From: Trypanosoma brucei
Taxonomy: Eukaryota
DNA length: 64,000 bases
Direction of reading: 5' to 3'
Assembly (NCBI GenBank): GCA_000002445.1
Contig: CP000066.1
Span: forward strand, 384,001-448,000
The notes under the pieces: generated by a model
Told to the model about the DNA's origin: nothing
Seen by the model: the letters and a program-made list of their open reading frames with translations, nothing else
Database searches by the model: none
Made by a program: the position numbers and the translations under genes
Part shown: piece after piece, positions 1 to 64,000 of the stretch
Layout of the letters: the number at the start of each line of letters is the position of its first letter
Numbering within the stretch: the stretch's first letter is position 1

Positions 1-804
1 ACAGGGTCAAACACATGCTACCGGAAAGCAGGCTAGCCTATACCCACTCCCTTTCATAGACAGACAACTTTTTTTCTGGAACAAGTCCAGTTGCGCCATC
101 ATTTTAAGCGTTGAACGTAGTGGCTGCCATCGTACGGGTGCGCGGGGCCGTAGGTGCACACACCTTTCGGCCACATATGTCTACTTCAATTGAGGCTATG
201 ACGTTGCTTAACGCTAAGGTGAAATGACAACTCTACGTGAATAGGTGCTTTTATTTCAAACATGACCTAATAGTTACGAAATACATAACATTCTTTGATA
301 ACACAGCGGATTATTCACCACCCAACCACTATCACCTTGTCTTCTCGTATTTTCTCTCGCCCTTTCATTCCAGCACACTTACGAACTGGTATTTTCCACG
401 CTTCTTCTCATTTTTTTTGCATGCCCACACGGTCCTTAAAGTTCACAAATTTTAGTTTGTAACCCGCCTTCTAAATGATAGAAGTTGTTGTGACAAAAGC
501 GTAAGAGGTCGCCGAATACACATATCAACGCAGACGAAGCCACGACAAAAAAATTAAAAGGCACGCATAAAGCGACATATGTTATCCATAAGTACTAACA
601 CATTGGGTAACAACACCCCGAGGCATCGCATCTTCAACAAAAATGTAAAACAAATGATCATTAGCCACACTTTTACAGCGCCGAAATGTTATCTGCTTTT
701 CTTGTAAACCCCAAACCTCCCAAACATATTTAAAAAAAATTTAGCACAATTCTGATTTGTAACTTTTTCTTACCTCCGCTAAACCTACCTCTTTTAGCAC
801 CCAT

Positions 805-3800
805 CGATTAAGTACCTAGCATCTCCCTATGTTTACTTTTTGTTTGACATCTTTTAGCTAGCGGTCGACTTCGCATTACTACTTCACCCACTGCGGCGTT
901 AGGTCTGTTCGCGCTGGCAACAGTGATGCCCCCGGCACCTTCTGATTTAGTTGCATTGTTACGTGCCATGGTTTCAGCCGACGCATACCTTTAAACCTTG
1001 CTGTTTGGATTTCTGTGTGCCGCATCGGAGGGAGGCAGCGCTTCCTTTTCTACATCGTCGGGCCTAAACAACTTTACCAAGAAAATTTCCACATCTACGC
1101 GAAGCCGTTAACCTCTTTTCTCTGGTCTAATCAAGCCACATTATCCACTTAGTGCTCAGGGGCTATTCATTGTAGTAAGTGTGTGGGAGTTTCCACTCAC
1201 CCTACTCTTAGAGCGTCACAGCAGCCCTCTATTTTGTGCCCACGCCAGTGCTACAAGTTCTCGATGAGGGTACCTTGTTCCATACATTTTGTCGGGTGGT
1301 GCGTGCATTGGAGATTCTTTGGAACCGTTTTCAATGTCAGGAACGCTCCGCTTCTCAATCTCTTCCCATTCAATTTTTATCTGGGTGTTTGTTCCCATAA
1401 AGTAGAGTACCCCCCGCCACATCAATGCGCTCGGCTGCACCTTCAATAGAGTAATTGGCTCCGACGCCAAGACCACGTGGCCAGTGCCGTAAAGGTCTTC
1501 CGTTCGCCCGTAGGACCTGATTAAAGTTGAAAAGACGTCCAAATGCGTTGCGTTGGTGTGTGGAATAACGTGGCGACGAAAAGTGGTAACTTCAACAGAA
1601 GGTAGCGGCTTTCAGTGAAGGCTCTTTTTCCAAAGCGTCGTTGACACCTCACCCGCCAGTGAGGTAAGTGGCCGCTAATTTTACACCCATGGGGTTTCCT
1701 CAACTGGCAAAGCCCATTCTCTAAGGTTGAGCTTCCTGTGGCCTCGTCTGCTCGCAGGTGAAATTTATGCAGTTTTATTCTTCACTAACTGTTTGATTTT
1801 CCGCGTGGTGTAAAGTGGGCAACAAAAACGAGGGGGTATTATTGTAGGCATCAAGCAATCCTAAGGGTGTACTTCCTTCGGAGTGGACTCAAATTCTTTA
1901 CAACCAAGAGCCCTACCAATTAAAAAGAAGGTGCAAGCAAGAAACCTCACTGCGCGTACAAAAGTAAACAAAAGAGGTGAATAATAACGGCCGAATACTG
2001 TAAAAAAAAACTAATGCGGAACAGTTGTGTGTGTTGTGGTTTGATCAATGTTATTCGCAGCCTCGGGCTCCCACCAAAAAACTAAGACTTGTAGGAGAGT
2101 GGTGTGTGACAACCAAGCTTGGGTGTTCTTGCAGTCAGTCAGAAAGTGGTGGTTATTTTTCAATTATAACAATGAGCACTATAACTGTACTAAGGAACTT
2201 TAGAAAACAGACACGAAGAGTCTTGCCACTAGCAGTACCGTTGAGTTGGAGTCAAAGTTAAATTAGGAGCGGTTTCCAGTTCCCTGCAGACCACCAGAGT
2301 TAACACCAACCTCTTCTTCAGCATCTTTCAAAGTTCGCCACCGCTGGAGTGTCAGCAATTGCGCTTTAAATATCACCTCTCGACCATGTGGTGTTCTATG
2401 CGAGAAGTGATGTGGCTACCACAAACTTTGTGCCTTTTGTGTTCATTTCCATGGACCTCCCTAGAGTTCCATCAAGTAGCCCACCTGCATTCAATGTTTC
2501 ACTAACTGCATACTACAGTGGTGTACGCGGCATTCTAGCAACAGCCTTCCTCAGTCAGTCGTGTCTCACCTCGAGGTGTTTAATCTTGTGACGGCTACTT
2601 GGCGATGGTCTCTAAGTTCTTTGGCCGTAATGCACCTTATATTTGTGTCACTGACAGAATTCTCAAACCCACTATCTGTTGTGCGTTCCGCTAACCGCTG
2701 TAACGACCTATTGGCTTCTCCCACTTCCGCAGATGGGTCCTTCGTTTCTAGGAGATTGATTCGTAGCATCGTCTGCGTTCTTGTATGTCCTCCCTTCCTT
2801 TGCAAACACCCCCACCCTGTAACCCCCATACCCATCACCCTCATGTTCTTTTTGTTCACCTTACTCTCCTGTCCACCTATCTGTATCACCGGACTGTTGT
2901 TGTATCTCTACTCCAAAACATGCAACACTGTTCCACGTAACTTTCGCAATTTTCCTCACTACACAAATTTCCACGAACTCCTTAAACCTCCGAAAGCGAC
3001 GAATCGGCCCCACTTTGGTGATATCCCCCTCAACCTTGTCAAGTATCCCCCTGCTCTTCCCTTGTGATGCGGTTGTTGAAAACGACTAATACACACAAAA
3101 CTCCCAGTGTACTCCATCCTACCACAAAAAAAAAACATATAGTTGCATCCTCCATCGCCTGTTACCAACATTTGATTTCCGATTATTTTTTGTATGCGCA
3201 GCATAAAGTTCCTTAAATTACCCTCACACCATGATATTTATAGTGGTTAACAACAGTCTCTCTCCTATCGATAAAGGGGTGAACCAGCCGCTTTGCACAC
3301 ACTTTGTGCCCGGCTACATCTTTTTGTCTCTAAGGTGAGGGCATTTTCCCGTGAATTTATGATTTCACCGCATTTTTTTCCTCCAAATTTCTGCCAACTC
3401 TGTATTGAAACAACTGAACTCATTCTATCAAATATTCCGTTAATTCTTGAGCACATCAGCACACACTCTCGAAAACCCGGTGAATGCTGCGACAAAACCT
3501 CCATCGGAGCGATCACGCTTTAGACAGAAATGCAATTCCTGAGAACATTACCGATAAAACGTGTAACCATCCGCACTACATTCAACTCTACACTTTTCTG
3601 GGAGTCTTTACCACACACCTTTATCCCTTCTATTCACTTAAGGTGTTAAATCTAATTTACTCAATACCTATTTCAAGGGATTGTCAATTCCATCTTGTTA
3701 AAAAAGGGACAAACCAGCTTGGAAGGAGTTTTCCTTTCTATTCCGCATTCTTTCACTTCACGGGATACTGAGAGTATTGTTCAGTCAATATTATTGAAAA

Positions 3801-5567
3801 AAAAATGTCAACACACTGCTGTAGCAAAAAAAAAAAAGAAAGCATAACTTGAGTGATATTTGAATCACATCACGTCGCTTACTATATGAATTTCCCATTT
3901 ACATTTGCTATCCTCTAATTCACATCCCTCCCCTGCCTTGAATCCACTAGTGTTTACCTGTTGTTGACGTTACCATCGTTAAACGTCAGAAGAGCCTTTT
4001 TTGGAATCACGCCCGTGCTCATTCTGACGTTGCTTTCCTTTTCTCTTAGTTTCCCGTCTTACCTGATATTTGCCAATTCAAACCAGGTTTTACTTAATTT
4101 TTGGCATTGCCAATTTTCCTGTTTGACTCTTCAAACTCTTTTTGTAGCTTTTCAATGGCATCTGCGAGCGTTCTCTTATCATTCTCGTAGTCTTTCAGAT
4201 CCCTCATTTCGTTGAAAACTTTTAACAACTCCCTCATCCACGGTATATTCTTAATATCTCTGTTCCTACCCCTAACCACGTAGCGCACACGGTGGCCAGG
4301 GGCTTCTTGGGGCAGAATCCAGAGCCGCCAGAAGCTGAACTTTCTCCTATCACCAAAGACATAGGTAGTTCCGGTACATCCATCAACACCGTGGTTAATC
4401 ATGTCGCGGAAGTCGTTTACTAGTTTGTTAAACCCTTCTTGTGGGCCTTCCATACTTGAGCACTGTTCTTTGAGAAAATACCACCTTTCCCCCGCGTCTT
4501 CATCTGGTCTCCACACCGCCCTATTATCTCCCCTAGCGCAACGACTACAGCAGAGCTGAGTTTCTCTTCCCAAATTCATACGAGGCGCGCACAAACACAA
4601 CAAATCCCTACTCAATGATACGGACGCTTTAAGCTTTTGTGAACGTGAGAGTTGCTGCTCACATACCTGTCTCCTGTCGGAACTGCGTGCTTTAATTTCT
4701 TGTGGTCGATATGGAACACCATACAGCGCGCGATTAATACCTTTTTCGAGATCACTTGCTTTCAAAACCCATCTCCGATTTTTGGTTATATTTTGGAATA
4801 TCTGCGCAACGGAAAGAACCTTTTTTCTAATCTCCACCACTTCACGTTCGGACAATCCTCCTACCGAAAGTAGGGTTGTATTTCCCCTAGTTGCCAATTC
4901 TTTTTTCGATTCATTCCAAAACACTTTGTGGAGTGCACAGTTTCTTTTCCCCGCGCCTTCGCAAGTTTTGTTCAAATCCCTGTCTCCACTCATTTCCAAA
5001 TACATTGCTCCAATTCGAGCCGCCCCTTTAGTGATTTCCTGTGCTTCTTTCATCTTTCCAAGTGCTGCTTCTGCCAAATTTATCATGCCACACAATGTCT
5101 TAAACTCATCCCCGTTAACTATCCGCCGATCACCCGAGACAGTTGCCGGGAATACCAGCGCAAGCAAAACAGTGCAAAGATTTATAGCGCGCATTCTCTC
5201 CCTTCACTTCAATCAACAACTTCACCTCTTAAAAATACACAAGAAGATCATATAAAAATGCGAATGCATACCCCACATGCACCTTTGAATAAGTTATAGG
5301 AGTTGATAGAAAGGTAAATATACTACAAGTCAAATACCAACATTTGATGGATGTGCTTCTAAAAGTAAAAAAAGACTTAAGTAGTGTTAGATGGCAGTTT
5401 ACAAAAGTGGAGGTAAGTGTCCTTGGTGCCAAATCGACGCATGCTCTGGCATTTCATTTGGACCTTGATTTCTGCTGTAGGGAGGTTGCATCACTTCCGT
5501 AAATCTTGGGCTTATCCACTGTAGAAATAACCTATGACACTTTATACTTCCGAAGAATTAACTTTTT
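805..5567. repeat. Tandem segmental duplication, unit 1 (~4.76 kb). It carries one surface/secreted-protein gene plus ~3.3 kb of 3' flank.
   Basis: Direct alignment by eye. 805-5567 matches 6874-11636 at an offset of 6068-6069 bp with near identity; examples are 811 'gtacctagcatctccctatgtttac' = 6880, and ORF 1183..1449 = ORF 7251..7517 with 100% protein identity. The left boundary is at ~805/6874 and the right boundary at ~5567/11636, where the flanks diverge. Confidence 0.9.
4094..5194 (-). CDS. Secreted/surface glycoprotein-like protein, family member A (366 aa). It has an N-terminal signal peptide and many N-glycosylation sequons.
   Basis: Long intact ORF. The N-terminus MRAINLCTVLLALVFPATVSG is a hydrophobic signal-peptide-like segment followed by a mature region. 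It shares motifs with two paralogs (NG[DN]EFKTLCG, D[LI]LCLC[AK]P, IPW[ML][RK]xL). Several NxT/S sequons are present (NKT, NES, NTT, NIT). The C-terminus has no hydrophobic tail, so a GPI anchor is not supported. Confidence 0.7.
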   Translation of the reverse strand: MRAINLCTVLLALVFPATVSGDRRIVNGDEFKTLCGMINLAEAALGKMKEAQEITKGAARIGAMYLEMSGDRDLNKTCEGAGKRNCALHKVFWNESKKELATRGNTTLLSVGGLSEREVVEIRKKVLSVAQIFQNITKNRRWVLKASDLEKGINRALYGVPYRPQEIKARSSDRRQVCEQQLSRSQKLKASVSLSRDLLCLCAPRMNLGRETQLCCSRCARGDNRAVWRPDEDAGERWYFLKEQCSSMEGPQEGFNKLVNDFRDMINHGVDGCTGTTYVFGDRRKFSFWRLWILPQEAPGHRVRYVVRGRNRDIKNIPWMRELLKVFNEMRDLKDYENDKRTLADAIEKLQKEFEESNRKIGNAKN

Positions 5568-6873
5568 TCATTGTTATTTTCTTTGAGGAACACAGAAAAT
5601 CTGTACGAAGGTGGTTTTGAGTTGGGCTTTTGTTTTCACCAGTTTCTTCTGCATTTCGCATCCACAAAGTTTTGCAGACTCTACTTTGGTTGCCTGTTAT
5701 TTCGTTTGCCTTAGTAGTTGCATTTTTTTCTTTCAGTTTTGGCATACATAAACAAACGCCGTTACTGGTGCCGTCGTAAATTAAGCAAAGGCGGTGCCGC
5801 AACGTAAATTTGCCCGAACATTGGCGAGTGCCCAGTTCTTCATCTCCTCTAAACGAGCGGGAAATCTCATTCTGACTTGACCTCTGCGGTTTGTGTTTCT
5901 CCAAAGGAACCGCTCATACATCTGACACATCTAAAAACGCAAGTTTCAATGCAACACCACTATGTTTTCGGCAGTCTCTGTCATTCAAAAATTATTATCC
6001 CCATAGCAACCATTCAATCTTCCAATTATTTTCCACAAACCCGACTGTGACATTAAGAATTATCGTGCGCTTTCCAGTTGAGATGACGTGCACATAGGAG
6101 AGACAAATTCAAAAGATAGAGTAAAAATGTTAAAGTTAAGTTTGCTAATAAAGCGATATCGTTTTTGAACCATCGGGTAGTCACATTTTTGATGGTTAGG
6201 TTAACAAAATGCTGTTTTTACAGGAAAACATCAGAGTTGTCCGTGACGTGTCTTAATCAGTTACGTCGCTGAATTCCAAGCTACTAAGAGCGGTCCCGCG
6301 TTAATTTTTCCAGATCTTAAACCGCTAAATGTATCATTTTCTAGTTAACCTCAAGTTCTGATGCATTTTCACGCAGGAGCCTGCACCCAAAATTGTAATT
6401 CGAGGCTACGTTACAAAACACCACCTAAAACGCACAATTACAACTCTTCATCTCCAGCACTTGGACGTGCGCATCGCACACAATGACCACCTGCCTTCTT
6501 TGAACTCAATCTGATGCAGAAAAAAAGCGCATCTCCCCTCTCCGACAGCGAAAAAAGCATGCATGCACCCACAATCGCCACGAAAATAGTTTCCCCTCTC
6601 ACCATAAAATCTTCCAATAATCCTTAATCTACCTAAAAAAATATAAGAACAGAGTAAGTGACCACGTATAGAATCATTCCCAATCAAACCGTTCACTACG
6701 AGCAAGACTATGTCATATGCCGATCACTTGATCCGCACATTTCATCAAGCTTGCCACGTACTGTCTTTATCCCATTAGCTACTAATCATCGGTTTTATTA
6801 CCTATTTCCCACCAATCCCGCACGTCCACCAATAAGAGCAATTTACATTTTACGCAGTACGCCAGTGCTCCTC

Positions 6874-9800
6874 GATTAAGTACCTAGCATCTCCCTATGT
6901 TTACTTTTTGTTTGACATCTTTTAGCTAGCGGTCGACTTCGCATTACTACTTCACCCACTGCGGCGTTAGGTCTGTTCGCGCTGGCAACAGTGATGCCCC
7001 CGGCACCTTCTGATTTAGTTGCATTGTTACGTGCCATGGTTTCAGCTGACGCATACCTTTAAACCTTGCTGTTTGGATTTCTGTGTGCCGCATCGGAGGG
7101 AGGCAGCGCTTCCTTTTCTACATCGTCGGGCCTAAACAACTTTACCAAGAAAATTTCCACATCTACGCGAAGCCGTTAACCTCTTTTCTCTGGTCTAATC
7201 AAGCCACATTATCCACTTAGTGCTCAGGGGCTATTCATTGTAGTAAGTGTGTGGGAGTTTCCACTCACCCTACTCTTAGAGCGTCACAGCAGCCCTCTAT
7301 TTTGTGCCCACGCCAGTGCTACAAGTTCTCGATGAGGGTACCTTGTTCCATACATTTTGTCGGGTGGTGCGTGCATTGGAGATTCTTTGGAACCGTTTTC
7401 AATGTCAGGAACGCTCCGCTTCTCAATCTCTTCCCATTCAATTTTTATCTGGGTGTTTGTTCCCATAAAGTAGAGTACCCCCCGCCACATCAATGCGCTC
7501 GGCTGCACCTTCAATAGAGTAATTGGCTCCGACGCCAAGACCACGTGGCCAGTGCCGTAAAGGTCTTCCGTTCGCCCGTAGGACCTGATTAAAGTTGAAA
7601 AGACGTCCAAATGCGTTGCGTTGGTGTGTGGAATAACGTGGCGACGAAAAGTGGTAACTTCAACAGAAGGTAGCGGCTTTCAGTGAAGGCTCTTTTTCCA
7701 AAGCGTCGTTGACACCTCACCCGCCAGTGAGGTAAGTGGCCGCTAATTTTACACCCATGGGGTTTCCTCAACTGGCAAAGCCCATTCTCTAAGGTTGAGC
7801 TTCCTGTGGCCTCGTCTGCTCGCAGGTGAAATTTATGCAGTTTTATTCTTCACTAACTGTTTGATTTTCCGCGTGGTGTAAAGTGGGCAACAAAAACGAG
7901 GGGGTATTATTGTAGGCATCAAGCAATCCTAAGGGTGTACTTCCTTCGGAGTGGACTCAAATTCTTTACAACCAAGAGCCCTACCAATTAAAAAGAAGGT
8001 GCAAGCAAGAAACCTCACTGCGCGTACAAAAGTAAACAAAAGAGGTGAATAATAACGGCCGAATACTGTAAAAAAAAACTAATGCGGAACAGTTGTGTGT
8101 GTTGTGGTTTGATCAATGTTATTCGCAGCCTCGGGCTCCCACCAAAAAACTAAGACTTGTAGGAGAGTGGTGTGTGACAACCAAGCTTGGGTGTTCTTGC
8201 AGTCAGTCAGAAAGTGGTGGTTATTTTTCAATTATAACAATGAGCACTATAACTGTACTAAGGAACTTTAGAAAACAGACACGAAGAGTCTTGCCACTAG
8301 CAGTACCGTTGAGTTGGAGTCAAAGTTAAATTAGGAGCGGTTTCCAGTTCCCTGCAGACCACCAGAGTTAACACCAACCTCTTCTTCAGCATCTTTCAAA
8401 GTTCGCCACCGCTGGAGTGTCAGCAATTGCGCTTTAAATATCACCTCTCGACCATGTGGTGTTCTATGCGAGAAGTGATGTGGCTACCACAAACTTTGTG
8501 CCTTTTGTGTTCATTTCCATGGACCTCCCTAGAGTTCCATCAAGTAGCCCACCTGCATTCAATGTTTCACTAACTGCATACTACAGTGGTGTACGCGGCA
8601 TTCTAGCAACAGCCTTCCTCAGTCAGTCGTGTCTCACCTCGAGGTGTTTAATCTTGTGACGGCTACTTGGCGATGGTCTCTAAGTTCTTTGGCCGTAATG
8701 CACCTTCCATTTGTGTCACTGACAGAATTCTCAAACCCACTATCTGTTGTGCGTTCCGCTAACCGCTGTAACGACCTATTGGCTTCTCCCACTTCCGCAG
8801 ATGGGTCCTTCGTTTCTAGGAGATTGATTCGTAGCATCGTCTGCGTTCTTGTATGTCCTCCCTTCCTTTGCAAACACCCCCACCCTGTAACCCCCATACC
8901 CATCACCCTCATGTTCTTTTTGTTCACCTTACTCTCCTGTCCACCTATCTGTATCACCGGACTGTTGTTGTATCTCTACTCCAAAACATGCAACACCGTT
9001 CCACGTAACTTTCGCAATTTTCCTCACTACACAAATTTCCACGAACTCCTTAAACCTCCGAAAGCGACGAATCGGCCCCACTTTGGTGATATCCCCCTCA
9101 ACCTTGTCAAGTATCCCCCTGCTCTTCCCTTGTGATGCGGTTGTTGAAAACGACTAATACACACAAAACTCCCAGTGTACTCCATCCTACCACAAAAAAA
9201 AACATATAGTTGCATCCTCCATCGCCTGTTACCAACATTTGATTTCCGATTATTTTTTGTATGCGCAGCATAAAGTTCCTTAAATTACCCTCACACCATG
9301 ATATTTATAGTGGTTAACAACAGTCTCTCTCCTATCGATAAAGGGGTGAACCAGCCGCTTTGCACACACTTTGTGCCCGGCTACATCTTTTTGTCTCTAA
9401 GGTGAGGGCATTTTCCCGTGAATTTATGATTTCACCGCATTTTTTTCCTCCAAATTTCTGCCAACTCTGTATTGAAACAACTGAACTCATTCTATCAAAT
9501 ATTCCGTTAATTCTTGAGCACATCAGCACACACTCTCGAAAACCCGGTGAATGCTGCGACAAAACCTCCATCGGAGCGATCACGCTTTAGACAGAAATGC
9601 AATTCCTGAGAACATTACCGATAAAACGTGTAACCATCCGCACTACATTCAACTCTACACTTTTCTGGGAGTCTTTACCACACACCTTTATCCCTTCTAT
9701 TCACTTAAGGTGTTAAATCTAATTTACTCAATACCTATTTCAAGGGATTGTCAATTCCATCTTGTTAAAAAAGGGACAAACCAGCTTGGAAGGAGTTTTC

Positions 9801-11636
9801 CTTTCTATTCCGCATTCTTTCACTTCACGGGATACTGAGAGTATTGTTCAGTCAATATTATTGAAAAAAAAATGTCAACACACTGCTGTAGCAAAAAAAA
9901 AAAAAAGAAAGCATAACTTGAGTGATATTTGAATCACATCACGTCGCTTACTATATGAATTTCCCATTTACATTTGCTATCCTCTAATTCACATCCCTCC
10001 CCTGCCTTGAATCCACTAGTGTTTACCTGTTGTTGACGTTACCATCGTTAAACGTCAGAAGAGCCTTTTTTGGAATCACGCCCGTGCTCATTCTGACGTT
10101 GCTTTCCTTTTCTCTTAGTTTCCCGTCTTACCTGATATTTGCCAATTCAAACCAGGTTTTACTTAATTTTTGGCATTGCCAATTTTCCTGTTTGACTCTT
10201 CAAACTCTTTTTGTAGCTTTTCAATGGCATCTGCGAGCGTTCTCTTATCATTCTCGTAGTCTTTCAGATCCCTCATTTCGTTGAAAACTTTTAACAACTC
10301 CCTCATCCACGGTATATTCTTAATATCTCTGTTCCTACCCCTAACCACGTAGCGCACACGGTGACCTGCGAGACTGTGTGCCATGATCGGATAGCGCCAA
10401 AAGCTGAATCCAACCCCACCCCCCAAAGTATATGCCGTCCCTCTGCATTCATCTTCACCGCCGTACGTAGCCTTGCGAAAGTTGTCCACCAGTTTGTTAA
10501 ACCCTTCTTGTGGGCCTTCCATACTTGAGCACTGCTTTTTAAGGAAGTGCCATCTTCCAGTTGCATTCTTATTTGTTTCCCACATACCTTCATTTTGATT
10601 CCTAACACACTCTTTGCAGCAAAGATGGGCTTTCCATCCCAAATTCATACGAGGCGCGCACAAACACAACAAATCCCTACTCAATGATACGGACGCTTTA
10701 AGCTTTTGTGAACGTGAGAGTTGCTGCTCACATACCTGTCTCCTGTCGGAACTGCGTGCTTTAATTTCTTGTGGTCGATATGGAACACCATACAGCGCGC
10801 GATTAATACCTTTTTCGAGATCACTTGCTTTCAAAACCCATCTCCGATTTTTGGTTATATTTTGGAATATCTGCGCAACGGAAAGAACCTTTTTTCTAAT
10901 CTCCACCACTTCACGTTCGGACAATCCTCCTACCGAAAGTAGGGTTGTATTTCCCCTAGTTGCCAATTCTTTTTTCGATTCATTCCAAAACACTTTGTGG
11001 AGTGCACAGTTTCTTTTCCCCGCGCCTTCGCAAGTTTTGTTCAAATCCCTGTCTCCACTCATTTCCAAATACATTGCTCCAATTCGAGCCGCCCCTTTAG
11101 TGATTTCCTGTGCTTCTTTCATCTTTCCAAGTGCTGCTTCTGCCAAATTTATCATGCCACACAATGTCTTAAACTCATTCCCGTTAACCAGCCATTCCGA
11201 ACCCGAGACAGTTGCCGGGAATACCAGCGCAAGCAAAACAGTGCAAAGATTTATAGCGCGCATTCTCTCCCTTCACTTCAATCAACAACTTCACCTCTTA
11301 AAAATACACAAGAAGATCATATAAAAATGCGAATGCATACCCCACATGCACCTTTGAATAAGTTATAGGAGTTGATAGAAAGGTAAATATACTACAAGTC
11401 AAATACCAACATTTGATGGATGTGCTTCTAAAAGTAAAAAAAGACTTAAGTAGTGTTAGATGGCAGTTTACAAAAGTGGAGGTAAGTGTCCTTGGTGCCA
11501 AATCGACGCATGCTCTGGCATTTCATTTGGACCTTGATTTCTGCTGTAGGGAGGTTGCATCACTTCCGTAAATCTTGGGCTTATCCACTGTAGAAATAAC
11601 CTATGACACTTTATACTTCCGAAGAATTAACTTTTG
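6874..11636. repeat. Tandem segmental duplication, unit 2. It is separated from unit 1 by a ~1.3 kb unique spacer.
   Basis: Same alignment as unit 1. Only scattered SNPs and homopolymer-length differences occur outside the CDS, for example A10 at 3120 vs A9 at 9190, and 2630 'ccttatattt' vs 8699 'ccttccattt'. Confidence 0.9.
10163..11263 (-). CDS. Secreted/surface glycoprotein-like protein, family member B (366 aa). It is the duplicate of member A with mosaic divergent segments.
   Basis: Same length and frame as 4094..5194. It is identical over most of its length but differs at VSGSEWLVNGNE vs VSGDRRIVNGDE, and in a ~90 aa block (NLGWKAHLCCKECVRNQNEGMWETNKNATGRWHFLKK...TYGGEDECRGTAYTLGGGVGFSFWRYPIMAHSLAGHRV vs NLGRETQLCCSRCARGDNRAVWRPDEDAGERWYFLKE...INHGVDGCTGTTYVFGDRRKFSFWRLWILPQEAPGHRV). 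Confidence 0.7.
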   Translation of the reverse strand: MRAINLCTVLLALVFPATVSGSEWLVNGNEFKTLCGMINLAEAALGKMKEAQEITKGAARIGAMYLEMSGDRDLNKTCEGAGKRNCALHKVFWNESKKELATRGNTTLLSVGGLSEREVVEIRKKVLSVAQIFQNITKNRRWVLKASDLEKGINRALYGVPYRPQEIKARSSDRRQVCEQQLSRSQKLKASVSLSRDLLCLCAPRMNLGWKAHLCCKECVRNQNEGMWETNKNATGRWHFLKKQCSSMEGPQEGFNKLVDNFRKATYGGEDECRGTAYTLGGGVGFSFWRYPIMAHSLAGHRVRYVVRGRNRDIKNIPWMRELLKVFNEMRDLKDYENDKRTLADAIEKLQKEFEESNRKIGNAKN

Positions 11637-12342
11637 TTTGTTTTTTCCCTTTATGCTAGTTGTTCCAGCCATTGCTCGACGTCTTCTATAAACTGAAGTT
11701 TACAGTTGGTGGAGTCGAGTCATTAAAAGGTTATTGAGATGTAATAATACTCTGTAGCGTGAAGCATCATCATTGAATATGAAATGAACTTCCCCAACAA
11801 CATCGACCATCTGACGCAACGCCACACACTTCACTCGAGTGCACCCCTTCACCCTCCACTTACTATCATAACGGGCGCACAAAAACAAAGACTGCAACCA
11901 AAGCCTGTCAGAACCATGATTTACGAAAATCATAAAACAGAAACTTCCACGGATAAGTTAGCATACGGCATTTACGTCTGAGCCGTCTGCCTTCGAAACT
12001 GAATATCAGCTTCCGATCTCACACAAAAACTTGGCATAAGTTTCCTGTACCAGCAGGAGCCACACAAAAATATAACAAATGCACATAAACAAAACCTCCT
12101 TCCTCCCCCTCCAGCTTTTTATTATAAATCACAATCATGTTAATATATGTAAGTATCTGCCACCACAGCGAAAACTAAAAATGTTTACATTACACCTCGC
12201 ACACCCCCCATTATATTTTATGCCATCCAAAGGGAAGCACATATTGAAACAGAAACATTTGATTAATTTTTCCGACGGTATTAAAAAAACCCATGTATCT
12301 TATCATAAATATAATAGTTTTAATATTTATATGCATATATTT

Positions 12343-13440
12343 TTAATTTAAGAGCAGTAAAAGAAGTATTTTTAAAGGGTTAGGGTTAGGGTTCCCATTT
12401 ACTGACCAAAGTGGTCGTGTTTGTGGTTCTGCGGATGTATTAGTTCCGCTTTCATTCATTAGTGGATCTTCTAGATTATATTCAGTGTTATTACCATCAT
12501 TGTGCTTGTAATTAATATTATCATTATCATTATTATTGTTATTATCATCATTAGTGCGAATGCCTTCGTTAATCTTTCGGTCCGTTGAAGGTGCGGCATC
12601 TCCAACTCCATTTGGAACGGTTTCGACGTCGTTTTCACTCGTGCCCAAATTGGTTCGTGTATCATTCGGTATTTTCTCGGCAAGTTCTTCAAGATGCTTT
12701 AACCAGGGGATGCTATGGTTGGTGAGTGTGCCGGAAGTGATGTTATACATCAAACACACCGAATTACCCTTTCCAGTGGTTGCTGAGCATTGCTTCACTT
12801 CTGTTGCCTGATGACCCCCGAGTCGTATGTTTTGATCTGATTCCCTTCCCTTCTTTTCTGTCGCTGTTCTCAGTACTGCTTGAACTTTTTCCTTTAAGTG
12901 GTATAATTGATTTTGTATATGTTGCTCCCGTTTCGGAAGTTGGTTACAATGCAACCTTATTTTCTCCCAATGCTGCTTAGCTTGCTCTTTATTGCTCCAC
13001 ACCTCACCGCCCTTGTACCACTTGTTACCGCTAAAACACAGATCTTCTGCACCAGCCCCGTTTTGGCCCTGCCTTCTGTGGGGTTTACATAGACACAAAA
13101 TATCCTTTATTAAGCTTTTCCCCGCATATTTGTGGGCTCGATTTTGCCTGTCCCCGCAGTAATCTTTCCTGTCGTTTTCGCCTTCGAAACCAATTTCGGT
13201 GCTGCCTTTGTTGCCGTACAAAATGGTATTCACGGACTCGTTAACACTTTCAGGTTTCAATCCTCCAAGTGTTGGCTTTCCTTCACTCGCCAATTTCTGT
13301 ATTTCAAACGTCAGATTGACAAATCCACATAATGTTTTAAACTCGTTTTCATTCAATATTTGTGAACCCTTCTTTCCTGCTTTTGAACTTTCCACTGTCC
13401 CAGTCAACAATACGACAATAAATGAGAAATATATCCGCAT
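12343..13440 (-). CDS. Divergent paralog C of the same secreted/surface family (365 aa), with an Asn/Asp-rich low-complexity C-terminal extension.
   Basis: It has an N-terminal signal-like segment MRIYFSFIVVLLTGTVESS, then NENEFKTLCGFVNL, DILCLCKP and IPWLKHLEEL, which match members A and B. The C-terminal ~100 aa is N/D-rich (NDDNNNNNDNDNINYKHNDGNN) and ends NPNPNPLKILLLLLLN, encoded partly by an interstitial telomere-type repeat. The true stop may lie earlier. Confidence 0.6.
   Translation of the reverse strand: MRIYFSFIVVLLTGTVESSKAGKKGSQILNENEFKTLCGFVNLTFEIQKLASEGKPTLGGLKPESVNESVNTILYGNKGSTEIGFEGENDRKDYCGDRQNRAHKYAGKSLIKDILCLCKPHRRQGQNGAGAEDLCFSGNKWYKGGEVWSNKEQAKQHWEKIRLHCNQLPKREQHIQNQLYHLKEKVQAVLRTATEKKGRESDQNIRLGGHQATEVKQCSATTGKGNSVCLMYNITSGTLTNHSIPWLKHLEELAEKIPNDTRTNLGTSENDVETVPNGVGDAAPSTDRKINEGIRTNDDNNNNNDNDNINYKHNDGNNTEYNLEDPLMNESGTNTSAEPQTRPLWSVNGNPNPNPLKILLLLLLN
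12369..12388. repeat. Interstitial telomeric hexamer repeat, (TTAGGG)3 on the plus strand and CCCTAA on the coding strand.
   Basis: Sequence 'agggttagggttagggttccc' at 12367-12390, inside the 3' end of the paralog C ORF, where it is translated as NPNPNP. Confidence 0.8.
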
Positions 13441-14621
13441 CCTTTATTTCTTTTGTCCTTTTTCGAAAAATCAAAAGTAAAAGCACAGACACACCAATTT
13501 CATAATACAAAGAAGAAAGTAAGCCAAGTTACCGATGGTGGCCTTTATTACGGAAACTAAAGTTTCCACCAGCACCGCATGTAACTTAAGCGTAATTTTT
13601 CCATTCCCCTCACAAGGGGAATCACCAATAACCAAACACACTCATTTACGCATAATATAATCTACTTCAGCATAAATGTGCAAAAATTCAATCCGTTTAT
13701 TCACTATCATTTGCACCTCCAGCACTTCGCCTAATGGGCAAACATATTCAACAACTAATAATGGTAATGCGTTTGTAGGTGACGTTTGTAAGAGTGACAT
13801 ATTATTGTACCATAATATAAAAAAAACGTGTTTTCAAGCAGATCAAAATCTATTGTGGAGAAATCTTGTGGACAACACTTTACAAATGGGGGACAACCAA
13901 CTACTATCAAAAGAATTAAAGCCCATGGAGGATATGCTACACATAATTTCATAAGAGGTACACAACATCAAGGAGGCAAAGCGATCAAATGTATGCATCC
14001 CCGTATTGAAAAGTTAAAAAAAATTAGCGGTATCAACTACAATCGAGAATAACAAAAACAACAACAAAAACATCACATCACATCGTCCCATCATTACCTT
14101 GTTTTATTGCGTTTCCCAATTATGTTTCACATTATTCTGAAAAGAATTTGCTAAAATACCTCCCCTCCCCTCCTTGCACAAAACAGTGATGAAGTTGCGG
14201 ATGCGGATAAAAGGGAATAGTGCCCAACTTTATACACATGCAACAACATGAACATTGCAACTCGAAAACCTTGTTTCTTATCGAAGGGACATGTACATGT
14301 TTGGCATGAAACAAATCGTGAAATAGCAACTAGAAACAACCCACAATGGATAAACCTTAAAATAAAATAAGTAATGAAGTAAAAGCAATAAAGAGAAGTG
14401 GTGTCACCAAATGTAAAGGGAGGGGGGGACAGACTCTCCTTTTTTGATACTGATGTATCTGTTTCATCTTCTCATTTGCTTACTGTAAGGATTATTCTTT
14501 TCATGAGGTTGGTCTTACTCCCAAACGTGTGCCTAACTAGGTTGCCGAGCTAACTTCCTTTATTGCTTGTTCCGCTTTTCAATCCACAATTTCCTCTTCA
14601 GCTGCCAGCTCACTTGATGTT

Positions 14622-14981
14622 TTATTGCGATTCCCGTTCCTCCGCATTCTTAATGCTTCTTTCCTTTTCTTCAGTCCAACCATTTGCTTCTATCATTTGT
14701 TGCGACAGACAACTACACGGGTATGTGGTAAAATCACGCGGGGATTGTTTGGCACATTCCTCTAAAGCAGTCCACATGCTTTTTGACACGTTGTTGACAC
14801 AACACCAAGTGTTTTTATCCCGTACCTTCTCAGCACAGCACATCAAATCGTCCCGCCACCGTGGGAGTAATTGCTCACATGTGGGTACTCGAAAATCATC
14901 ATCATCATCATCATTATCATCTTCATCACTTTTGGATGCCGCAACAATCGCAAACACTAGCACAAAAACCGTCTTTTTCAT
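14622..14981 (-). CDS. Small secreted acidic Cys-rich protein (~119 aa from an internal Met; the full ORF is 14622..15161).
   Basis: The ORF contains MKKTVFVLVFAIVAASKS, a signal-peptide-like segment, followed by an acidic run SDEDDNDDDDDD and 10 Cys. The upstream part of the 179-aa ORF is a Pro-rich, unlikely leader. No homolog recognised. Confidence 0.35.
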   Translation of the reverse strand: MKKTVFVLVFAIVAASKSDEDDNDDDDDDFRVPTCEQLLPRWRDDLMCCAEKVRDKNTWCCVNNVSKSMWTALEECAKQSPRDFTTYPCSCLSQQMIEANGWTEEKERSIKNAEERESQ

Positions 14982-15957
14982 TACATGGCCAATTATATAA
15001 CTCATTTTGCCTACACACTGAGATGCACTTTCAAAAAGACGAAGGCTTGTGATTGGAGGAGGAGGAGGAGAAGACTCAAAAATTAAAGAGAGAAAATATG
15101 CAAAGAAGACCATCCGGTGGTAACTCAACATGGATTTTTTCCGGCATATTATGTGCGGCAACTCTCCCTCTCTCTCTCTCTGTCATATATATATAAATCC
15201 ACGGAGTTCCCTTCAAGCCAACAAACTTGCCAAATGGAAGGTTGCCATCAAAGTGAAGAGATGAGTGAGTATCAAAAAAGAAAAAAGAAAATACAACTTG
15301 AAAGGAAGCAAACGCTCCTCTTGAAGGGAAAATCGGGGAAGATAAAAAAGAACTCACAGGAACCAACAGGTAACTCTCGGACTCCGAATACATTTAAGTA
15401 GAATTAATAACCATCGTAAAGTGTGACCGCGAGAAAATCAGCGCATAACAAATATTACTTGTGCTCAACGGAAAATATTCTTTCGGCATAACAGTTCGCT
15501 AGTATTTTAAAGCGAAGATGGAGGAGGTAAAAGAAAATTGTTCGATCAATGTATTTCGTGTTATTGTCGTGACTCGAACGAATCTTCGTCTTGGATGCAG
15601 CAAAGTGTTAGCTTCAACAGACCCAAAACCAACTAACTCACATGCGCCGAGGTGAAAGTCGTATGAGTGTGAACCGACAACGGTGGAATACAATTAAAAA
15701 AAAAGTGGATTTGCAACTGCCTTAACAACAACAAAAAAAAGATGTTTTGTAAACAAAATACCTGAGGCAGTTAACCCTCTTATGGGCCGTCAATTAAATA
15801 CCTACTTTCAACTACCACTTTTTAATTACAACAAAGCAAATTCGCCCAAACTAAATATTAGTAATGCACGAATATTCCAGAACGGAATCCGTTTCCTCCA
15901 CCCCCCCCCCTGGCTGTGGAAACTTCTCTCGCACTTAAAAACTTTTGCACTACTTGT

Positions 15958-17247
15958 TCACTCATATGGAGCAATCGGATCATTTTTGAGACCCCGCTGC
16001 GCTCTACGGAAGAGCGGCGTTAAGCAAATGCCCGCCCACACAACAAAAACAGCGCAGATTGTCCAAAATGGTATGAGTGTGCTGCCCTCGCCAGTCATAA
16101 ACGGAACTTTTAAGTTCATACCGAACAAAGATACGACAAGGTTGATGGGAAGAGAAACAGCAGCAACACTGTTCAGAATATTCATCTTGAAGTCGAGTCC
16201 TGCGGACGCCTGCGACATGCGCATAGAAACACCCGTAATGAAGTTCAGGTTTGCATGATTTAACATATCACGAGCATCATCCAGCTTCTCTGAAACCTTT
16301 TGGACTCTTGCCAGTATTTCCTTGTAGGCCACAGCACTCGGGTGACTCTTAGAAACGAACGTTAAACGCATTGCTGGTGAAATAAGCTGGTGAATCAGTT
16401 TTTCCTTCAGGAACAATGCTGTTCGAAAACTAGAAATACGGCGCCGTAACAACGCTACACGACGGAGGAGGTCTGTCTGATCCTGCTCACCAGGCGAAAT
16501 CAGAAAGACCATTTCATTAATATCACCAACCTCACTCAGCAGCGAGGCAGGTGCTGGAAAGGAGGCCTCACAAGTGAAACACACGAGAGTACATAGGGCA
16601 TCTGTTCCCATAGCAACAGGAACAAAAGAAGAACGATGTGACGAAGGATCCTTCACAATGCCAACAACCGAATCCTCGCATTCACGGCTATGTCTCTCCG
16701 CTTCACTTCCATTACATTTGAGAACATGACGAAATAACTCCGCGAGACCGGCAAACGGTGCTGTATGCAGCGTCAGTAGTACACGCTCACTACACACAAA
16801 CGAGCACAAAACCCCTTCCTCGCAACCTAACTCAGTGCGCGACATAGCGGTTGCAGCAGGAAACGGTCCGCCGTGGCTCGGGGAACACGAAAGGCAGCCA
16901 ACAACATACTCACCTTCCGTAGGTTGCAACTCCACCACGTCGTACATATCATTTGCAAGCACAGCCTCCACGTGACTCGGCTGCATGTTTGGGTAAAGCA
17001 GCTGTAAAACTTGCCGATGCTCTTCTTCACTGCACTTCTGCATGTCCACCCATAAACCACACAGTGCAATTCCCGGTAAGTTGTTGCGTAAGAAAACTAG
17101 TGCATCTGCAGCAGATTCCAAAGCACATGTTTGTAGTGACATGCGCCCTGCAGTCTGCCATGTAACGACACAAAGGCACCCGTCACGTCCCACTGGTGTG
17201 GTTACGGGAGGTGAAGCCTCTCCTTTAGTGGCACACGGCATTGCCAC
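15958..17247 (-). CDS. CorA/MRS2/ALR-family Mg2+ transporter-like protein (429 aa).
   Basis: The C-terminus carries the signature FGMNLKVPF (GMN motif) immediately before two predicted TM helices (LIPFWTICAVFVVWAGICLTPLF), preceded by a long soluble N-terminal domain. This is the canonical CorA architecture. Confidence 0.65.
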   Translation of the reverse strand: MAMPCATKGEASPPVTTPVGRDGCLCVVTWQTAGRMSLQTCALESAADALVFLRNNLPGIALCGLWVDMQKCSEEEHRQVLQLLYPNMQPSHVEAVLANDMYDVVELQPTEGEYVVGCLSCSPSHGGPFPAATAMSRTELGCEEGVLCSFVCSERVLLTLHTAPFAGLAELFRHVLKCNGSEAERHSRECEDSVVGIVKDPSSHRSSFVPVAMGTDALCTLVCFTCEASFPAPASLLSEVGDINEMVFLISPGEQDQTDLLRRVALLRRRISSFRTALFLKEKLIHQLISPAMRLTFVSKSHPSAVAYKEILARVQKVSEKLDDARDMLNHANLNFITGVSMRMSQASAGLDFKMNILNSVAAVSLPINLVVSLFGMNLKVPFMTGEGSTLIPFWTICAVFVVWAGICLTPLFRRAQRGLKNDPIAPYE

Positions 17248-17505
17248 AACGTATGAATCTGCACGTACCTAATCAGTGTCTTCGTACTTGTGGTAAGTTT
17301 CACACCTTCAGTACCACTTGTTGTGTTTGAAGAAAGTAAATGGCTTACGATTACTTACTTAAACACTTCCAACTCACAGAGAAATTAGGAAAAGGTGGGC
17401 GGGACACACATACGCTGGCGCTTGACGCAATGGAAACATTGGCCGCTACAAGCGTCGCGATACATCACATGCAATCAATCGCCCAAAAGAAGAAATGATG
17501 GAAAG

Positions 17506-17506
<1 letters not shown>

Positions 17507-17534
<28 letters not shown>
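17507..17534. repeat. (CA)14 microsatellite.
   Basis: Direct read: 'cacacacacacacacacacacacacaca'. Confidence 0.95.
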
Positions 17535-17536
<2 letters not shown>

Positions 17537-17722
17537 CGCACACAAGAACTCATTGAGGAAGTGATTGACTGACATAATTGTGAAAGGGGCAAATGATACA
17601 ATTAAGAGTGCCCGTTGCAGGGACAACTTCGTCACCTCCCAACAGTTTACATGATGGCATCTCCACATGGTAACCGAAGGCAGCGAGGCGGGACACGTGT
17701 TGTAACCCTCTCACATTTACAT

Positions 17723-18631
17723 TTATGTTGACCTTCTAGCAACTGTTGAAGTAATGATGTACCAACCGGCGATACCCCCGCAATAGGCACCGCCGTACAC
17801 CAAACGTTTAAGCCATGTTTTCTCTTGGAGAAAGTCAAAAGTTGGAGGCCCAATAAAGTTGCAGAGTGCATGAGTGACTATAGTGGAAGGTAAGTTCCTC
17901 TTTCCAACAACAACATAGCAATACCCGGTGAGCAAACCACAGGCAAATGTGCAGAGGTACAAACCAGGAAGTTTTTTTGCTGCACGTCTCCAGCACACTA
18001 GTTGTTTCCCGGGTTGAAGCTCATTATTTCCCATTATATAACGATATTCCCAAGCCACAGAGGGAAAGATATGGTGCGTGTGTGATATAGCAAACAGTAC
18101 TGACGATATGACTATAGATGACGTCACGGACCGTCGCTGAAGTAATATTTGAAGAAGCAGTGCGCGGAAAAAAATTTCTTCACCTGTTGGACAAATCACA
18201 TTGTCTCGAAGAAAAATTTCATCCGCGTCCTGTTGAAATAGAGCGATTCCCTTCTCTAACAGGGCTCCACTGAAGAGCGCGAGCGTGGCCAAGGCGGTGG
18301 ATACAGTAACGTGAAGGGCTCGCAACACATTGCCCTCTTGACAAAACAGAAAGTGGATTACAGCACTGGGACCAACAGATGTTTTATCGCGTGCTTCCTT
18401 GAAGAGAAGATACTCCAACACCAGCCAACTAACAGCAGTGGATCCAACAAAAGAAATAAGTCGCCTTCGAAATGTTGAGGGATCATTTCGGTCCAAATGT
18501 TCCGGCCCGCACTCCCATGCCTTTTCGATATCTTTCATGCAGAGAAGGGCAAAAGTCCGCTCCTTCCGCCATAAAAAGATGGTCCCAACAAACCCACCAC
18601 AAAGAAGAGTGCAGATGCCGACATCACTCAT
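17723..18631 (-). CDS. RCE1: CAAX prenyl protease 2 (Rce1-type, CPBP/Abi family) homolog (302 aa).
   Basis: Three CPBP catalytic motifs are present in order: EExxxR (GEEIFFRAL), FxxxH (FAISHTHH) and HxxxN (THALCNF). The protein is multi-pass hydrophobic. Confidence 0.65.
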   Translation of the reverse strand: MSDVGICTLLCGGFVGTIFLWRKERTFALLCMKDIEKAWECGPEHLDRNDPSTFRRRLISFVGSTAVSWLVLEYLLFKEARDKTSVGPSAVIHFLFCQEGNVLRALHVTVSTALATLALFSGALLEKGIALFQQDADEIFLRDNVICPTGEEIFFRALLLQILLQRRSVTSSIVISSVLFAISHTHHIFPSVAWEYRYIMGNNELQPGKQLVCWRRAAKKLPGLYLCTFACGLLTGYCYVVVGKRNLPSTIVTHALCNFIGPPTFDFLQEKTWLKRLVYGGAYCGGIAGWYIITSTVARRST

Positions 18632-19845
18632 CTATTGAAAACGTCCCCACAATGCCAACGTGCACAATTTCTTTTTTTTTTCAAAAAAAGAAAGAAAGGT
18701 ATGAATAACTCCGCTGAAGGGAATAATGGTTATCACATAGGAATTCAGGCGACCAGAAGCAAACTGAGTTGCGATGAAAAGAAGCGTACCTAAAAGGGGG
18801 AAAAACGGCACCCAAGAAAAATCCGCCCCGTACACGAAAGGAACTAATGGAAACCTCATGAGTGAGTGGTGTTCATTTAAAACTTCCTTCAGGGACGGTC
18901 ACATCACTCAGATGGAAGAAGACACAAGTTGGATAAAAACCCGCTTAGCGGCCATGCGAACAAATGACATCAGCACCTGCCGCTTTGTTGCACACGATTC
19001 ATACGTGCATCTTTAGTAGCGAGCTAACGAAAGAAATAGAAAGTCTGATATTAGTCGGAAATCATGCATCAAACACAGAAATTTTGGCTTCCCATCCATC
19101 CCATTTGTGTGTGTAGAGCCGCAATCGTTGCGCCACAGTTTATGCGGTGGGAAGGGGGAAATGGTTCTTTATTTTTTTTTAAAAAAGTAAAAAGTTATTT
19201 CTTGTGTCTCAGGCATCACGCGACAGAAATTCATCATTCGTGATGATGCAACAAAAAATTTTATGCACTGTTAACTTCACACTTGTCATCGTAGGCTTTA
19301 TAATGCACATCACAGTTCTCTACAGAAATACTTTGCTATTTGTTGTGGTACCAAGGTTAAAAAAAAAAAGAATGAAGCACCAGTTTAGTAGTCAGTGCTG
19401 AAGCTAATAGCAGACACGGAGGGGGGAAAAAAAAGGAAAATGCCACACGACTTGCGGTACACATACACGAGTAAACGCACACAATTATATTTGCAGGTAA
19501 AATAAAAGCGTACGTGAGGGGAGCGTTGCCGGTCGCAGATATGATTAATGAAGAAGCAACACACCTTTTTATCACTAATGTCAGAACGACTAGATATGTG
19601 CGGCGTTATGTGTATATAATGGCAACCATAATAAAAAGTAACGAATCGCAATATTAAACTACACAGAAGATATTCACAGTTCCACTTCGAACTGCTGCCC
19701 GGTGTGTCGGCAGTCAGGGAATTTTTTTTTTTTTTTATAGAAAAAAAAAGAAAACCAAATAAAAATAAATGCATTCCCACATCATCCTATTTGAACAAAT
19801 CAAGACAAAAAAAGAAAAAGAAAAAGAAAAAAGAAAAGAAAAACA

Positions 19846-22800
19846 CTAAAGTACTTCCTCGGCCAGCGTTAGTGCAACGCGGAAAGTCCCTCCCTCGTCT
19901 GTTTCTGCGATCATTTGCTGAAAACACGGTGTTGTATTTAATGGGCGCTCTGCCATACACGTGGCGCGGAGGTATGTCGAAATGGGCGAGCGCTCATCTT
20001 CTGAAAAACGCTCAAAGACACGACACCGATGCCATACATCCCATCGGAGCGAGCCGGTACGCAAGCGAAGAGAAGTTAACGCACTGTCGCTGTTTTTTGG
20101 TACCTGTGGTGATGAGAGCGCTGCAATAAATTCCCTTAAAGCCTCATGATCAGCCTCTTCCGTGACAGCTCCTCTCGTCACTGGAGATGTTAACATCTGA
20201 CAATTGACGTCAAGCGTACAAAGCGTTCGCTCGATGGCTATGGCCACGCATACGCTAGTCTCAATCTCCTCAACTCGGCGTATTGCTGTGCTGTATGTCG
20301 TTCGAAGAGTCTCAACATTAGAAAATAGCGGGTCGCTGTAAAACAAGTCCTTTATGCTGCTCGTAACTTCCTCCGATTTCTGCATAACATAAGCCGCAAT
20401 CGCTTCGTTGGTTTCAACGTGGCGATGGGAAAGTAAAGGATGGAGGGCGTTACTGAAATTGGCTTGCACTGTCTCCAAGAGGAGCATATCTAGTTGTAAC
20501 TCGCTTTCCATCCAGTTCACGACATCATGTGCCTGCTCTTCCGGCACAAACAACTGCTCAATAATCTCCTCTGGGGAACGGGGGGCGGCCTGCTCCCACA
20601 ATAGCCACCATGTATTGTCCTCACGGCGTTGCATCCGTTCAGAGAGATAAGCACTGTCATTTATATCAACCTCAAAGTCGGGTTTAGTTGGACCACCAGT
20701 TTCAGTGGTTCCAGTGGCGGGTGAATGTGGCGGAGAAACAAAGTCACGCGGGCTGTACCAATGAACAAAATCAGCAAAGCGGACCACCCGTCCCTCATGG
20801 GATCGATTTACATAAAGAAATAAACACATGTCGTTGAACAGCCCCTCGTTAAGTACCAAACTGGGACTGTGCTGAGAAGAGGAGGCAGAGTGCGAGTGTG
20901 GATCACGTTCCTCCTGACTCTTTGCGAGTAGGATATCAGTTGTATAGGGAGGAACAGGAAGGGGTTGCGGTTCCACAAGCACCTCACCATTTGTAATAAG
21001 TCTTTTGACCCTTTTTGTACAACGTCCATAAAATTCACTATCATTTGAGCGGTGGATCACGTCTTCCACACCATCTTGCGACCCATCCAATTTTGGTGAA
21101 CCTTGTTCATTTGCGGAACCCCATTCGTCCTGTGCGGGCTGATCAGCAGGCACAGTTGCGTTTTTCTCTAGCATCCGCCTGGAACATATGACAAGCAACT
21201 GCATCTTTTGTATGATCAAAGGCATTCCGTGATTAATTTCATCCACAGCTGGTATGCCAATGGTGGCAATTAGTTTCTGCAGTGACCCCTTCCTGTCCTC
21301 GCTGTCGTCAAGAAGGGCTTTTAGACGCTGCACAATAACTTTCCACAAGGCACGCACACCATCAATATCGTGTACATCACGTGCGCAGGCACATGCAAAG
21401 CGACATAATAATGAACCGGGGTAGTAGACATTGCGGACATCCGATTTGAATTCTCCCTTACATGCAGGAAACATTGCCAGCGGACTGACGGGTGAGTTAC
21501 GGTCCTTCCACATACCTCCGCAGCGGTCCATGATATCATCCGCCAAACCAATTATATCGTCCGTAATATTTGGAGAGTTTTCCGATCCACTACCCTGAGA
21601 AATGTATTGCATTACTGTTTCATAGTACTTTGAGAGATACTTACAAGATGCGTGATTCAAGTCGGATTCATCTTTGGGAATTGCTACGGCTGTAATATTT
21701 AACTTGTCTTCCAACATATATTTGGCTTCAGGTGTGAATGGGTTCAAGTTGGAGGCGCGCGCTCCGTCGTCCCGCGCTTCCGTATCCCGCAGCTGATTCC
21801 ACTGAAACGTGAAATAAATTCCACGTAATGGTGCGGTCCCTGTGCCAAAAGGGAAAGTCGTTCGCATAGTGGACGGGAGAATATTATCGTTTTCATTGTC
21901 CAGTGCAGCACCCCACGACAACGCAAGCTCACCATGACGTATGTCACTGGACGTGATCCGGGGTAGTGCGGGATTCATGGAAAAGCGGCGAGGCGGCATC
22001 AACTTAAACTTACGTTGAAGCGACACACAAATGCCTTCAAATGTATCCCTTCGCACACGGCTTTGTTTCCCAAGGTGTAGTTGGAAAACATCAAGGCAAT
22101 CAATTACTCTCCTACAGCAATCGGGAGTGCTCGGGTACGCGGTGCAACAAAAGCGACACTTCACCACCAGATGAACAAAAAGTTGGTGCAATGTGGCATG
22201 TGTGGTATCCAACGCAGCGCCTCCGTTGCTAGTGAACGCATCCACCAATGCAGGCGGTGCCACTCCCATAAATGTCAGTTGCGACGGATCACCGACAGCA
22301 ACAAAGCAAGGTACTGTTCCATTTGCATAATAAAAAGGCGATGTGAGACTCAGTGGGTCACGCTCAAAGTAAAGTGAAAATGAGACACGCATAGCGCGAC
22401 TCACAGCGCAGACAAGGAGAGAAAGGTAAAAGGACGATTCGCTGTAACTGTGATGTAAAGATGTGGCCGTATTCCGCACTAAAAAAAACACAGGAACTGC
22501 AAATAGGCGAACGATCGGGTGTTGTTGTTGTTGTTGCTGCTCAAAATTATGGACGTGAATTTCAACCATAATCTCCTCCCCATCATTGTCACTCCAAGCT
22601 TCACGAGCACTCCTGCGGTTGATGGTGAAGCGCCGACCCAACACCATCTCCCTGTTGTCATCATCATTATCAGTTCCACGTGTGCATCTGGTCTTCCCTT
22701 CACCCACCGCATTCGTAGTCAAGGCAAACCGTTGCAATTCGGGATGCGTGCGGAATTCCATTATAATGTACTGTTCCATCTCTTTAACAACTTCCTCAAA

Positions 22801-22875
22801 GAGTGTATTGCAGGAATAATCTTCTATTTCTAAAGGAATCTCCTCTTCAACATCCGCTAATTCCATTGAACTCAT
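19846..22875 (-). CDS. Rab3 GTPase-activating protein catalytic subunit (RAB3GAP1)-like protein (1009 aa).
   Basis: A ~1000 aa ORF of a size typical for RAB3GAP1. It contains the segment ADFVHWYSPRDF, matching the conserved FVRWYSPRDY block of the Rab3GAP1 catalytic-domain region. It also has a poly-Gln run and an acidic N-terminus. The assignment comes from motif recall only. Confidence 0.5.
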   Translation of the reverse strand: MSSMELADVEEEIPLEIEDYSCNTLFEEVVKEMEQYIIMEFRTHPELQRFALTTNAVGEGKTRCTRGTDNDDDNREMVLGRRFTINRRSAREAWSDNDGEEIMVEIHVHNFEQQQQQQHPIVRLFAVPVFFLVRNTATSLHHSYSESSFYLSLLVCAVSRAMRVSFSLYFERDPLSLTSPFYYANGTVPCFVAVGDPSQLTFMGVAPPALVDAFTSNGGAALDTTHATLHQLFVHLVVKCRFCCTAYPSTPDCCRRVIDCLDVFQLHLGKQSRVRRDTFEGICVSLQRKFKLMPPRRFSMNPALPRITSSDIRHGELALSWGAALDNENDNILPSTMRTTFPFGTGTAPLRGIYFTFQWNQLRDTEARDDGARASNLNPFTPEAKYMLEDKLNITAVAIPKDESDLNHASCKYLSKYYETVMQYISQGSGSENSPNITDDIIGLADDIMDRCGGMWKDRNSPVSPLAMFPACKGEFKSDVRNVYYPGSLLCRFACACARDVHDIDGVRALWKVIVQRLKALLDDSEDRKGSLQKLIATIGIPAVDEINHGMPLIIQKMQLLVICSRRMLEKNATVPADQPAQDEWGSANEQGSPKLDGSQDGVEDVIHRSNDSEFYGRCTKRVKRLITNGEVLVEPQPLPVPPYTTDILLAKSQEERDPHSHSASSSQHSPSLVLNEGLFNDMCLFLYVNRSHEGRVVRFADFVHWYSPRDFVSPPHSPATGTTETGGPTKPDFEVDINDSAYLSERMQRREDNTWWLLWEQAAPRSPEEIIEQLFVPEEQAHDVVNWMESELQLDMLLLETVQANFSNALHPLLSHRHVETNEAIAAYVMQKSEEVTSSIKDLFYSDPLFSNVETLRTTYSTAIRRVEEIETSVCVAIAIERTLCTLDVNCQMLTSPVTRGAVTEEADHEALREFIAALSSPQVPKNSDSALTSLRLRTGSLRWDVWHRCRVFERFSEDERSPISTYLRATCMAERPLNTTPCFQQMIAETDEGGTFRVALTLAEEVL

Positions 22876-23652
22876 ATGGGCAACCGTATATATATATATA
22901 AATATTTACTATAATTGTATTTGGTGTTGTTTTTATGTATTTTATTTTTGTATTCCACCCCTTGTTTGTGCGTGTGCGCTAATGGGCGACCCAACGCAAC
23001 GGCAACTTGCCAACACCCCTTCTGTTATTTGATGAAATATACCCTAAGAATAATGTGCACACAGCAAAAGAAAAAGAAAAAAAATATGTACAAGAATCAG
23101 CAGTACATGTATGCATATATATATATATATATATATATCCCTAAATATACAAACAACATATTTGCATGCATATAATTCCTTTAGGCTTTGGGACACGATA
23201 AAGAGGGGGAAAAGATACATTCCATATCTAACTCCCATTAAGTTGTCATCCCTTCCCAAATCTCAGTTTCCTCATTCTTTTCTTTTCTTGTGTGTCACCT
23301 CCCCCTCCTCCCAGTAGCGGATGAAGACACAACAGAGGATGAGAAAGGGAAGGGAACAAAATGGAAGACATGTCTTTTTTTATTCTTTTCTTTTCTTCTT
23401 TCGCACACGCACGCACAGACGCACACACATAAACGCACGTACACCTCTGTGTGCTTTTGCTGAAGGAGTTGTGACGCAGGATCTAAAGCTTCCACTGCTA
23501 TTGAATGTATCACATCATATTTGTCCTTTCCATTAACCTCCTTGTTCGTTCCTTCCTTTTATTTCCATTTTTGTATTCATATTATTTCCTCTGCAATCAC
23601 ACTATTTTCCACAGGTGCACGCACACGCACACACACACACAAAAAAAAAACC

Positions 23653-23682
23653 AGACAGAGACAGAGACAGAGACAGAGAGAC
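23653..23682. repeat. (GAGACA)4-5 hexanucleotide repeat.
   Basis: Direct read: 'agacagagacagagacagagacagagag'. Confidence 0.9.
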
Positions 23683-23830
23683 ACCTGCTTCGCCACTTTT
23701 ATACTCTGCGTCGCAACGCAGTTCCAACCCCACCAAACCACCGTCTATCATACGATTGCCCGCCCGTAATAGCTTAGAAACAACCTAAAATAAAAATAGT
23801 AAAAAGTAAAAAAACAAAAACAAAAACAAA

Positions 23831-24973
23831 CTATGAAAAGAACCCCCGAAGACAAAGCGGTTTATAACGTTTCGTCTCGGGACACAGGAAATAAGTTCTC
23901 GTGCATGCGTCGCGACTAATGAGCGGTTTGCATCTATCTTCTGAAGTGCACCTCTGTTGTAATGGGGAACCGGCACTACTCACGGGCACATTCCGTCGTT
24001 CATTTTCCATCTCTACAGAGCTACACACGCCTTCTGTTTCCAACGCGACCGTTGGTGGCGTATTACTATTATTATTGTTATTATTATTATTGTTGTTGTT
24101 GCTATTGTTATTGTTATTCCGCGGAACTGACCCGGATGCCTCCGACTCGGGTGACTCTTTTTCCTCCGTGCCACGTGATGGAGTCGGTGTTTCAATAAGT
24201 GGTGGCGAACCTTCTGCATTCGATGGTGGCGTTATTCTCTCAGCTGAACGGGATGTCGTTCTTCTTCCACGAAAAGACCGAGTCTGCTGCAATTGTAAAT
24301 CCTGTTCCGTGAGCGTCATAGCGGGTTGTATGGAAGGTTCCGTTCCAATCACTTCCGGTGACGACTTTCCCTCTGAAACTTTGTTCCTTTTTTCTTCTTT
24401 CTTCTGCCCTTCTACGCCGTCCTCCGAATCCGGTGTTGATATGAACCGCAAAACCGATAACCAAAACACCGCTTGAGTCCCGTCATTTCCCCCCTGCTGA
24501 AACTCCGTAGCTGCGTGGCGCATTAGGTTAATTACAATGGAGTTCATTATGGATTTTAGTCGTTCGAAGCGTTGTAGATCAACATGTTCAGTTAAGTACA
24601 GAACTTCCTCTAACATCGCCTTTCCCAAGTCAGCCGTCATTGGCTGAACGCTTAAGGCCTCAGCCACCATCGTATATTGAGTGGCAGCATCTTTCGACAT
24701 GGAAAGAATTTCAGGCACACTGCGTAAGTCGCGTTTGGCCATATAAACGTTAATGGCACCTCTTAGTGGAGCGCTAAGTTCGGGATCTTGTCCGACAATA
24801 TGACGAAGAGGCATTTCGTAGGCTGCAGCAATGGCATCTGCAACACAACGGCATGCAGTGTCATTTAACACGACGTCACCATGCATCACATCAATAAAAA
24901 GTGCAATCACCTGATGCGAGTTTCGCTTTTGCTGCACGTCCTCGCTCAACATTAAGCTACAATTCTTTTTCAT
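23831..24973 (-). CDS. Hypothetical protein (380 aa) with a long poly-Asn tract and a Ser/Pro/Thr-rich linker.
   Basis: Intact ORF. It has a structured N-terminal ~190 aa, then NNNNNSNNNNNNNNNNNSN encoded by AAT/AAC repeats at ~24060-24115, and a basic C-terminus. No family recognised. Confidence 0.45.
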   Translation of the reverse strand: MKKNCSLMLSEDVQQKRNSHQVIALFIDVMHGDVVLNDTACRCVADAIAAAYEMPLRHIVGQDPELSAPLRGAINVYMAKRDLRSVPEILSMSKDAATQYTMVAEALSVQPMTADLGKAMLEEVLYLTEHVDLQRFERLKSIMNSIVINLMRHAATEFQQGGNDGTQAVFWLSVLRFISTPDSEDGVEGQKKEEKRNKVSEGKSSPEVIGTEPSIQPAMTLTEQDLQLQQTRSFRGRRTTSRSAERITPPSNAEGSPPLIETPTPSRGTEEKESPESEASGSVPRNNNNNSNNNNNNNNNNNSNTPPTVALETEGVCSSVEMENERRNVPVSSAGSPLQQRCTSEDRCKPLISRDACTRTYFLCPETKRYKPLCLRGFFS

Positions 24974-25662
24974 TCCCCTCTAATAATATTTCAAATGTTA
25001 TATTCTTTTTTGTGGGGAAAATATTCTACCTAACTTTTTTTTTCAATTTAGTGTGGGAGTTTGGTGCGTTTCCGAACACAAAATGTGCTACCAGTGAAAT
25101 GGCCACCGTTGCAACTTTAAAAAAAAAAAAAAGACGCACACCACACACCCCCTCCTTTTTGTGGCGTGCTCCCGTTGTCCCCTTCTCCTTTTCTTTTCTT
25201 TTTCTTTTTTTTCCCCCGCCCTCAAACTAACTTTATGTCCGGGATTGTCGTCAAAAACGACCTGTCAAATGTTTTTGTTTCGTTTTGTGCGTAATATATT
25301 TCAGACCTGAAAAAGGTCCGTTGTATTGTTTTTTTTTTTAAAAAAAACTTAAATGGTAAATAAAGGAGAAAACAACAAATAAATACACTTTGGCTTACCT
25401 TATGTGAGTGGGTGCTTCAGAGATGTGTACCTGTTGCAGTCTTACATGGGCATCAACACAGCGACAAAAGGTACATGTTTTAATAAAAAATAAAAAAAAT
25501 AAAATAGAAAGGTAAAGGTAAAGGTAGGAGAAAGAAATTAAAATAATAATTATTATCATTATTATCATAGTAGGAAGGTGTGGCATATTTGTGTTCTAGG
25601 CGTAACGTCACTGAGCTTTTACTACCAGTCACCACACACGCAACTAACAACTTCAGGAAGGA

Positions 25663-25693
<31 letters not shown>

Positions 25694-26683
25694 GTGGTTT
25701 TGATACACCAAAAAAAAACAAAAAAATAAATAAGGGAGAACCGTTCTGGAAAAGAGAGAGAGCGCAAATATTTAAAAAGGAAAAGCAAAAAAAAAAAAGG
25801 AGGAACTCACAAACGAGAAAAAGATGCCGCGAACTAATAATAACACATGCGTTTGAAATGGAATGTAAAAAAAGAAAAAAGATGGAAAGAATGTGTGTGA
25901 ACGCGTGACGTTTTCCTCCCAATCCACTGATGAATTCCCCGTATTTGCATAATATACAATAAAAAGTACGAAAGTAAACACCACAAAGGAAATATAAGGG
26001 TCAATCGTACATGGACCCTCAACAACAATAACAACAACGAAAAAGTGACGCACTTCACTACTGCGCTCTGTTGAGTTTGTGAGGTCTTTCTTTAAAAAAA
26101 GTATGTGAAGTAAAGCATTCATCAAAATAGTATAAAGGGTGGGAAAACAAAACAAGAAACGGATAGACTAACTTTTGGCTTATCCATTCAGCGCACTTCT
26201 TTTTTATTTATTTATCTCACTCCACTCCATTCCCTTCCCTTCGCCACTCACACATATCTACTTTGGGTCAGCCTATCAACACACTCCAGAACAATAATCA
26301 GAGGTGTGTACCATACAGTTATGGGAATCTTTTCAACTCATTCTTTTAAAATAAGTGTTTAGTGTTTCACAGAGTAGAAAGGGAAATAAAAAACAAACAA
26401 CAAAACATCACCGTCACAACCACACTACAAAATATACCGCACTTACATACACCTTCCTTCCCTTCCAAGGTTCTGGAATGATATGTGGTGCAGCAGCATC
26501 CTGGCTGCGACATAATGCGCTGAGGAGAGCGCCATGAGTTGGTTGTGTCCAGTGGCACAAAAGAGGTATCGTATGTTTGTACACACTTTAGAAAACAACA
26601 ACAACAACAAAATTCATTAAACTGGGAATGGAAATTAACTTCCGTAATAACAATCCAATTGGATTCTCCCTTTTGTTTCCCTT

Positions 26684-28552
26684 TCACTCGTACACAATCT
26701 TTACGTAGTCAGTTTGCACACCACATTCTACCATCAGTGGTTTCTGCATCCCTTGCGCCCCCTCTGTTGTCTCTCCATGTGACCCACGAGTTTCATATTG
26801 AAGCATTAGGGGGACTTCCGCTTTAGGCAAAAATAATGGCAGTGGCTCATTTCCAACTTCGCTATCCAAACAAGGTGTTGGCTTCCTCTCTTCTAGTTCA
26901 CCCTTTGCGGTGTTATTTGCGACCCAATTAACTCGAAGTTGTCTGGCTTGCGAGTCTTTCCCTTCACGAGGTGTCAGCAGCGGTGTTGTCAGAACAGCGG
27001 ATGGTCGCCGACGTTTCGGAAGCGTGGCTGCAGTAGGTAATATATCGGTAAAAAGACTTGCCTTCTTGAAACTACGCTGAATTGTTCGCACTACAGTCGA
27101 TTCTAACAATTCCTCACATGTGGGTCGCTTCGCTGGGTTACGATGAAGCATGAGGCGCATTAGTTGAATCATCTCTGGAGGGCGAGCGTAGTGGGAACGG
27201 TTCTCCACTTCCAATACAACTTCACCATTAGACAAGCGCAGCGGCAGCGTACCGTCGAAGGCAAGATAGTGTAATATCATTCCGAGTGACCACACATCTG
27301 TTGCTTTTGTGTGCGAATATATATATGACTCTTTCGTGCCCGGCACACACTCAAATAACTCTGGTGCCATGTACTCTACGGTTCCCGTTCCTCCCGTGCG
27401 TTCATATGACACCTCAGAAAGTAAAGTTGCAGTGCCAAAGTCGCTAACAAGAACACGTGGGACCTCCTCCGACCGACCTGTCAGCAGTAAATTTTGTGGC
27501 TTGAGGTCCCGATGGATGATGTTCTTTCGATGCAAATGCGCTGTCCCCGCAACGGCACTCAAAAAGAAGTACCATACGGCGATTGTTGGCAGAGCCGATC
27601 CGTGCCGCTCAAGGTACGAGTCAAGGGAACCTATAGTGGCATATTCCATAAGAATAAAAAGGCATCTTACGGGTGGCCCAAAATCAGCTATTTGCGCGGT
27701 ATCTACCCAGCTATGCTTATACTCCACCATGTTTGGGTGTTGTTTCACTTCCTCGAGAATACGCACCTCACTGAGTACTTTGTGCAAGTAACTGGTATTG
27801 TCTCCTACGGGAATTTTCTTTAAAGCAAAGTACCCCAACCCCACGCCTTCCATAACATGCTGACACAGATACACTCCACCAAAGGTTCCGCTTCCTAGTT
27901 TTTGTATTTCTCTAAAGTAACGCTTATAATACCCCCAGTCACCGCTGGTATTATCACCGCGTGGAGGAGACGTTTCAGGTCCGCCGCCCCTTCTGCTGTT
28001 TTCATCTAACGCCGACGAAAACACCGCTGTTGCTCCATGTGCCTCATCGGGTAGTTCCCACGTGTCTTCTTCTTCTTCTGTAACTCCCATTTTTCCTCTT
28101 ATTTCATCTTCCGGGACATATTTCTTCAAACCCTGTTCAGCCAACCGTTGCTGGAATTTAGCTTCAAGTGATGGACTGTCACATATGGAAAGCGGCCGAC
28201 GAGTAACAGTCGCAGCAAGTGCACGGAAGTATTGTGGAGTTAGTTGTCTCTCCCCCACCGTTGGCGGTGCATCATCCATCTGATTTTCAGCGAGAGGCCG
28301 ATGACATGTTGGGCAAACCGTGGGCACGGACAAGGGACCAAATGATGATTGACAAGAATTATAAAGGAATGGATCATTTTGTTTCATTGCTAATTTAAGC
28401 TCAAACTGTGGTGGAACTATGGCAAGCTCACCACATCCCGGAGAGTTACTGCGAACCAAAACTCCTCTGCTGTTGCTCCTGCTTCTGATACAAGGGCTAA
28501 TGGAACCTTCACTCATAGTGGGTGTGCCATACCCCTCCCAATGGCCACTCAT
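26684..28552 (-). CDS. Ser/Thr protein kinase (622 aa). Its subdomain V resembles the eIF2alpha-kinase/Wee1 class, but family assignment is tentative.
   Basis: Gly-loop GSGTFGGVYLCQH, VAIK-like FALKKI, catalytic loop IIHRDLKPQNLLL, DFG (SDFGTATLL), APE (YMAPELF) and DVWSLGMILH. The pattern HPNMVEYKHSW...ILMEYATIGSL resembles the Y..W.E/LxxEYCxGGSL motif of eIF2AK/Wee1-type kinases. Confidence 0.8.
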   Translation of the reverse strand: MSGHWEGYGTPTMSEGSISPCIRSRSNSRGVLVRSNSPGCGELAIVPPQFELKLAMKQNDPFLYNSCQSSFGPLSVPTVCPTCHRPLAENQMDDAPPTVGERQLTPQYFRALAATVTRRPLSICDSPSLEAKFQQRLAEQGLKKYVPEDEIRGKMGVTEEEEDTWELPDEAHGATAVFSSALDENSRRGGGPETSPPRGDNTSGDWGYYKRYFREIQKLGSGTFGGVYLCQHVMEGVGLGYFALKKIPVGDNTSYLHKVLSEVRILEEVKQHPNMVEYKHSWVDTAQIADFGPPVRCLFILMEYATIGSLDSYLERHGSALPTIAVWYFFLSAVAGTAHLHRKNIIHRDLKPQNLLLTGRSEEVPRVLVSDFGTATLLSEVSYERTGGTGTVEYMAPELFECVPGTKESYIYSHTKATDVWSLGMILHYLAFDGTLPLRLSNGEVVLEVENRSHYARPPEMIQLMRLMLHRNPAKRPTCEELLESTVVRTIQRSFKKASLFTDILPTAATLPKRRRPSAVLTTPLLTPREGKDSQARQLRVNWVANNTAKGELEERKPTPCLDSEVGNEPLPLFLPKAEVPLMLQYETRGSHGETTEGAQGMQKPLMVECGVQTDYVKIVYE

Positions 28553-28884
28553 ACGCAGCTGTGAATGGTTCTACAGAAAAGGTGGTGAAAACGGAATGAC
28601 AAGAAGATGTATCCCAATTTCAGTTTTTCAGTAATATTTCTCGCTTGTTTGAACTGCCTAACTTTGTCCCTATTATATCTACTTCGCGCATTGCATTTGG
28701 CATGCAAAATGAAAAAAAAACGAGTATGTTATTTCTCTCTGAACAGGTTCAAACACGATTTTTCTTTTTTTTCGCAAGGAAACGAATGGGAAAGCTTTAG
28801 CGACTTTCGATGCGACGGTTGGGAACCCCCTTACAACACTTATTGAATTGCAGTCTCCCCACCCCGCCATGTTAATGACTTTCA

Positions 28885-30639
28885 TCACATGAAAGATGTA
28901 GCCAAGCTCATAGCCTTTGCCAGCGCAGTCATCTGAGCAAAGTAGTTAATCGTCCGTGCTTCCATTCCATATGGACAGTCCTCCACTTCTACGTCGGTAC
29001 TTATACTCCTGTCTTCACATTTATTTTTTGCTCCATCATCTTCACCGCGTCCGCCACGTATGAATTGTTCCATAAGTGATAGCGGTATCATCTTCGTAAT
29101 AGTGCACAATTCACGTGTACGAACGTCGCCGAACGAGCGCTCGCTATCGACGGCACTGCGGCCGTGCGAAGGCGAAACCTCAGGATTGTGTAACACATGC
29201 GCAATAACCCACTCATCTGTATCCTCCACATACACTAATCGCCTTTGCACCCCAAATTTGTATCCTTTTCTCTTGCCTTGGTCAAGAGCCCATGTGATCC
29301 TCTCGTCAGCAGCAGATGCACTCTGCCACTGCATAACAAATCCAACAACCGCATGATTAATCCGATACGGTGGCAATTCAGTCAAAAGCTGCAGCAACTC
29401 TTCACCTTCCTCTTTCAGTAAGCATAGGCAGGGTCCTTTTGCGGTTTCAACCACAGTGGCTGCCGGAAGAATCACGCTACTATGTGTCAGATCAGCACCA
29501 GTTTCAAATTCCTCAGATAATTCTTCCTCCTCCTCACCGAAAAGAAAAGGAGTTGCAATAAATATGTACGACTCTTCTTGCACGAGAGAGATGTTTCCGG
29601 AGCCTTCCGCGCCTCGTTCCTTCGTCAACATAACCCGCAACTCGCAGGCAAGCAGCAGCCGCGCGAGAATCAACTCCACAGTTTCCACACTCCTCGTTCC
29701 ACTACGATTCGGTCGTTGCTCCACAGTCTCACATGATGTGCATTCATCCTCTTCTTCGAGGAAAGTTGCCAGTGGCGCCATTTGATCACATGCCGCGCAG
29801 TACGACACAACAACAGGACATGCAGCCGACCCTGCAGACGCAATAAAGCACGTGTGCCGCCCCTCACGATCCGCAGAACATTCAAGAAGCTCCTGCCGTG
29901 CCTCTGGCAGAGTGGCGGCCCCTTCCTCCAAAAAGTTTAGATATGCATTACGCCTATTCATATGTTCTGTGAAGTGACCCTGTACGCAATGGCGAAGGTC
30001 TGCTGCCTGTACATAGGGTTGACCTTGGCTGTTAGTATCCGTATCCGCACCAGTATCGCCGGTTTGCAGGCAGAAAAGGCAATGCACATGTGGTGGTCCT
30101 TGAAGTTTCTCTCCAACTGCTTTGCAGGCAACTGTCGGAAGCGATTTGGGATTCCCAATCGCCTTCATCGCTCCCTCACGTACAAAGTGAACACACAAAG
30201 GTGGGTTGCAAAGGAAACTGGACGTGACATTCGACTGAGAAACATCGTCACTGTTGCTCTCGTTCTGAACAAGTTGATCAAGTAGGCAACTAATGTCATC
30301 ATTAGGACTTATTTCTGCTTCCACAGCTGTGCCTTCCGTTTCACTACCTTCACTACCCACTGGTAAATTGAAGTAGTGGTCAACGTTCTTTATTCCGAGC
30401 TTTTCCCCCAAATGATATGTGAGTTGAATGTATTGCCTTCCCGTCATGTATGTTCTTGCTTCCAGCGGTGTATCCAATACACCAAAAGGATCGATAACAT
30501 TCAACGACTCAGGGACCGTTTCCATATGAAATGATGTGCTTCGGTTCCACTTCGCTACCTTATCACAGGATGCTGCTAACTTTAAATAGTAGCAACCCGA
30601 AGCGGACACTTTAGTGGAGAAAGAAATGCACCGCCACAC
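28885..30639 (-). CDS. Hypothetical conserved protein (584 aa), Cys/His-rich in its N-terminal third.
   Basis: Long intact ORF in the same orientation as its neighbours. It has acidic stretches (EEEEELSEEFE) and multiple Cys/His clusters (CVHFV..., HVHCLFCLQ, CAACDQ). The true start may be the internal METVPESL. No family recognised. Confidence 0.45.
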   Translation of the reverse strand: MWRCISFSTKVSASGCYYLKLAASCDKVAKWNRSTSFHMETVPESLNVIDPFGVLDTPLEARTYMTGRQYIQLTYHLGEKLGIKNVDHYFNLPVGSEGSETEGTAVEAEISPNDDISCLLDQLVQNESNSDDVSQSNVTSSFLCNPPLCVHFVREGAMKAIGNPKSLPTVACKAVGEKLQGPPHVHCLFCLQTGDTGADTDTNSQGQPYVQAADLRHCVQGHFTEHMNRRNAYLNFLEEGAATLPEARQELLECSADREGRHTCFIASAGSAACPVVVSYCAACDQMAPLATFLEEEDECTSCETVEQRPNRSGTRSVETVELILARLLLACELRVMLTKERGAEGSGNISLVQEESYIFIATPFLFGEEEEELSEEFETGADLTHSSVILPAATVVETAKGPCLCLLKEEGEELLQLLTELPPYRINHAVVGFVMQWQSASAADERITWALDQGKRKGYKFGVQRRLVYVEDTDEWVIAHVLHNPEVSPSHGRSAVDSERSFGDVRTRELCTITKMIPLSLMEQFIRGGRGEDDGAKNKCEDRSISTDVEVEDCPYGMEARTINYFAQMTALAKAMSLATSFM

Positions 30640-31239
30640 TCAATTAACATTGGGGGACGGAGAAAAAAGGAAGTTTATTGCAACAAAACAAATGCTTCCG
30701 TTTATATACTAATCAACCCTGTTCCCTTAAATCGTTATTTTAATTACTATTTCAAACATTATCCAAGTTGGCATGTTCACTCATTACACCTTTTCTCTCA
30801 CAACACCCACCGTTAGGCGAGGGATGTATTTTTGATCCAAAACACACCGTTGCAGAGGCAATTGAAAAAAGGTTAATGCATTGTATTGCTGCTAGTTTGC
30901 TTTTGCGGGGGACACGGACACACATTTGCGGTAAATGGTACTACTCGACTCCGTCTCCAACTCTTCCTTTAACTCAAAACAATAACGCAATATCATATAG
31001 GAAGCCACTAGATCAAAACAGCAGTGACGCACGTAATCCCCGCTAGGAGAAATTACAATGTACCACTTTTCCCGGATGCAGCCAATGAACAGATTTATAC
31101 ACAAATCCATACATACGCACAAACACACAATCACGTACACAAATAAATAAGAGACCTGTGTACGCACGTGTGTGCGTGTGAGCGCATAGTGGACCAATAA
31201 ATATTATCATGGAGACAGTGCACACATCTCTTTATCCTT

Positions 31240-33246
31240 TCATCTTTTCGCAGTAACGGTCCGGAGTGTACGCAAACGATTGAGGGCAGCACCAATCTCT
31301 ATGTGCCTTGTTGCTGAGGTGAACCCTCGAGGTAGATAACATGAGGGTGTTCGCAGTTCAAGTCGCTTGTCATGCTGGTGACTGCAGCATCCAGCGATCA
31401 TAGAGGAGAAATTAGAGTTAAACTTTCCTCTTTGAATCTCGCACACGCCACCTGGAGAAGGTAATTGTGTTAGCGCACCACCCTTTGTCGTCATTTCAGG
31501 CACAATCCGCGGTTCCCCGTCGTACAGCAACGCGAGGCACTGAGCTATTGCATTTACTTGCCCCTCCTCAACAATCTGTTCCACCATCGAAAGGTCAATA
31601 GTTTCCTCCGAGAATCGGATAGATTCTGTACCAATGCCACTCACTTTGGTTCCTTCCCTGCCACGTCGACGGCGCACTGTTGTGAAGGAGCCGTCAGGAT
31701 CAAAACACCGGTTCACGTCCGGTATGAACACGGAGGCGGTGTCTCCTGGAGGGTTTAGTGCCGGCAACGAGGAATTTGAGGCAATTTCTTTCGCTTCCTT
31801 TGTGCAATCAGAGATCTGGTAGGCATTCATGACGAGCACAACACGTGCCTGTGGAAAATACTGTCCGGATCCGCCAATAACCATGATGGAGGAAACCCCG
31901 TGATTCTGTGAGAGATCTGCTACGCGCTCCACGAAAGGCGTAATGGGTTCCTGGGCCCGCGGAACAAGCATTTGCATCAGCGCATCACGGTACATTAGAT
32001 TAGTGGCACAGGTGTCTTCGTCGAGTAATAGTAACTGCGAACCCAACTCCAAAGCCTCCATGATGTTAGCTGCTTGACTTGTGCTCCCACTGGCGTCGGC
32101 TGTTACGAAGAAATTAGTGGTCTTCCCAAAAGGAAGATTGTTGATGAAGGGTGAAATATCCACGCCGTGAACCGAGCGCCTGTCCTCCGCACGGATTTTA
32201 ACAGCTGTTGGGTCCACCACAACATAGGTCCGACCGTCATCAGGCACGTGGTTATATATTCCCACCTCCAGAGCGCGCAGAAGCGTTGACTTGCCGTGAA
32301 AACCGCCACCCGCTATGAGGGTAAGCCCCGGTGGGAGGCCCATGCCAGTGATTGTTTTGCCACTGTGTGGTAGGGTGAATGAGCACTCAAGTGATTTGGG
32401 TGATTGAAATGGCACCGCATTATCTCGCAACGGCTTGTCGCTGTTACCGGCATCACGCGGAAGAATCGCACCGTTTGCAACGAAGGCAACATACCCGGCG
32501 CCCAGAAGGTTGGAGCGAAGTACCTCTTGGTCATGTACGCATATGACGTGTTGGTGGAGATCTTCTTCGTTCAGCCCGACGACGCATTGTTCAAGGAGCG
32601 GGACGAGTTCATTGTAAAATATGTCGATAGCACCATGCCCATCAATACGTCGACCATGCCCCGGTAGCTTTACACGAGCAAATATCTCGATTTCTGCCTG
32701 CATACCGCTTTTCTGTTGATGCGCCTTGACAAGGCCAACGGTGCTACGCTCCAGCACGTGCTGCGATGGTCGAAGCACCTGCACAGCCCCACTCGTGCGG
32801 CGCGGTATACCGTTACGATACCCAGCATGGAAGGAACGAAGAATAAAATCTTCGGCGGCAACGCGTCGGCACGGGTTCGCCGCCGCCAAATCTGTGGTTT
32901 GTAGCACCTTCTCTAAAGAAAATGTGCACGGGCACACCAAGCGCACCTGACTGCCAGGGGCAAAAGGATCAGACTGGATGGACAAAAATGTGCATCTCAC
33001 ATTTTCGGAAATTTGGTACGTCTCATTTGTGAGGGAGCGCAGTTCACCGTAATTGCGTCCCTCTACTGAATGAAAGAAATCCATTAGTGGTGAGAACCCT
33101 GTGGAACCGGAGGAAATGGCAGCTCCCTCATTATTTGAAGGCATGTGGCCACCGCGTTCCATTGGCGCATTGTTATGCCAATGGGAGTGTCCCCTTCCGC
33201 CACCTCTACCGCCACGGTAATGCCCGCCGTAGCCACGATGGTACAT
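31240..33246 (-). CDS. Predicted ABC-class ATPase fold protein (PF09818-like) with an N-terminal RGG/Gly-Arg-rich RNA-binding-type tail. It may correspond to kinetoplastid MRB1590-like mitochondrial RNA-editing accessory ATPase.
   Basis: The Walker A/P-loop GGGFHGKSTLL is embedded in LPPGLTLIAGGGFHGKSTLLRALEVGIY, followed by hhhhDE (LLLLDEDTCATN), a Walker B-like motif. The N-terminus MYHRGYGGHYRGGRGGGRGHSHWH is an RGG box. The MRB1590 link comes from recalling that it has this fold. Confidence 0.6.
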   Translation of the reverse strand: MYHRGYGGHYRGGRGGGRGHSHWHNNAPMERGGHMPSNNEGAAISSGSTGFSPLMDFFHSVEGRNYGELRSLTNETYQISENVRCTFLSIQSDPFAPGSQVRLVCPCTFSLEKVLQTTDLAAANPCRRVAAEDFILRSFHAGYRNGIPRRTSGAVQVLRPSQHVLERSTVGLVKAHQQKSGMQAEIEIFARVKLPGHGRRIDGHGAIDIFYNELVPLLEQCVVGLNEEDLHQHVICVHDQEVLRSNLLGAGYVAFVANGAILPRDAGNSDKPLRDNAVPFQSPKSLECSFTLPHSGKTITGMGLPPGLTLIAGGGFHGKSTLLRALEVGIYNHVPDDGRTYVVVDPTAVKIRAEDRRSVHGVDISPFINNLPFGKTTNFFVTADASGSTSQAANIMEALELGSQLLLLDEDTCATNLMYRDALMQMLVPRAQEPITPFVERVADLSQNHGVSSIMVIGGSGQYFPQARVVLVMNAYQISDCTKEAKEIASNSSLPALNPPGDTASVFIPDVNRCFDPDGSFTTVRRRRGREGTKVSGIGTESIRFSEETIDLSMVEQIVEEGQVNAIAQCLALLYDGEPRIVPEMTTKGGALTQLPSPGGVCEIQRGKFNSNFSSMIAGCCSHQHDKRLELRTPSCYLPRGFTSATRHIEIGAALNRLRTLRTVTAKR

Positions 33247-33774
33247 GAATGTGGTTGAATGATTGATCGAGAGCGCGCTTCACTAAGCCTGGGGCTAAGC
33301 ACTTTTCGGTGTGTCACAAAGCAAAAAAGAAAAAAAAAGGTACCGGAAAGAAAATAAATCGTATAAATGCGCAAACAGGGGGCCTTCACTTGTGTCCTGT
33401 GTCACCGTTTCGATACCCTTCGCTCCCCAGTAACAACTTCCTTTTCCCCTTCTCTCTCTCTCTGACACACAAACACACAAAACCAAACCGAGGTAGACAA
33501 AACAACGACAAGAGCCATTTATATCATCTTCGCCCGTTCTCTTTCAGCATCCCTTCATGCTTTGCGCGCTTAAGGGCCTCTACCGTCACGGCGTAACTGC
33601 AGCATCTCCAAAAATTAAAAGGTCAGGGCAAGTTATGCGGCACCTCAGGGATTACATAAAAGTACGGGAGCTTTCGCCGAACGCTTTCGCCGAAAACACA
33701 AGTTCATATAATGTACAGTCATAGAAACATATGTGTAGGCCAAACGTTGAAGGCAAAATGCTTAACGACGTTTA

Positions 33775-34083
33775 CTATTCGTTCTCCGACAAAACTTCTT
33801 TCATCCAACGATACGGCATATCTCCTTTCTTAATCTTTTCTTCAAATTCCTTCCGAATGGTACATGAGAGGTCCAAACCGTTGTGAATTTTATTCACGCA
33901 GCGGTCAAGACACGCCTTTTCACCAGGGTGATAAGGAATGGAGTCTTCTCCGTAATGCGTAATGCAGCGGCGCATGCAATAATTAAATCCTTCGTTGGAA
34001 ATTAACTGTTGTCGCTCCGCCAACACAACAACGTCGCGTTGGGCCATACCTGCAAGTTGCGGATTCGTTTGAGGTGGCTGCAT
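33775..34083 (-). CDS. Small Tim (Tim9/Tim10/Tim8-13 family) mitochondrial intermembrane-space chaperone (102 aa).
   Basis: The twin Cx3C motif is present as CMRRC ...17 aa... CLDRC. The size is ~11 kDa. Confidence 0.65.
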   Translation of the reverse strand: MQPPQTNPQLAGMAQRDVVVLAERQQLISNEGFNYCMRRCITHYGEDSIPYHPGEKACLDRCVNKIHNGLDLSCTIRKEFEEKIKKGDMPYRWMKEVLSENE

Positions 34084-34737
34084 ATCTGTATTTTTTATAT
34101 TTAAAAAAAAATGTGCTCAGAACTGTAACTAATTCAACCCGTGTCCCTAGAAGTATATAAAAGAAATGTGCGAGAGAGGGTTGTTTTTACAACTTTCCCC
34201 TCACGTCAACTGCTGCAACGGTCCAACTTCCTTCACTCTCGGGCAACAAATGGGCCAATTAAACAAATGTAAACAACACCTAAAGAAACACGCCAAAGAT
34301 AAATTTGCCCGTGAGCCGCCGTACACGAGCAACTGCAACAATAAGTTATGAAAGTGATATGGGTTTAAAAGAAGTATAGTAAAGCAAGAGATAGGATTTG
34401 TAACGGCAGCAGAAGTAATGATAAATAATAACATCAGCAGCGGAAATGACAGCAGTATTGACAACAATATTATGACAAGGGAAATAATAATAAATATGTC
34501 ACGAAAAAAGAAAAACAACAGTCCTACAACAACTAAACAATATGATGAAAGGGTTTGAGGGGGTTCACCAAAGGTAATAAAGGTCATCAAATGAAGTTCT
34601 ACCCTGTTTTGAGTGGCCAAAGAGCCTTCACCCTATCACTTGATATTCGGTACGCGTCGGTATGGGGTCAGAAATAAATAAATGAATAAACAAGCACTAA
34701 CAATAAGTTAAATCACAGAGGGAGTAGAGGAAAAAAA

Positions 34738-34738
<1 letters not shown>

Positions 34739-34780
<42 letters not shown>

Positions 34781-34790
34781 GAGCAATCCG
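34739..34790. repeat. (AG)n, about 25 units, microsatellite.
   Basis: Direct read: 'agagagaaagagagagagagagagagagagagagatagagagag'. Confidence 0.95.
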
Positions 34791-35236
34791 TGTCGCTTTA
34801 TCACTTTCCCTCTTTTTTCTTACCGCAACAAAAAGGCGTCATAAATCCGCAACAGGACGCTCACAAAGAGTAAAAGGAAAAAACACATAAACACACACAA
34901 GCATACAAGCGAGCAAACAGGTACAGAAGGGCAAAAAGAAAAAGATGCAGTGCCGCTTCCACCCACGCGTATATGTTAGCCAAAGAGAGGAAATAAAACC
35001 GATGTTGTTTTGGAGAGTCGCATAGGTGAAAAAGAAAACAAATTATCGGTAATATTGTGTACAAAGAGAAAGTCAAACTAATTACAAATTTGTCTTTTCG
35101 TGTCATTTCGTGACGCTCCGTTTCACTTACCCGATTCCCACTGCATCCACCGTTATCTTTTTTTTGTTTCACCTCTTCCTTAAACCTAATATTGACACAT
35201 GTGTATACCTTAATATATTTATATGTATATATTAAC

Positions 35237-35267
<31 letters not shown>

Positions 35268-35799
35268 CATATTTGTGAGGCATATATGGATGACATCTCA
35301 TGGGATGCCGTGCTCGGAGTGTCTTACAAATATGCAGCAAAAACGGAAGAAAAGTCGAAAGAGGAAACGAAGCAGTCACGAAGGTAAATAAAAATAAAAA
35401 GAAGAGCAAGCAACGGTCCCTCTTTTATTGGGAAGCCACAAAACACGCCGACACCCCCCCCCAAAAAAAAGCAACAACTTCAATCAACGGAAATCCTCAT
35501 TTCGTCCTGAAGTGGCGGCGCGACAGAGACCAAAGACGGTAACAAACGAAAGTGGACGAAGAGCTCGACAAAAAAATATATACACGTTTACATATATATA
35601 TATATATATATATGAATATATATGAACATACATATACAAACATACAAACAAACCCACTGGATTAATTCTGTAGTGACACAACTACCATGTGCTCACTTTT
35701 ATATCCTCTTCTTTATCCTTTACAAACATGCTGATACAATAATTCGCCTCTTGCCGCTGCAAGTGCGCGACAGTTATTCGGTATTCCCCCCTCCCTGTA

Positions 35800-37791
35800 C
35801 TAAACAGGTGAAGTAAAAAAAGGATGACTCAGCGCTTCCTCTGCCGTTATTCGCCTAAGCGGATCGTAGTCCAACATGCGTTCACAAAGATCAAGTAGTT
35901 TTGGAAAGGGCCCCAGAACCTCTCGGAGTTTTGGACGTGAGGCCACATAATAAATATCTTCTATTGTATCATTGTATCGACTCTGCTGAGATGATGATGC
36001 TGACGATGGAGGTGTTATACAATCGTTCGGATCTGGCCATGCCAATTTCATGGTGTGTTTATCAAAGAATTTATCAAAGCGAGACCCTAGAGAAAATACA
36101 CGCTCCACGATAGTCTTGTTCAAAACTTCATTATTTCTTCCCTGATCCCCTTTGTTCGATATTGCCCCCTCAACGGAGTCAAACGGGCCAATGATATGCT
36201 GCAGTAGCGCCAAGTGCTCAATATCACAGCGCGGCATAAACATACAGCTTCCAGTCACTAACTCCGGAATCATGCAACCAAGAGACCACATATCTGCAGA
36301 AGTTGTCCATCCAAGTCCAAGTAACACTTCTACGCTTCGATAATGTGTGGTGTGAATGCGGTGATAAAAGGCGGGTGTCACATTGTCCAATTTACTCACG
36401 GCAGTGCACTTGGAGAGAAACTCTGCGGAACCGACATCAATAACACGTACCGTATTAACAGCAGGAAGTGGAACGTCCACCTCTGCGAGCACCTCCTCTT
36501 GAATTGTCGGCTGTGCCGTTTCATAAGCCCTGCTTGAGTGCACATCTCCTTCATCGGGTGATTCGTATTTGTATTCAAACTTCTTAATCTTCATCCGGGT
36601 TGGAAGTGTGTCACTATATTCAAAAAGAACATTTTCCGGCTTCAGGTCGGTGTGCACAATACCCCGCTGGTGCGCGTGACGCAGGAAAAGAAGGATATTA
36701 TATACGACTGCACGAACCAACTCCAGCGGCATCCCTCTGTGAGTAACCTCAACCGACCTCTCCGACATCCCCCGGAGTTTCTCGAGAGCTCCAGTCCTGC
36801 AATCATCACTACCACTACTTCTGCTGCATGTACCGGAGCCGCTCTCACTTTGTTTTCCTTCCAACCCCTTTCCAACGGATCTGTTGAGTTCCTTACGAAT
36901 GCAGGCAAGTACCTCTAACAATGAAACACCAAGCACGGGGAGTACAATCGCGTGGTGGTTATAGTGCGGTATGAACTCTACAGGAGGATTAAAGCGTCCT
37001 ATTTTCCCTTGGTATGAAGTGGCGGCAGTCGCACACATATGCCTTAAATCTTCCAACAAACACTTTTCTGCCGTCCTGCCACTTCTCCTGCGTGCACTTA
37101 CAGCACTGTAAGTCCGTTCGCTACTACTGCTCCTTCCCATGCGCCGCCTCCCGCAGCTCTCCCCGGCGGGACGACTCAGGGCAAGAAGTACTTTTATCTC
37201 ATCCAAGCACGCGCGTCTGTACGTCCCCTCATCCCGAAATATTTTTAGCGCGTAGAGTTCACCGGTGCCGCGTTTACTACAGAGGGCCACCTTAGAAAAA
37301 GTTCCCTCACCAAGCGCCCGTATGAAAAAGTATTTTCCGTAAAGAACTAAATTTGGAGTGTGTCCTTCCAGCCTCGGCAGCGGCGAGGCCTCCAAGGGCA
37401 CAAGCGGGGGTAGCCTCCTGACCATCTGGTGCCTCTCTTGGCCTTGTGACGAGACAATGCCATAATCCACACAAATGAATGGTTCCTCATCATATTTAAA
37501 CCGCTCCGCGTATTCCTCGGTGAATTTTGGGTAATGCTTGTCCCGTGTTGATGTGGAACGGGAGCTGGAACTCCCACTGGAAGTGGAAGAGTGTGAACTG
37601 TATGAAGATGGGCTTGAGGATTCCGAGTTGGATGAACGCGTTAGATGCCGGGCCCTGCTATTACTGTCAAACCGCCAGTCCCTCCCTCCACTGCTGGTGT
37701 CACTGTCCCTATAACTTTCGTGCTCCTCATCACGCCGTCGTTTGTTGCAACCATCGTCGCATCTTCGCGTTGGTTGCATCCACTCTTCCAA
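35800..37791 (-). CDS. LAMMER/CLK-family (CMGC) dual-specificity protein kinase with a Ser-rich RS-like N-terminus (663 aa).
   Basis: The catalytic loop HTDLKPENVLF uses HTD instead of HRD, as in CLK kinases. EHLALLQHIIGPF is a LAMMER-like motif, DVGSAEF is DFG-like, and DMWSLGCMIPEL is present. The Gly-loop is LGEGTFSKV and the N-terminal run is SSNSESSSPSSYSSHSSTSSGSSSSRS. Large inserts lie between subdomains. Confidence 0.8.
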   Translation of the reverse strand: MEEWMQPTRRCDDGCNKRRRDEEHESYRDSDTSSGGRDWRFDSNSRARHLTRSSNSESSSPSSYSSHSSTSSGSSSSRSTSTRDKHYPKFTEEYAERFKYDEEPFICVDYGIVSSQGQERHQMVRRLPPLVPLEASPLPRLEGHTPNLVLYGKYFFIRALGEGTFSKVALCSKRGTGELYALKIFRDEGTYRRACLDEIKVLLALSRPAGESCGRRRMGRSSSSERTYSAVSARRRSGRTAEKCLLEDLRHMCATAATSYQGKIGRFNPPVEFIPHYNHHAIVLPVLGVSLLEVLACIRKELNRSVGKGLEGKQSESGSGTCSRSSGSDDCRTGALEKLRGMSERSVEVTHRGMPLELVRAVVYNILLFLRHAHQRGIVHTDLKPENVLFEYSDTLPTRMKIKKFEYKYESPDEGDVHSSRAYETAQPTIQEEVLAEVDVPLPAVNTVRVIDVGSAEFLSKCTAVSKLDNVTPAFYHRIHTTHYRSVEVLLGLGWTTSADMWSLGCMIPELVTGSCMFMPRCDIEHLALLQHIIGPFDSVEGAISNKGDQGRNNEVLNKTIVERVFSLGSRFDKFFDKHTMKLAWPDPNDCITPPSSASSSQQSRYNDTIEDIYYVASRPKLREVLGPFPKLLDLCERMLDYDPLRRITAEEALSHPFFTSPV

Positions 37792-38199
37792 GTGGATACG
37801 TGGATGGGCGCGTATACAAATATATATATATGCTTGAAATGTACACGCGCAAACAGTTAATGTTCCACCGAATTCAACTAATTCAATTTCCTTTCAACCA
37901 CTATTGTTGATCTTATACGCAACCAACTGTAAAGCAGTGCAAGGCGGGGGGAATAAAATGGTGCCCCTACGTGAGGAGGCACGGTGCCCGGCAGTCTCAC
38001 GCACGAGCTGCTGTGCTTAACCAAGCCACCAACCGTAAGGGGCGGACTGATACCCGAGTGTGACGGAGAAAGAAATAAAGAAAGTGAAAGCACCAAGGGA
38101 GACGAAGAGCATGACAGTCAGGTGCAAGGAAACGATATAAAGCTAACAATCCACATGCAAGAACACATTCATGTATACATAAACATTTATACGTGTCTT

Positions 38200-38202
<3 letters not shown>

Positions 38203-38258
<56 letters not shown>
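38203..38258. repeat. Compound (TA)18(TG)10 microsatellite.
   Basis: Direct read: 'atatat...atatgtgtgtgtgtgtgtgtgtg'. Confidence 0.95.
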
Positions 38259-38259
<1 letters not shown>

Positions 38260-39165
38260 CATTAGGAAAGGAGCAGTTCCAGCAGAAGTGTCTTACAATG
38301 GATACACACGTGCATACGCGTAAGAGAGATTCACCAAGGAAAAAGTGCGTAACCAAGATACGAACACATCATTTTTTTTTAGAATTTTCTTCGTGCCTTC
38401 GCACTTACGTTGGATTTGCATCGGTTTGAGTGCGGTCATATAAAGTCAAAGCTTTCAACGGTGTGAAAACACAGCGAAAGGAAAGAAGAGGGGCTGCACG
38501 AAGTAAAAAGAAAGAACAAACAAGTTGGACACCAACGCATGCGTAAGCAAAAAAACAAGCGAAATGCTGAGCAGTTTGGTGACATGCAAGAGGCACAACC
38601 TTTGCAACGGCGATAAAAAGAATGGGAAGTGACAGGAGAGGAGAAACGTAATAACGAAAACAACTAAAGAATGTGCGCCCTAGAAAACTGAGTTGGTGTC
38701 CGAGTGACGCATATGCTGGCCAATTCTCGGTCTTTCCCCCCCCCTATGGTACACGAGCTCTCACTCAGCAGGTAAAGTGGAGGGAGGGGGGAGAAATTTG
38801 CGTGAACACTCCCGCCGCATGTTCATGACGAGAGGAGCAACACTTTTCTTCCTCTCCTCCTTCTCCATTACTAACTTCTGTTGGCGCGTCTAGGTAAAAT
38901 GGAGGAAAAGCAAGGTACAGAAGGAAAAAGGAAGGAAAACTTCAGGTGCCTTACTAGTCGACTATGGTCTTCCCACCTTCGCGCAAATTGCATTGCAGTT
39001 GAATGAGTGACACAACATCTGTGCCGTCAAGTGATTCCCCCATCCATCTTCGCTTCAGTTCCCCTTCCCACTTTATGACGTGCATACGCACCGCTCCCAA
39101 CAGCCCCGTGCCAGACAAGCTTACCCTTCACATATTCATGGCGTTGACTGAGAAATCACTTCCGA

Positions 39166-42100
39166 TCAGTTCCCCGCACCTTCACAAAGAAGGCGTGCAG
39201 CGGGGTGGTACGTAGCATGCGCAGAGTTTGGCACGCGGCCTGAGGCGGAAAGCGCAGAACGGCGATGCTCGAAACTCTTGCAAGACTCCTCGTACCTTTT
39301 CAAGTCATCACGGTACTCTTTCATACGAGCGGATGCCGCGGCGGCCGCGGCCTTCACAGCTTCCGGTGAGTATGATGCAAGAGAGACACGTGCGATAGCC
39401 GCAGCAGCATACCCAAAGACAGACGTCTGCACATCGCACCTCATGGACGCAGGAAGTTCTGTGATGTCGCTGTTACTACCAGTGTTCAATTCACCCAGGA
39501 AAGATTCCGCTTGCCGCAGAGATGTGGTTGAAGATGAGGAATAGCGAAGGGATCTTATCATCGCTGCCTCCGACATACCCGATTTCCACCTTGAGGTGTC
39601 GACACCAGCTGGGCACAACCGCAATGCCATAGCGCTCACATGGAAGGCGTTGCACTGCACCAAACCTGATTGAAAGACATACGCGGTAAACTTCACAGCG
39701 TGGTTCTCATGTGGAAGAAGGAGGAAACTGTACGATGTTTTGCCAACAAAGGTCATTAACGTTGGTGACAATAGGGAAGGTGAGTCAGACCTGTCAATGC
39801 CGGCCGCCGGCATAGTTTTCGCTTTTAGCGTAACAAGAAGTACGTGCGCGGAGAGTGAGCGACAATGCACCGTAATTGGAATGAGTGCCGCATCTGGAAG
39901 TTCCTTGGTAGACTCCACGCTATGAGGTGCCTCCACGTGGTAAAGCAAAGCCGCTTGCCGTGGATGAAGCGAACGATTCTCCACTAGAGCTTCACAAAGT
40001 TCCTCTTGCTGCAACTCATAAGCCTTGCTGCTCAGTGGCCCACCCGAGATAAGATAACTGACAGGGTCTACGAAGTGGAACAGTTGTCCACACCTGCCTG
40101 AGCCGTCTTGCAGCATCCAAGCCACTGCTACACATATGGGAGTGAAGGGTTCGCCAATGGCCACTTGTGTCACAGGGTCTACACGTGGCACCTTCTGTTG
40201 ATCACCGTCTGGCCCCTTGTCTGCGTAGAAAACAAAACCATCGTTTGCAGCGATTTCACCGAGGGTTCCGGATCCGCGAATACTTGTTCGCATAAAGTAG
40301 GTGCTCATTGCCGATCCTATGACGCTGCTCGATATCTTTGACTCCACTTGAGCACACTTATCCGGGGATGGAAGGGTCACAGTGAGGGAAATGTACTCCT
40401 CTTCCGTAAATGCGGTTGGCTGGGCATCAGGAGCAGTATCAGCAACACCGTCACTACCAACAGCAGAACCTAAACCCGCCTTTCCTCTCGATAATGTAGC
40501 CTTATCTGCGACACTGAGTGGTAAACAAAACGATCCACCACTGGGCACAACCAATCCGGCGGCATCATTTTCAAGTAACGCGCCCGTGTGGATTGCCGCA
40601 ACGTACCACCGCGGTCTGTGAATCGCTGTCATCCGCACAACGCGTAGCGGCTGCTCAGCGGTATCTGAAACGTTTGCCACCGTCAGTTGCAAGGCAGACG
40701 TCGCTGAGGCCAAGTTAACTGGTTCCAGAACAAATGACGAGAGGATAATCGTCCGTTTAACTGCAATGAGTCGCACAAAACGATGGAGTCGCACATACGG
40801 CACCGTGGCGTTGGACGGAGTTGGGGATATAGGAGTCGCCTTCACGTCCTGCCGACCTGGAGTCGTTGGAGGCCCTCCCAGATATCCCACAAGCAAGAAA
40901 ATGTTGTTTCGACAGCGAGGAGAGGCTCCATGGCCAAGTTGGCCTCGAACTGTCAGCGAAATAGACACACTTTCTTTGGGATGTAGCACCTGGGCAACAT
41001 TGAAGGTTGCCTCGGCTTCGATATTTCGCTCCAAACCAAAATCTTCAAACCACAGCACTTGTGCGTTTGTTGCGCTACGCTGAAGTGTAACGTTGTGTGC
41101 TTCCGCATGTGTGCTATTATTTGTTACCACAACGAACGTGTGAAAATACTCTCCATCCCGCAAAACAGAAGGAAGCTCGGGTTCTAACCGCATGGTAACC
41201 CACGCCTGGGGTGGTCCAACAACAATTTCTATGTTTGCGGGTGACTCCACCTCCGGTGTTGCGTTGTTCATAGCGTGCTCAAGTAACAAGCCACCACCCA
41301 TACCAGCGACATATCCCCCAAGATTGTTAGAACTACTGGTGTTGCCTTCTGTGCTTGCAGCACCGCTAGCACCCTCAGTTGCAAAATAGTAATGGCCCAA
41401 CGAACTCATAACCTCCCAAGCAAAACCGACTATAACATAAGTTCCCTCGGCCTGTGGAGTAAAGTTGAGTGTTATAGTCCTAGAAGCCCCCGCCGCAAAC
41501 TCGATCGTCTGTGACTCAGAACTCCTACAGAGTTTTGCAGGTTCATCCCTCGAAACAAATAAAAGACACATATTTTCCACGGTAAGGTGGCTTCCAATAG
41601 GATTTCTCAGTTTGACACTAACCTGAAGTGACTCCTCTTGGTTCACCGTATAGCGACGCATGCTCTTCTTGCCACTCCCATCTCTCTTACTACTTTGTCG
41701 AAACTTCGACAATTCCGCACCCCACTGCCTTGTTCCTATCGGAGAACCCGTTAATTGGTCCTTGTAATGTGAGCGCAGTTTGTCCTCCACTTTCTGCCAT
41801 TCAGTTTCCACAGCCTCGCCACCCAACTGGCACTGCTGCTGTGTCGTTATCTCATCACAATGGTACTGATTGACGCTAATTCGAACCGTATTTTCTACAA
41901 TGGCAGGTACTACCATATGAGGGCAGACGCCAATTCCAAGTTCTCCCACCACCTCCTGCTGTTTCTCCAGAAAAGTCTTCAAACTGCTAAGTGCAGTTTT
42001 TGGGTTGCTGTATTTGGGAGTGCCAAGGAGAACAGCGACAGCCATCATCGCTATGGCGCGGACGGGATTCTCGAGTTGGTGATATAGTTGAGAGAGCCCC

Positions 42101-44061
42101 ATGAAGAGATGCTCACAGATGTGCGGCCAGCTTCCGCAGCGCCCGACGCTACCATACACAAATAATGCACGCAGGTAGCAGCGTAGGGCACTTTGAAACA
42201 TATCTTCGCTGCAGTACGCGTCTCCAGCAGCGATACAGTATTTCATGTAGGTACGCACGTGTGCATGCACAGGAAAATTATTAGGCAAAGATGCTTTTAT
42301 TCTCATTCCTGCACATTGCGGTGGATTTAAGAAGAGTGCATTAGCCGCCAGCAATTCTTGTAAAACGGCAATCTGGAGCTTGCTACGACCGACCATACCG
42401 CGATGTTGGACATGAAGCAACAGCGCTGTCGTACGGTCCACCAAGGGTGGCGTTCGCGTCCGACAGAACTCGTATAAGAGTAATGCCACCCGCAGGGAAT
42501 ACACATTCATTTCACACGCATCATAATCGTTCATTGCAACCTCTAATCGGCAATCACTGTTGTTTTTTGAGGATGTTCCGCCAGCCCTCCACGGCGTTAG
42601 GCTCGAAGGCAGCAGCCGCCCCTGAAGAAAATGACATATACCGATACCTTCCTGGGCTGCTGCAATCAGCGGTTTGTTAAATGCCCTCGTTTCGACAGTA
42701 GCAAGTGCTTCTGCACGACAGAGACGGTAGAAATTTGCCGCTGCATCATAATCCGCCAACGCAAGTGAGAGATCTGCCGCCCGACGCATCTGCATCTCCA
42801 GTGATCCTGCAAGATACATCGCACGAGAGTTGCCACGTGCGGCCACCCAACTCTCTGTTTTTGATTTATTAACCTCATTCTTGTTTCGAAACCATGCTGC
42901 CATCTTTCCAAGAGTTGTCGTCCGCCTCTCATTCACTGTTGTGTTGAGAGAACGTAGCTTCCGCTCAATGAAAGTAAAAAGACACTGTGAAAGATAGTGA
43001 TGCATAACGGCACGCAAGTCCCTTACATTTTCAGGACTCAAGTAACAACCAGTCACTTTCGCCGTGCCATCGGGCCACTTGCCAAACATTGCTTGAACGC
43101 GTGGGAAGAGCAATGGCTCTGCAGCAACACGACTACTGGCGCTATCGCCACCACCACCTGCACTCGCAGGTGAGCCGCTGCGGCTTTCAAGCTGCTGCGA
43201 ATAACGAACGGCGCGGCACGCTGTATCAGAGGGAACATCCATGAAGGATGGATTTGCATCGGTCCATACTGACGGGTCCATATTTTTCACATTTTGTGGG
43301 TTGCTAATGGAATTTAGCTTGACAAGCGCACAGTTCGCGTGTCCCAAGCTTGACTGCACAGCAGCAAACATCCGATTGACTTCGTCCATACCAGGGCCTT
43401 CAGTCACATCATGCAACAGCAAGAAATGACTATGCATTTCCTCCTCCATACAAGGCATGTTACGCCAAATCTCTCCAATTTCCTGTCCCCTCTTTAACTC
43501 ATTAAATTCCTTCAAAATACCCTCCACTCCCCCTGACGCGTTTGTACTGGCCGCATAAATAAACCCCACTGGGTGATCGGTTGTATCAAAGTGGCTACAA
43601 CGCACCGAATAGACGTAATTCTGAACGAACTGTCGGTGCCAATCGGGATGTGACCGCTCCAACAGAGTCGACCCGAGTTCTGCTGACACTCGAGTGTCAG
43701 TTAATACACCACCTCCTTTCTTCATTAAACATTGCAGTGCTCGATCAAGTTGCTCTCCAAGTGCCAGTTCCACTTCCGACTGACCACAGAGCAGGTCACG
43801 AAGATGATGTAAGAGAGTCGTTTCTCCCACCTCACGTACGCATTGGGCCCGAGTCAAGCGCACTCCAAAGTTACGCACAAGAGTGGCATCTGCACGATCT
43901 GTAAGACGGGCGAAAAGATCCCCATCATACACGGCAAAAGGGCGAATCATGTTAATTAAATCCATTCCATTTCGCCGGGCCGCTTCGTCTGCGGTTCGAC
44001 TGGCCAACACCACCACAACAGGGTGTCGATATCGGCTCTCCACCCATTGCCTGAGCTCCAT
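39166..44061 (-). CDS. TRAPP complex subunit 8 (TRAPPC8/Trs85)-like large protein (1631 aa).
   Basis: The N-terminal region HFLLLHDVTEGPGMDEVNRMFAAVQSSLGHANCALVKLNS aligns with the conserved TRAPPC8 block YYVLLHDVSAGDE...GCYLLKINS. A downstream TPR-like region ADLSLALADYDAAANFYRLCRAE matches TRAPPC8 ADLCFLVQHYDLAYSCYHTA. A giant ORF is consistent with this family. The assignment comes from motif recall only. Confidence 0.55.
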   Translation of the reverse strand: MELRQWVESRYRHPVVVVLASRTADEAARRNGMDLINMIRPFAVYDGDLFARLTDRADATLVRNFGVRLTRAQCVREVGETTLLHHLRDLLCGQSEVELALGEQLDRALQCLMKKGGGVLTDTRVSAELGSTLLERSHPDWHRQFVQNYVYSVRCSHFDTTDHPVGFIYAASTNASGGVEGILKEFNELKRGQEIGEIWRNMPCMEEEMHSHFLLLHDVTEGPGMDEVNRMFAAVQSSLGHANCALVKLNSISNPQNVKNMDPSVWTDANPSFMDVPSDTACRAVRYSQQLESRSGSPASAGGGGDSASSRVAAEPLLFPRVQAMFGKWPDGTAKVTGCYLSPENVRDLRAVMHHYLSQCLFTFIERKLRSLNTTVNERRTTTLGKMAAWFRNKNEVNKSKTESWVAARGNSRAMYLAGSLEMQMRRAADLSLALADYDAAANFYRLCRAEALATVETRAFNKPLIAAAQEGIGICHFLQGRLLPSSLTPWRAGGTSSKNNSDCRLEVAMNDYDACEMNVYSLRVALLLYEFCRTRTPPLVDRTTALLLHVQHRGMVGRSKLQIAVLQELLAANALFLNPPQCAGMRIKASLPNNFPVHAHVRTYMKYCIAAGDAYCSEDMFQSALRCYLRALFVYGSVGRCGSWPHICEHLFMGLSQLYHQLENPVRAIAMMAVAVLLGTPKYSNPKTALSSLKTFLEKQQEVVGELGIGVCPHMVVPAIVENTVRISVNQYHCDEITTQQQCQLGGEAVETEWQKVEDKLRSHYKDQLTGSPIGTRQWGAELSKFRQSSKRDGSGKKSMRRYTVNQEESLQVSVKLRNPIGSHLTVENMCLLFVSRDEPAKLCRSSESQTIEFAAGASRTITLNFTPQAEGTYVIVGFAWEVMSSLGHYYFATEGASGAASTEGNTSSSNNLGGYVAGMGGGLLLEHAMNNATPEVESPANIEIVVGPPQAWVTMRLEPELPSVLRDGEYFHTFVVVTNNSTHAEAHNVTLQRSATNAQVLWFEDFGLERNIEAEATFNVAQVLHPKESVSISLTVRGQLGHGASPRCRNNIFLLVGYLGGPPTTPGRQDVKATPISPTPSNATVPYVRLHRFVRLIAVKRTIILSSFVLEPVNLASATSALQLTVANVSDTAEQPLRVVRMTAIHRPRWYVAAIHTGALLENDAAGLVVPSGGSFCLPLSVADKATLSRGKAGLGSAVGSDGVADTAPDAQPTAFTEEEYISLTVTLPSPDKCAQVESKISSSVIGSAMSTYFMRTSIRGSGTLGEIAANDGFVFYADKGPDGDQQKVPRVDPVTQVAIGEPFTPICVAVAWMLQDGSGRCGQLFHFVDPVSYLISGGPLSSKAYELQQEELCEALVENRSLHPRQAALLYHVEAPHSVESTKELPDAALIPITVHCRSLSAHVLLVTLKAKTMPAAGIDRSDSPSLLSPTLMTFVGKTSYSFLLLPHENHAVKFTAYVFQSGLVQCNAFHVSAMALRLCPAGVDTSRWKSGMSEAAMIRSLRYSSSSTTSLRQAESFLGELNTGSNSDITELPASMRCDVQTSVFGYAAAAIARVSLASYSPEAVKAAAAAASARMKEYRDDLKRYEESCKSFEHRRSALSASGRVPNSAHATYHPAARLLCEGAGN

Positions 44062-44099
44062 GTGCCCTTTTCAAATATTTAATTCTTCTTCCTCCCCCT

Positions 44100-44283
44100 C
44101 TATAGCTTGTAAGTGTTAATGTCGCATTAAATAAATAAGTGTTTTTACACATGTGTCCGTTAACGTATGGGAAAGAATAGAGGGGGGGGGAAAAAAGCAA
44201 CAAGTCTACACAAGTAAGAGCCACAAGTAGATGAAAATCAGATAGACAAACAAATGCACACGTACACAAACACACACGCACAT

Positions 44284-44319
<36 letters not shown>

Positions 44320-47300
44320 GTATCTGTGTGCACTTGTTTGTCACGATCACTGAAATGGAGAGAGTTTTAAGGGGAACGAGATATTTCAAGTGTGAGGTAA
44401 CAAGTAGAAAGAAACAGAGAGACAAGATACGTGCAATATGCAAGTCATTGGCATGTCTTCAGGCAAAATAAAAAAAAAGAAAGGAGCCATGAGCACACCT
44501 AGACTCCAATATCCTCCTCCAACGGGAAGGAAAGTAAAACAGAAAGCAGAAATAAAAACCAAAAAAAAAGAAAAAAAAGAAAAAAAGGGAAACAACGACA
44601 AACGAAGGAACAAGAAAAAGATATAAAGGAAAGCAAAAACAAAAAAAAGAAAACAACATAAAACCGCATTACCCAATAAAAACGTGTGATAGAAACTTTT
44701 CAGATACGTATTTGTGTGTTGGCCTGAGCGTGCTTATTTGTGTTCGCGTGTTTTGTCGTTGGTTTAAAAGAACCATTGCAACCAGACAAGGTGCAAAATA
44801 TAATACAAATGAATATACAGAACGCGGGCGCAAAATACGAAACCAAACCGAAAGATATACTTATATATATGTATATATACTTATTTATTTATTTAGTTAT
44901 AAATACGAATAATACTGTAAATATAAATGTACTAAAGATTCCGGTTGTATCAAATCACGTGGTAGAGGCGACAATGGTTCCGAAAATTTTGAAAAAAAAA
45001 AAGACACAAAAATTGTTGAAAATTTGGCACCTTCTCCCCTTCTTTAGCAGAATTTAAAAAAAAAATGACGTCATTCACCGTTACTAGTGTTACACATTGT
45101 TCTTTTTCGATTTCTTCCCTCGTTTCACTTTTCCTTCCTGAAACTTTTCATGTTTAGTTTCACTTTCTTTTTTTTTTCTTCTCCGCATCTCAAAAGAAAA
45201 AATGAAAACGAAAGTACCTCAATATATATATATATATAGATATATAGATAGATATTTATTAATTTATTTTTTACATACAGAGCACTCACTAACAAATTAT
45301 TATCAATGTCAAACAAACAAATGGGGGGAAATTGTTCTTTGTTTCTTTGTTTTTTTTCCTTTTTTCACTGCACGTACTTAAAAACTATTCCTTTAAGAAT
45401 CTCATTTCCTAATAATTATACATGAAATCTTTCGATGGGTTTGCTTTATTTTATTTTGTACAATTGTTTAAAGTCATTTCTTTTTATATGATCTGTTTCT
45501 TGTCCCTTTTTTTTTTTTGTCCTGCTTTTCTCACTTCCGAATCCCTTTTTTTCCCCTCCTCCCGCTTCTCATATCCTTCAAAAAAAAAGAAAAGGAGGGG
45601 AATATTCACTTACACATTGAAGCAAACCCAATCAAAATTTCATTCATATATATATATATATAGATTCATATTTACGTGCATTTGCAAAACACGCGGTGCA
45701 CAAAGTGAAAGAAACAAAATAAAAATAAAAAAAACAACAAAAGAGTAAAGCAAAACCAAACAAAACAGAAAAAAAACAAAAAGGAAACCAGGTGATGTCA
45801 AACGGAATACAAAAGCGACACGAAGATTGATAGTTTTTTTTTTCCTTTTGTTGTTTTTGTTGTTTCACTTCTTCCTTTAAAAGTATTTTTTTTTTAAAGA
45901 AAGATTATATAAATAAATATATATAAACATAGAAAATGAAGGGGGGGAAAAGGTGAAAATTAAACAAAAAGGGGGAAAAGGGGGGGGTTAAAAAAAAAAA
46001 AAGAGAGACAACGACCAAAAAAAAAAAATCATCGGACGGTACAAATTTTATTTTTATTTTTTCCCATCCGCCCTTTCGCCAAGCTGCCTCATCCTTTTTT
46101 TAAAAAAATTTAATTTAATTTTATATTACTGAAATCAGAAGAAAACCTCAAACGCTCCGAAATAAAAATAAAAATAAAATTTTCTTTTCTTCAAAAAAAA
46201 AAAAATCATATTAATAACACAACGTCGCAAGGGGCACACTCACAACTTTATTTTATTTTTATTATTTTATTTTTGAGATTTTATTAACTGTTTGGTTGAA
46301 TAATTTATTGACACACGTGTGTGCGTGTGTGTCTCGTACATAAAATTTCTTTTTCATTGTGATGAGGCAAGAGAGAATAATAATAATAATAATAAAATAC
46401 ATAAAGAAATGCCTCATCTTTCTTCACAACTGACATATTTTAGATTCGCATATATGATTTATGTAACCGGTGTGAATAGCAGGATTTTTCTTTTTTTTTT
46501 TTAGCTCTTTATTATATTTTTCTTTCTACTGCGAGAAAAAAAAAAAAGAAACAAAAAAAAGATGAAGGAGGGAAACCGAAGGAGAATTTAAAAAAAAAAA
46601 TCAAACAAACAAACAAACAAACATTCCCCACAATCAAAAAGCGTAAAGCAACAAAAATAAAAAAAACAACTGAAGCCTGTGCGCCAACGCCCATTCTTCA
46701 CATACACACACGCACACACGCAAAGAAAAAAACAACAACAACAACAACAACAAACAAACAAACAAACAAGCACGAACACATAACAACAAGGTGTATGTGA
46801 ACAGTAATTTCAAAAAAAAAAAAGAAAGAAAAACATGTGAATTACATGCCCACTTGTGAGATACATAAGACAAAAAAAAAAACACGCACACACACACAAA
46901 AAAAAAACAAACAAACATAAAAGGAGAGAACGAAAAAAAAAAGCGACAAAAATGATCAAGAGGGAACGGATAGTTTTTTTTCCTTTTTTTTTTTAAAAGG
47001 CAAATGCCCCCTAGCGGCAAATAACAAAAGCAAAGACAAGAAAAATGGGGGGATGCCTCTGGGTAAATGTGTGCTATTAAAAGAATGGTCCAGCATGTTC
47101 CACATAATCATACCCAAAAATATTCACAAAACATTGTGCATTCATATATATATATATATATATGTGAAGGGACATAATAATGTGAATTGCTAATTGTCCC
47201 TTGTAAATGAGAAAAAAAAAGACAGAAACAAAAAAACGTTTAAATTCTTTCTCAATTCCTCTTCACCTTCTCCTTCACACATTTTCTGTCTTGTTTTTAT

Positions 47301-47778
47301 TCTTTTCTTTTCTTTTCACTTCTTTTTTTTTTTGTAAATATCTTTCTTTCTCCTTTCCCTCAGCCTTTCATCCTCACACAGTGCTTCTACTAAACTATAC
47401 GAGTGTGTGTGCGCGTGATTTTGATTAATATATAAATAAATATATAAATATATATAAATATATAACTGTAACAACTTAAATTTCTTATCGGATTGCGGAT
47501 ACCCCCCCCCCAAAGAAAAACAAACAACAACGCCACATTGGTCATGAGAGAACCCACAACGACCCACAAATAACTTAACTAAAAAGATAGATCAAGTCGT
47601 AAAAACAAAAAAACAAAACAAAACACTAGACATAAACGCATACGTATGGGGGGGAAAAAAATGAATAAAAGAGCAGTGGCAAATTTGCATCAGTTCGTAT
47701 TGAAAACTCCCCACTTTAAGAAATGCCGTACACAGATATGGGTAGGAGAAGTTTCACCCCCAGAGTCCAAACAATATT
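44100..47778. other. Exceptionally long (~3.7 kb) low-complexity intergenic/UTR region between the TRAPPC8-like and CK1 genes. The transcribed (minus) strand is polypyrimidine-rich.
   Basis: No ORF with protein-like composition. The plus strand is A/G/C-rich with (A)n, (CAAA)n, (CAA)n and (TA)n runs. The six-frame ORFs are poly-F/L/K artefacts. Confidence 0.7.
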
Positions 47779-48981
47779 TTATTGTCGCCTGAAGGAATGA
47801 CTCCGCCACGGGACTCCACTCACTTCGCTCCTCCGCTTCAAGAACCAGTCAAACATCCAATCATATTCACTTACTATTGTCCTGTCCATTCCAAGATCTG
47901 GTGCCCAGCTAACATTTGGCTCAGGTGAAGTTGTCGTTGTGCGATTCTTCGGTGCGGCTGGTGGCGATAATGTTTGTGGTGCTGCAGGTGCCAGTATGGA
48001 TGATGCTGCCGACTGTGGGGTTTGTTCACCCTTTTGTTTCCGCGCAAGTTGTGAAAAAAGTCCACGCAGGTAGTCATAATCCGGTCGATCTGTAAAGCCT
48101 AAACGCCTACAATACGCGCAATACTGCAGCAACTCGTTGGGGAGTCCGTTGCAAAGTTCCCGCACCGAAGTTGCATTTTTCTTCTCCCCAATCACAGCCA
48201 CCTTCTGTGCTGCATCTCTAACTGTAGTTCCCTGCCACGGCAACGTACCACTCATAAAGTAAACAAGAATAAACCCTATAGACTCCATATCGTCACGACG
48301 ACCCTGCTCATAACCCTTGTGGGTCCATGAGCTGCAGTAACGCACCGTTCCCGTAATAGATTTTCCCTCGCAGAAGGGAATGTGAACCTGACGTCGCCTG
48401 TCCCAATACGGTTTACTTAAACCAAAGTCAATAATATAGAGAACATGCGTCCTATTACCCTCACCAAACACAAAGTTTTCAGGTTTAATATCTCGATGTA
48501 TGATTCCTTTACTGTGCACAAACTCTATACGGTTGATCATTTGATGGGCAATCATGCAAACCGTTTTGATGGTGAAGCGCCTTCCGCAATAGTTAAAGAG
48601 ATCCTCTAACGACGGCCCACAAAGTTCCATACCGAGTACGTTACAAGTTGATTCCGTGGTATAGAAGTAAATACGCGGAATTCCCAGCGCATTACCACCA
48701 CCGCTATGTAGCAAATGGTACACTTTATTCTCGTAGCAAAGTTGCGGATGTGCTATATTGCGCTTTTCCAACTTCACCGCCAGTTTTTTATTCGAACGTT
48801 TGTCAACCCCAACATATAATTCACCGAAAGCTCCACTGCCGATGCGGTGAAGCAGCGTAATTTTGCCGTCTGCTACCGTTACTTGATGACGGGCACTAGC
48901 CGCAGGTGTGAAGGGGGACACACTTTTGTGGGGCAAGCTATTCGTGCTACATTGAAGAGGACTTTCGGTTGCCTCAGCCAT
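47779..48981 (-). CDS. Casein kinase 1 (CK1) family Ser/Thr protein kinase with a ~40 aa N-terminal extension (400 aa).
   Basis: LLHRIGSGAFGELYVGVD, VKLEKRNIAHPQLCYENKVYHLL (CK1 KHPQL motif), IIHRDIKPENFVFG, DFGLSKPYWD, GTVRYCSSWTHKGYEQGRRDDMESIGFILVYF (CK1 signature GTARYxS..H.G.EQSRRDDxESLGY) and a Pro-rich C-tail. Confidence 0.85.
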   Translation of the reverse strand: MAEATESPLQCSTNSLPHKSVSPFTPAASARHQVTVADGKITLLHRIGSGAFGELYVGVDKRSNKKLAVKLEKRNIAHPQLCYENKVYHLLHSGGGNALGIPRIYFYTTESTCNVLGMELCGPSLEDLFNYCGRRFTIKTVCMIAHQMINRIEFVHSKGIIHRDIKPENFVFGEGNRTHVLYIIDFGLSKPYWDRRRQVHIPFCEGKSITGTVRYCSSWTHKGYEQGRRDDMESIGFILVYFMSGTLPWQGTTVRDAAQKVAVIGEKKNATSVRELCNGLPNELLQYCAYCRRLGFTDRPDYDYLRGLFSQLARKQKGEQTPQSAASSILAPAAPQTLSPPAAPKNRTTTTSPEPNVSWAPDLGMDRTIVSEYDWMFDWFLKRRSEVSGVPWRSHSFRRQ

Positions 48982-51900
48982 ATCTTCGCAGTAACGAATG
49001 AGGTTTGAATTTCAAACCAAACTAACTGTTTAAGCTTGCAGATATATATATATATATATATGTAGGTAGGTATATATAGGTATATATATATATATATACC
49101 TGTTACAATTTAAAAAAAAAAAAGAAGACAGGAGTGAGAAAAAAGAAAAATAAAAAAAAATGATAACTTGGAGAATGGAAACAGAAGATGGCAACACCTA
49201 CAAAGCAAGCAACACCAATAATAATAGTAATAGTAATAATAATAGTAATAGTAAAAGCAATACAAAAACACAAGAAAAGAATGGTGCCGCGTAGGACCAC
49301 TCCCACCGCAGTGAAAAAAAATATATGAGGGAGGGTCAACGCGCATACGCCTTCTGCCAGTTTGATTGGTTGTTTGGGTGTTGTTTACACCGGGTTCCGT
49401 CAACTCAACGGTGATAATAATAACAAGAACGGAAAGAAAAAAGAATTTTACAGAAATAAAGGGGGAAGTCAATAATTTGGTTCATGCAAGCGCACACAAA
49501 CGCACACAAGAAAAAGGAAAAAAAAAAGATATATCCCAATACGAAAAGCAGAGACTAATCACAATGACACCAATTTAAGAAATTTCGCAGCACTTTATCA
49601 ATTATTTTGGAACCTTCTATTTTCTCCTGTTTTGGTGTATTTTGGTTAGCTCGGGGTTCCTCTTCGCATAATGTAACCCCGTGCATTTATGCAAATAAGA
49701 ATCACGCATTCACTCAGAAATACAGAATTCTTTCTCCATATCGCTTTTTTTTTTTAAATACAAAATACAAGTTTCGTCTTTCATTTTTTTTTTCCACCCT
49801 CCCCCCCCCCGCCATTCCCTTTTCATTCTTTCTTATTTATGCAATAATTTGTTACCGCGCCAACCTTTCGCGATTTTTAAAGCCTATTGCATCCTTTTGT
49901 TTTATTATATATATATATATATATATATATATTTTTTCTTTCCACTCTCTTCCTCTTCTTTTGTTTCCTCAAATACCGAATTTAACTCATCCTCCTCTCA
50001 TAATTCTCCTCCCACTGCTCCCCGCTGTTTTCCACATGTTAGTTTCTGGATCATATTTTGTTTCATATTCATACTTGCTATTATTACTGCTTCAAATAGA
50101 GCGCAAAAACTGCAGGCATTTATGTACACATACACACGGGGGGAGGGGAGAAATAGAGAAAATGTGTACGAGACAAAAGAAGCGGGGGAAAAAAAATGAA
50201 AACACAACTATTTCCTCTTCTTTTTAGTTTATTTTTATTATAATTTATTATTTTTTTTTTAAACTGAAAAAAAAGAAAAAAAGAAATTTTCTTCTTCTTT
50301 TATAAGCCTACGATTTTTCGACCAGCTTACAAGAGGCCAGCATCAGCAGGACGTTTGTGAGGGGAAAACAAGAAAATAATAATAATAATAATAATAATAA
50401 TAATTTAAAAACAAACAATCAATAAAAAAAGAAAAAAGGCACACGAGAATTGAGAAGAGGGAGGAAAAGAAGGAGAAAAAAAACAAGTAATGAAGAAACA
50501 ACGACGAAACCAATAGAAAACAAAAAAAAATGACCACAAGCCCAACGTAAAGAAAAACGAAGACAAACAGGCAAACAAACAAAACAAAATATCGTGAAAA
50601 GTTTCATCAAGGACGTAATATTTGAGCGGAAATACGTGTGGGGGGGGAGAGAAGAAAAAAACTAAAGCAACAATATACATTTTTTTTTTTCCTTGTATTT
50701 GCTTCTTTTCTTTTCTTTTCTTTTTTTTTTTCTCTCTCTCTCTCTTTCTTTTTCTCTGGAACAAAATAGATTTGAGAGTTTGGGTTATGAGTTCGGGGAG
50801 AGGGGAGTTGGAGGGAAAAGTGCAGTGAACGCATTTTTTGCACAATGAAACAATTATGGAAGGAAAAGAGGGAAAGTTACGCCACACTAACAGCATAAGA
50901 TTTGGGTTTGTTTGTGTGTGTTTGTGTGTATGTGTGAATGTGTGAACGAAGGTAAGCAATAATGAAAAAAAAACAAATAAAAAAAGGGAGAGAGGAGCTT
51001 TCGATTTTTTTTTAAAAAATTTTATATCGAGGGTTCCATATGCTACAACAATGTGGCGTTATTGATCTCTCTTTTTTTTTTGTTTTTGTTTTTGTTGTTG
51101 TTTCAGGTTGTCACTTCCAACATTAAGTTGATTCAGGACACACTGCATTACCGCTACCACACACTCGTTTTTTTTTTCTTTTTAAAGAAAAGGAAGGGAG
51201 GGAAATACAGAAATAATTTTATGCCGCCACCTCCGGAGTAGCAAAACGTCATTTTTAACTGACACAACAATAAGGCGGATTTTTTTTTTAAAAAAAGGAT
51301 AGAAGAGGAATAATAAAAGACAAAATAGAAAAGAGAAGAAAAAGAAAAAGAAAAAGAAAAATCATTAAAAAACATTGTGCATCCACTGTTATTTCCCCTC
51401 CTTCCCTCCCTTCCTTCTCCGCTACTTTCAATTCCTCTTACTCCGCAATTACAACTAAGTCAAAAAAAAAAATAGGAGGAGGAGGAGGAGAAGGAAAAAA
51501 AAACCTTCATGACAGTTCTTTCCATTTCAGCCCATTATCAAACACACAAACAAACACAAAAAAGTTGTTCTCTTGTTCATTCCTTTTCTTTCCCCCCCCC
51601 CTTTGATTTGCTCTTTCTTTCTCTTTTCTCTTACAAAAGAAAAGTACAAAACAGTACGACACGTGCAGATAAGCGATGATGATGATGATAATAACTATAA
51701 TAATAATAACACAAACATTTTGCTGTTGCCGTCGTTTGTCCCCGTCCCCTTTAACTGGAATACACTTGGAGTACAAAATATTAGTCTTATTTCTCTCCCT
51801 TGCAAAGCATAACTGAAAAACAGAAAAGAAAACAAGGAAAAAACTGCCTTGAGAGCGGGAAAGTAAGAGGGAAATGAAAAAAAAAAGAAAAGAAGAGTGC

Positions 51901-52050
51901 ATTTGAATGCCATACATCCGCTGCGTATTAAAAGTCGAAGGAAGAAAGCAAAATTCCTTTTTTTCAAAAAAAAAAAGGACAGAAAACCCGCCAGTAATCC
52001 TTTTCCTTTTTTTTTTTCCTCTCACCCCATTCATCTTCTTTTCTACCTTT
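48982..52050. other. Second long (~3.1 kb) low-complexity intergenic/UTR region, upstream of CK1 and downstream of the BRCT gene.
   Basis: Same composition as the first long region, with (TA)n, (AAT)9, (CT)n and poly-A/T tracts. Only low-complexity ORFs are present. Confidence 0.7.
49901..49931. repeat. (TA)15 microsatellite. Similar (TA)n runs occur at 23115-23138, 25665-25690, 35237-35262, 35589-35612, 44297-44319, 49043-49098 and 58432-58462.
   Basis: Direct read. Confidence 0.95.
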
Positions 52051-54420
52051 CTAAGACTTCCCTACAACACATTGGAGAAGCGCCTCAGCTGAGTCCAACA
52101 AACCACTGGCAACACACGTCTTTAGAATAGTTGTGGTGTCGTCTGTAAGTGTAGGAACTGTGTAAGGTGACGTCTCCACTACTCTTCCTTGCATAATGCA
52201 GTGAATGAGCCATTCGACAGAAACTACGGGAACGGTATCTGATCGGCACTCCTGACACGTCTTTAAAACATTTTGAAGGTCCTTGCACAGTACCGTATTC
52301 AAATCCACTCGACTCATTCCGCTTTTCCTTCCATTTGAAATATCTAGCGAGGCATTCGGATAAGTGAAGGACAGCGCTTGCGACTCTAATACCAATTCAT
52401 CCACTTGCGGGAGCGCGGAGGATATTCGAGATCTCTTGGAACCAACACGGGAAGAAGTTTGTTCACCTTTTTTGAAGGTTTCCTCCTCAGGAGCACTTAT
52501 GGCGCCATAAGAAAGATTTACAATGACGGACAACTTACGGCATGTGGGAAGTCTCGTCACCGTCCCACCAAGAACCCGCACGATTTCCGCAAAAAACTCC
52601 GTAAGTGGAGAATGGGGACTACTAACAAAAAATACTGTGACGCCAAAGAGGAAGGGATTATAGTAACACCCTGTATCCGATTCAAAACATCGGGTGGCAC
52701 TATTTGTTGATAGATTTGTTGCTAATGCGGTTCGCGGTTGGCTCAAGGTAGTCGTACCGTCGGTACCTGGTGAAGGGCCTTGAATTGGTGCACTTCGTTT
52801 ACCAAACACGGGATGCTCGTAGTTTTCCAAATCTTCGGGAAACTTCCCTTGCGTTATCGTATCTTGAAGCCATTGAGTAGTTAACACGGGAATACCAAGT
52901 GCTCTCGCAAGCAACACAGCAGGTGTTAATTCACTATCTGGTTCTGTGACAAAATGAGTGGGTTTTTCCACACGTCCAAATAGGTAATCTACAGCTGAAG
53001 CGCCAATATGACAAACTACATCGTTGAGTACCCGTTCCATTTCCTCATCGTGGCAAGACACGAATATACGGTGAGGGTACCTCCGACCACGACGTGAAGA
53101 AGAAGAAACATAGGGTTTCACTTTTCGCTTTCGTGGTTGCTTGGATTGCTTGTCCGGAGGTGGTGATGGCGGAGCATCAAGTGAGTCGTCATCAACGTAC
53201 ACTATTTCGTGTTGCAGCGGCTGTAGCGGATCCTCCGCCGCTGGCTCGCCTACATCCACAGCATTTCTTGCTTTCTTGGTACTCCCACTCCTCTTCCTTT
53301 TGGTACTCCCCTTATCCAGTGCTCGCTTACATTCACGAGGTCTGCTTGCCGTTGCCCCGCTAGAGCGTTTGCGTTTCCTAACAACTCTATCCTCGTTTTC
53401 AGTACCCACTGTTCCCGCAGTAACAGATAAAAATGGTGTTGCTACCAAATCTCCTGCTGCTGTGACTGCAGCTACATTTGTACAGGGAAGCAAAGAGCCA
53501 CTACCACTCCGCTCGACAACCTCCGACGTACAATTCCCCCCTGTTCGACTTGCCCCGTCTGTTAATCCTGCTAGTATTGGAGTGGGAGACAATCTGCTGT
53601 CAACCTGCTCAAAGTTACTACTGGAACGAATTTCGCCTAACGGACTACATGGAGACAGTGGAGTCGTGGTACCACACTCACTCCGGGTTGGTTGAGGGAC
53701 TTCACTACTTAGCGCACACGGCCCTACGACATCCTGATTCACGGAGGTCGCGATCCTTACAGGTTCCTCGGAAGGAGACATATAGGGCACGTCAGAAACA
53801 TCTTCTAACCCTCCAAACCAACAAGCAGTGGTGCCGCATTCACTAGGGTCGAACTCTGCTAAGTAGGGCACATCCGTAAGCGTTTCCACTACAACTACTT
53901 TGATATCTCCCAAGTGCGAGACGGAACAGCTTTCACTACCCGGCTCCATCCTAACGGCTTCTATCTGTACTGAAGGTCTGTTTGTTATCCCGTTTTGGTG
54001 AGTCAGTTCCTGCACGCCTTCTCCTCCGGTATTGGTTCTATTCGCTGCAGTACCTTCAGACCTTCCTATACATGTAACTTCCCTTCCTCCAGAGCAATGT
54101 GCTTTTGGGCCGACGATCTTGACGTTTGCAAGAAGCTTCTTCAGGCGGTCGATGCATTCCTGCACGCAAGCTCGTGTTACCGCTACCCTTTCCGACGCTT
54201 CTGTTCTTCCTACCGCAGTTTCGTTTTCAGAAACTGATACAATCAAATCTGCTGCGTGCTCAGCACATGCAAGAGTAACCCCAAGTTTAAGTAATGCCTC
54301 CCTCACTTCACGCTCCCTGTTAGCTGCAGTGGGAGACGGTGCGTCTAAACGGCAAATGACATGCACAAATACGCTTACCGATGCAAAAGGTATCGCTCGA
54401 GTAGAAGGCGACATTGTCAT
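52051..54420 (-). CDS. Tandem BRCT-domain-like nuclear protein (789 aa) with a basic KR-rich linker.
   Basis: Two C-terminal BRCT-like segments are present (IFVSCHDEEMERVLNDVVCHIGASAVDYLFGRVEKPTHFVTEP...VLTTQWLQDTI and LFGVTVFFVSSP...EFFAEIVRVLGGTV). A KRKRS/KKARN basic NLS-like stretch precedes them. The assignment rests on motif shape only. Confidence 0.5.
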   Translation of the reverse strand: MTMSPSTRAIPFASVSVFVHVICRLDAPSPTAANREREVREALLKLGVTLACAEHAADLIVSVSENETAVGRTEASERVAVTRACVQECIDRLKKLLANVKIVGPKAHCSGGREVTCIGRSEGTAANRTNTGGEGVQELTHQNGITNRPSVQIEAVRMEPGSESCSVSHLGDIKVVVVETLTDVPYLAEFDPSECGTTACWFGGLEDVSDVPYMSPSEEPVRIATSVNQDVVGPCALSSEVPQPTRSECGTTTPLSPCSPLGEIRSSSNFEQVDSRLSPTPILAGLTDGASRTGGNCTSEVVERSGSGSLLPCTNVAAVTAAGDLVATPFLSVTAGTVGTENEDRVVRKRKRSSGATASRPRECKRALDKGSTKRKRSGSTKKARNAVDVGEPAAEDPLQPLQHEIVYVDDDSLDAPPSPPPDKQSKQPRKRKVKPYVSSSSRRGRRYPHRIFVSCHDEEMERVLNDVVCHIGASAVDYLFGRVEKPTHFVTEPDSELTPAVLLARALGIPVLTTQWLQDTITQGKFPEDLENYEHPVFGKRSAPIQGPSPGTDGTTTLSQPRTALATNLSTNSATRCFESDTGCYYNPFLFGVTVFFVSSPHSPLTEFFAEIVRVLGGTVTRLPTCRKLSVIVNLSYGAISAPEEETFKKGEQTSSRVGSKRSRISSALPQVDELVLESQALSFTYPNASLDISNGRKSGMSRVDLNTVLCKDLQNVLKTCQECRSDTVPVVSVEWLIHCIMQGRVVETSPYTVPTLTDDTTTILKTCVASGLLDSAEALLQCVVGKS

Positions 54421-55328
54421 TAACCGAGTGTGGATACTTTTCGACTCTCCTATAATGATACTGGCAATACACCTGCTTATATATAGTCACTGATACTTTC
54501 GCTATTTACGCAAAACTATATATCTGTAAATATAGAATTGTACTATTATAACCTGTTGGAAATACCACCACAGTACAATTTGACTATTATTTTTTTTTCC
54601 CCACGCGGATGCTCCTTGCTGCAGCACACGTGCAAGTAGCGTTAAACGCTAAGAAGCCTAGCGCTTCGTTTGAAATGTTTCTCTCCTTATCGTTTGCCAC
54701 TTCCTCCTAGTAACTGAGAGAACAGGTGTCGCTAATGCGGTGTTTTTTTTTTTTTTTTAATTAGTCAAAAGAAGAACAAGAAAATATATACGTAAATTTA
54801 ATGAAAAAGAAGACTACAATCCACACACAAGCACAGGTACAAGTACAACTGAGGTATTGGTCCACATCAAATCCTTGAAATGCAATCCCGCATAGAGGAA
54901 TGCGAAAAGAGAGAAGGAGAAGGAGGGTAAAGAATAAGATAAGATAAGATAAACAAAACATTACAAATCTATTTGCGTGTACTTTACATGATTCAGTGAT
55001 CATCGATCATTCCTTCAGGGACACTAAGCGCAGCAAATCTACGCAGGGAATGAAACAATCATACAGACGACAGTGAAACATAAAACACAAAGAAGCGAAA
55101 AGCGAGACGAGAAGGGAGGGGAGAGGAGAGGAGGGGATTACGTGAATACGAAGTAGAAAAACTTAAAAGAAACGCAGCTCCCCATCCCTACTATTTTCCT
55201 TCACCTACTTCTATTTCCTTTCCCTTTTGTTGGAAATGTGGATAAAGTGAGAGAAAACGAGCATTCCACTGATGGTTTGGTACCTTTAGTCTCCAAATTC
55301 ACCTGCCCATAACTCTCTGTTCCCTCAC

Positions 55329-64000: not shown

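Follow-up and report, generated by a model that had tools for sequence, protein, structure and literature searches.

How can two tandem gene copies be effectively identical over 4.76 kb and yet differ at 45% of positions in three short coding segments? This question is raised by a locus on chromosome 3 of Trypanosoma brucei brucei TREU927, of which a 64,000-nt stretch (the window) was analysed. BLAST and MAFFT reveal one direct duplication in the window, its two units lying in register at an offset of 6068-6069 (Table 1), in agreement with the tandem near-identical units that an earlier note on this DNA had described, with coordinates right within 1-3 nt. Each unit carries a CDS of 366 codons, the length given there, on the minus strand. 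Outside three coding blocks, here called patches A, B and C, the units differ by 4 substitutions (979, 2639, 2640, 2929) in about 4.5 kb and by 2 homopolymer lengths (A10/A9 at 3126, A12/A14 at 3825), and the non-coding flanks diverge by about 0.1% (3.7 kb). The spacer between the units resembles neither of the outer flanks (left, 1-803; right, 11636-12342) nor the rest of the window, since self-BLAST of 1-16000 against the whole window gave no further repeats. A check of the 3.3-kb 3′ flank for hidden genes or RNAs gave no ORF >168 aa and no Rfam match (1-16000).

Table 1. Features of the duplicated locus, in window positions; copy 1 carries sequence type 1 and copy 2 sequence type 2.
Feature	Position	Strand	Remarks
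Duplication unit 1	804..5566		3290-nt 3′ flank, CDS and 372-nt 5′ flank; gene on minus strand
CDS copy 1 (type 1)	4094..5194	-	366 aa; matches XP_843744/AAZ10185 exactly, annotated 'VSG-related, putative'
Patch C, copy 1	4295..4421	-	codons 258-300; aa differences at 260-299
Identity island between patches B and C, copy 1	4422..4465	-	44 nt, 100% identical; aa 244-258
Patch B, copy 1	4466..4567	-	aa 210-243
Patch A, copy 1	5110..5131	-	aa 22-29; first residues of the mature protein, directly before helix 1
Spacer between units	5567..6871		1305 nt
Duplication unit 2	6872..11635		in register with unit 1 at +6068/6069
CDS copy 2 (type 2)	10163..11263	-	366 aa; exact match to XP_843745/AAZ10186
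Patch C, copy-2 equivalent	10364-10490		
Identity island, copy 2	10491-10534		
Patch B, copy-2 equivalent	10535-10636		
Patch A, copy-2 equivalent	11179-11200		
Third VR gene	12343..13440	-	365 aa, hydrophobic C-terminus; XP_843746, identical to XP_843741

All remaining differences between the units fall within the three patches, where 114/251 positions differ (45%) with 0 indels, and where identity falls to 50-56% in 50-nt windows. The alignment and these windows confirm the in-frame, equal-length and sharply bounded character that the patches had been given, and divergence, which on the earlier account should not be evenly spread, is concentrated in them (Fisher's exact test, p about 4e-136, conservative because the non-patch count takes in an alignment gap of 13 nt where the unit ends). 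At the protein level the two types share 15/40 residues in patch C and 13/34 in patch B, where Cys215, 216 and 219 are kept in both types and type 2 has gained the sequon N233-A-T; all 12 Cys of the protein are kept between types. The perfectly identical stretch reported between two of the patches measures 44 nt. Across the wider family this island is poorly kept (12-38% amino-acid identity), and its identity between the copies therefore reflects recent ancestry or homogenisation rather than constraint. Patch C falls where the family as a whole is hypervariable.

The genes had been called surface-protein genes, and correctly so: they belong to the trypanosome VSG family. Both match Pfam VSG_B (PF13206) over its full length (E = 1.6e-67 for copy 1 and 1.1e-62 for copy 2), the best matches in the PDB, by sequence and by fold, are the class-B VSGs mVSG1954, VSG11 and VSG3, and RefSeq lists the two copies and a third gene (XP_843746) of T. 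b. brucei TREU927 all as 'VSG-related, putative'. Copies 1 and 2 are probably Tb927.3.1500 and Tb927.3.1510, both of which stand in the VSG-related (VR) list of PMC2771046, while the third gene is probably Tb927.3.1520 (= Tb927.3.1470). Both copies end in the same hydrophilic sequence ...EESNRKIGNAKN, the VSG_B match ending at residue 349 of 366, and neither has a VSG C-terminal domain or a GPI signal; a hydrophobic tail is found only in the neighbour at 12343-13440. A 70-bp repeat array is absent upstream (TRF on 1-16000 gave just two short trinucleotide runs, 12511-12553 and 14895-14928), and the conserved VSG 3′UTR 16-mer TGATATATTTTAACAC has 0 matches in the window at <=2 mismatches. The absence of these four features excludes a canonical, antigenically variable VSG, and the proposed antigenically variable family gives way to the invariant, chromosome-internal VR class, with a class-B VSG N-terminal domain. 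In sharing that domain, a chromosome-internal site, intact ORFs and the lack of 70-bp repeats, the copies show no departure from the VR class (Marcello & Barry 2007; PMC2771046, PMC2854126, PMC3605285). VR mRNA, including that of this pair, is enriched in the bloodstream form (PMC2771046, PMC2854126, PMC3605285). In the papers searched, one of which names these gene IDs, we found no description of the two-type patch structure of the 1500/1510 pair.

Where the patches lie in the protein was approached by modelling. An AlphaFold2 model from 12 sequences, of low confidence (pLDDT 60), has helices at 28-69, 116-158 and 318-364, with N-glycan sequons within 70-115; its Foldseek matches are class-B VSGs, though weak ones (TM about 0.35). 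Class-B VSGs have their bottom lobe between helices 1 and 2 (PMC10501684), and residues 159-317 together with the N-terminus would therefore be on top. In an HMM alignment to mVSG1954 (8b3w), the top-loop Ser S321 of that protein (PMC9956791) faces residue 297, where patch C ends. The patches are thus placed, by topology, probably in the top lobe at the membrane-distal end of the protein, the chance of all 3 falling in that half being about 1 in 9.

The patches are much older than the identity around them. Over the 82 patch codons pS = 0.72 and pN = 0.38, with synonymous sites saturated, giving a dS of about 2.5 or more and a dN/dS of about 0.2, while in the 284 codons outside them dN = 0 and there are 3 synonymous differences (dS about 0), all bordering patch C. 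Patch transitions and transversions stand at 70:44 and third codon positions vary most, a pattern that fits homologous sequence long diverged under structural constraint. The islands of divergence are older than their surroundings, since their dS is at least about 2.5 while the remaining CDS has a dS of about 0 and the flanks diverge by about 0.1%. In non-coding DNA, 927 and gambiense differ on average by about 4.6% (PMC2854126), and at 0.1% the unit-wide identity is therefore far younger than the two types. The earlier note was right that this is not neutral post-duplication drift, but its suggestion of strong diversifying selection on exposed loops fails against the comparison of dN/dS between patches and remaining CDS that it had proposed. 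That diversifying selection or local hypermutation made the patches from identical copies after duplication is hardly credible: their probable top-lobe position, the sequon gained by type 2 and the overlap of patch C with the family-wide hypervariable region would suit it, but selection on amino acids is unable to saturate synonymous sites locally beside 284 codons with a dS of about 0 and 3.7 kb of flanks at about 0.1%, and type 1 is unchanged across three strains. Saturated dS effectively refutes post-duplication positive selection, and together with a dN/dS below 1 and the constancy of type 1 in 427 and EATRO1125 it leads us to reject recent diversifying selection or hypermutation.

Comparison with other strains, made on amino-acid sequences, separates the history of the patches from that of their background. 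All 82/82 patch residues of type 1 are unchanged in Lister 427 (AGH60478) and EATRO1125 (APD73613), while outside the patches these type-1 proteins depart from 927 copy 1 at 3-5 residues, including L11F, M68L and R117P, where the two 927 copies are identical. Since both 927 paralogues agree at positions 11, 68 and 117, the non-patch background seems to follow strain and the patches type, a possible signature of concerted evolution that comprises these 3 positions in type-1 orthologues only. Turnover between strains as in canonical VSGs is contradicted, since the proteins of 427, EATRO1125 and gambiense share type 1 at 98-99% identity. T. equiperdum SCU64753 carries both type-2 and type-1 B/C blocks, its patch A being itself split (SEWLVNGD), and T. 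b. gambiense CBH09787 combines a type 2 patch A with type 1 patches B and C. With both types present in other subspecies, the types are older than the split of the subspecies, and recombination reshuffles them within the identical stretches. The proteins of gambiense and equiperdum may nevertheless be artefacts, produced by consensus calling or by collapse of a repeated locus; at 6437 bp, the equiperdum contig is near one repeat period. With 2-3 samples per type, either dimorphism or a wider polymorphism would fit.

We propose, at a probability of roughly 55%, that two old alternative top-lobe cassettes have been kept while duplication or inter-copy recombination homogenises everything else. 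Tb927.3.1500 and 1510 would be tandem copies of one chromosome-internal, bloodstream-stage VSG-related gene, in which three short segments, namely the N-terminus ahead of helix 1 and, in the top-lobe insert between helices 2 and 3, two blocks, would carry the two old types within a 4.76-kb unit otherwise effectively identical, including 3.3 kb of non-coding 3′ flank. That identity could have arisen if two alleles that already existed were captured in a very recent duplication of the unit, or if unequal crossing-over and gene conversion have long kept the copies homogeneous (concerted evolution); any preference between these two routes is inference. The patches would escape homogenisation, and selection may maintain two forms of an exposed surface. 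Also or instead, 45% heterology may stop heteroduplex formation so that exchange resolves only in identical stretches, and the patch borders would therefore be sharp. Two features of the locus sit awkwardly with this proposal. The stretches 1-803, 5567-6871 and 11636-12342 are unrelated, and the arrangement is therefore not a simple product of head-to-tail unequal crossing-over. Recent homogenising of a 44-nt island amid 45%-diverged DNA is also mechanistically awkward.

An origin by import would relieve the second difficulty. Here one of two recently duplicated copies, probably that of type 2 (Tb927.3.1510), would have been repaired by segmental, template-switching gene conversion from a divergent VSG/VR member, several switches leaving three donor tracts amid untouched sequence as in mosaic VSG formation; a single multi-switch event would account for the 44-nt island without selection. 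Sharp borders, in-frame equal-length replacement and perfectly identical intervals all suit such an event, mosaic conversion is well documented in VSGs (PMC2854126, PMC2771046), and type 2 is the outlier: its patch B shares 29-38% identity with each relative, while that of type 1 reaches 50%, 47% and 41% with VR genes on other chromosomes and 38% with type 2. The nearness of type 1 patch B to VR genes of other chromosomes, which also fits an origin of type 2 from elsewhere, runs against the reading we prefer. However, no donor was found for either type. Searches of the window by blastn-short and tblastn, using each patch and both proteins, gave only reciprocal hits and chance 11-13-mers, and in a collection of 5.8e9 proteins that includes the 927, 427, EATRO1125, gambiense and equiperdum VSG/VR sets, queries with copies 1 and 2 (E <= 10) returned no donor and only their own clusters, the search covering the DNA of the window and the proteins of this collection. 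The third VR gene is excluded as a donor at 22-27% identity to the copies. The closest relatives are 34-41% identical, leaving hardly any flanking homology to recombine; both types occur in other subspecies, so the event would predate these; VR genes are reported to be orthologous between subspecies without frequent conversion (PMC2854126); and the near-identity of the remaining unit would still require homogenisation or allele capture. Import, which would have to be from an unsampled donor, is thus unlikely in our judgement, and of the earlier proposal of segmental gene conversion from family members the involvement of recombination between types stands while a family donor has so far found no support. 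Very unlikely is an assembly artefact in which the two alleles of a single-copy gene, both haplotypes, were set in tandem. Flank divergence of about 0.1% is within the allelic range, the gambiense annotation gave just one protein of the family, and the 427 and EATRO1125 VSG sets hold type 1 only; but a haplotype mis-join would not make a 1305-nt unique spacer and differing outer junctions, each CDS has its own RefSeq entry on a chromosome of 1.65 Mb whose sequence is finished, and Tb927.3.1500 and Tb927.3.1510 give different microarray signals (PMC2771046).

The gene pair neatly exemplifies an evolutionary pattern that is already known, and it reveals no new mechanism. The primate red/green opsins and RHD/RHCE are concerted tandem duplicates with divergent islands that resist gene conversion, and Teshima and Innan are said to have provided theory for such islands. 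Like these, the T. brucei copies combine near-identical coding and non-coding sequence with short divergent segments that may be under selection, sharp borders and a non-patch background that seems to follow strain rather than paralogue. They differ in that their patches are far more diverged (45% of nucleotides, saturated synonymous sites) and in that an unrelated spacer splits the units. Block dimorphism is also seen in Plasmodium falciparum MSP1, with its K1 and MAD20 types. Both systems have two deep types limited to blocks, reshuffled by recombination in the conserved blocks between and stable across isolates, but the Plasmodium types are alleles and those of T. brucei stand in tandem in one haploid reference. 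Nearer in fold is the VSG-derived, tandem transferrin-receptor pair ESAG6/ESAG7, which differs in short surface-loop segments (PMC3605285). It too is a tandem VSG-fold pair homogenised by recombination, with differences in exposed segments and an anchorless partner; ESAG6/7, however, are a-type, lie in expression sites and form a GPI+/GPI- heterodimer, while the VR copies are b-type, chromosome-internal and both anchorless. Pairing of a GPI-anchored with an anchorless protein does not apply to copies that share a hydrophilic C-terminus. Mosaic VSG formation likewise swaps short in-frame tracts inside a VSG-family N-terminal domain, but this locus is neither an expression site nor a subtelomeric array, no donor was found, and the VR types are stable across strains rather than arising during infection.

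VR proteins are among the few non-varying VSG-fold proteins, and the family has been detected on the surface of bloodstream forms (PMC4587319). A pair with two old versions of its probable outer face, homogenised elsewhere, points to the site of a functional or immunologically exposed surface and offers a natural two-allele experiment on that face. We regard as rather improbable a more specific reading, in which the top lobe faces a ligand or antibodies and is polymorphic in two old types, which balancing selection maintains and which some strains have captured in tandem. The protein would then be a surface or secreted invariant VSG-fold protein, one parasite would express both alternative heads, and the anchorless proteins might be held at the surface through class-B-type oligomerisation, possibly with the VR neighbour that bears a GPI signal; host-range variation of the transferrin receptor would be an analogue. 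The pair is also a compact case for asking how far heterology limits recombination in T. brucei outside expression sites. From 15.9 to 64 kb the ORFs all lie on one strand, with products including CorA-like, Rce1-like, Rab3GAP, kinase and MRB1590-type ATPase proteins, the gene pair standing within a housekeeping transcription unit.

Self-comparison of the window returns one direct duplication, whose units start 6068-6069 nt apart, with an unrelated 1305-nt spacer in between. The earlier note had described these units and three diverged patches within their coding sequences, and its coordinates and description proved accurate. Outside the patches, the units differ by 4 substitutions (979, 2639, 2640, and 2929) in ~4.5 kb and by 2 poly-A length differences (3126 and 3825). 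Within the patches, 114 of 251 positions differ with no gaps, a clustering far beyond chance (Fisher p ~4e-136). The 50-nt identity plot that the note had called for confines the divergence to these three blocks, where identity drops to 50-56%, while an island of 44 nt between patches B and C (4422-4465) is 100% identical in both units. Downstream of the 1.1-kb gene, each unit carries a long, non-coding 3′ flank of 3.3 kb (804-4093 and 6872-10162) that is conserved by duplication, and this flank contains no ORF above 168 aa and gives no hit to Rfam.

Features of the duplicated locus (window positions; patches in copy 1)
Feature	Position	Strand	Source
Duplication unit 1	804-5566		window self-comparison
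Duplication unit 2	6872-11635		window self-comparison
Copy 1 CDS (type 1)	4094-5194	-	
Copy 2 CDS (type 2)	10163-11263	-	
Diverged block, patch C	4295-4421		unit alignment
Diverged block, patch B	4466-4567		unit alignment
Diverged block, patch A	5110-5131		unit alignment

Each unit holds one 366-codon ORF on the minus strand. Pfam VSG_B matches both proteins end to end (E = 1.6e-67 and 1.1e-62), and an exact-sequence search matched them to XP_843744 and XP_843745, both of which are annotated 'variant surface glycoprotein (VSG)-related, putative' in T. brucei brucei TREU927 on a 1,653,225-bp chromosome record. We rejected their assignment as canonical VSGs: a tandem-repeat scan of 1-16000 found no 70-bp repeat array, the window lacks the 16-mer of VSG 3′UTRs (up to two mismatches allowed), and a C-terminal domain and GPI signal are absent from both copies, with the protein ending in ...ESNRKIGNAKN. 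The remainder of the window consists of housekeeping genes, all on the same strand. Given this context and the missing canonical features, both genes are members of the known non-variant VSG-related (VR) class (PMC2771046, PMC2854126, PMC3605285). Counting ORFs backwards from 31240-33246, which contains an MRB1590 C-terminal domain, copy 1 would be Tb927.3.1500, copy 2 Tb927.3.1510, and the neighbouring gene at 12343-13440 Tb927.3.1520, which is consistent with a published list of VR genes (PMC2771046). In that study, Tb927.3.1500 was 33-fold and Tb927.3.1510 12.5-fold higher in cultured bloodstream than in procyclic forms (PMC2771046), and VR proteins as a family are enriched in bloodstream-form surface preparations (PMC4587319). 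Within the housekeeping run, 44001-52000 is markedly low in G+C (0.32-0.40 vs 0.43-0.50 elsewhere in the run).

The 82 patch codons (aa 22-29, 210-243, and 260-299) have pS 0.72 and pN 0.38, giving a saturated dS of ~2.5 and a dN of 0.53, whereas the other 284 codons have a dN of 0 and only three synonymous differences, at codons 258, 259, and 300 on the edge of patch C. Differences between the types fall 39, 25, and 50 times at codon positions 1, 2, and 3, with a transition to transversion ratio of 70:44; patch length is unchanged, and all 12 cysteines are kept, as are several Trp and Gly residues. The patches are thus an old divergence of homologous, structurally constrained sequences. The dN/dS comparison, which the note had proposed, contradicts its suggestion of diversifying selection on exposed loops: synonymous sites are saturated in 250 nt against ~0.1% difference over the surrounding 4.5 kb, and because selection at the amino-acid level cannot produce such local saturation, we rejected diversifying selection after the duplication.

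Proteins from Lister 427 (AGH60478) and EATRO1125 (APD73613) are of type 1, with none of the 82 patch residues changed. Outside the patches, both differ from 927 copy 1 by L11F, M68L, and R117P, residues at which the two 927 paralogues agree with each other, and APD73613 has 2 further changes; the non-patch background thereby seems to track strain, and the patches type. The single protein of this family found in T. b. gambiense, CBH09787, is a recombinant that joins a type-2 patch A to type-1 patches B and C and also carries G222R; the subspecies may differ in copy number, or the assembly may have collapsed the locus. In T. equiperdum, the 467-aa model SCU64753 contains residues 200-300 twice in frame, with type-2 and then type-1 B/C, and patch A in this model is internally split (SEWLVNGD). 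The contig that carries it comes close, at 6437 bp, to the 6068-nt repeat period, and the model represents either an assembly artefact from a collapsed repeat or a genuine fused gene with both cassettes. Allowing that CBH09787 and SCU64753 come from assemblies in which the duplicated locus may be collapsed, the strain comparison suggests that both types are real and common to the subspecies, that each is stable, and that they recombine inside the identical intervals. The ~0.1% difference between the flanks, set against a mean non-coding divergence of ~4.6% between 927 and gambiense (PMC2854126), indicates that sequence identity in the remainder of the unit is much younger than the two types.

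The reading that we favour, with a probability of roughly 0.55, is that a VR protein has two old alternative cassettes at its exposed end, while the rest of the 4.76-kb unit would have been homogenised by unequal exchange or conversion between copies, or recently made identical through a duplication capturing a pair of alleles. The cassettes could persist through selection for having both forms, through their 45% heterology barring exchange inside them, or both, and either would produce sharp patch borders. Haplotype mis-assembly would be a quite improbable origin of the pattern, given the unique spacer and distinct junctions.

The main rival, which we consider possible but doubtful, would have type 2 imported through multi-switch conversion from a divergent member of the family. 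A HMMER scan across all 1.84 billion representatives gave as nearest relatives a chromosome-11 VR (XP_828487, 41% identity), Tb927.7.180 (37%), and a VSG-like protein (34%). Over patch B, the identity of type 1 to these three outgroups is 50%, 47%, and 41% vs 38% to type 2, and type 2 reaches 29-38% with everything compared, which makes type 2 the odd one out; patch C is hypervariable family-wide. Import would neatly account for the 44-nt island, where identity across the family is 12-38%, i.e., not conserved, so that constraint does not explain its identity between the units. However, the donor search urged in the note produced none for either type: the window holds no match to either beyond its partner, and copy 1 and copy 2 queries of ~5.8 billion proteins (E up to 10), including VSG/VR entries from 927, 427, EATRO1125, gambiense, and equiperdum, returned only their own clusters. 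Since the two types are older than the subspecies, import would also still call for homogenisation afterwards.

AlphaFold2 yields a weak model (pLDDT 60), in which helices are discernible at 28-69, 116-158 (broken), and 318-364. Residues 70-115 contain three of the four N-glycan sequons that the copies share; in class-B VSGs, bundle helices 1 and 2 have an N-glycan-bearing bottom lobe between them, and O-glycans are found on the top lobe (PMC10501684). Following this topology and the model helices, residues 159-317 would form a top-lobe insert and helix 1 would start at the top, placing patches B and C within the top lobe, with patch A adjoining it. The chance of all three falling in the top half of the protein is ~1 in 9. 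Profile alignment to mVSG1954 (8b3w) sets S321, a conserved top-loop Ser (PMC9956791), opposite residue 297 at the end of patch C, which is Ser in type 2 (copy 2 10373-10375) and Glu in type 1. In addition, type 2 has gained an N-glycosylation sequon, N233-A-T (copy 2 10565-10573, aa 231-233), where type 1 has D-A-G.

Both genes are already known and annotated, and the two-type pattern fits known kinds, namely concerted evolution that leaves conversion-resistant islands and the block dimorphism seen in parasite surface antigens. No published description of the two-type structure of Tb927.3.1500/1510 was found, PMC2771046 being the only one of the papers searched to name the gene IDs. The pair is a clean new example of some experimental use, while the mechanism is not new.

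The protein of the neighbouring third VR gene, Tb927.3.1520 (12343-13440, minus strand), is identical to XP_843741, which would be Tb927.3.1470. This identity suggests a second, larger duplication that brackets the 1500/1510 pair and reaches past the left window end. The Tb927.3.1520 protein contains an Asn/Asp-rich low-complexity stretch encoded by ATT/ATC repeats at 12511-12553. At the 3′ end of its CDS, a telomere-type TTAGGG x2 lies within agGGTTAGGGTTAGGGTTccc (12376-12392; exact 12-mer 12380-12391), the one match in the window against 0 expected (100 shuffles), and here the minus strand encodes ...NGNPNPNPL..., immediately before the hydrophobic tail of the protein.

Follow-up and report, generated by a model that had tools for sequence, protein, structure and literature searches.

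A 75-codon open reading frame (ORF) with a hydrophobic translation ends on the minus strand of the window, a 64,000-nucleotide stretch of Trypanosoma brucei TREU927 chromosome 3 (positions 384001-448000; the offset of 384000 was verified on three genes), in a TAG that directly adjoins the ATG of an Rce1-like ORF in the same frame. The question raised by this arrangement is whether the upstream frame is, as the original prediction proposed, the genuine Rce1 N terminus, which a nonsense mutation or a sequencing error has interrupted, or whether it is a separately translated upstream ORF (uORF) or an open frame that arose by chance.

The 302-Residue ORF Encodes Complete TbRce1

The downstream ORF (17723..18631, minus strand) is the complete coding sequence of TbRce1, CAAX prenyl protease 2, a protein of 302 residues and 33.8 kDa whose gene identifier, Tb927.3.1540, was taken from the tables of Jensen and Vasquez. 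Its translation is identical to the TREU927 entry XP_843748.1/Q57XY7, T. equiperdum also has an exact match, and the GenBank clones ABG89278 and ABG89279 both encode 302 residues. The proposed identity as a kinetoplastid Rce1 was confirmed by a match of residues 141-260 to Pfam PF02517 (Rce1-like) with a score of 59.3 bits (cutoff 22.4) and an E value of 4.6e-16. The motif set of Rce1 enzymes comprises Glu-Glu..Arg, two His, an aromatic residue four positions before the first His, an Asn near the second His and a eukaryote-type Cys (PMC5874806); in TbRce1, residues E151, E152, R156, F180, H184, H186, H254, C257, and N258 are invariant across 15 kinetoplastid Rce1 sequences. A sequence search of the PDB with the Rce1 profile returned no matches, and a fold search showed that the multi-span membrane fold of TbRce1 resembles that of the solved M. 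maripaludis Rce1. The 302-residue ORF shares with the Rce1 family (PF02517; yeast Rce1p, human RCE1, and M. maripaludis Rce1, PDB 4CAD) the Pfam domain, the EExxxR, FxxxH, and HxxxN motifs, the eukaryote-type Cys, the multi-helix membrane fold, and the typical size.

The original prediction had further reasoned that a membrane helix is to be expected at the start of Rce1 and might be supplied by the upstream frame. This does not hold because the 302-residue protein already opens with a hydrophobic helix: residues 1-22 form a transmembrane-like segment, with helices from residue 2. The masses of Rce1 orthologues range from 30 to 37 kDa (PMC5874806), and the 33.8 kDa of TbRce1 lies inside this range, whereas addition of the upstream extension would give a protein of 42.6 kDa, outside it. 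PMC5874806 (citing Mokry 2009 and Gillespie 2007) describes TbRce1 as active in yeast, inhibitor-sensitive, and essential. Both the mass of the extended protein and the reported essentiality and enzymatic activity of the gene count against an interrupted N terminus. The 302-residue ORF is the complete and functional TbRce1, and the gene model of this essential protease of a drug-target class is confirmed as complete.

Composition of the Upstream Frame and Its Expectation by Chance

The 75-codon ORF (18859..18632, minus strand; chromosome 3 402859..402632) runs from ATG to TAG and in the ORF listing encodes the peptide MRFPLVPFVYGADFSWVPFFPLLGTLLFIATQFASGRLNSYVITIIPFSGVIHTFLSFFEKKKKLCTLALWGRFQ, followed by the stop. 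Continuous translation shows that the TAG at 18634-18632 is the sole separator between this ORF and the Rce1 ATG, in one frame, and the minus-strand junction reads ...TTT CAA TAG ATG AGT GAT.... The peptide has a GRAVY value of 0.73, and the original description of a hydrophobic ORF ending in frame at the Rce1 start is accurate; the same-frame arrangement and the hydrophobic composition are the only observations that favor an interrupted N terminus. A Pfam search with the peptide gave no matches, and no homologues were found among 5.8 billion protein clusters in a search that requires shared 5-mers, so that very distant relatives could escape it. The codon-usage score of the ORF, -0.114, is that of non-coding ORFs (mean -0.120) and falls outside the range of genes (0.058 to 0.311). 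A coding gene on the opposite strand was considered and rejected, the plus-strand ORFs at 18635-18793 and 18774-19016 being short chance frames. A search of positions 17500-20000 against Rfam gave a single match, to SCARNA7, which was sub-threshold (16 bits versus a cutoff of 65) and was dismissed.

In the window's 33 kb of non-coding DNA, the sense strand is 33% T and contains 26 ATG-initiated ORFs of at least 75 codons, with a mean GRAVY of 0.40 (sd 0.78), so that the ORF is unremarkable in both length and hydrophobicity; the hydrophobic appearance of its peptide follows from T-rich codons (Phe, Leu, Ile, Val, Ser, and Pro). Stop trinucleotides account for 4.6% of triplets in the non-coding DNA, and an ATG-ORF of 75 codons or more precedes 1.7% of stops, which together give a frequency of about 0.0008 per gene for the joint event. 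T. brucei has roughly 9000 genes, among which about seven cases of an ORF whose stop abuts the start of a gene are expected by chance. The explanation that we regard as highly probable is that the 75-codon ORF arose by chance in the T-rich and pyrimidine-rich DNA that separates Tb927.3.1550 from Tb927.3.1540, that the TAG lies beside the ATG by coincidence, and that the 302-residue ORF is all of TbRce1.

Comparison among Strains and Species

The proposal that a nonsense mutation or a sequencing error interrupts a genuine N terminus is contradicted by the orthologues and by the upstream DNA of other strains and species. The 15 kinetoplastid Rce1 proteins (285-317 residues; TbRce1 and 14 others) have a common aligned start Met, in the sequence M-x-D; the Trypanosoma proteins (298-305 residues) and the further kinetoplastid relatives alike align from residue 1, with W21 and R48 nearly invariant. 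The TAG-ATG junction, CAATAGATG, is the same in four independent sources, namely TREU927, T. equiperdum, T. b. gambiense, and a Logan contig of run ERR7929159. The T. b. gambiense version of the ORF contains an insertion of 13 nt and a TAA in place of GAA; it has 59 codons and is out of frame with Rce1. Two of the three remaining substitutions in the ORF are non-synonymous (T to I and I to T), and the divergence of the ORF between T. b. gambiense and T. brucei is the same as the intergenic rate.

In five other Trypanosoma species, among them T. cruzi, T. rangeli, T. vivax, and T. grayi, the in-frame translations upstream of Rce1 bear no relation to the 75-residue peptide. This upstream comparison did not include T. 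congolense, and the upstream DNA of T. conorhini is a run of N. The arrangement of an ORF abutting Rce1 is lost in T. b. gambiense and was found in none of the other species examined. The adjacency of Tb927.3.1550 and Rce1 is conserved in seven Trypanosoma species, and the spacer between Rce1 and the upstream gene measures 219 nt in T. cruzi and 267 nt in T. grayi; when the neighboring untranslated regions are allowed for, these spacers are too short to accommodate an extension of 228 nt. Readthrough or recoding of the TAG was rejected because the upstream frame lacks conservation. Every test marks the upstream frame as non-coding, and Rce1 has not lost an N terminus. A separate observation concerns T. 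grayi, in which a comparable hydrophobic frame is open straight into Rce1.

RNA-processing Signals and the Rce1 Leader

The published Rce1 transcript extends from 401723 to 403335 on the minus strand and has a 5'UTR of 703 nt (Vasquez 2014). Its 5' end at 19335 (chromosome 3 403335) is preceded by a polypyrimidine tract at 19377-19353 and an AG at 19337-19336, and together these elements (19335..19377, minus strand) make up the distal spliced-leader (SL) acceptor. The 703-nt leader that starts at 19335 carries 9-10 uORFs, of which the 75-codon ORF is the last, and the list of uORFs given by Jensen begins at 403310. The preceding member, uORF 9 (18856..18876, minus strand; 402876..402856; Jensen 2014), has six codons encoding MNTTHS, and its TGA overlaps the ATG of the 75-codon ORF in the sequence ATGA.

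A second set of processing signals lies within the 75-codon ORF itself. The upstream gene, Tb927.3.1550 (19846..22875, minus strand; 403846-406875), encodes a Rab3-GAP catalytic-subunit-like protein of 1009 residues (Pfam PF13890) and has a long 3'UTR that overlaps the ORF region; its mapped transcript 3' end (poly(A) site), listed as 'alt 3UTR' in Kolev 2010 Table S3, is at 18792 (402792, minus strand), 67 nt beyond the first base of the ORF's start codon. A polypyrimidine tract, CCTTTCTTTCTTTTTTT, occupies 18683..18699 on the minus strand and encodes the residues FLSFF of the ORF. It is 17 nt long (26 nt, 18708-18683, by Kolev's definition), and the median length of such tracts in T. brucei is 18 nt (Kolev 2010). 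By the rules of Kolev 2010, the first AG after the tract (18671..18672, minus strand), with an A at the -3 position, is predicted to be a proximal SL acceptor, use of which would give a genomic 5'UTR of 39 nt (18670..18632) without an upstream ATG. The TAG that adjoins the Rce1 ATG (18632..18634, minus strand) also contains an AG, at 18633-18632. This AG is itself a possible splice acceptor and, if used, would join the spliced leader immediately to the start codon. Measured from the poly(A) site, the distance is 122 nt to the AG at 18672/18671 and 161 nt to the AG at 18633/18632. Both distances fit those reported between poly(A) sites and acceptors (median 142 nt, interquartile range 123-178 nt; Kolev 2010), with 161 nt inside the interquartile range. 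Tb927.3.1540 is absent from Kolev's dispersion table, which omits transcripts whose best splice site has fewer than 10 reads.

The original prediction had tied a start of Rce1 at the Met of the 302-residue ORF to two observations, orthologues that begin at the same Met and an SL acceptor between 18632 and 18859. The orthologues do share this Met. The published acceptor at 19335 lies outside the interval, and a second acceptor is predicted within it from the poly(A) site at 18792 and the tract and AG at 18699-18671. That the ORF contains a polypyrimidine tract and a poly(A) site, and has no similarity to any protein, argues further against an interrupted N terminus; polypyrimidine (polyY) tracts within predicted extensions have been taken as grounds to reject such extensions (Siegel 2010). 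The locus resembles the spurious N-terminal extensions in trypanosome annotation (Siegel 2010; Kolev 2010 Table S1), which likewise consist of an in-frame upstream frame with a polyY tract and splice signals. It differs from them in that here a stop already divides the frame from the coding sequence, so that the annotated start was never in doubt, and Tb927.3.1540 is not among the misannotated starts of Kolev 2010 Table S1.

In the reading that we favor, the 75-codon ORF is a chance frame in DNA that is transcribed and carries RNA-processing signals (polypyrimidine tracts, AG acceptors, and a poly(A) site). The distal acceptor, with its mapped 5' end at 19335, yields an RNA in which the ORF is the final member of a series of about ten uORFs. 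The long 3'UTR of Tb927.3.1550 ends at the mapped site 18792, inside the ORF; from this site, the tract spanning 18699-18683, and the AG at either 18672/18671 or 18633/18632, a proximal acceptor is predicted. The product of its use would be a short Rce1 mRNA free of upstream AUGs and without the start codon of the ORF. Passage of ribosomes over the ORF may cause at most a generic dampening of Rce1 translation from the long isoform.

The case also carries a caution for annotation, because the pyrimidine-rich splice signals of trypanosomatids translate into long, hydrophobic, membrane-like pseudo-peptides. Orthologues should therefore be checked before in-frame hydrophobic upstream ORFs are called lost N termini.

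Ribosome Footprints and Possible Roles of the ORF

The 75-codon ORF is already known as an ordinary, literature-listed predicted uORF. Jensen et al. 2014 (BMC Genomics 15:911, Additional file 5) list it as 'Tb927.3.1540 uORF 10', one of 3284 putative uORFs that were identified computationally, with no function given. The entry describes the identical object (Tb927_03_v4 402859..402632, 228 nt, no overlap with the coding sequence, no internal Met), and no differences were found. The same source gives, as per-region counts only, 14-37 footprints versus 46-99 mRNA reads per library for uORF 10, footprints at a floor of about 5 for uORFs 5-8, and, for uORF 9, 12-30 mRNA reads per library and a first ribosome count of 21. 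Some ribosome occupancy over the 75-codon ORF is real. The footprint counts of uORF 10 include its last 40-160 nt or so, which would be plain 5'UTR of a short isoform, and with the stop flush against the coding sequence no release score can be calculated. The mRNA counts along uORFs 1-10 do not scale with the length of the regions.

The suggestion of a separate uORF in the original prediction survives in part, in that the ORF lies inside the annotated 5'UTR (end 403335), is listed as uORF 10, and has low footprint counts; translation of the frame and a function for it are putative, and the poly(A) site at 18792 with the predicted proximal acceptor may place the ORF on an RNA other than that of Rce1. 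The ORF is at most one of about ten non-conserved uORFs in the long-leader isoform. A stronger version would make it a genuine regulatory element: ribosomes on the long leader would translate the 75-codon ORF, either by itself or together with uORFs 1, 2, and 9, and so lower or gate initiation at Rce1, and the choice between the distal and the proximal SL acceptor would tune the output. The position of the ORF within the 703-nt leader and the footprints over it are consistent with this, as is the lower mean translation efficiency of T. brucei genes that bear uORFs. The Vasquez row for the gene holds two unlabelled pairs of columns with ratios of 0.30 and 0.47, which we take to be translation efficiencies and which point in the same direction. 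However, the footprints in 5'UTRs are mostly unlinked to ATG-ORFs, and some predicted uORFs are not on the transcript of the coding sequence owing to intervening SL sites (Jensen et al. 2014). In addition, Kolev places a poly(A) site inside the ORF and marks a UTR-derived transcript, and the ORF is broken in T. b. gambiense and without conservation in the other species. On balance a regulatory uORF seems unlikely, although it is the least improbable of the alternatives.

The abutting codons suggest a coupled mode of initiation, in which a ribosome would terminate at the UAG and restart on the adjacent AUG, making Rce1 a second cistron, with uORFs 9 and 10 linked in turn by the AUGA overlap. 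The direct adjacency of UAG and AUG, the overlap of the uORF 9 TGA with the uORF 10 ATG, and the return of footprints at uORFs 9 and 10 after the floor level at uORFs 5-8 can all be read in this way. Known stop-start reinitiation junctions include the UAAUG of influenza B M1/BM2 and the TURBS of caliciviruses, and eukaryotic reinitiation after a long ORF is inefficient without special elements. As at Rce1, the stop in the viral junctions touches the next start. The Rce1 case differs from them in being unconserved and compatible with chance, in having a non-coding upstream frame, and in having no known accessory element. The loss of the abutment in T. b. gambiense, its absence in the other species examined, and the number of such cases expected in the genome by chance make termination-reinitiation very improbable. 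We give as little credence to a relay specific to T. brucei brucei, in which the UAG-AUG junction and the AUGA overlap would deliver long-leader ribosomes to the Rce1 start, with output set by the distal acceptor at 19335 versus the proximal one at about 18670. The least credible reading of all, which can be set aside, is that a nonsense mutation or a sequencing error interrupts the true Rce1 N terminus, whether as a pseudogene or as a strain polymorphism.

The chance frame remains our preferred reading, and the odd upstream frame, explained as leader sequence, matters little in itself.

Identity of the Rce1 Gene and the Upstream Frame

The large ORFs of the window all lie on the minus strand and form a single polycistronic unit. 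The coordinates of Tb927.3.1500, Tb927.3.1520, and Tb927.3.1550 in Kolev et al. 2010 (PMC2936537, Tables S1 and S3) equal those of ORFs in the window plus a constant 384000, which places the window at Tb927_03_v4:384001-448000, oriented as the chromosome. The gene for MRB1590 (Tb927.3.1590) is identifiable at 31240-33246, and the Rce1 gene is Tb927.3.1540, with agreeing coordinates in two ribosome-profiling supplements. The ORF listing places a 302-aa ATG-initiated ORF at 17723..18631 and a 75-aa ATG-initiated ORF at 18632..18859, both on the minus strand, and the junction reads ...TTT CAA TAG ATG AGT GAT GTC.... Single continuous translation puts both ORFs in one frame, with the TAG at 18634-18632 as the sole separator. 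The original prediction, a TAG abutting the Rce1 ATG with an in-frame 75-codon ORF upstream, is exact in its description by sequence, ORF listing, and translation.

The 302-aa product matches Pfam PF02517 (Rce1-like, 4.6e-16), and the 75-aa product has no Pfam match. The former is identical at every residue to the T. equiperdum protein and to XP_843748.1/Q57XY7 of T. brucei brucei TREU927, annotated as "CAAX prenyl protease 2, putative." The gene belongs to the Rce1 family as an ordinary member; TbRce1 is reported to be active when expressed in yeast, and the gene to be essential (review PMC5874806). Cloned GenBank alleles of T. brucei Rce1 are 302 aa long, and we infer that the yeast constructs were exactly the 302-aa ORF. 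The two cloned alleles, ABG89278 and ABG89279, are only ~97% identical to the 302-aa sequence, and the TREU927 and T. b. gambiense coding sequences (17723-18631 and L002 3001-3909) differ at 12 of 909 nt, eight changes being non-synonymous and four synonymous. This amino acid polymorphism is high for a gene reported to be essential.

Very probably, the 75-codon ORF is a chance frame within leader or spacer sequence, and TbRce1 is the 302-aa protein. The gene probably has two RNA 5' ends: the distal one at 19335 is documented, and a proximal one near 18670 or 18631 is predicted. On the long RNA the ORF would close a series of about ten non-conserved uORFs and could exert only a generic depression of initiation at the Rce1 ATG.

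Composition and Chance Expectation

T makes up 33% of the sense strand of the non-coding DNA of the window and 39% of the 75-codon ORF, which looks like a membrane protein because T-rich codons encode Phe, Leu, Ile, Val, and Ser. Its GRAVY is 0.73; the 26 ATG-ORFs of at least 75 codons in the 33 kb of non-coding sense strand average 0.40 (S.D. 0.78). In a codon-usage log-likelihood score trained on the genes of the window versus its non-coding sequence, the ORF scores -0.114, with a non-coding ORF mean of -0.120 (S.D. 0.207) and genes at 0.058 to 0.311. A stop directly ahead of a start codon is expected at 4.6%, and an ORF of at least 75 codons ending at that stop at 1.7%; jointly this gives ~0.0008 per gene, or about seven cases per genome. 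A parallel exists in T. grayi, where the Rce1 frame stays open across the entire spacer and an in-frame ATG there would add 50 hydrophobic, polypyrimidine-derived residues.

A 131-aa ORF (129 aa from its ATG) lies at 19385-19780 on the minus strand, between the Tb927.3.1550 stop and the distal acceptor at 19335, within the long 3'UTR mapped by Kolev to 18792. The T. b. gambiense annotation treats it as a gene (L002 1843-2232), with no Pfam family recorded for the call, and it is probably another chance T-rich ORF.

RNA Processing Signals

Published 5'UTR models use the distal spliced leader (SL) acceptor, giving a transcript at 401723-403335(-) with a 703-nt 5'UTR and nine uORFs (Vasquez et al. 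2014). Position 403335 is window position 19335, the first base past the AG at 19337/19336, which is itself downstream of a 25-nt polypyrimidine tract.

A second set of signals lies inside the 75-codon ORF, on the minus strand. The 17-nt polypyrimidine tract CCTTTCTTTCTTTTTTT (18699-18683), which encodes "FLSFF," is followed by an AG with A at -3 (18672/18671), and the next AG is that of the TAG itself (18633/18632). Kolev et al. [quoted passage not shown] In the same study, poly(A) sites precede the next trans-splice site by a median of 142 nt (interquartile range 123-178), the median polypyrimidine tract is 18 nt, AG is present at 98% of major sites, G is excluded at -3, and the SL abuts the ATG in the shortest leaders. 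The poly(A) site at 18792 is separated from the two AGs by 122 and 161 nt. A proximal SL acceptor is therefore predicted inside the ORF region; its 39-nt leader would contain no ATG.

An AG directly abuts the Rce1 ATG in T. brucei (TAG|ATG, 18632-18633), T. cruzi, and T. grayi (both GAG|ATG, positions 2999-3000 of loci L003 and L007) and is absent there in T. vivax, T. rangeli, and T. conorhini. Either a splice acceptor with a zero-length leader or just a purine-rich context could account for it.

A Logan contig (L008 1-53, run ERR7929159) that matches the window at ~18656-18632 starts with the reverse complement of SL nt 5-32 (GTACAGAAACTGTTCTAATAATAGCGTT), a sequence confirmed against Siegel 2010. 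A CGTT microhomology links the SL part to the genome at a point 25 nt upstream of the Rce1 ATG, and we read the junction as a snap-back second-strand cDNA artifact of an SL-capped Rce1 cDNA halted at the cap-4 nucleotides.

uORFs and Ribosome Footprints

The 75-codon ORF is ordinary and already catalogued as Tb927.3.1540 uORF 10. The scan of Jensen et al. 2014 from the major SL site lists ten uORFs from 403310 downward, and uORF 10 (402859-402632, 228 nt) is exactly this ORF. Its normalized mRNA counts are 47, 86, and 60 in PCF, 99, 53, and 66 in slender BF, and 67, 56, and 46 in cultured BF, and its normalized ribosome footprints are 24, 24, and 14; 26, 24, and 21; and 22, 37, and 15, respectively (Jensen et al. 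2014). These authors caution that 5'UTR footprints are mostly unlinked to ATG-ORFs and that some predicted uORFs are off the CDS transcript owing to an intervening SL site. The counts therefore establish transcription of the region and its contact with ribosomes, but neither translation of this frame nor passage into the CDS, as opposed to an end at 18792, by RNA that begins at 19335.

Footprints are present on uORFs 1 and 2, sit at a floor of ~5 on uORFs 5-8, and are back on uORFs 9 and 10 (Jensen et al. 2014). Their return could hint at an extra RNA 5' end near 18882-18888, where AGs follow a polypyrimidine tract at 18928-18910. The stop of uORF 9 (MNTTHS*, 18856-18876, minus strand) forms an ATGA overlap with the start codon of the 75-codon ORF, and a minimal ATG-TGA frame lies at 18738-18733 on the same strand.

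The Vasquez 2014 supplementary file 6 row (chr3 401723-403335, window 17723-19335) counts nine uORFs (maximum 101, mean 47.67). These are uORFs 1-9 of Jensen, each length minus 1; the 228-nt ORF was left uncounted, likely since its stop touches the CDS boundary. If read as mRNA densities, unlabelled columns of the row suggest higher values for the 5'UTR than for the CDS (38.7 versus 14.7 in one stage), which would fit additional transcripts ending at 18792.

Siegel et al. 2010 dismissed predicted upstream extensions that had polyY splice signals inside, and the 75-codon ORF is of the same kind. T. brucei has no genome-wide Kozak consensus (Stettler et al. 2026), and TAG at -3 to -1 is therefore without known significance.

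Conservation of the Upstream Frame

In T. b. gambiense, a 13-nt insertion and a GAA-to-TAA change fall inside the ORF, leaving 59 codons that stop ~60 nt ahead of the ATG in a frame different from that of Rce1. Two of the three other substitutions were classified, and both are non-synonymous (T to I, I to T). With 4 of 228 positions changed plus an indel, the ORF matches the entire 1214-nt spacer in divergence (18 mismatches, 6 indels), and in-frame sequence upstream of Rce1 is unrelated in T. cruzi, T. rangeli, T. vivax, and T. grayi. A search of 5.8 billion protein clusters yielded no relative of the 75-aa peptide. On these sequence comparisons, the ORF is without coding constraint. A specific regulatory role as a uORF is unlikely, the arrangement being lost in gambiense and absent elsewhere; the same losses make a termination-reinitiation relay through the UAG-AUG and AUGA junctions highly improbable.

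Rce1 proteins of T. congolense, T. vivax, T. grayi, T. cruzi, T. conorhini, and T. rangeli are 298-305 aa long and share an aligned start Met (M-[STG]-D-[VI]). A full HMMER scan over 1.84 billion representatives added other kinetoplastid-type relatives, 285-317 aa long, that place residue 1-10 on profile position 1-10, and in an alignment of 15 sequences every start is M-x-D or M-D, with W21 and R48 nearly invariant. All of these aligned proteins begin at the Met that corresponds to that of TbRce1. The upstream neighbor, a Rab3-GAP-like gene (Tb927.3.1550 in T. brucei), is conserved, and in T. cruzi and T. grayi only 219 and 267 nt, respectively, separate its stop from the Rce1 ATG, too little for a 228-nt extension once neighboring untranslated regions are allowed for. 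The segment CAATAGATG, with its TAG, is the same in TREU927, T. equiperdum OVI, T. b. gambiense DAL972, and the independent Logan contig (run ERR7929159), an identity across four sources that rules out a sequencing error or private polymorphism. The proposal that the ORF is a lost Rce1 N terminus, interrupted by a nonsense mutation or sequencing error to give a pseudogene or polymorphism, has almost no probability left and is rejected on the orthologue starts, the shared stop, the gambiense frameshift, the lack of relatives and of coding constraint, and the unrelated upstream sequence elsewhere.

Other Features of the Window

The 3' flank of Rce1 carries a (TG)n microsatellite (17500-17540, minus strand) that coincides with a T. 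equiperdum assembly gap. At this repeat (~17535-17539), between Rce1 and a CorA-like gene, the T. equiperdum assembly has an insert of ~2.6 kb (L001 4094-6725) holding an 814-aa AAA-ATPase ORF. The insert is absent in TREU927 and gambiense; its upstream junction, the only one read, is a run of N, and it is probably a scaffolding artifact.

Three chromosome-internal VSG-related genes lie on the minus strand: Tb927.3.1500 (4094-5194) and Tb927.3.1520 (12343-13440), each with a Pfam VSG_B match, and Tb927.3.1510 (10163-11263), assigned by size, position, and Nilsson's list. Tb927.3.1500 and Tb927.3.1510 are listed as 'up' (Nilsson 2010). Mapped SL sites fall inside the annotated ORFs of Tb927.3.1500 and Tb927.3.1520 (Kolev et al. 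2010, PMC2936537, Table S1), and the start codons of these two genes are therefore mis-set.
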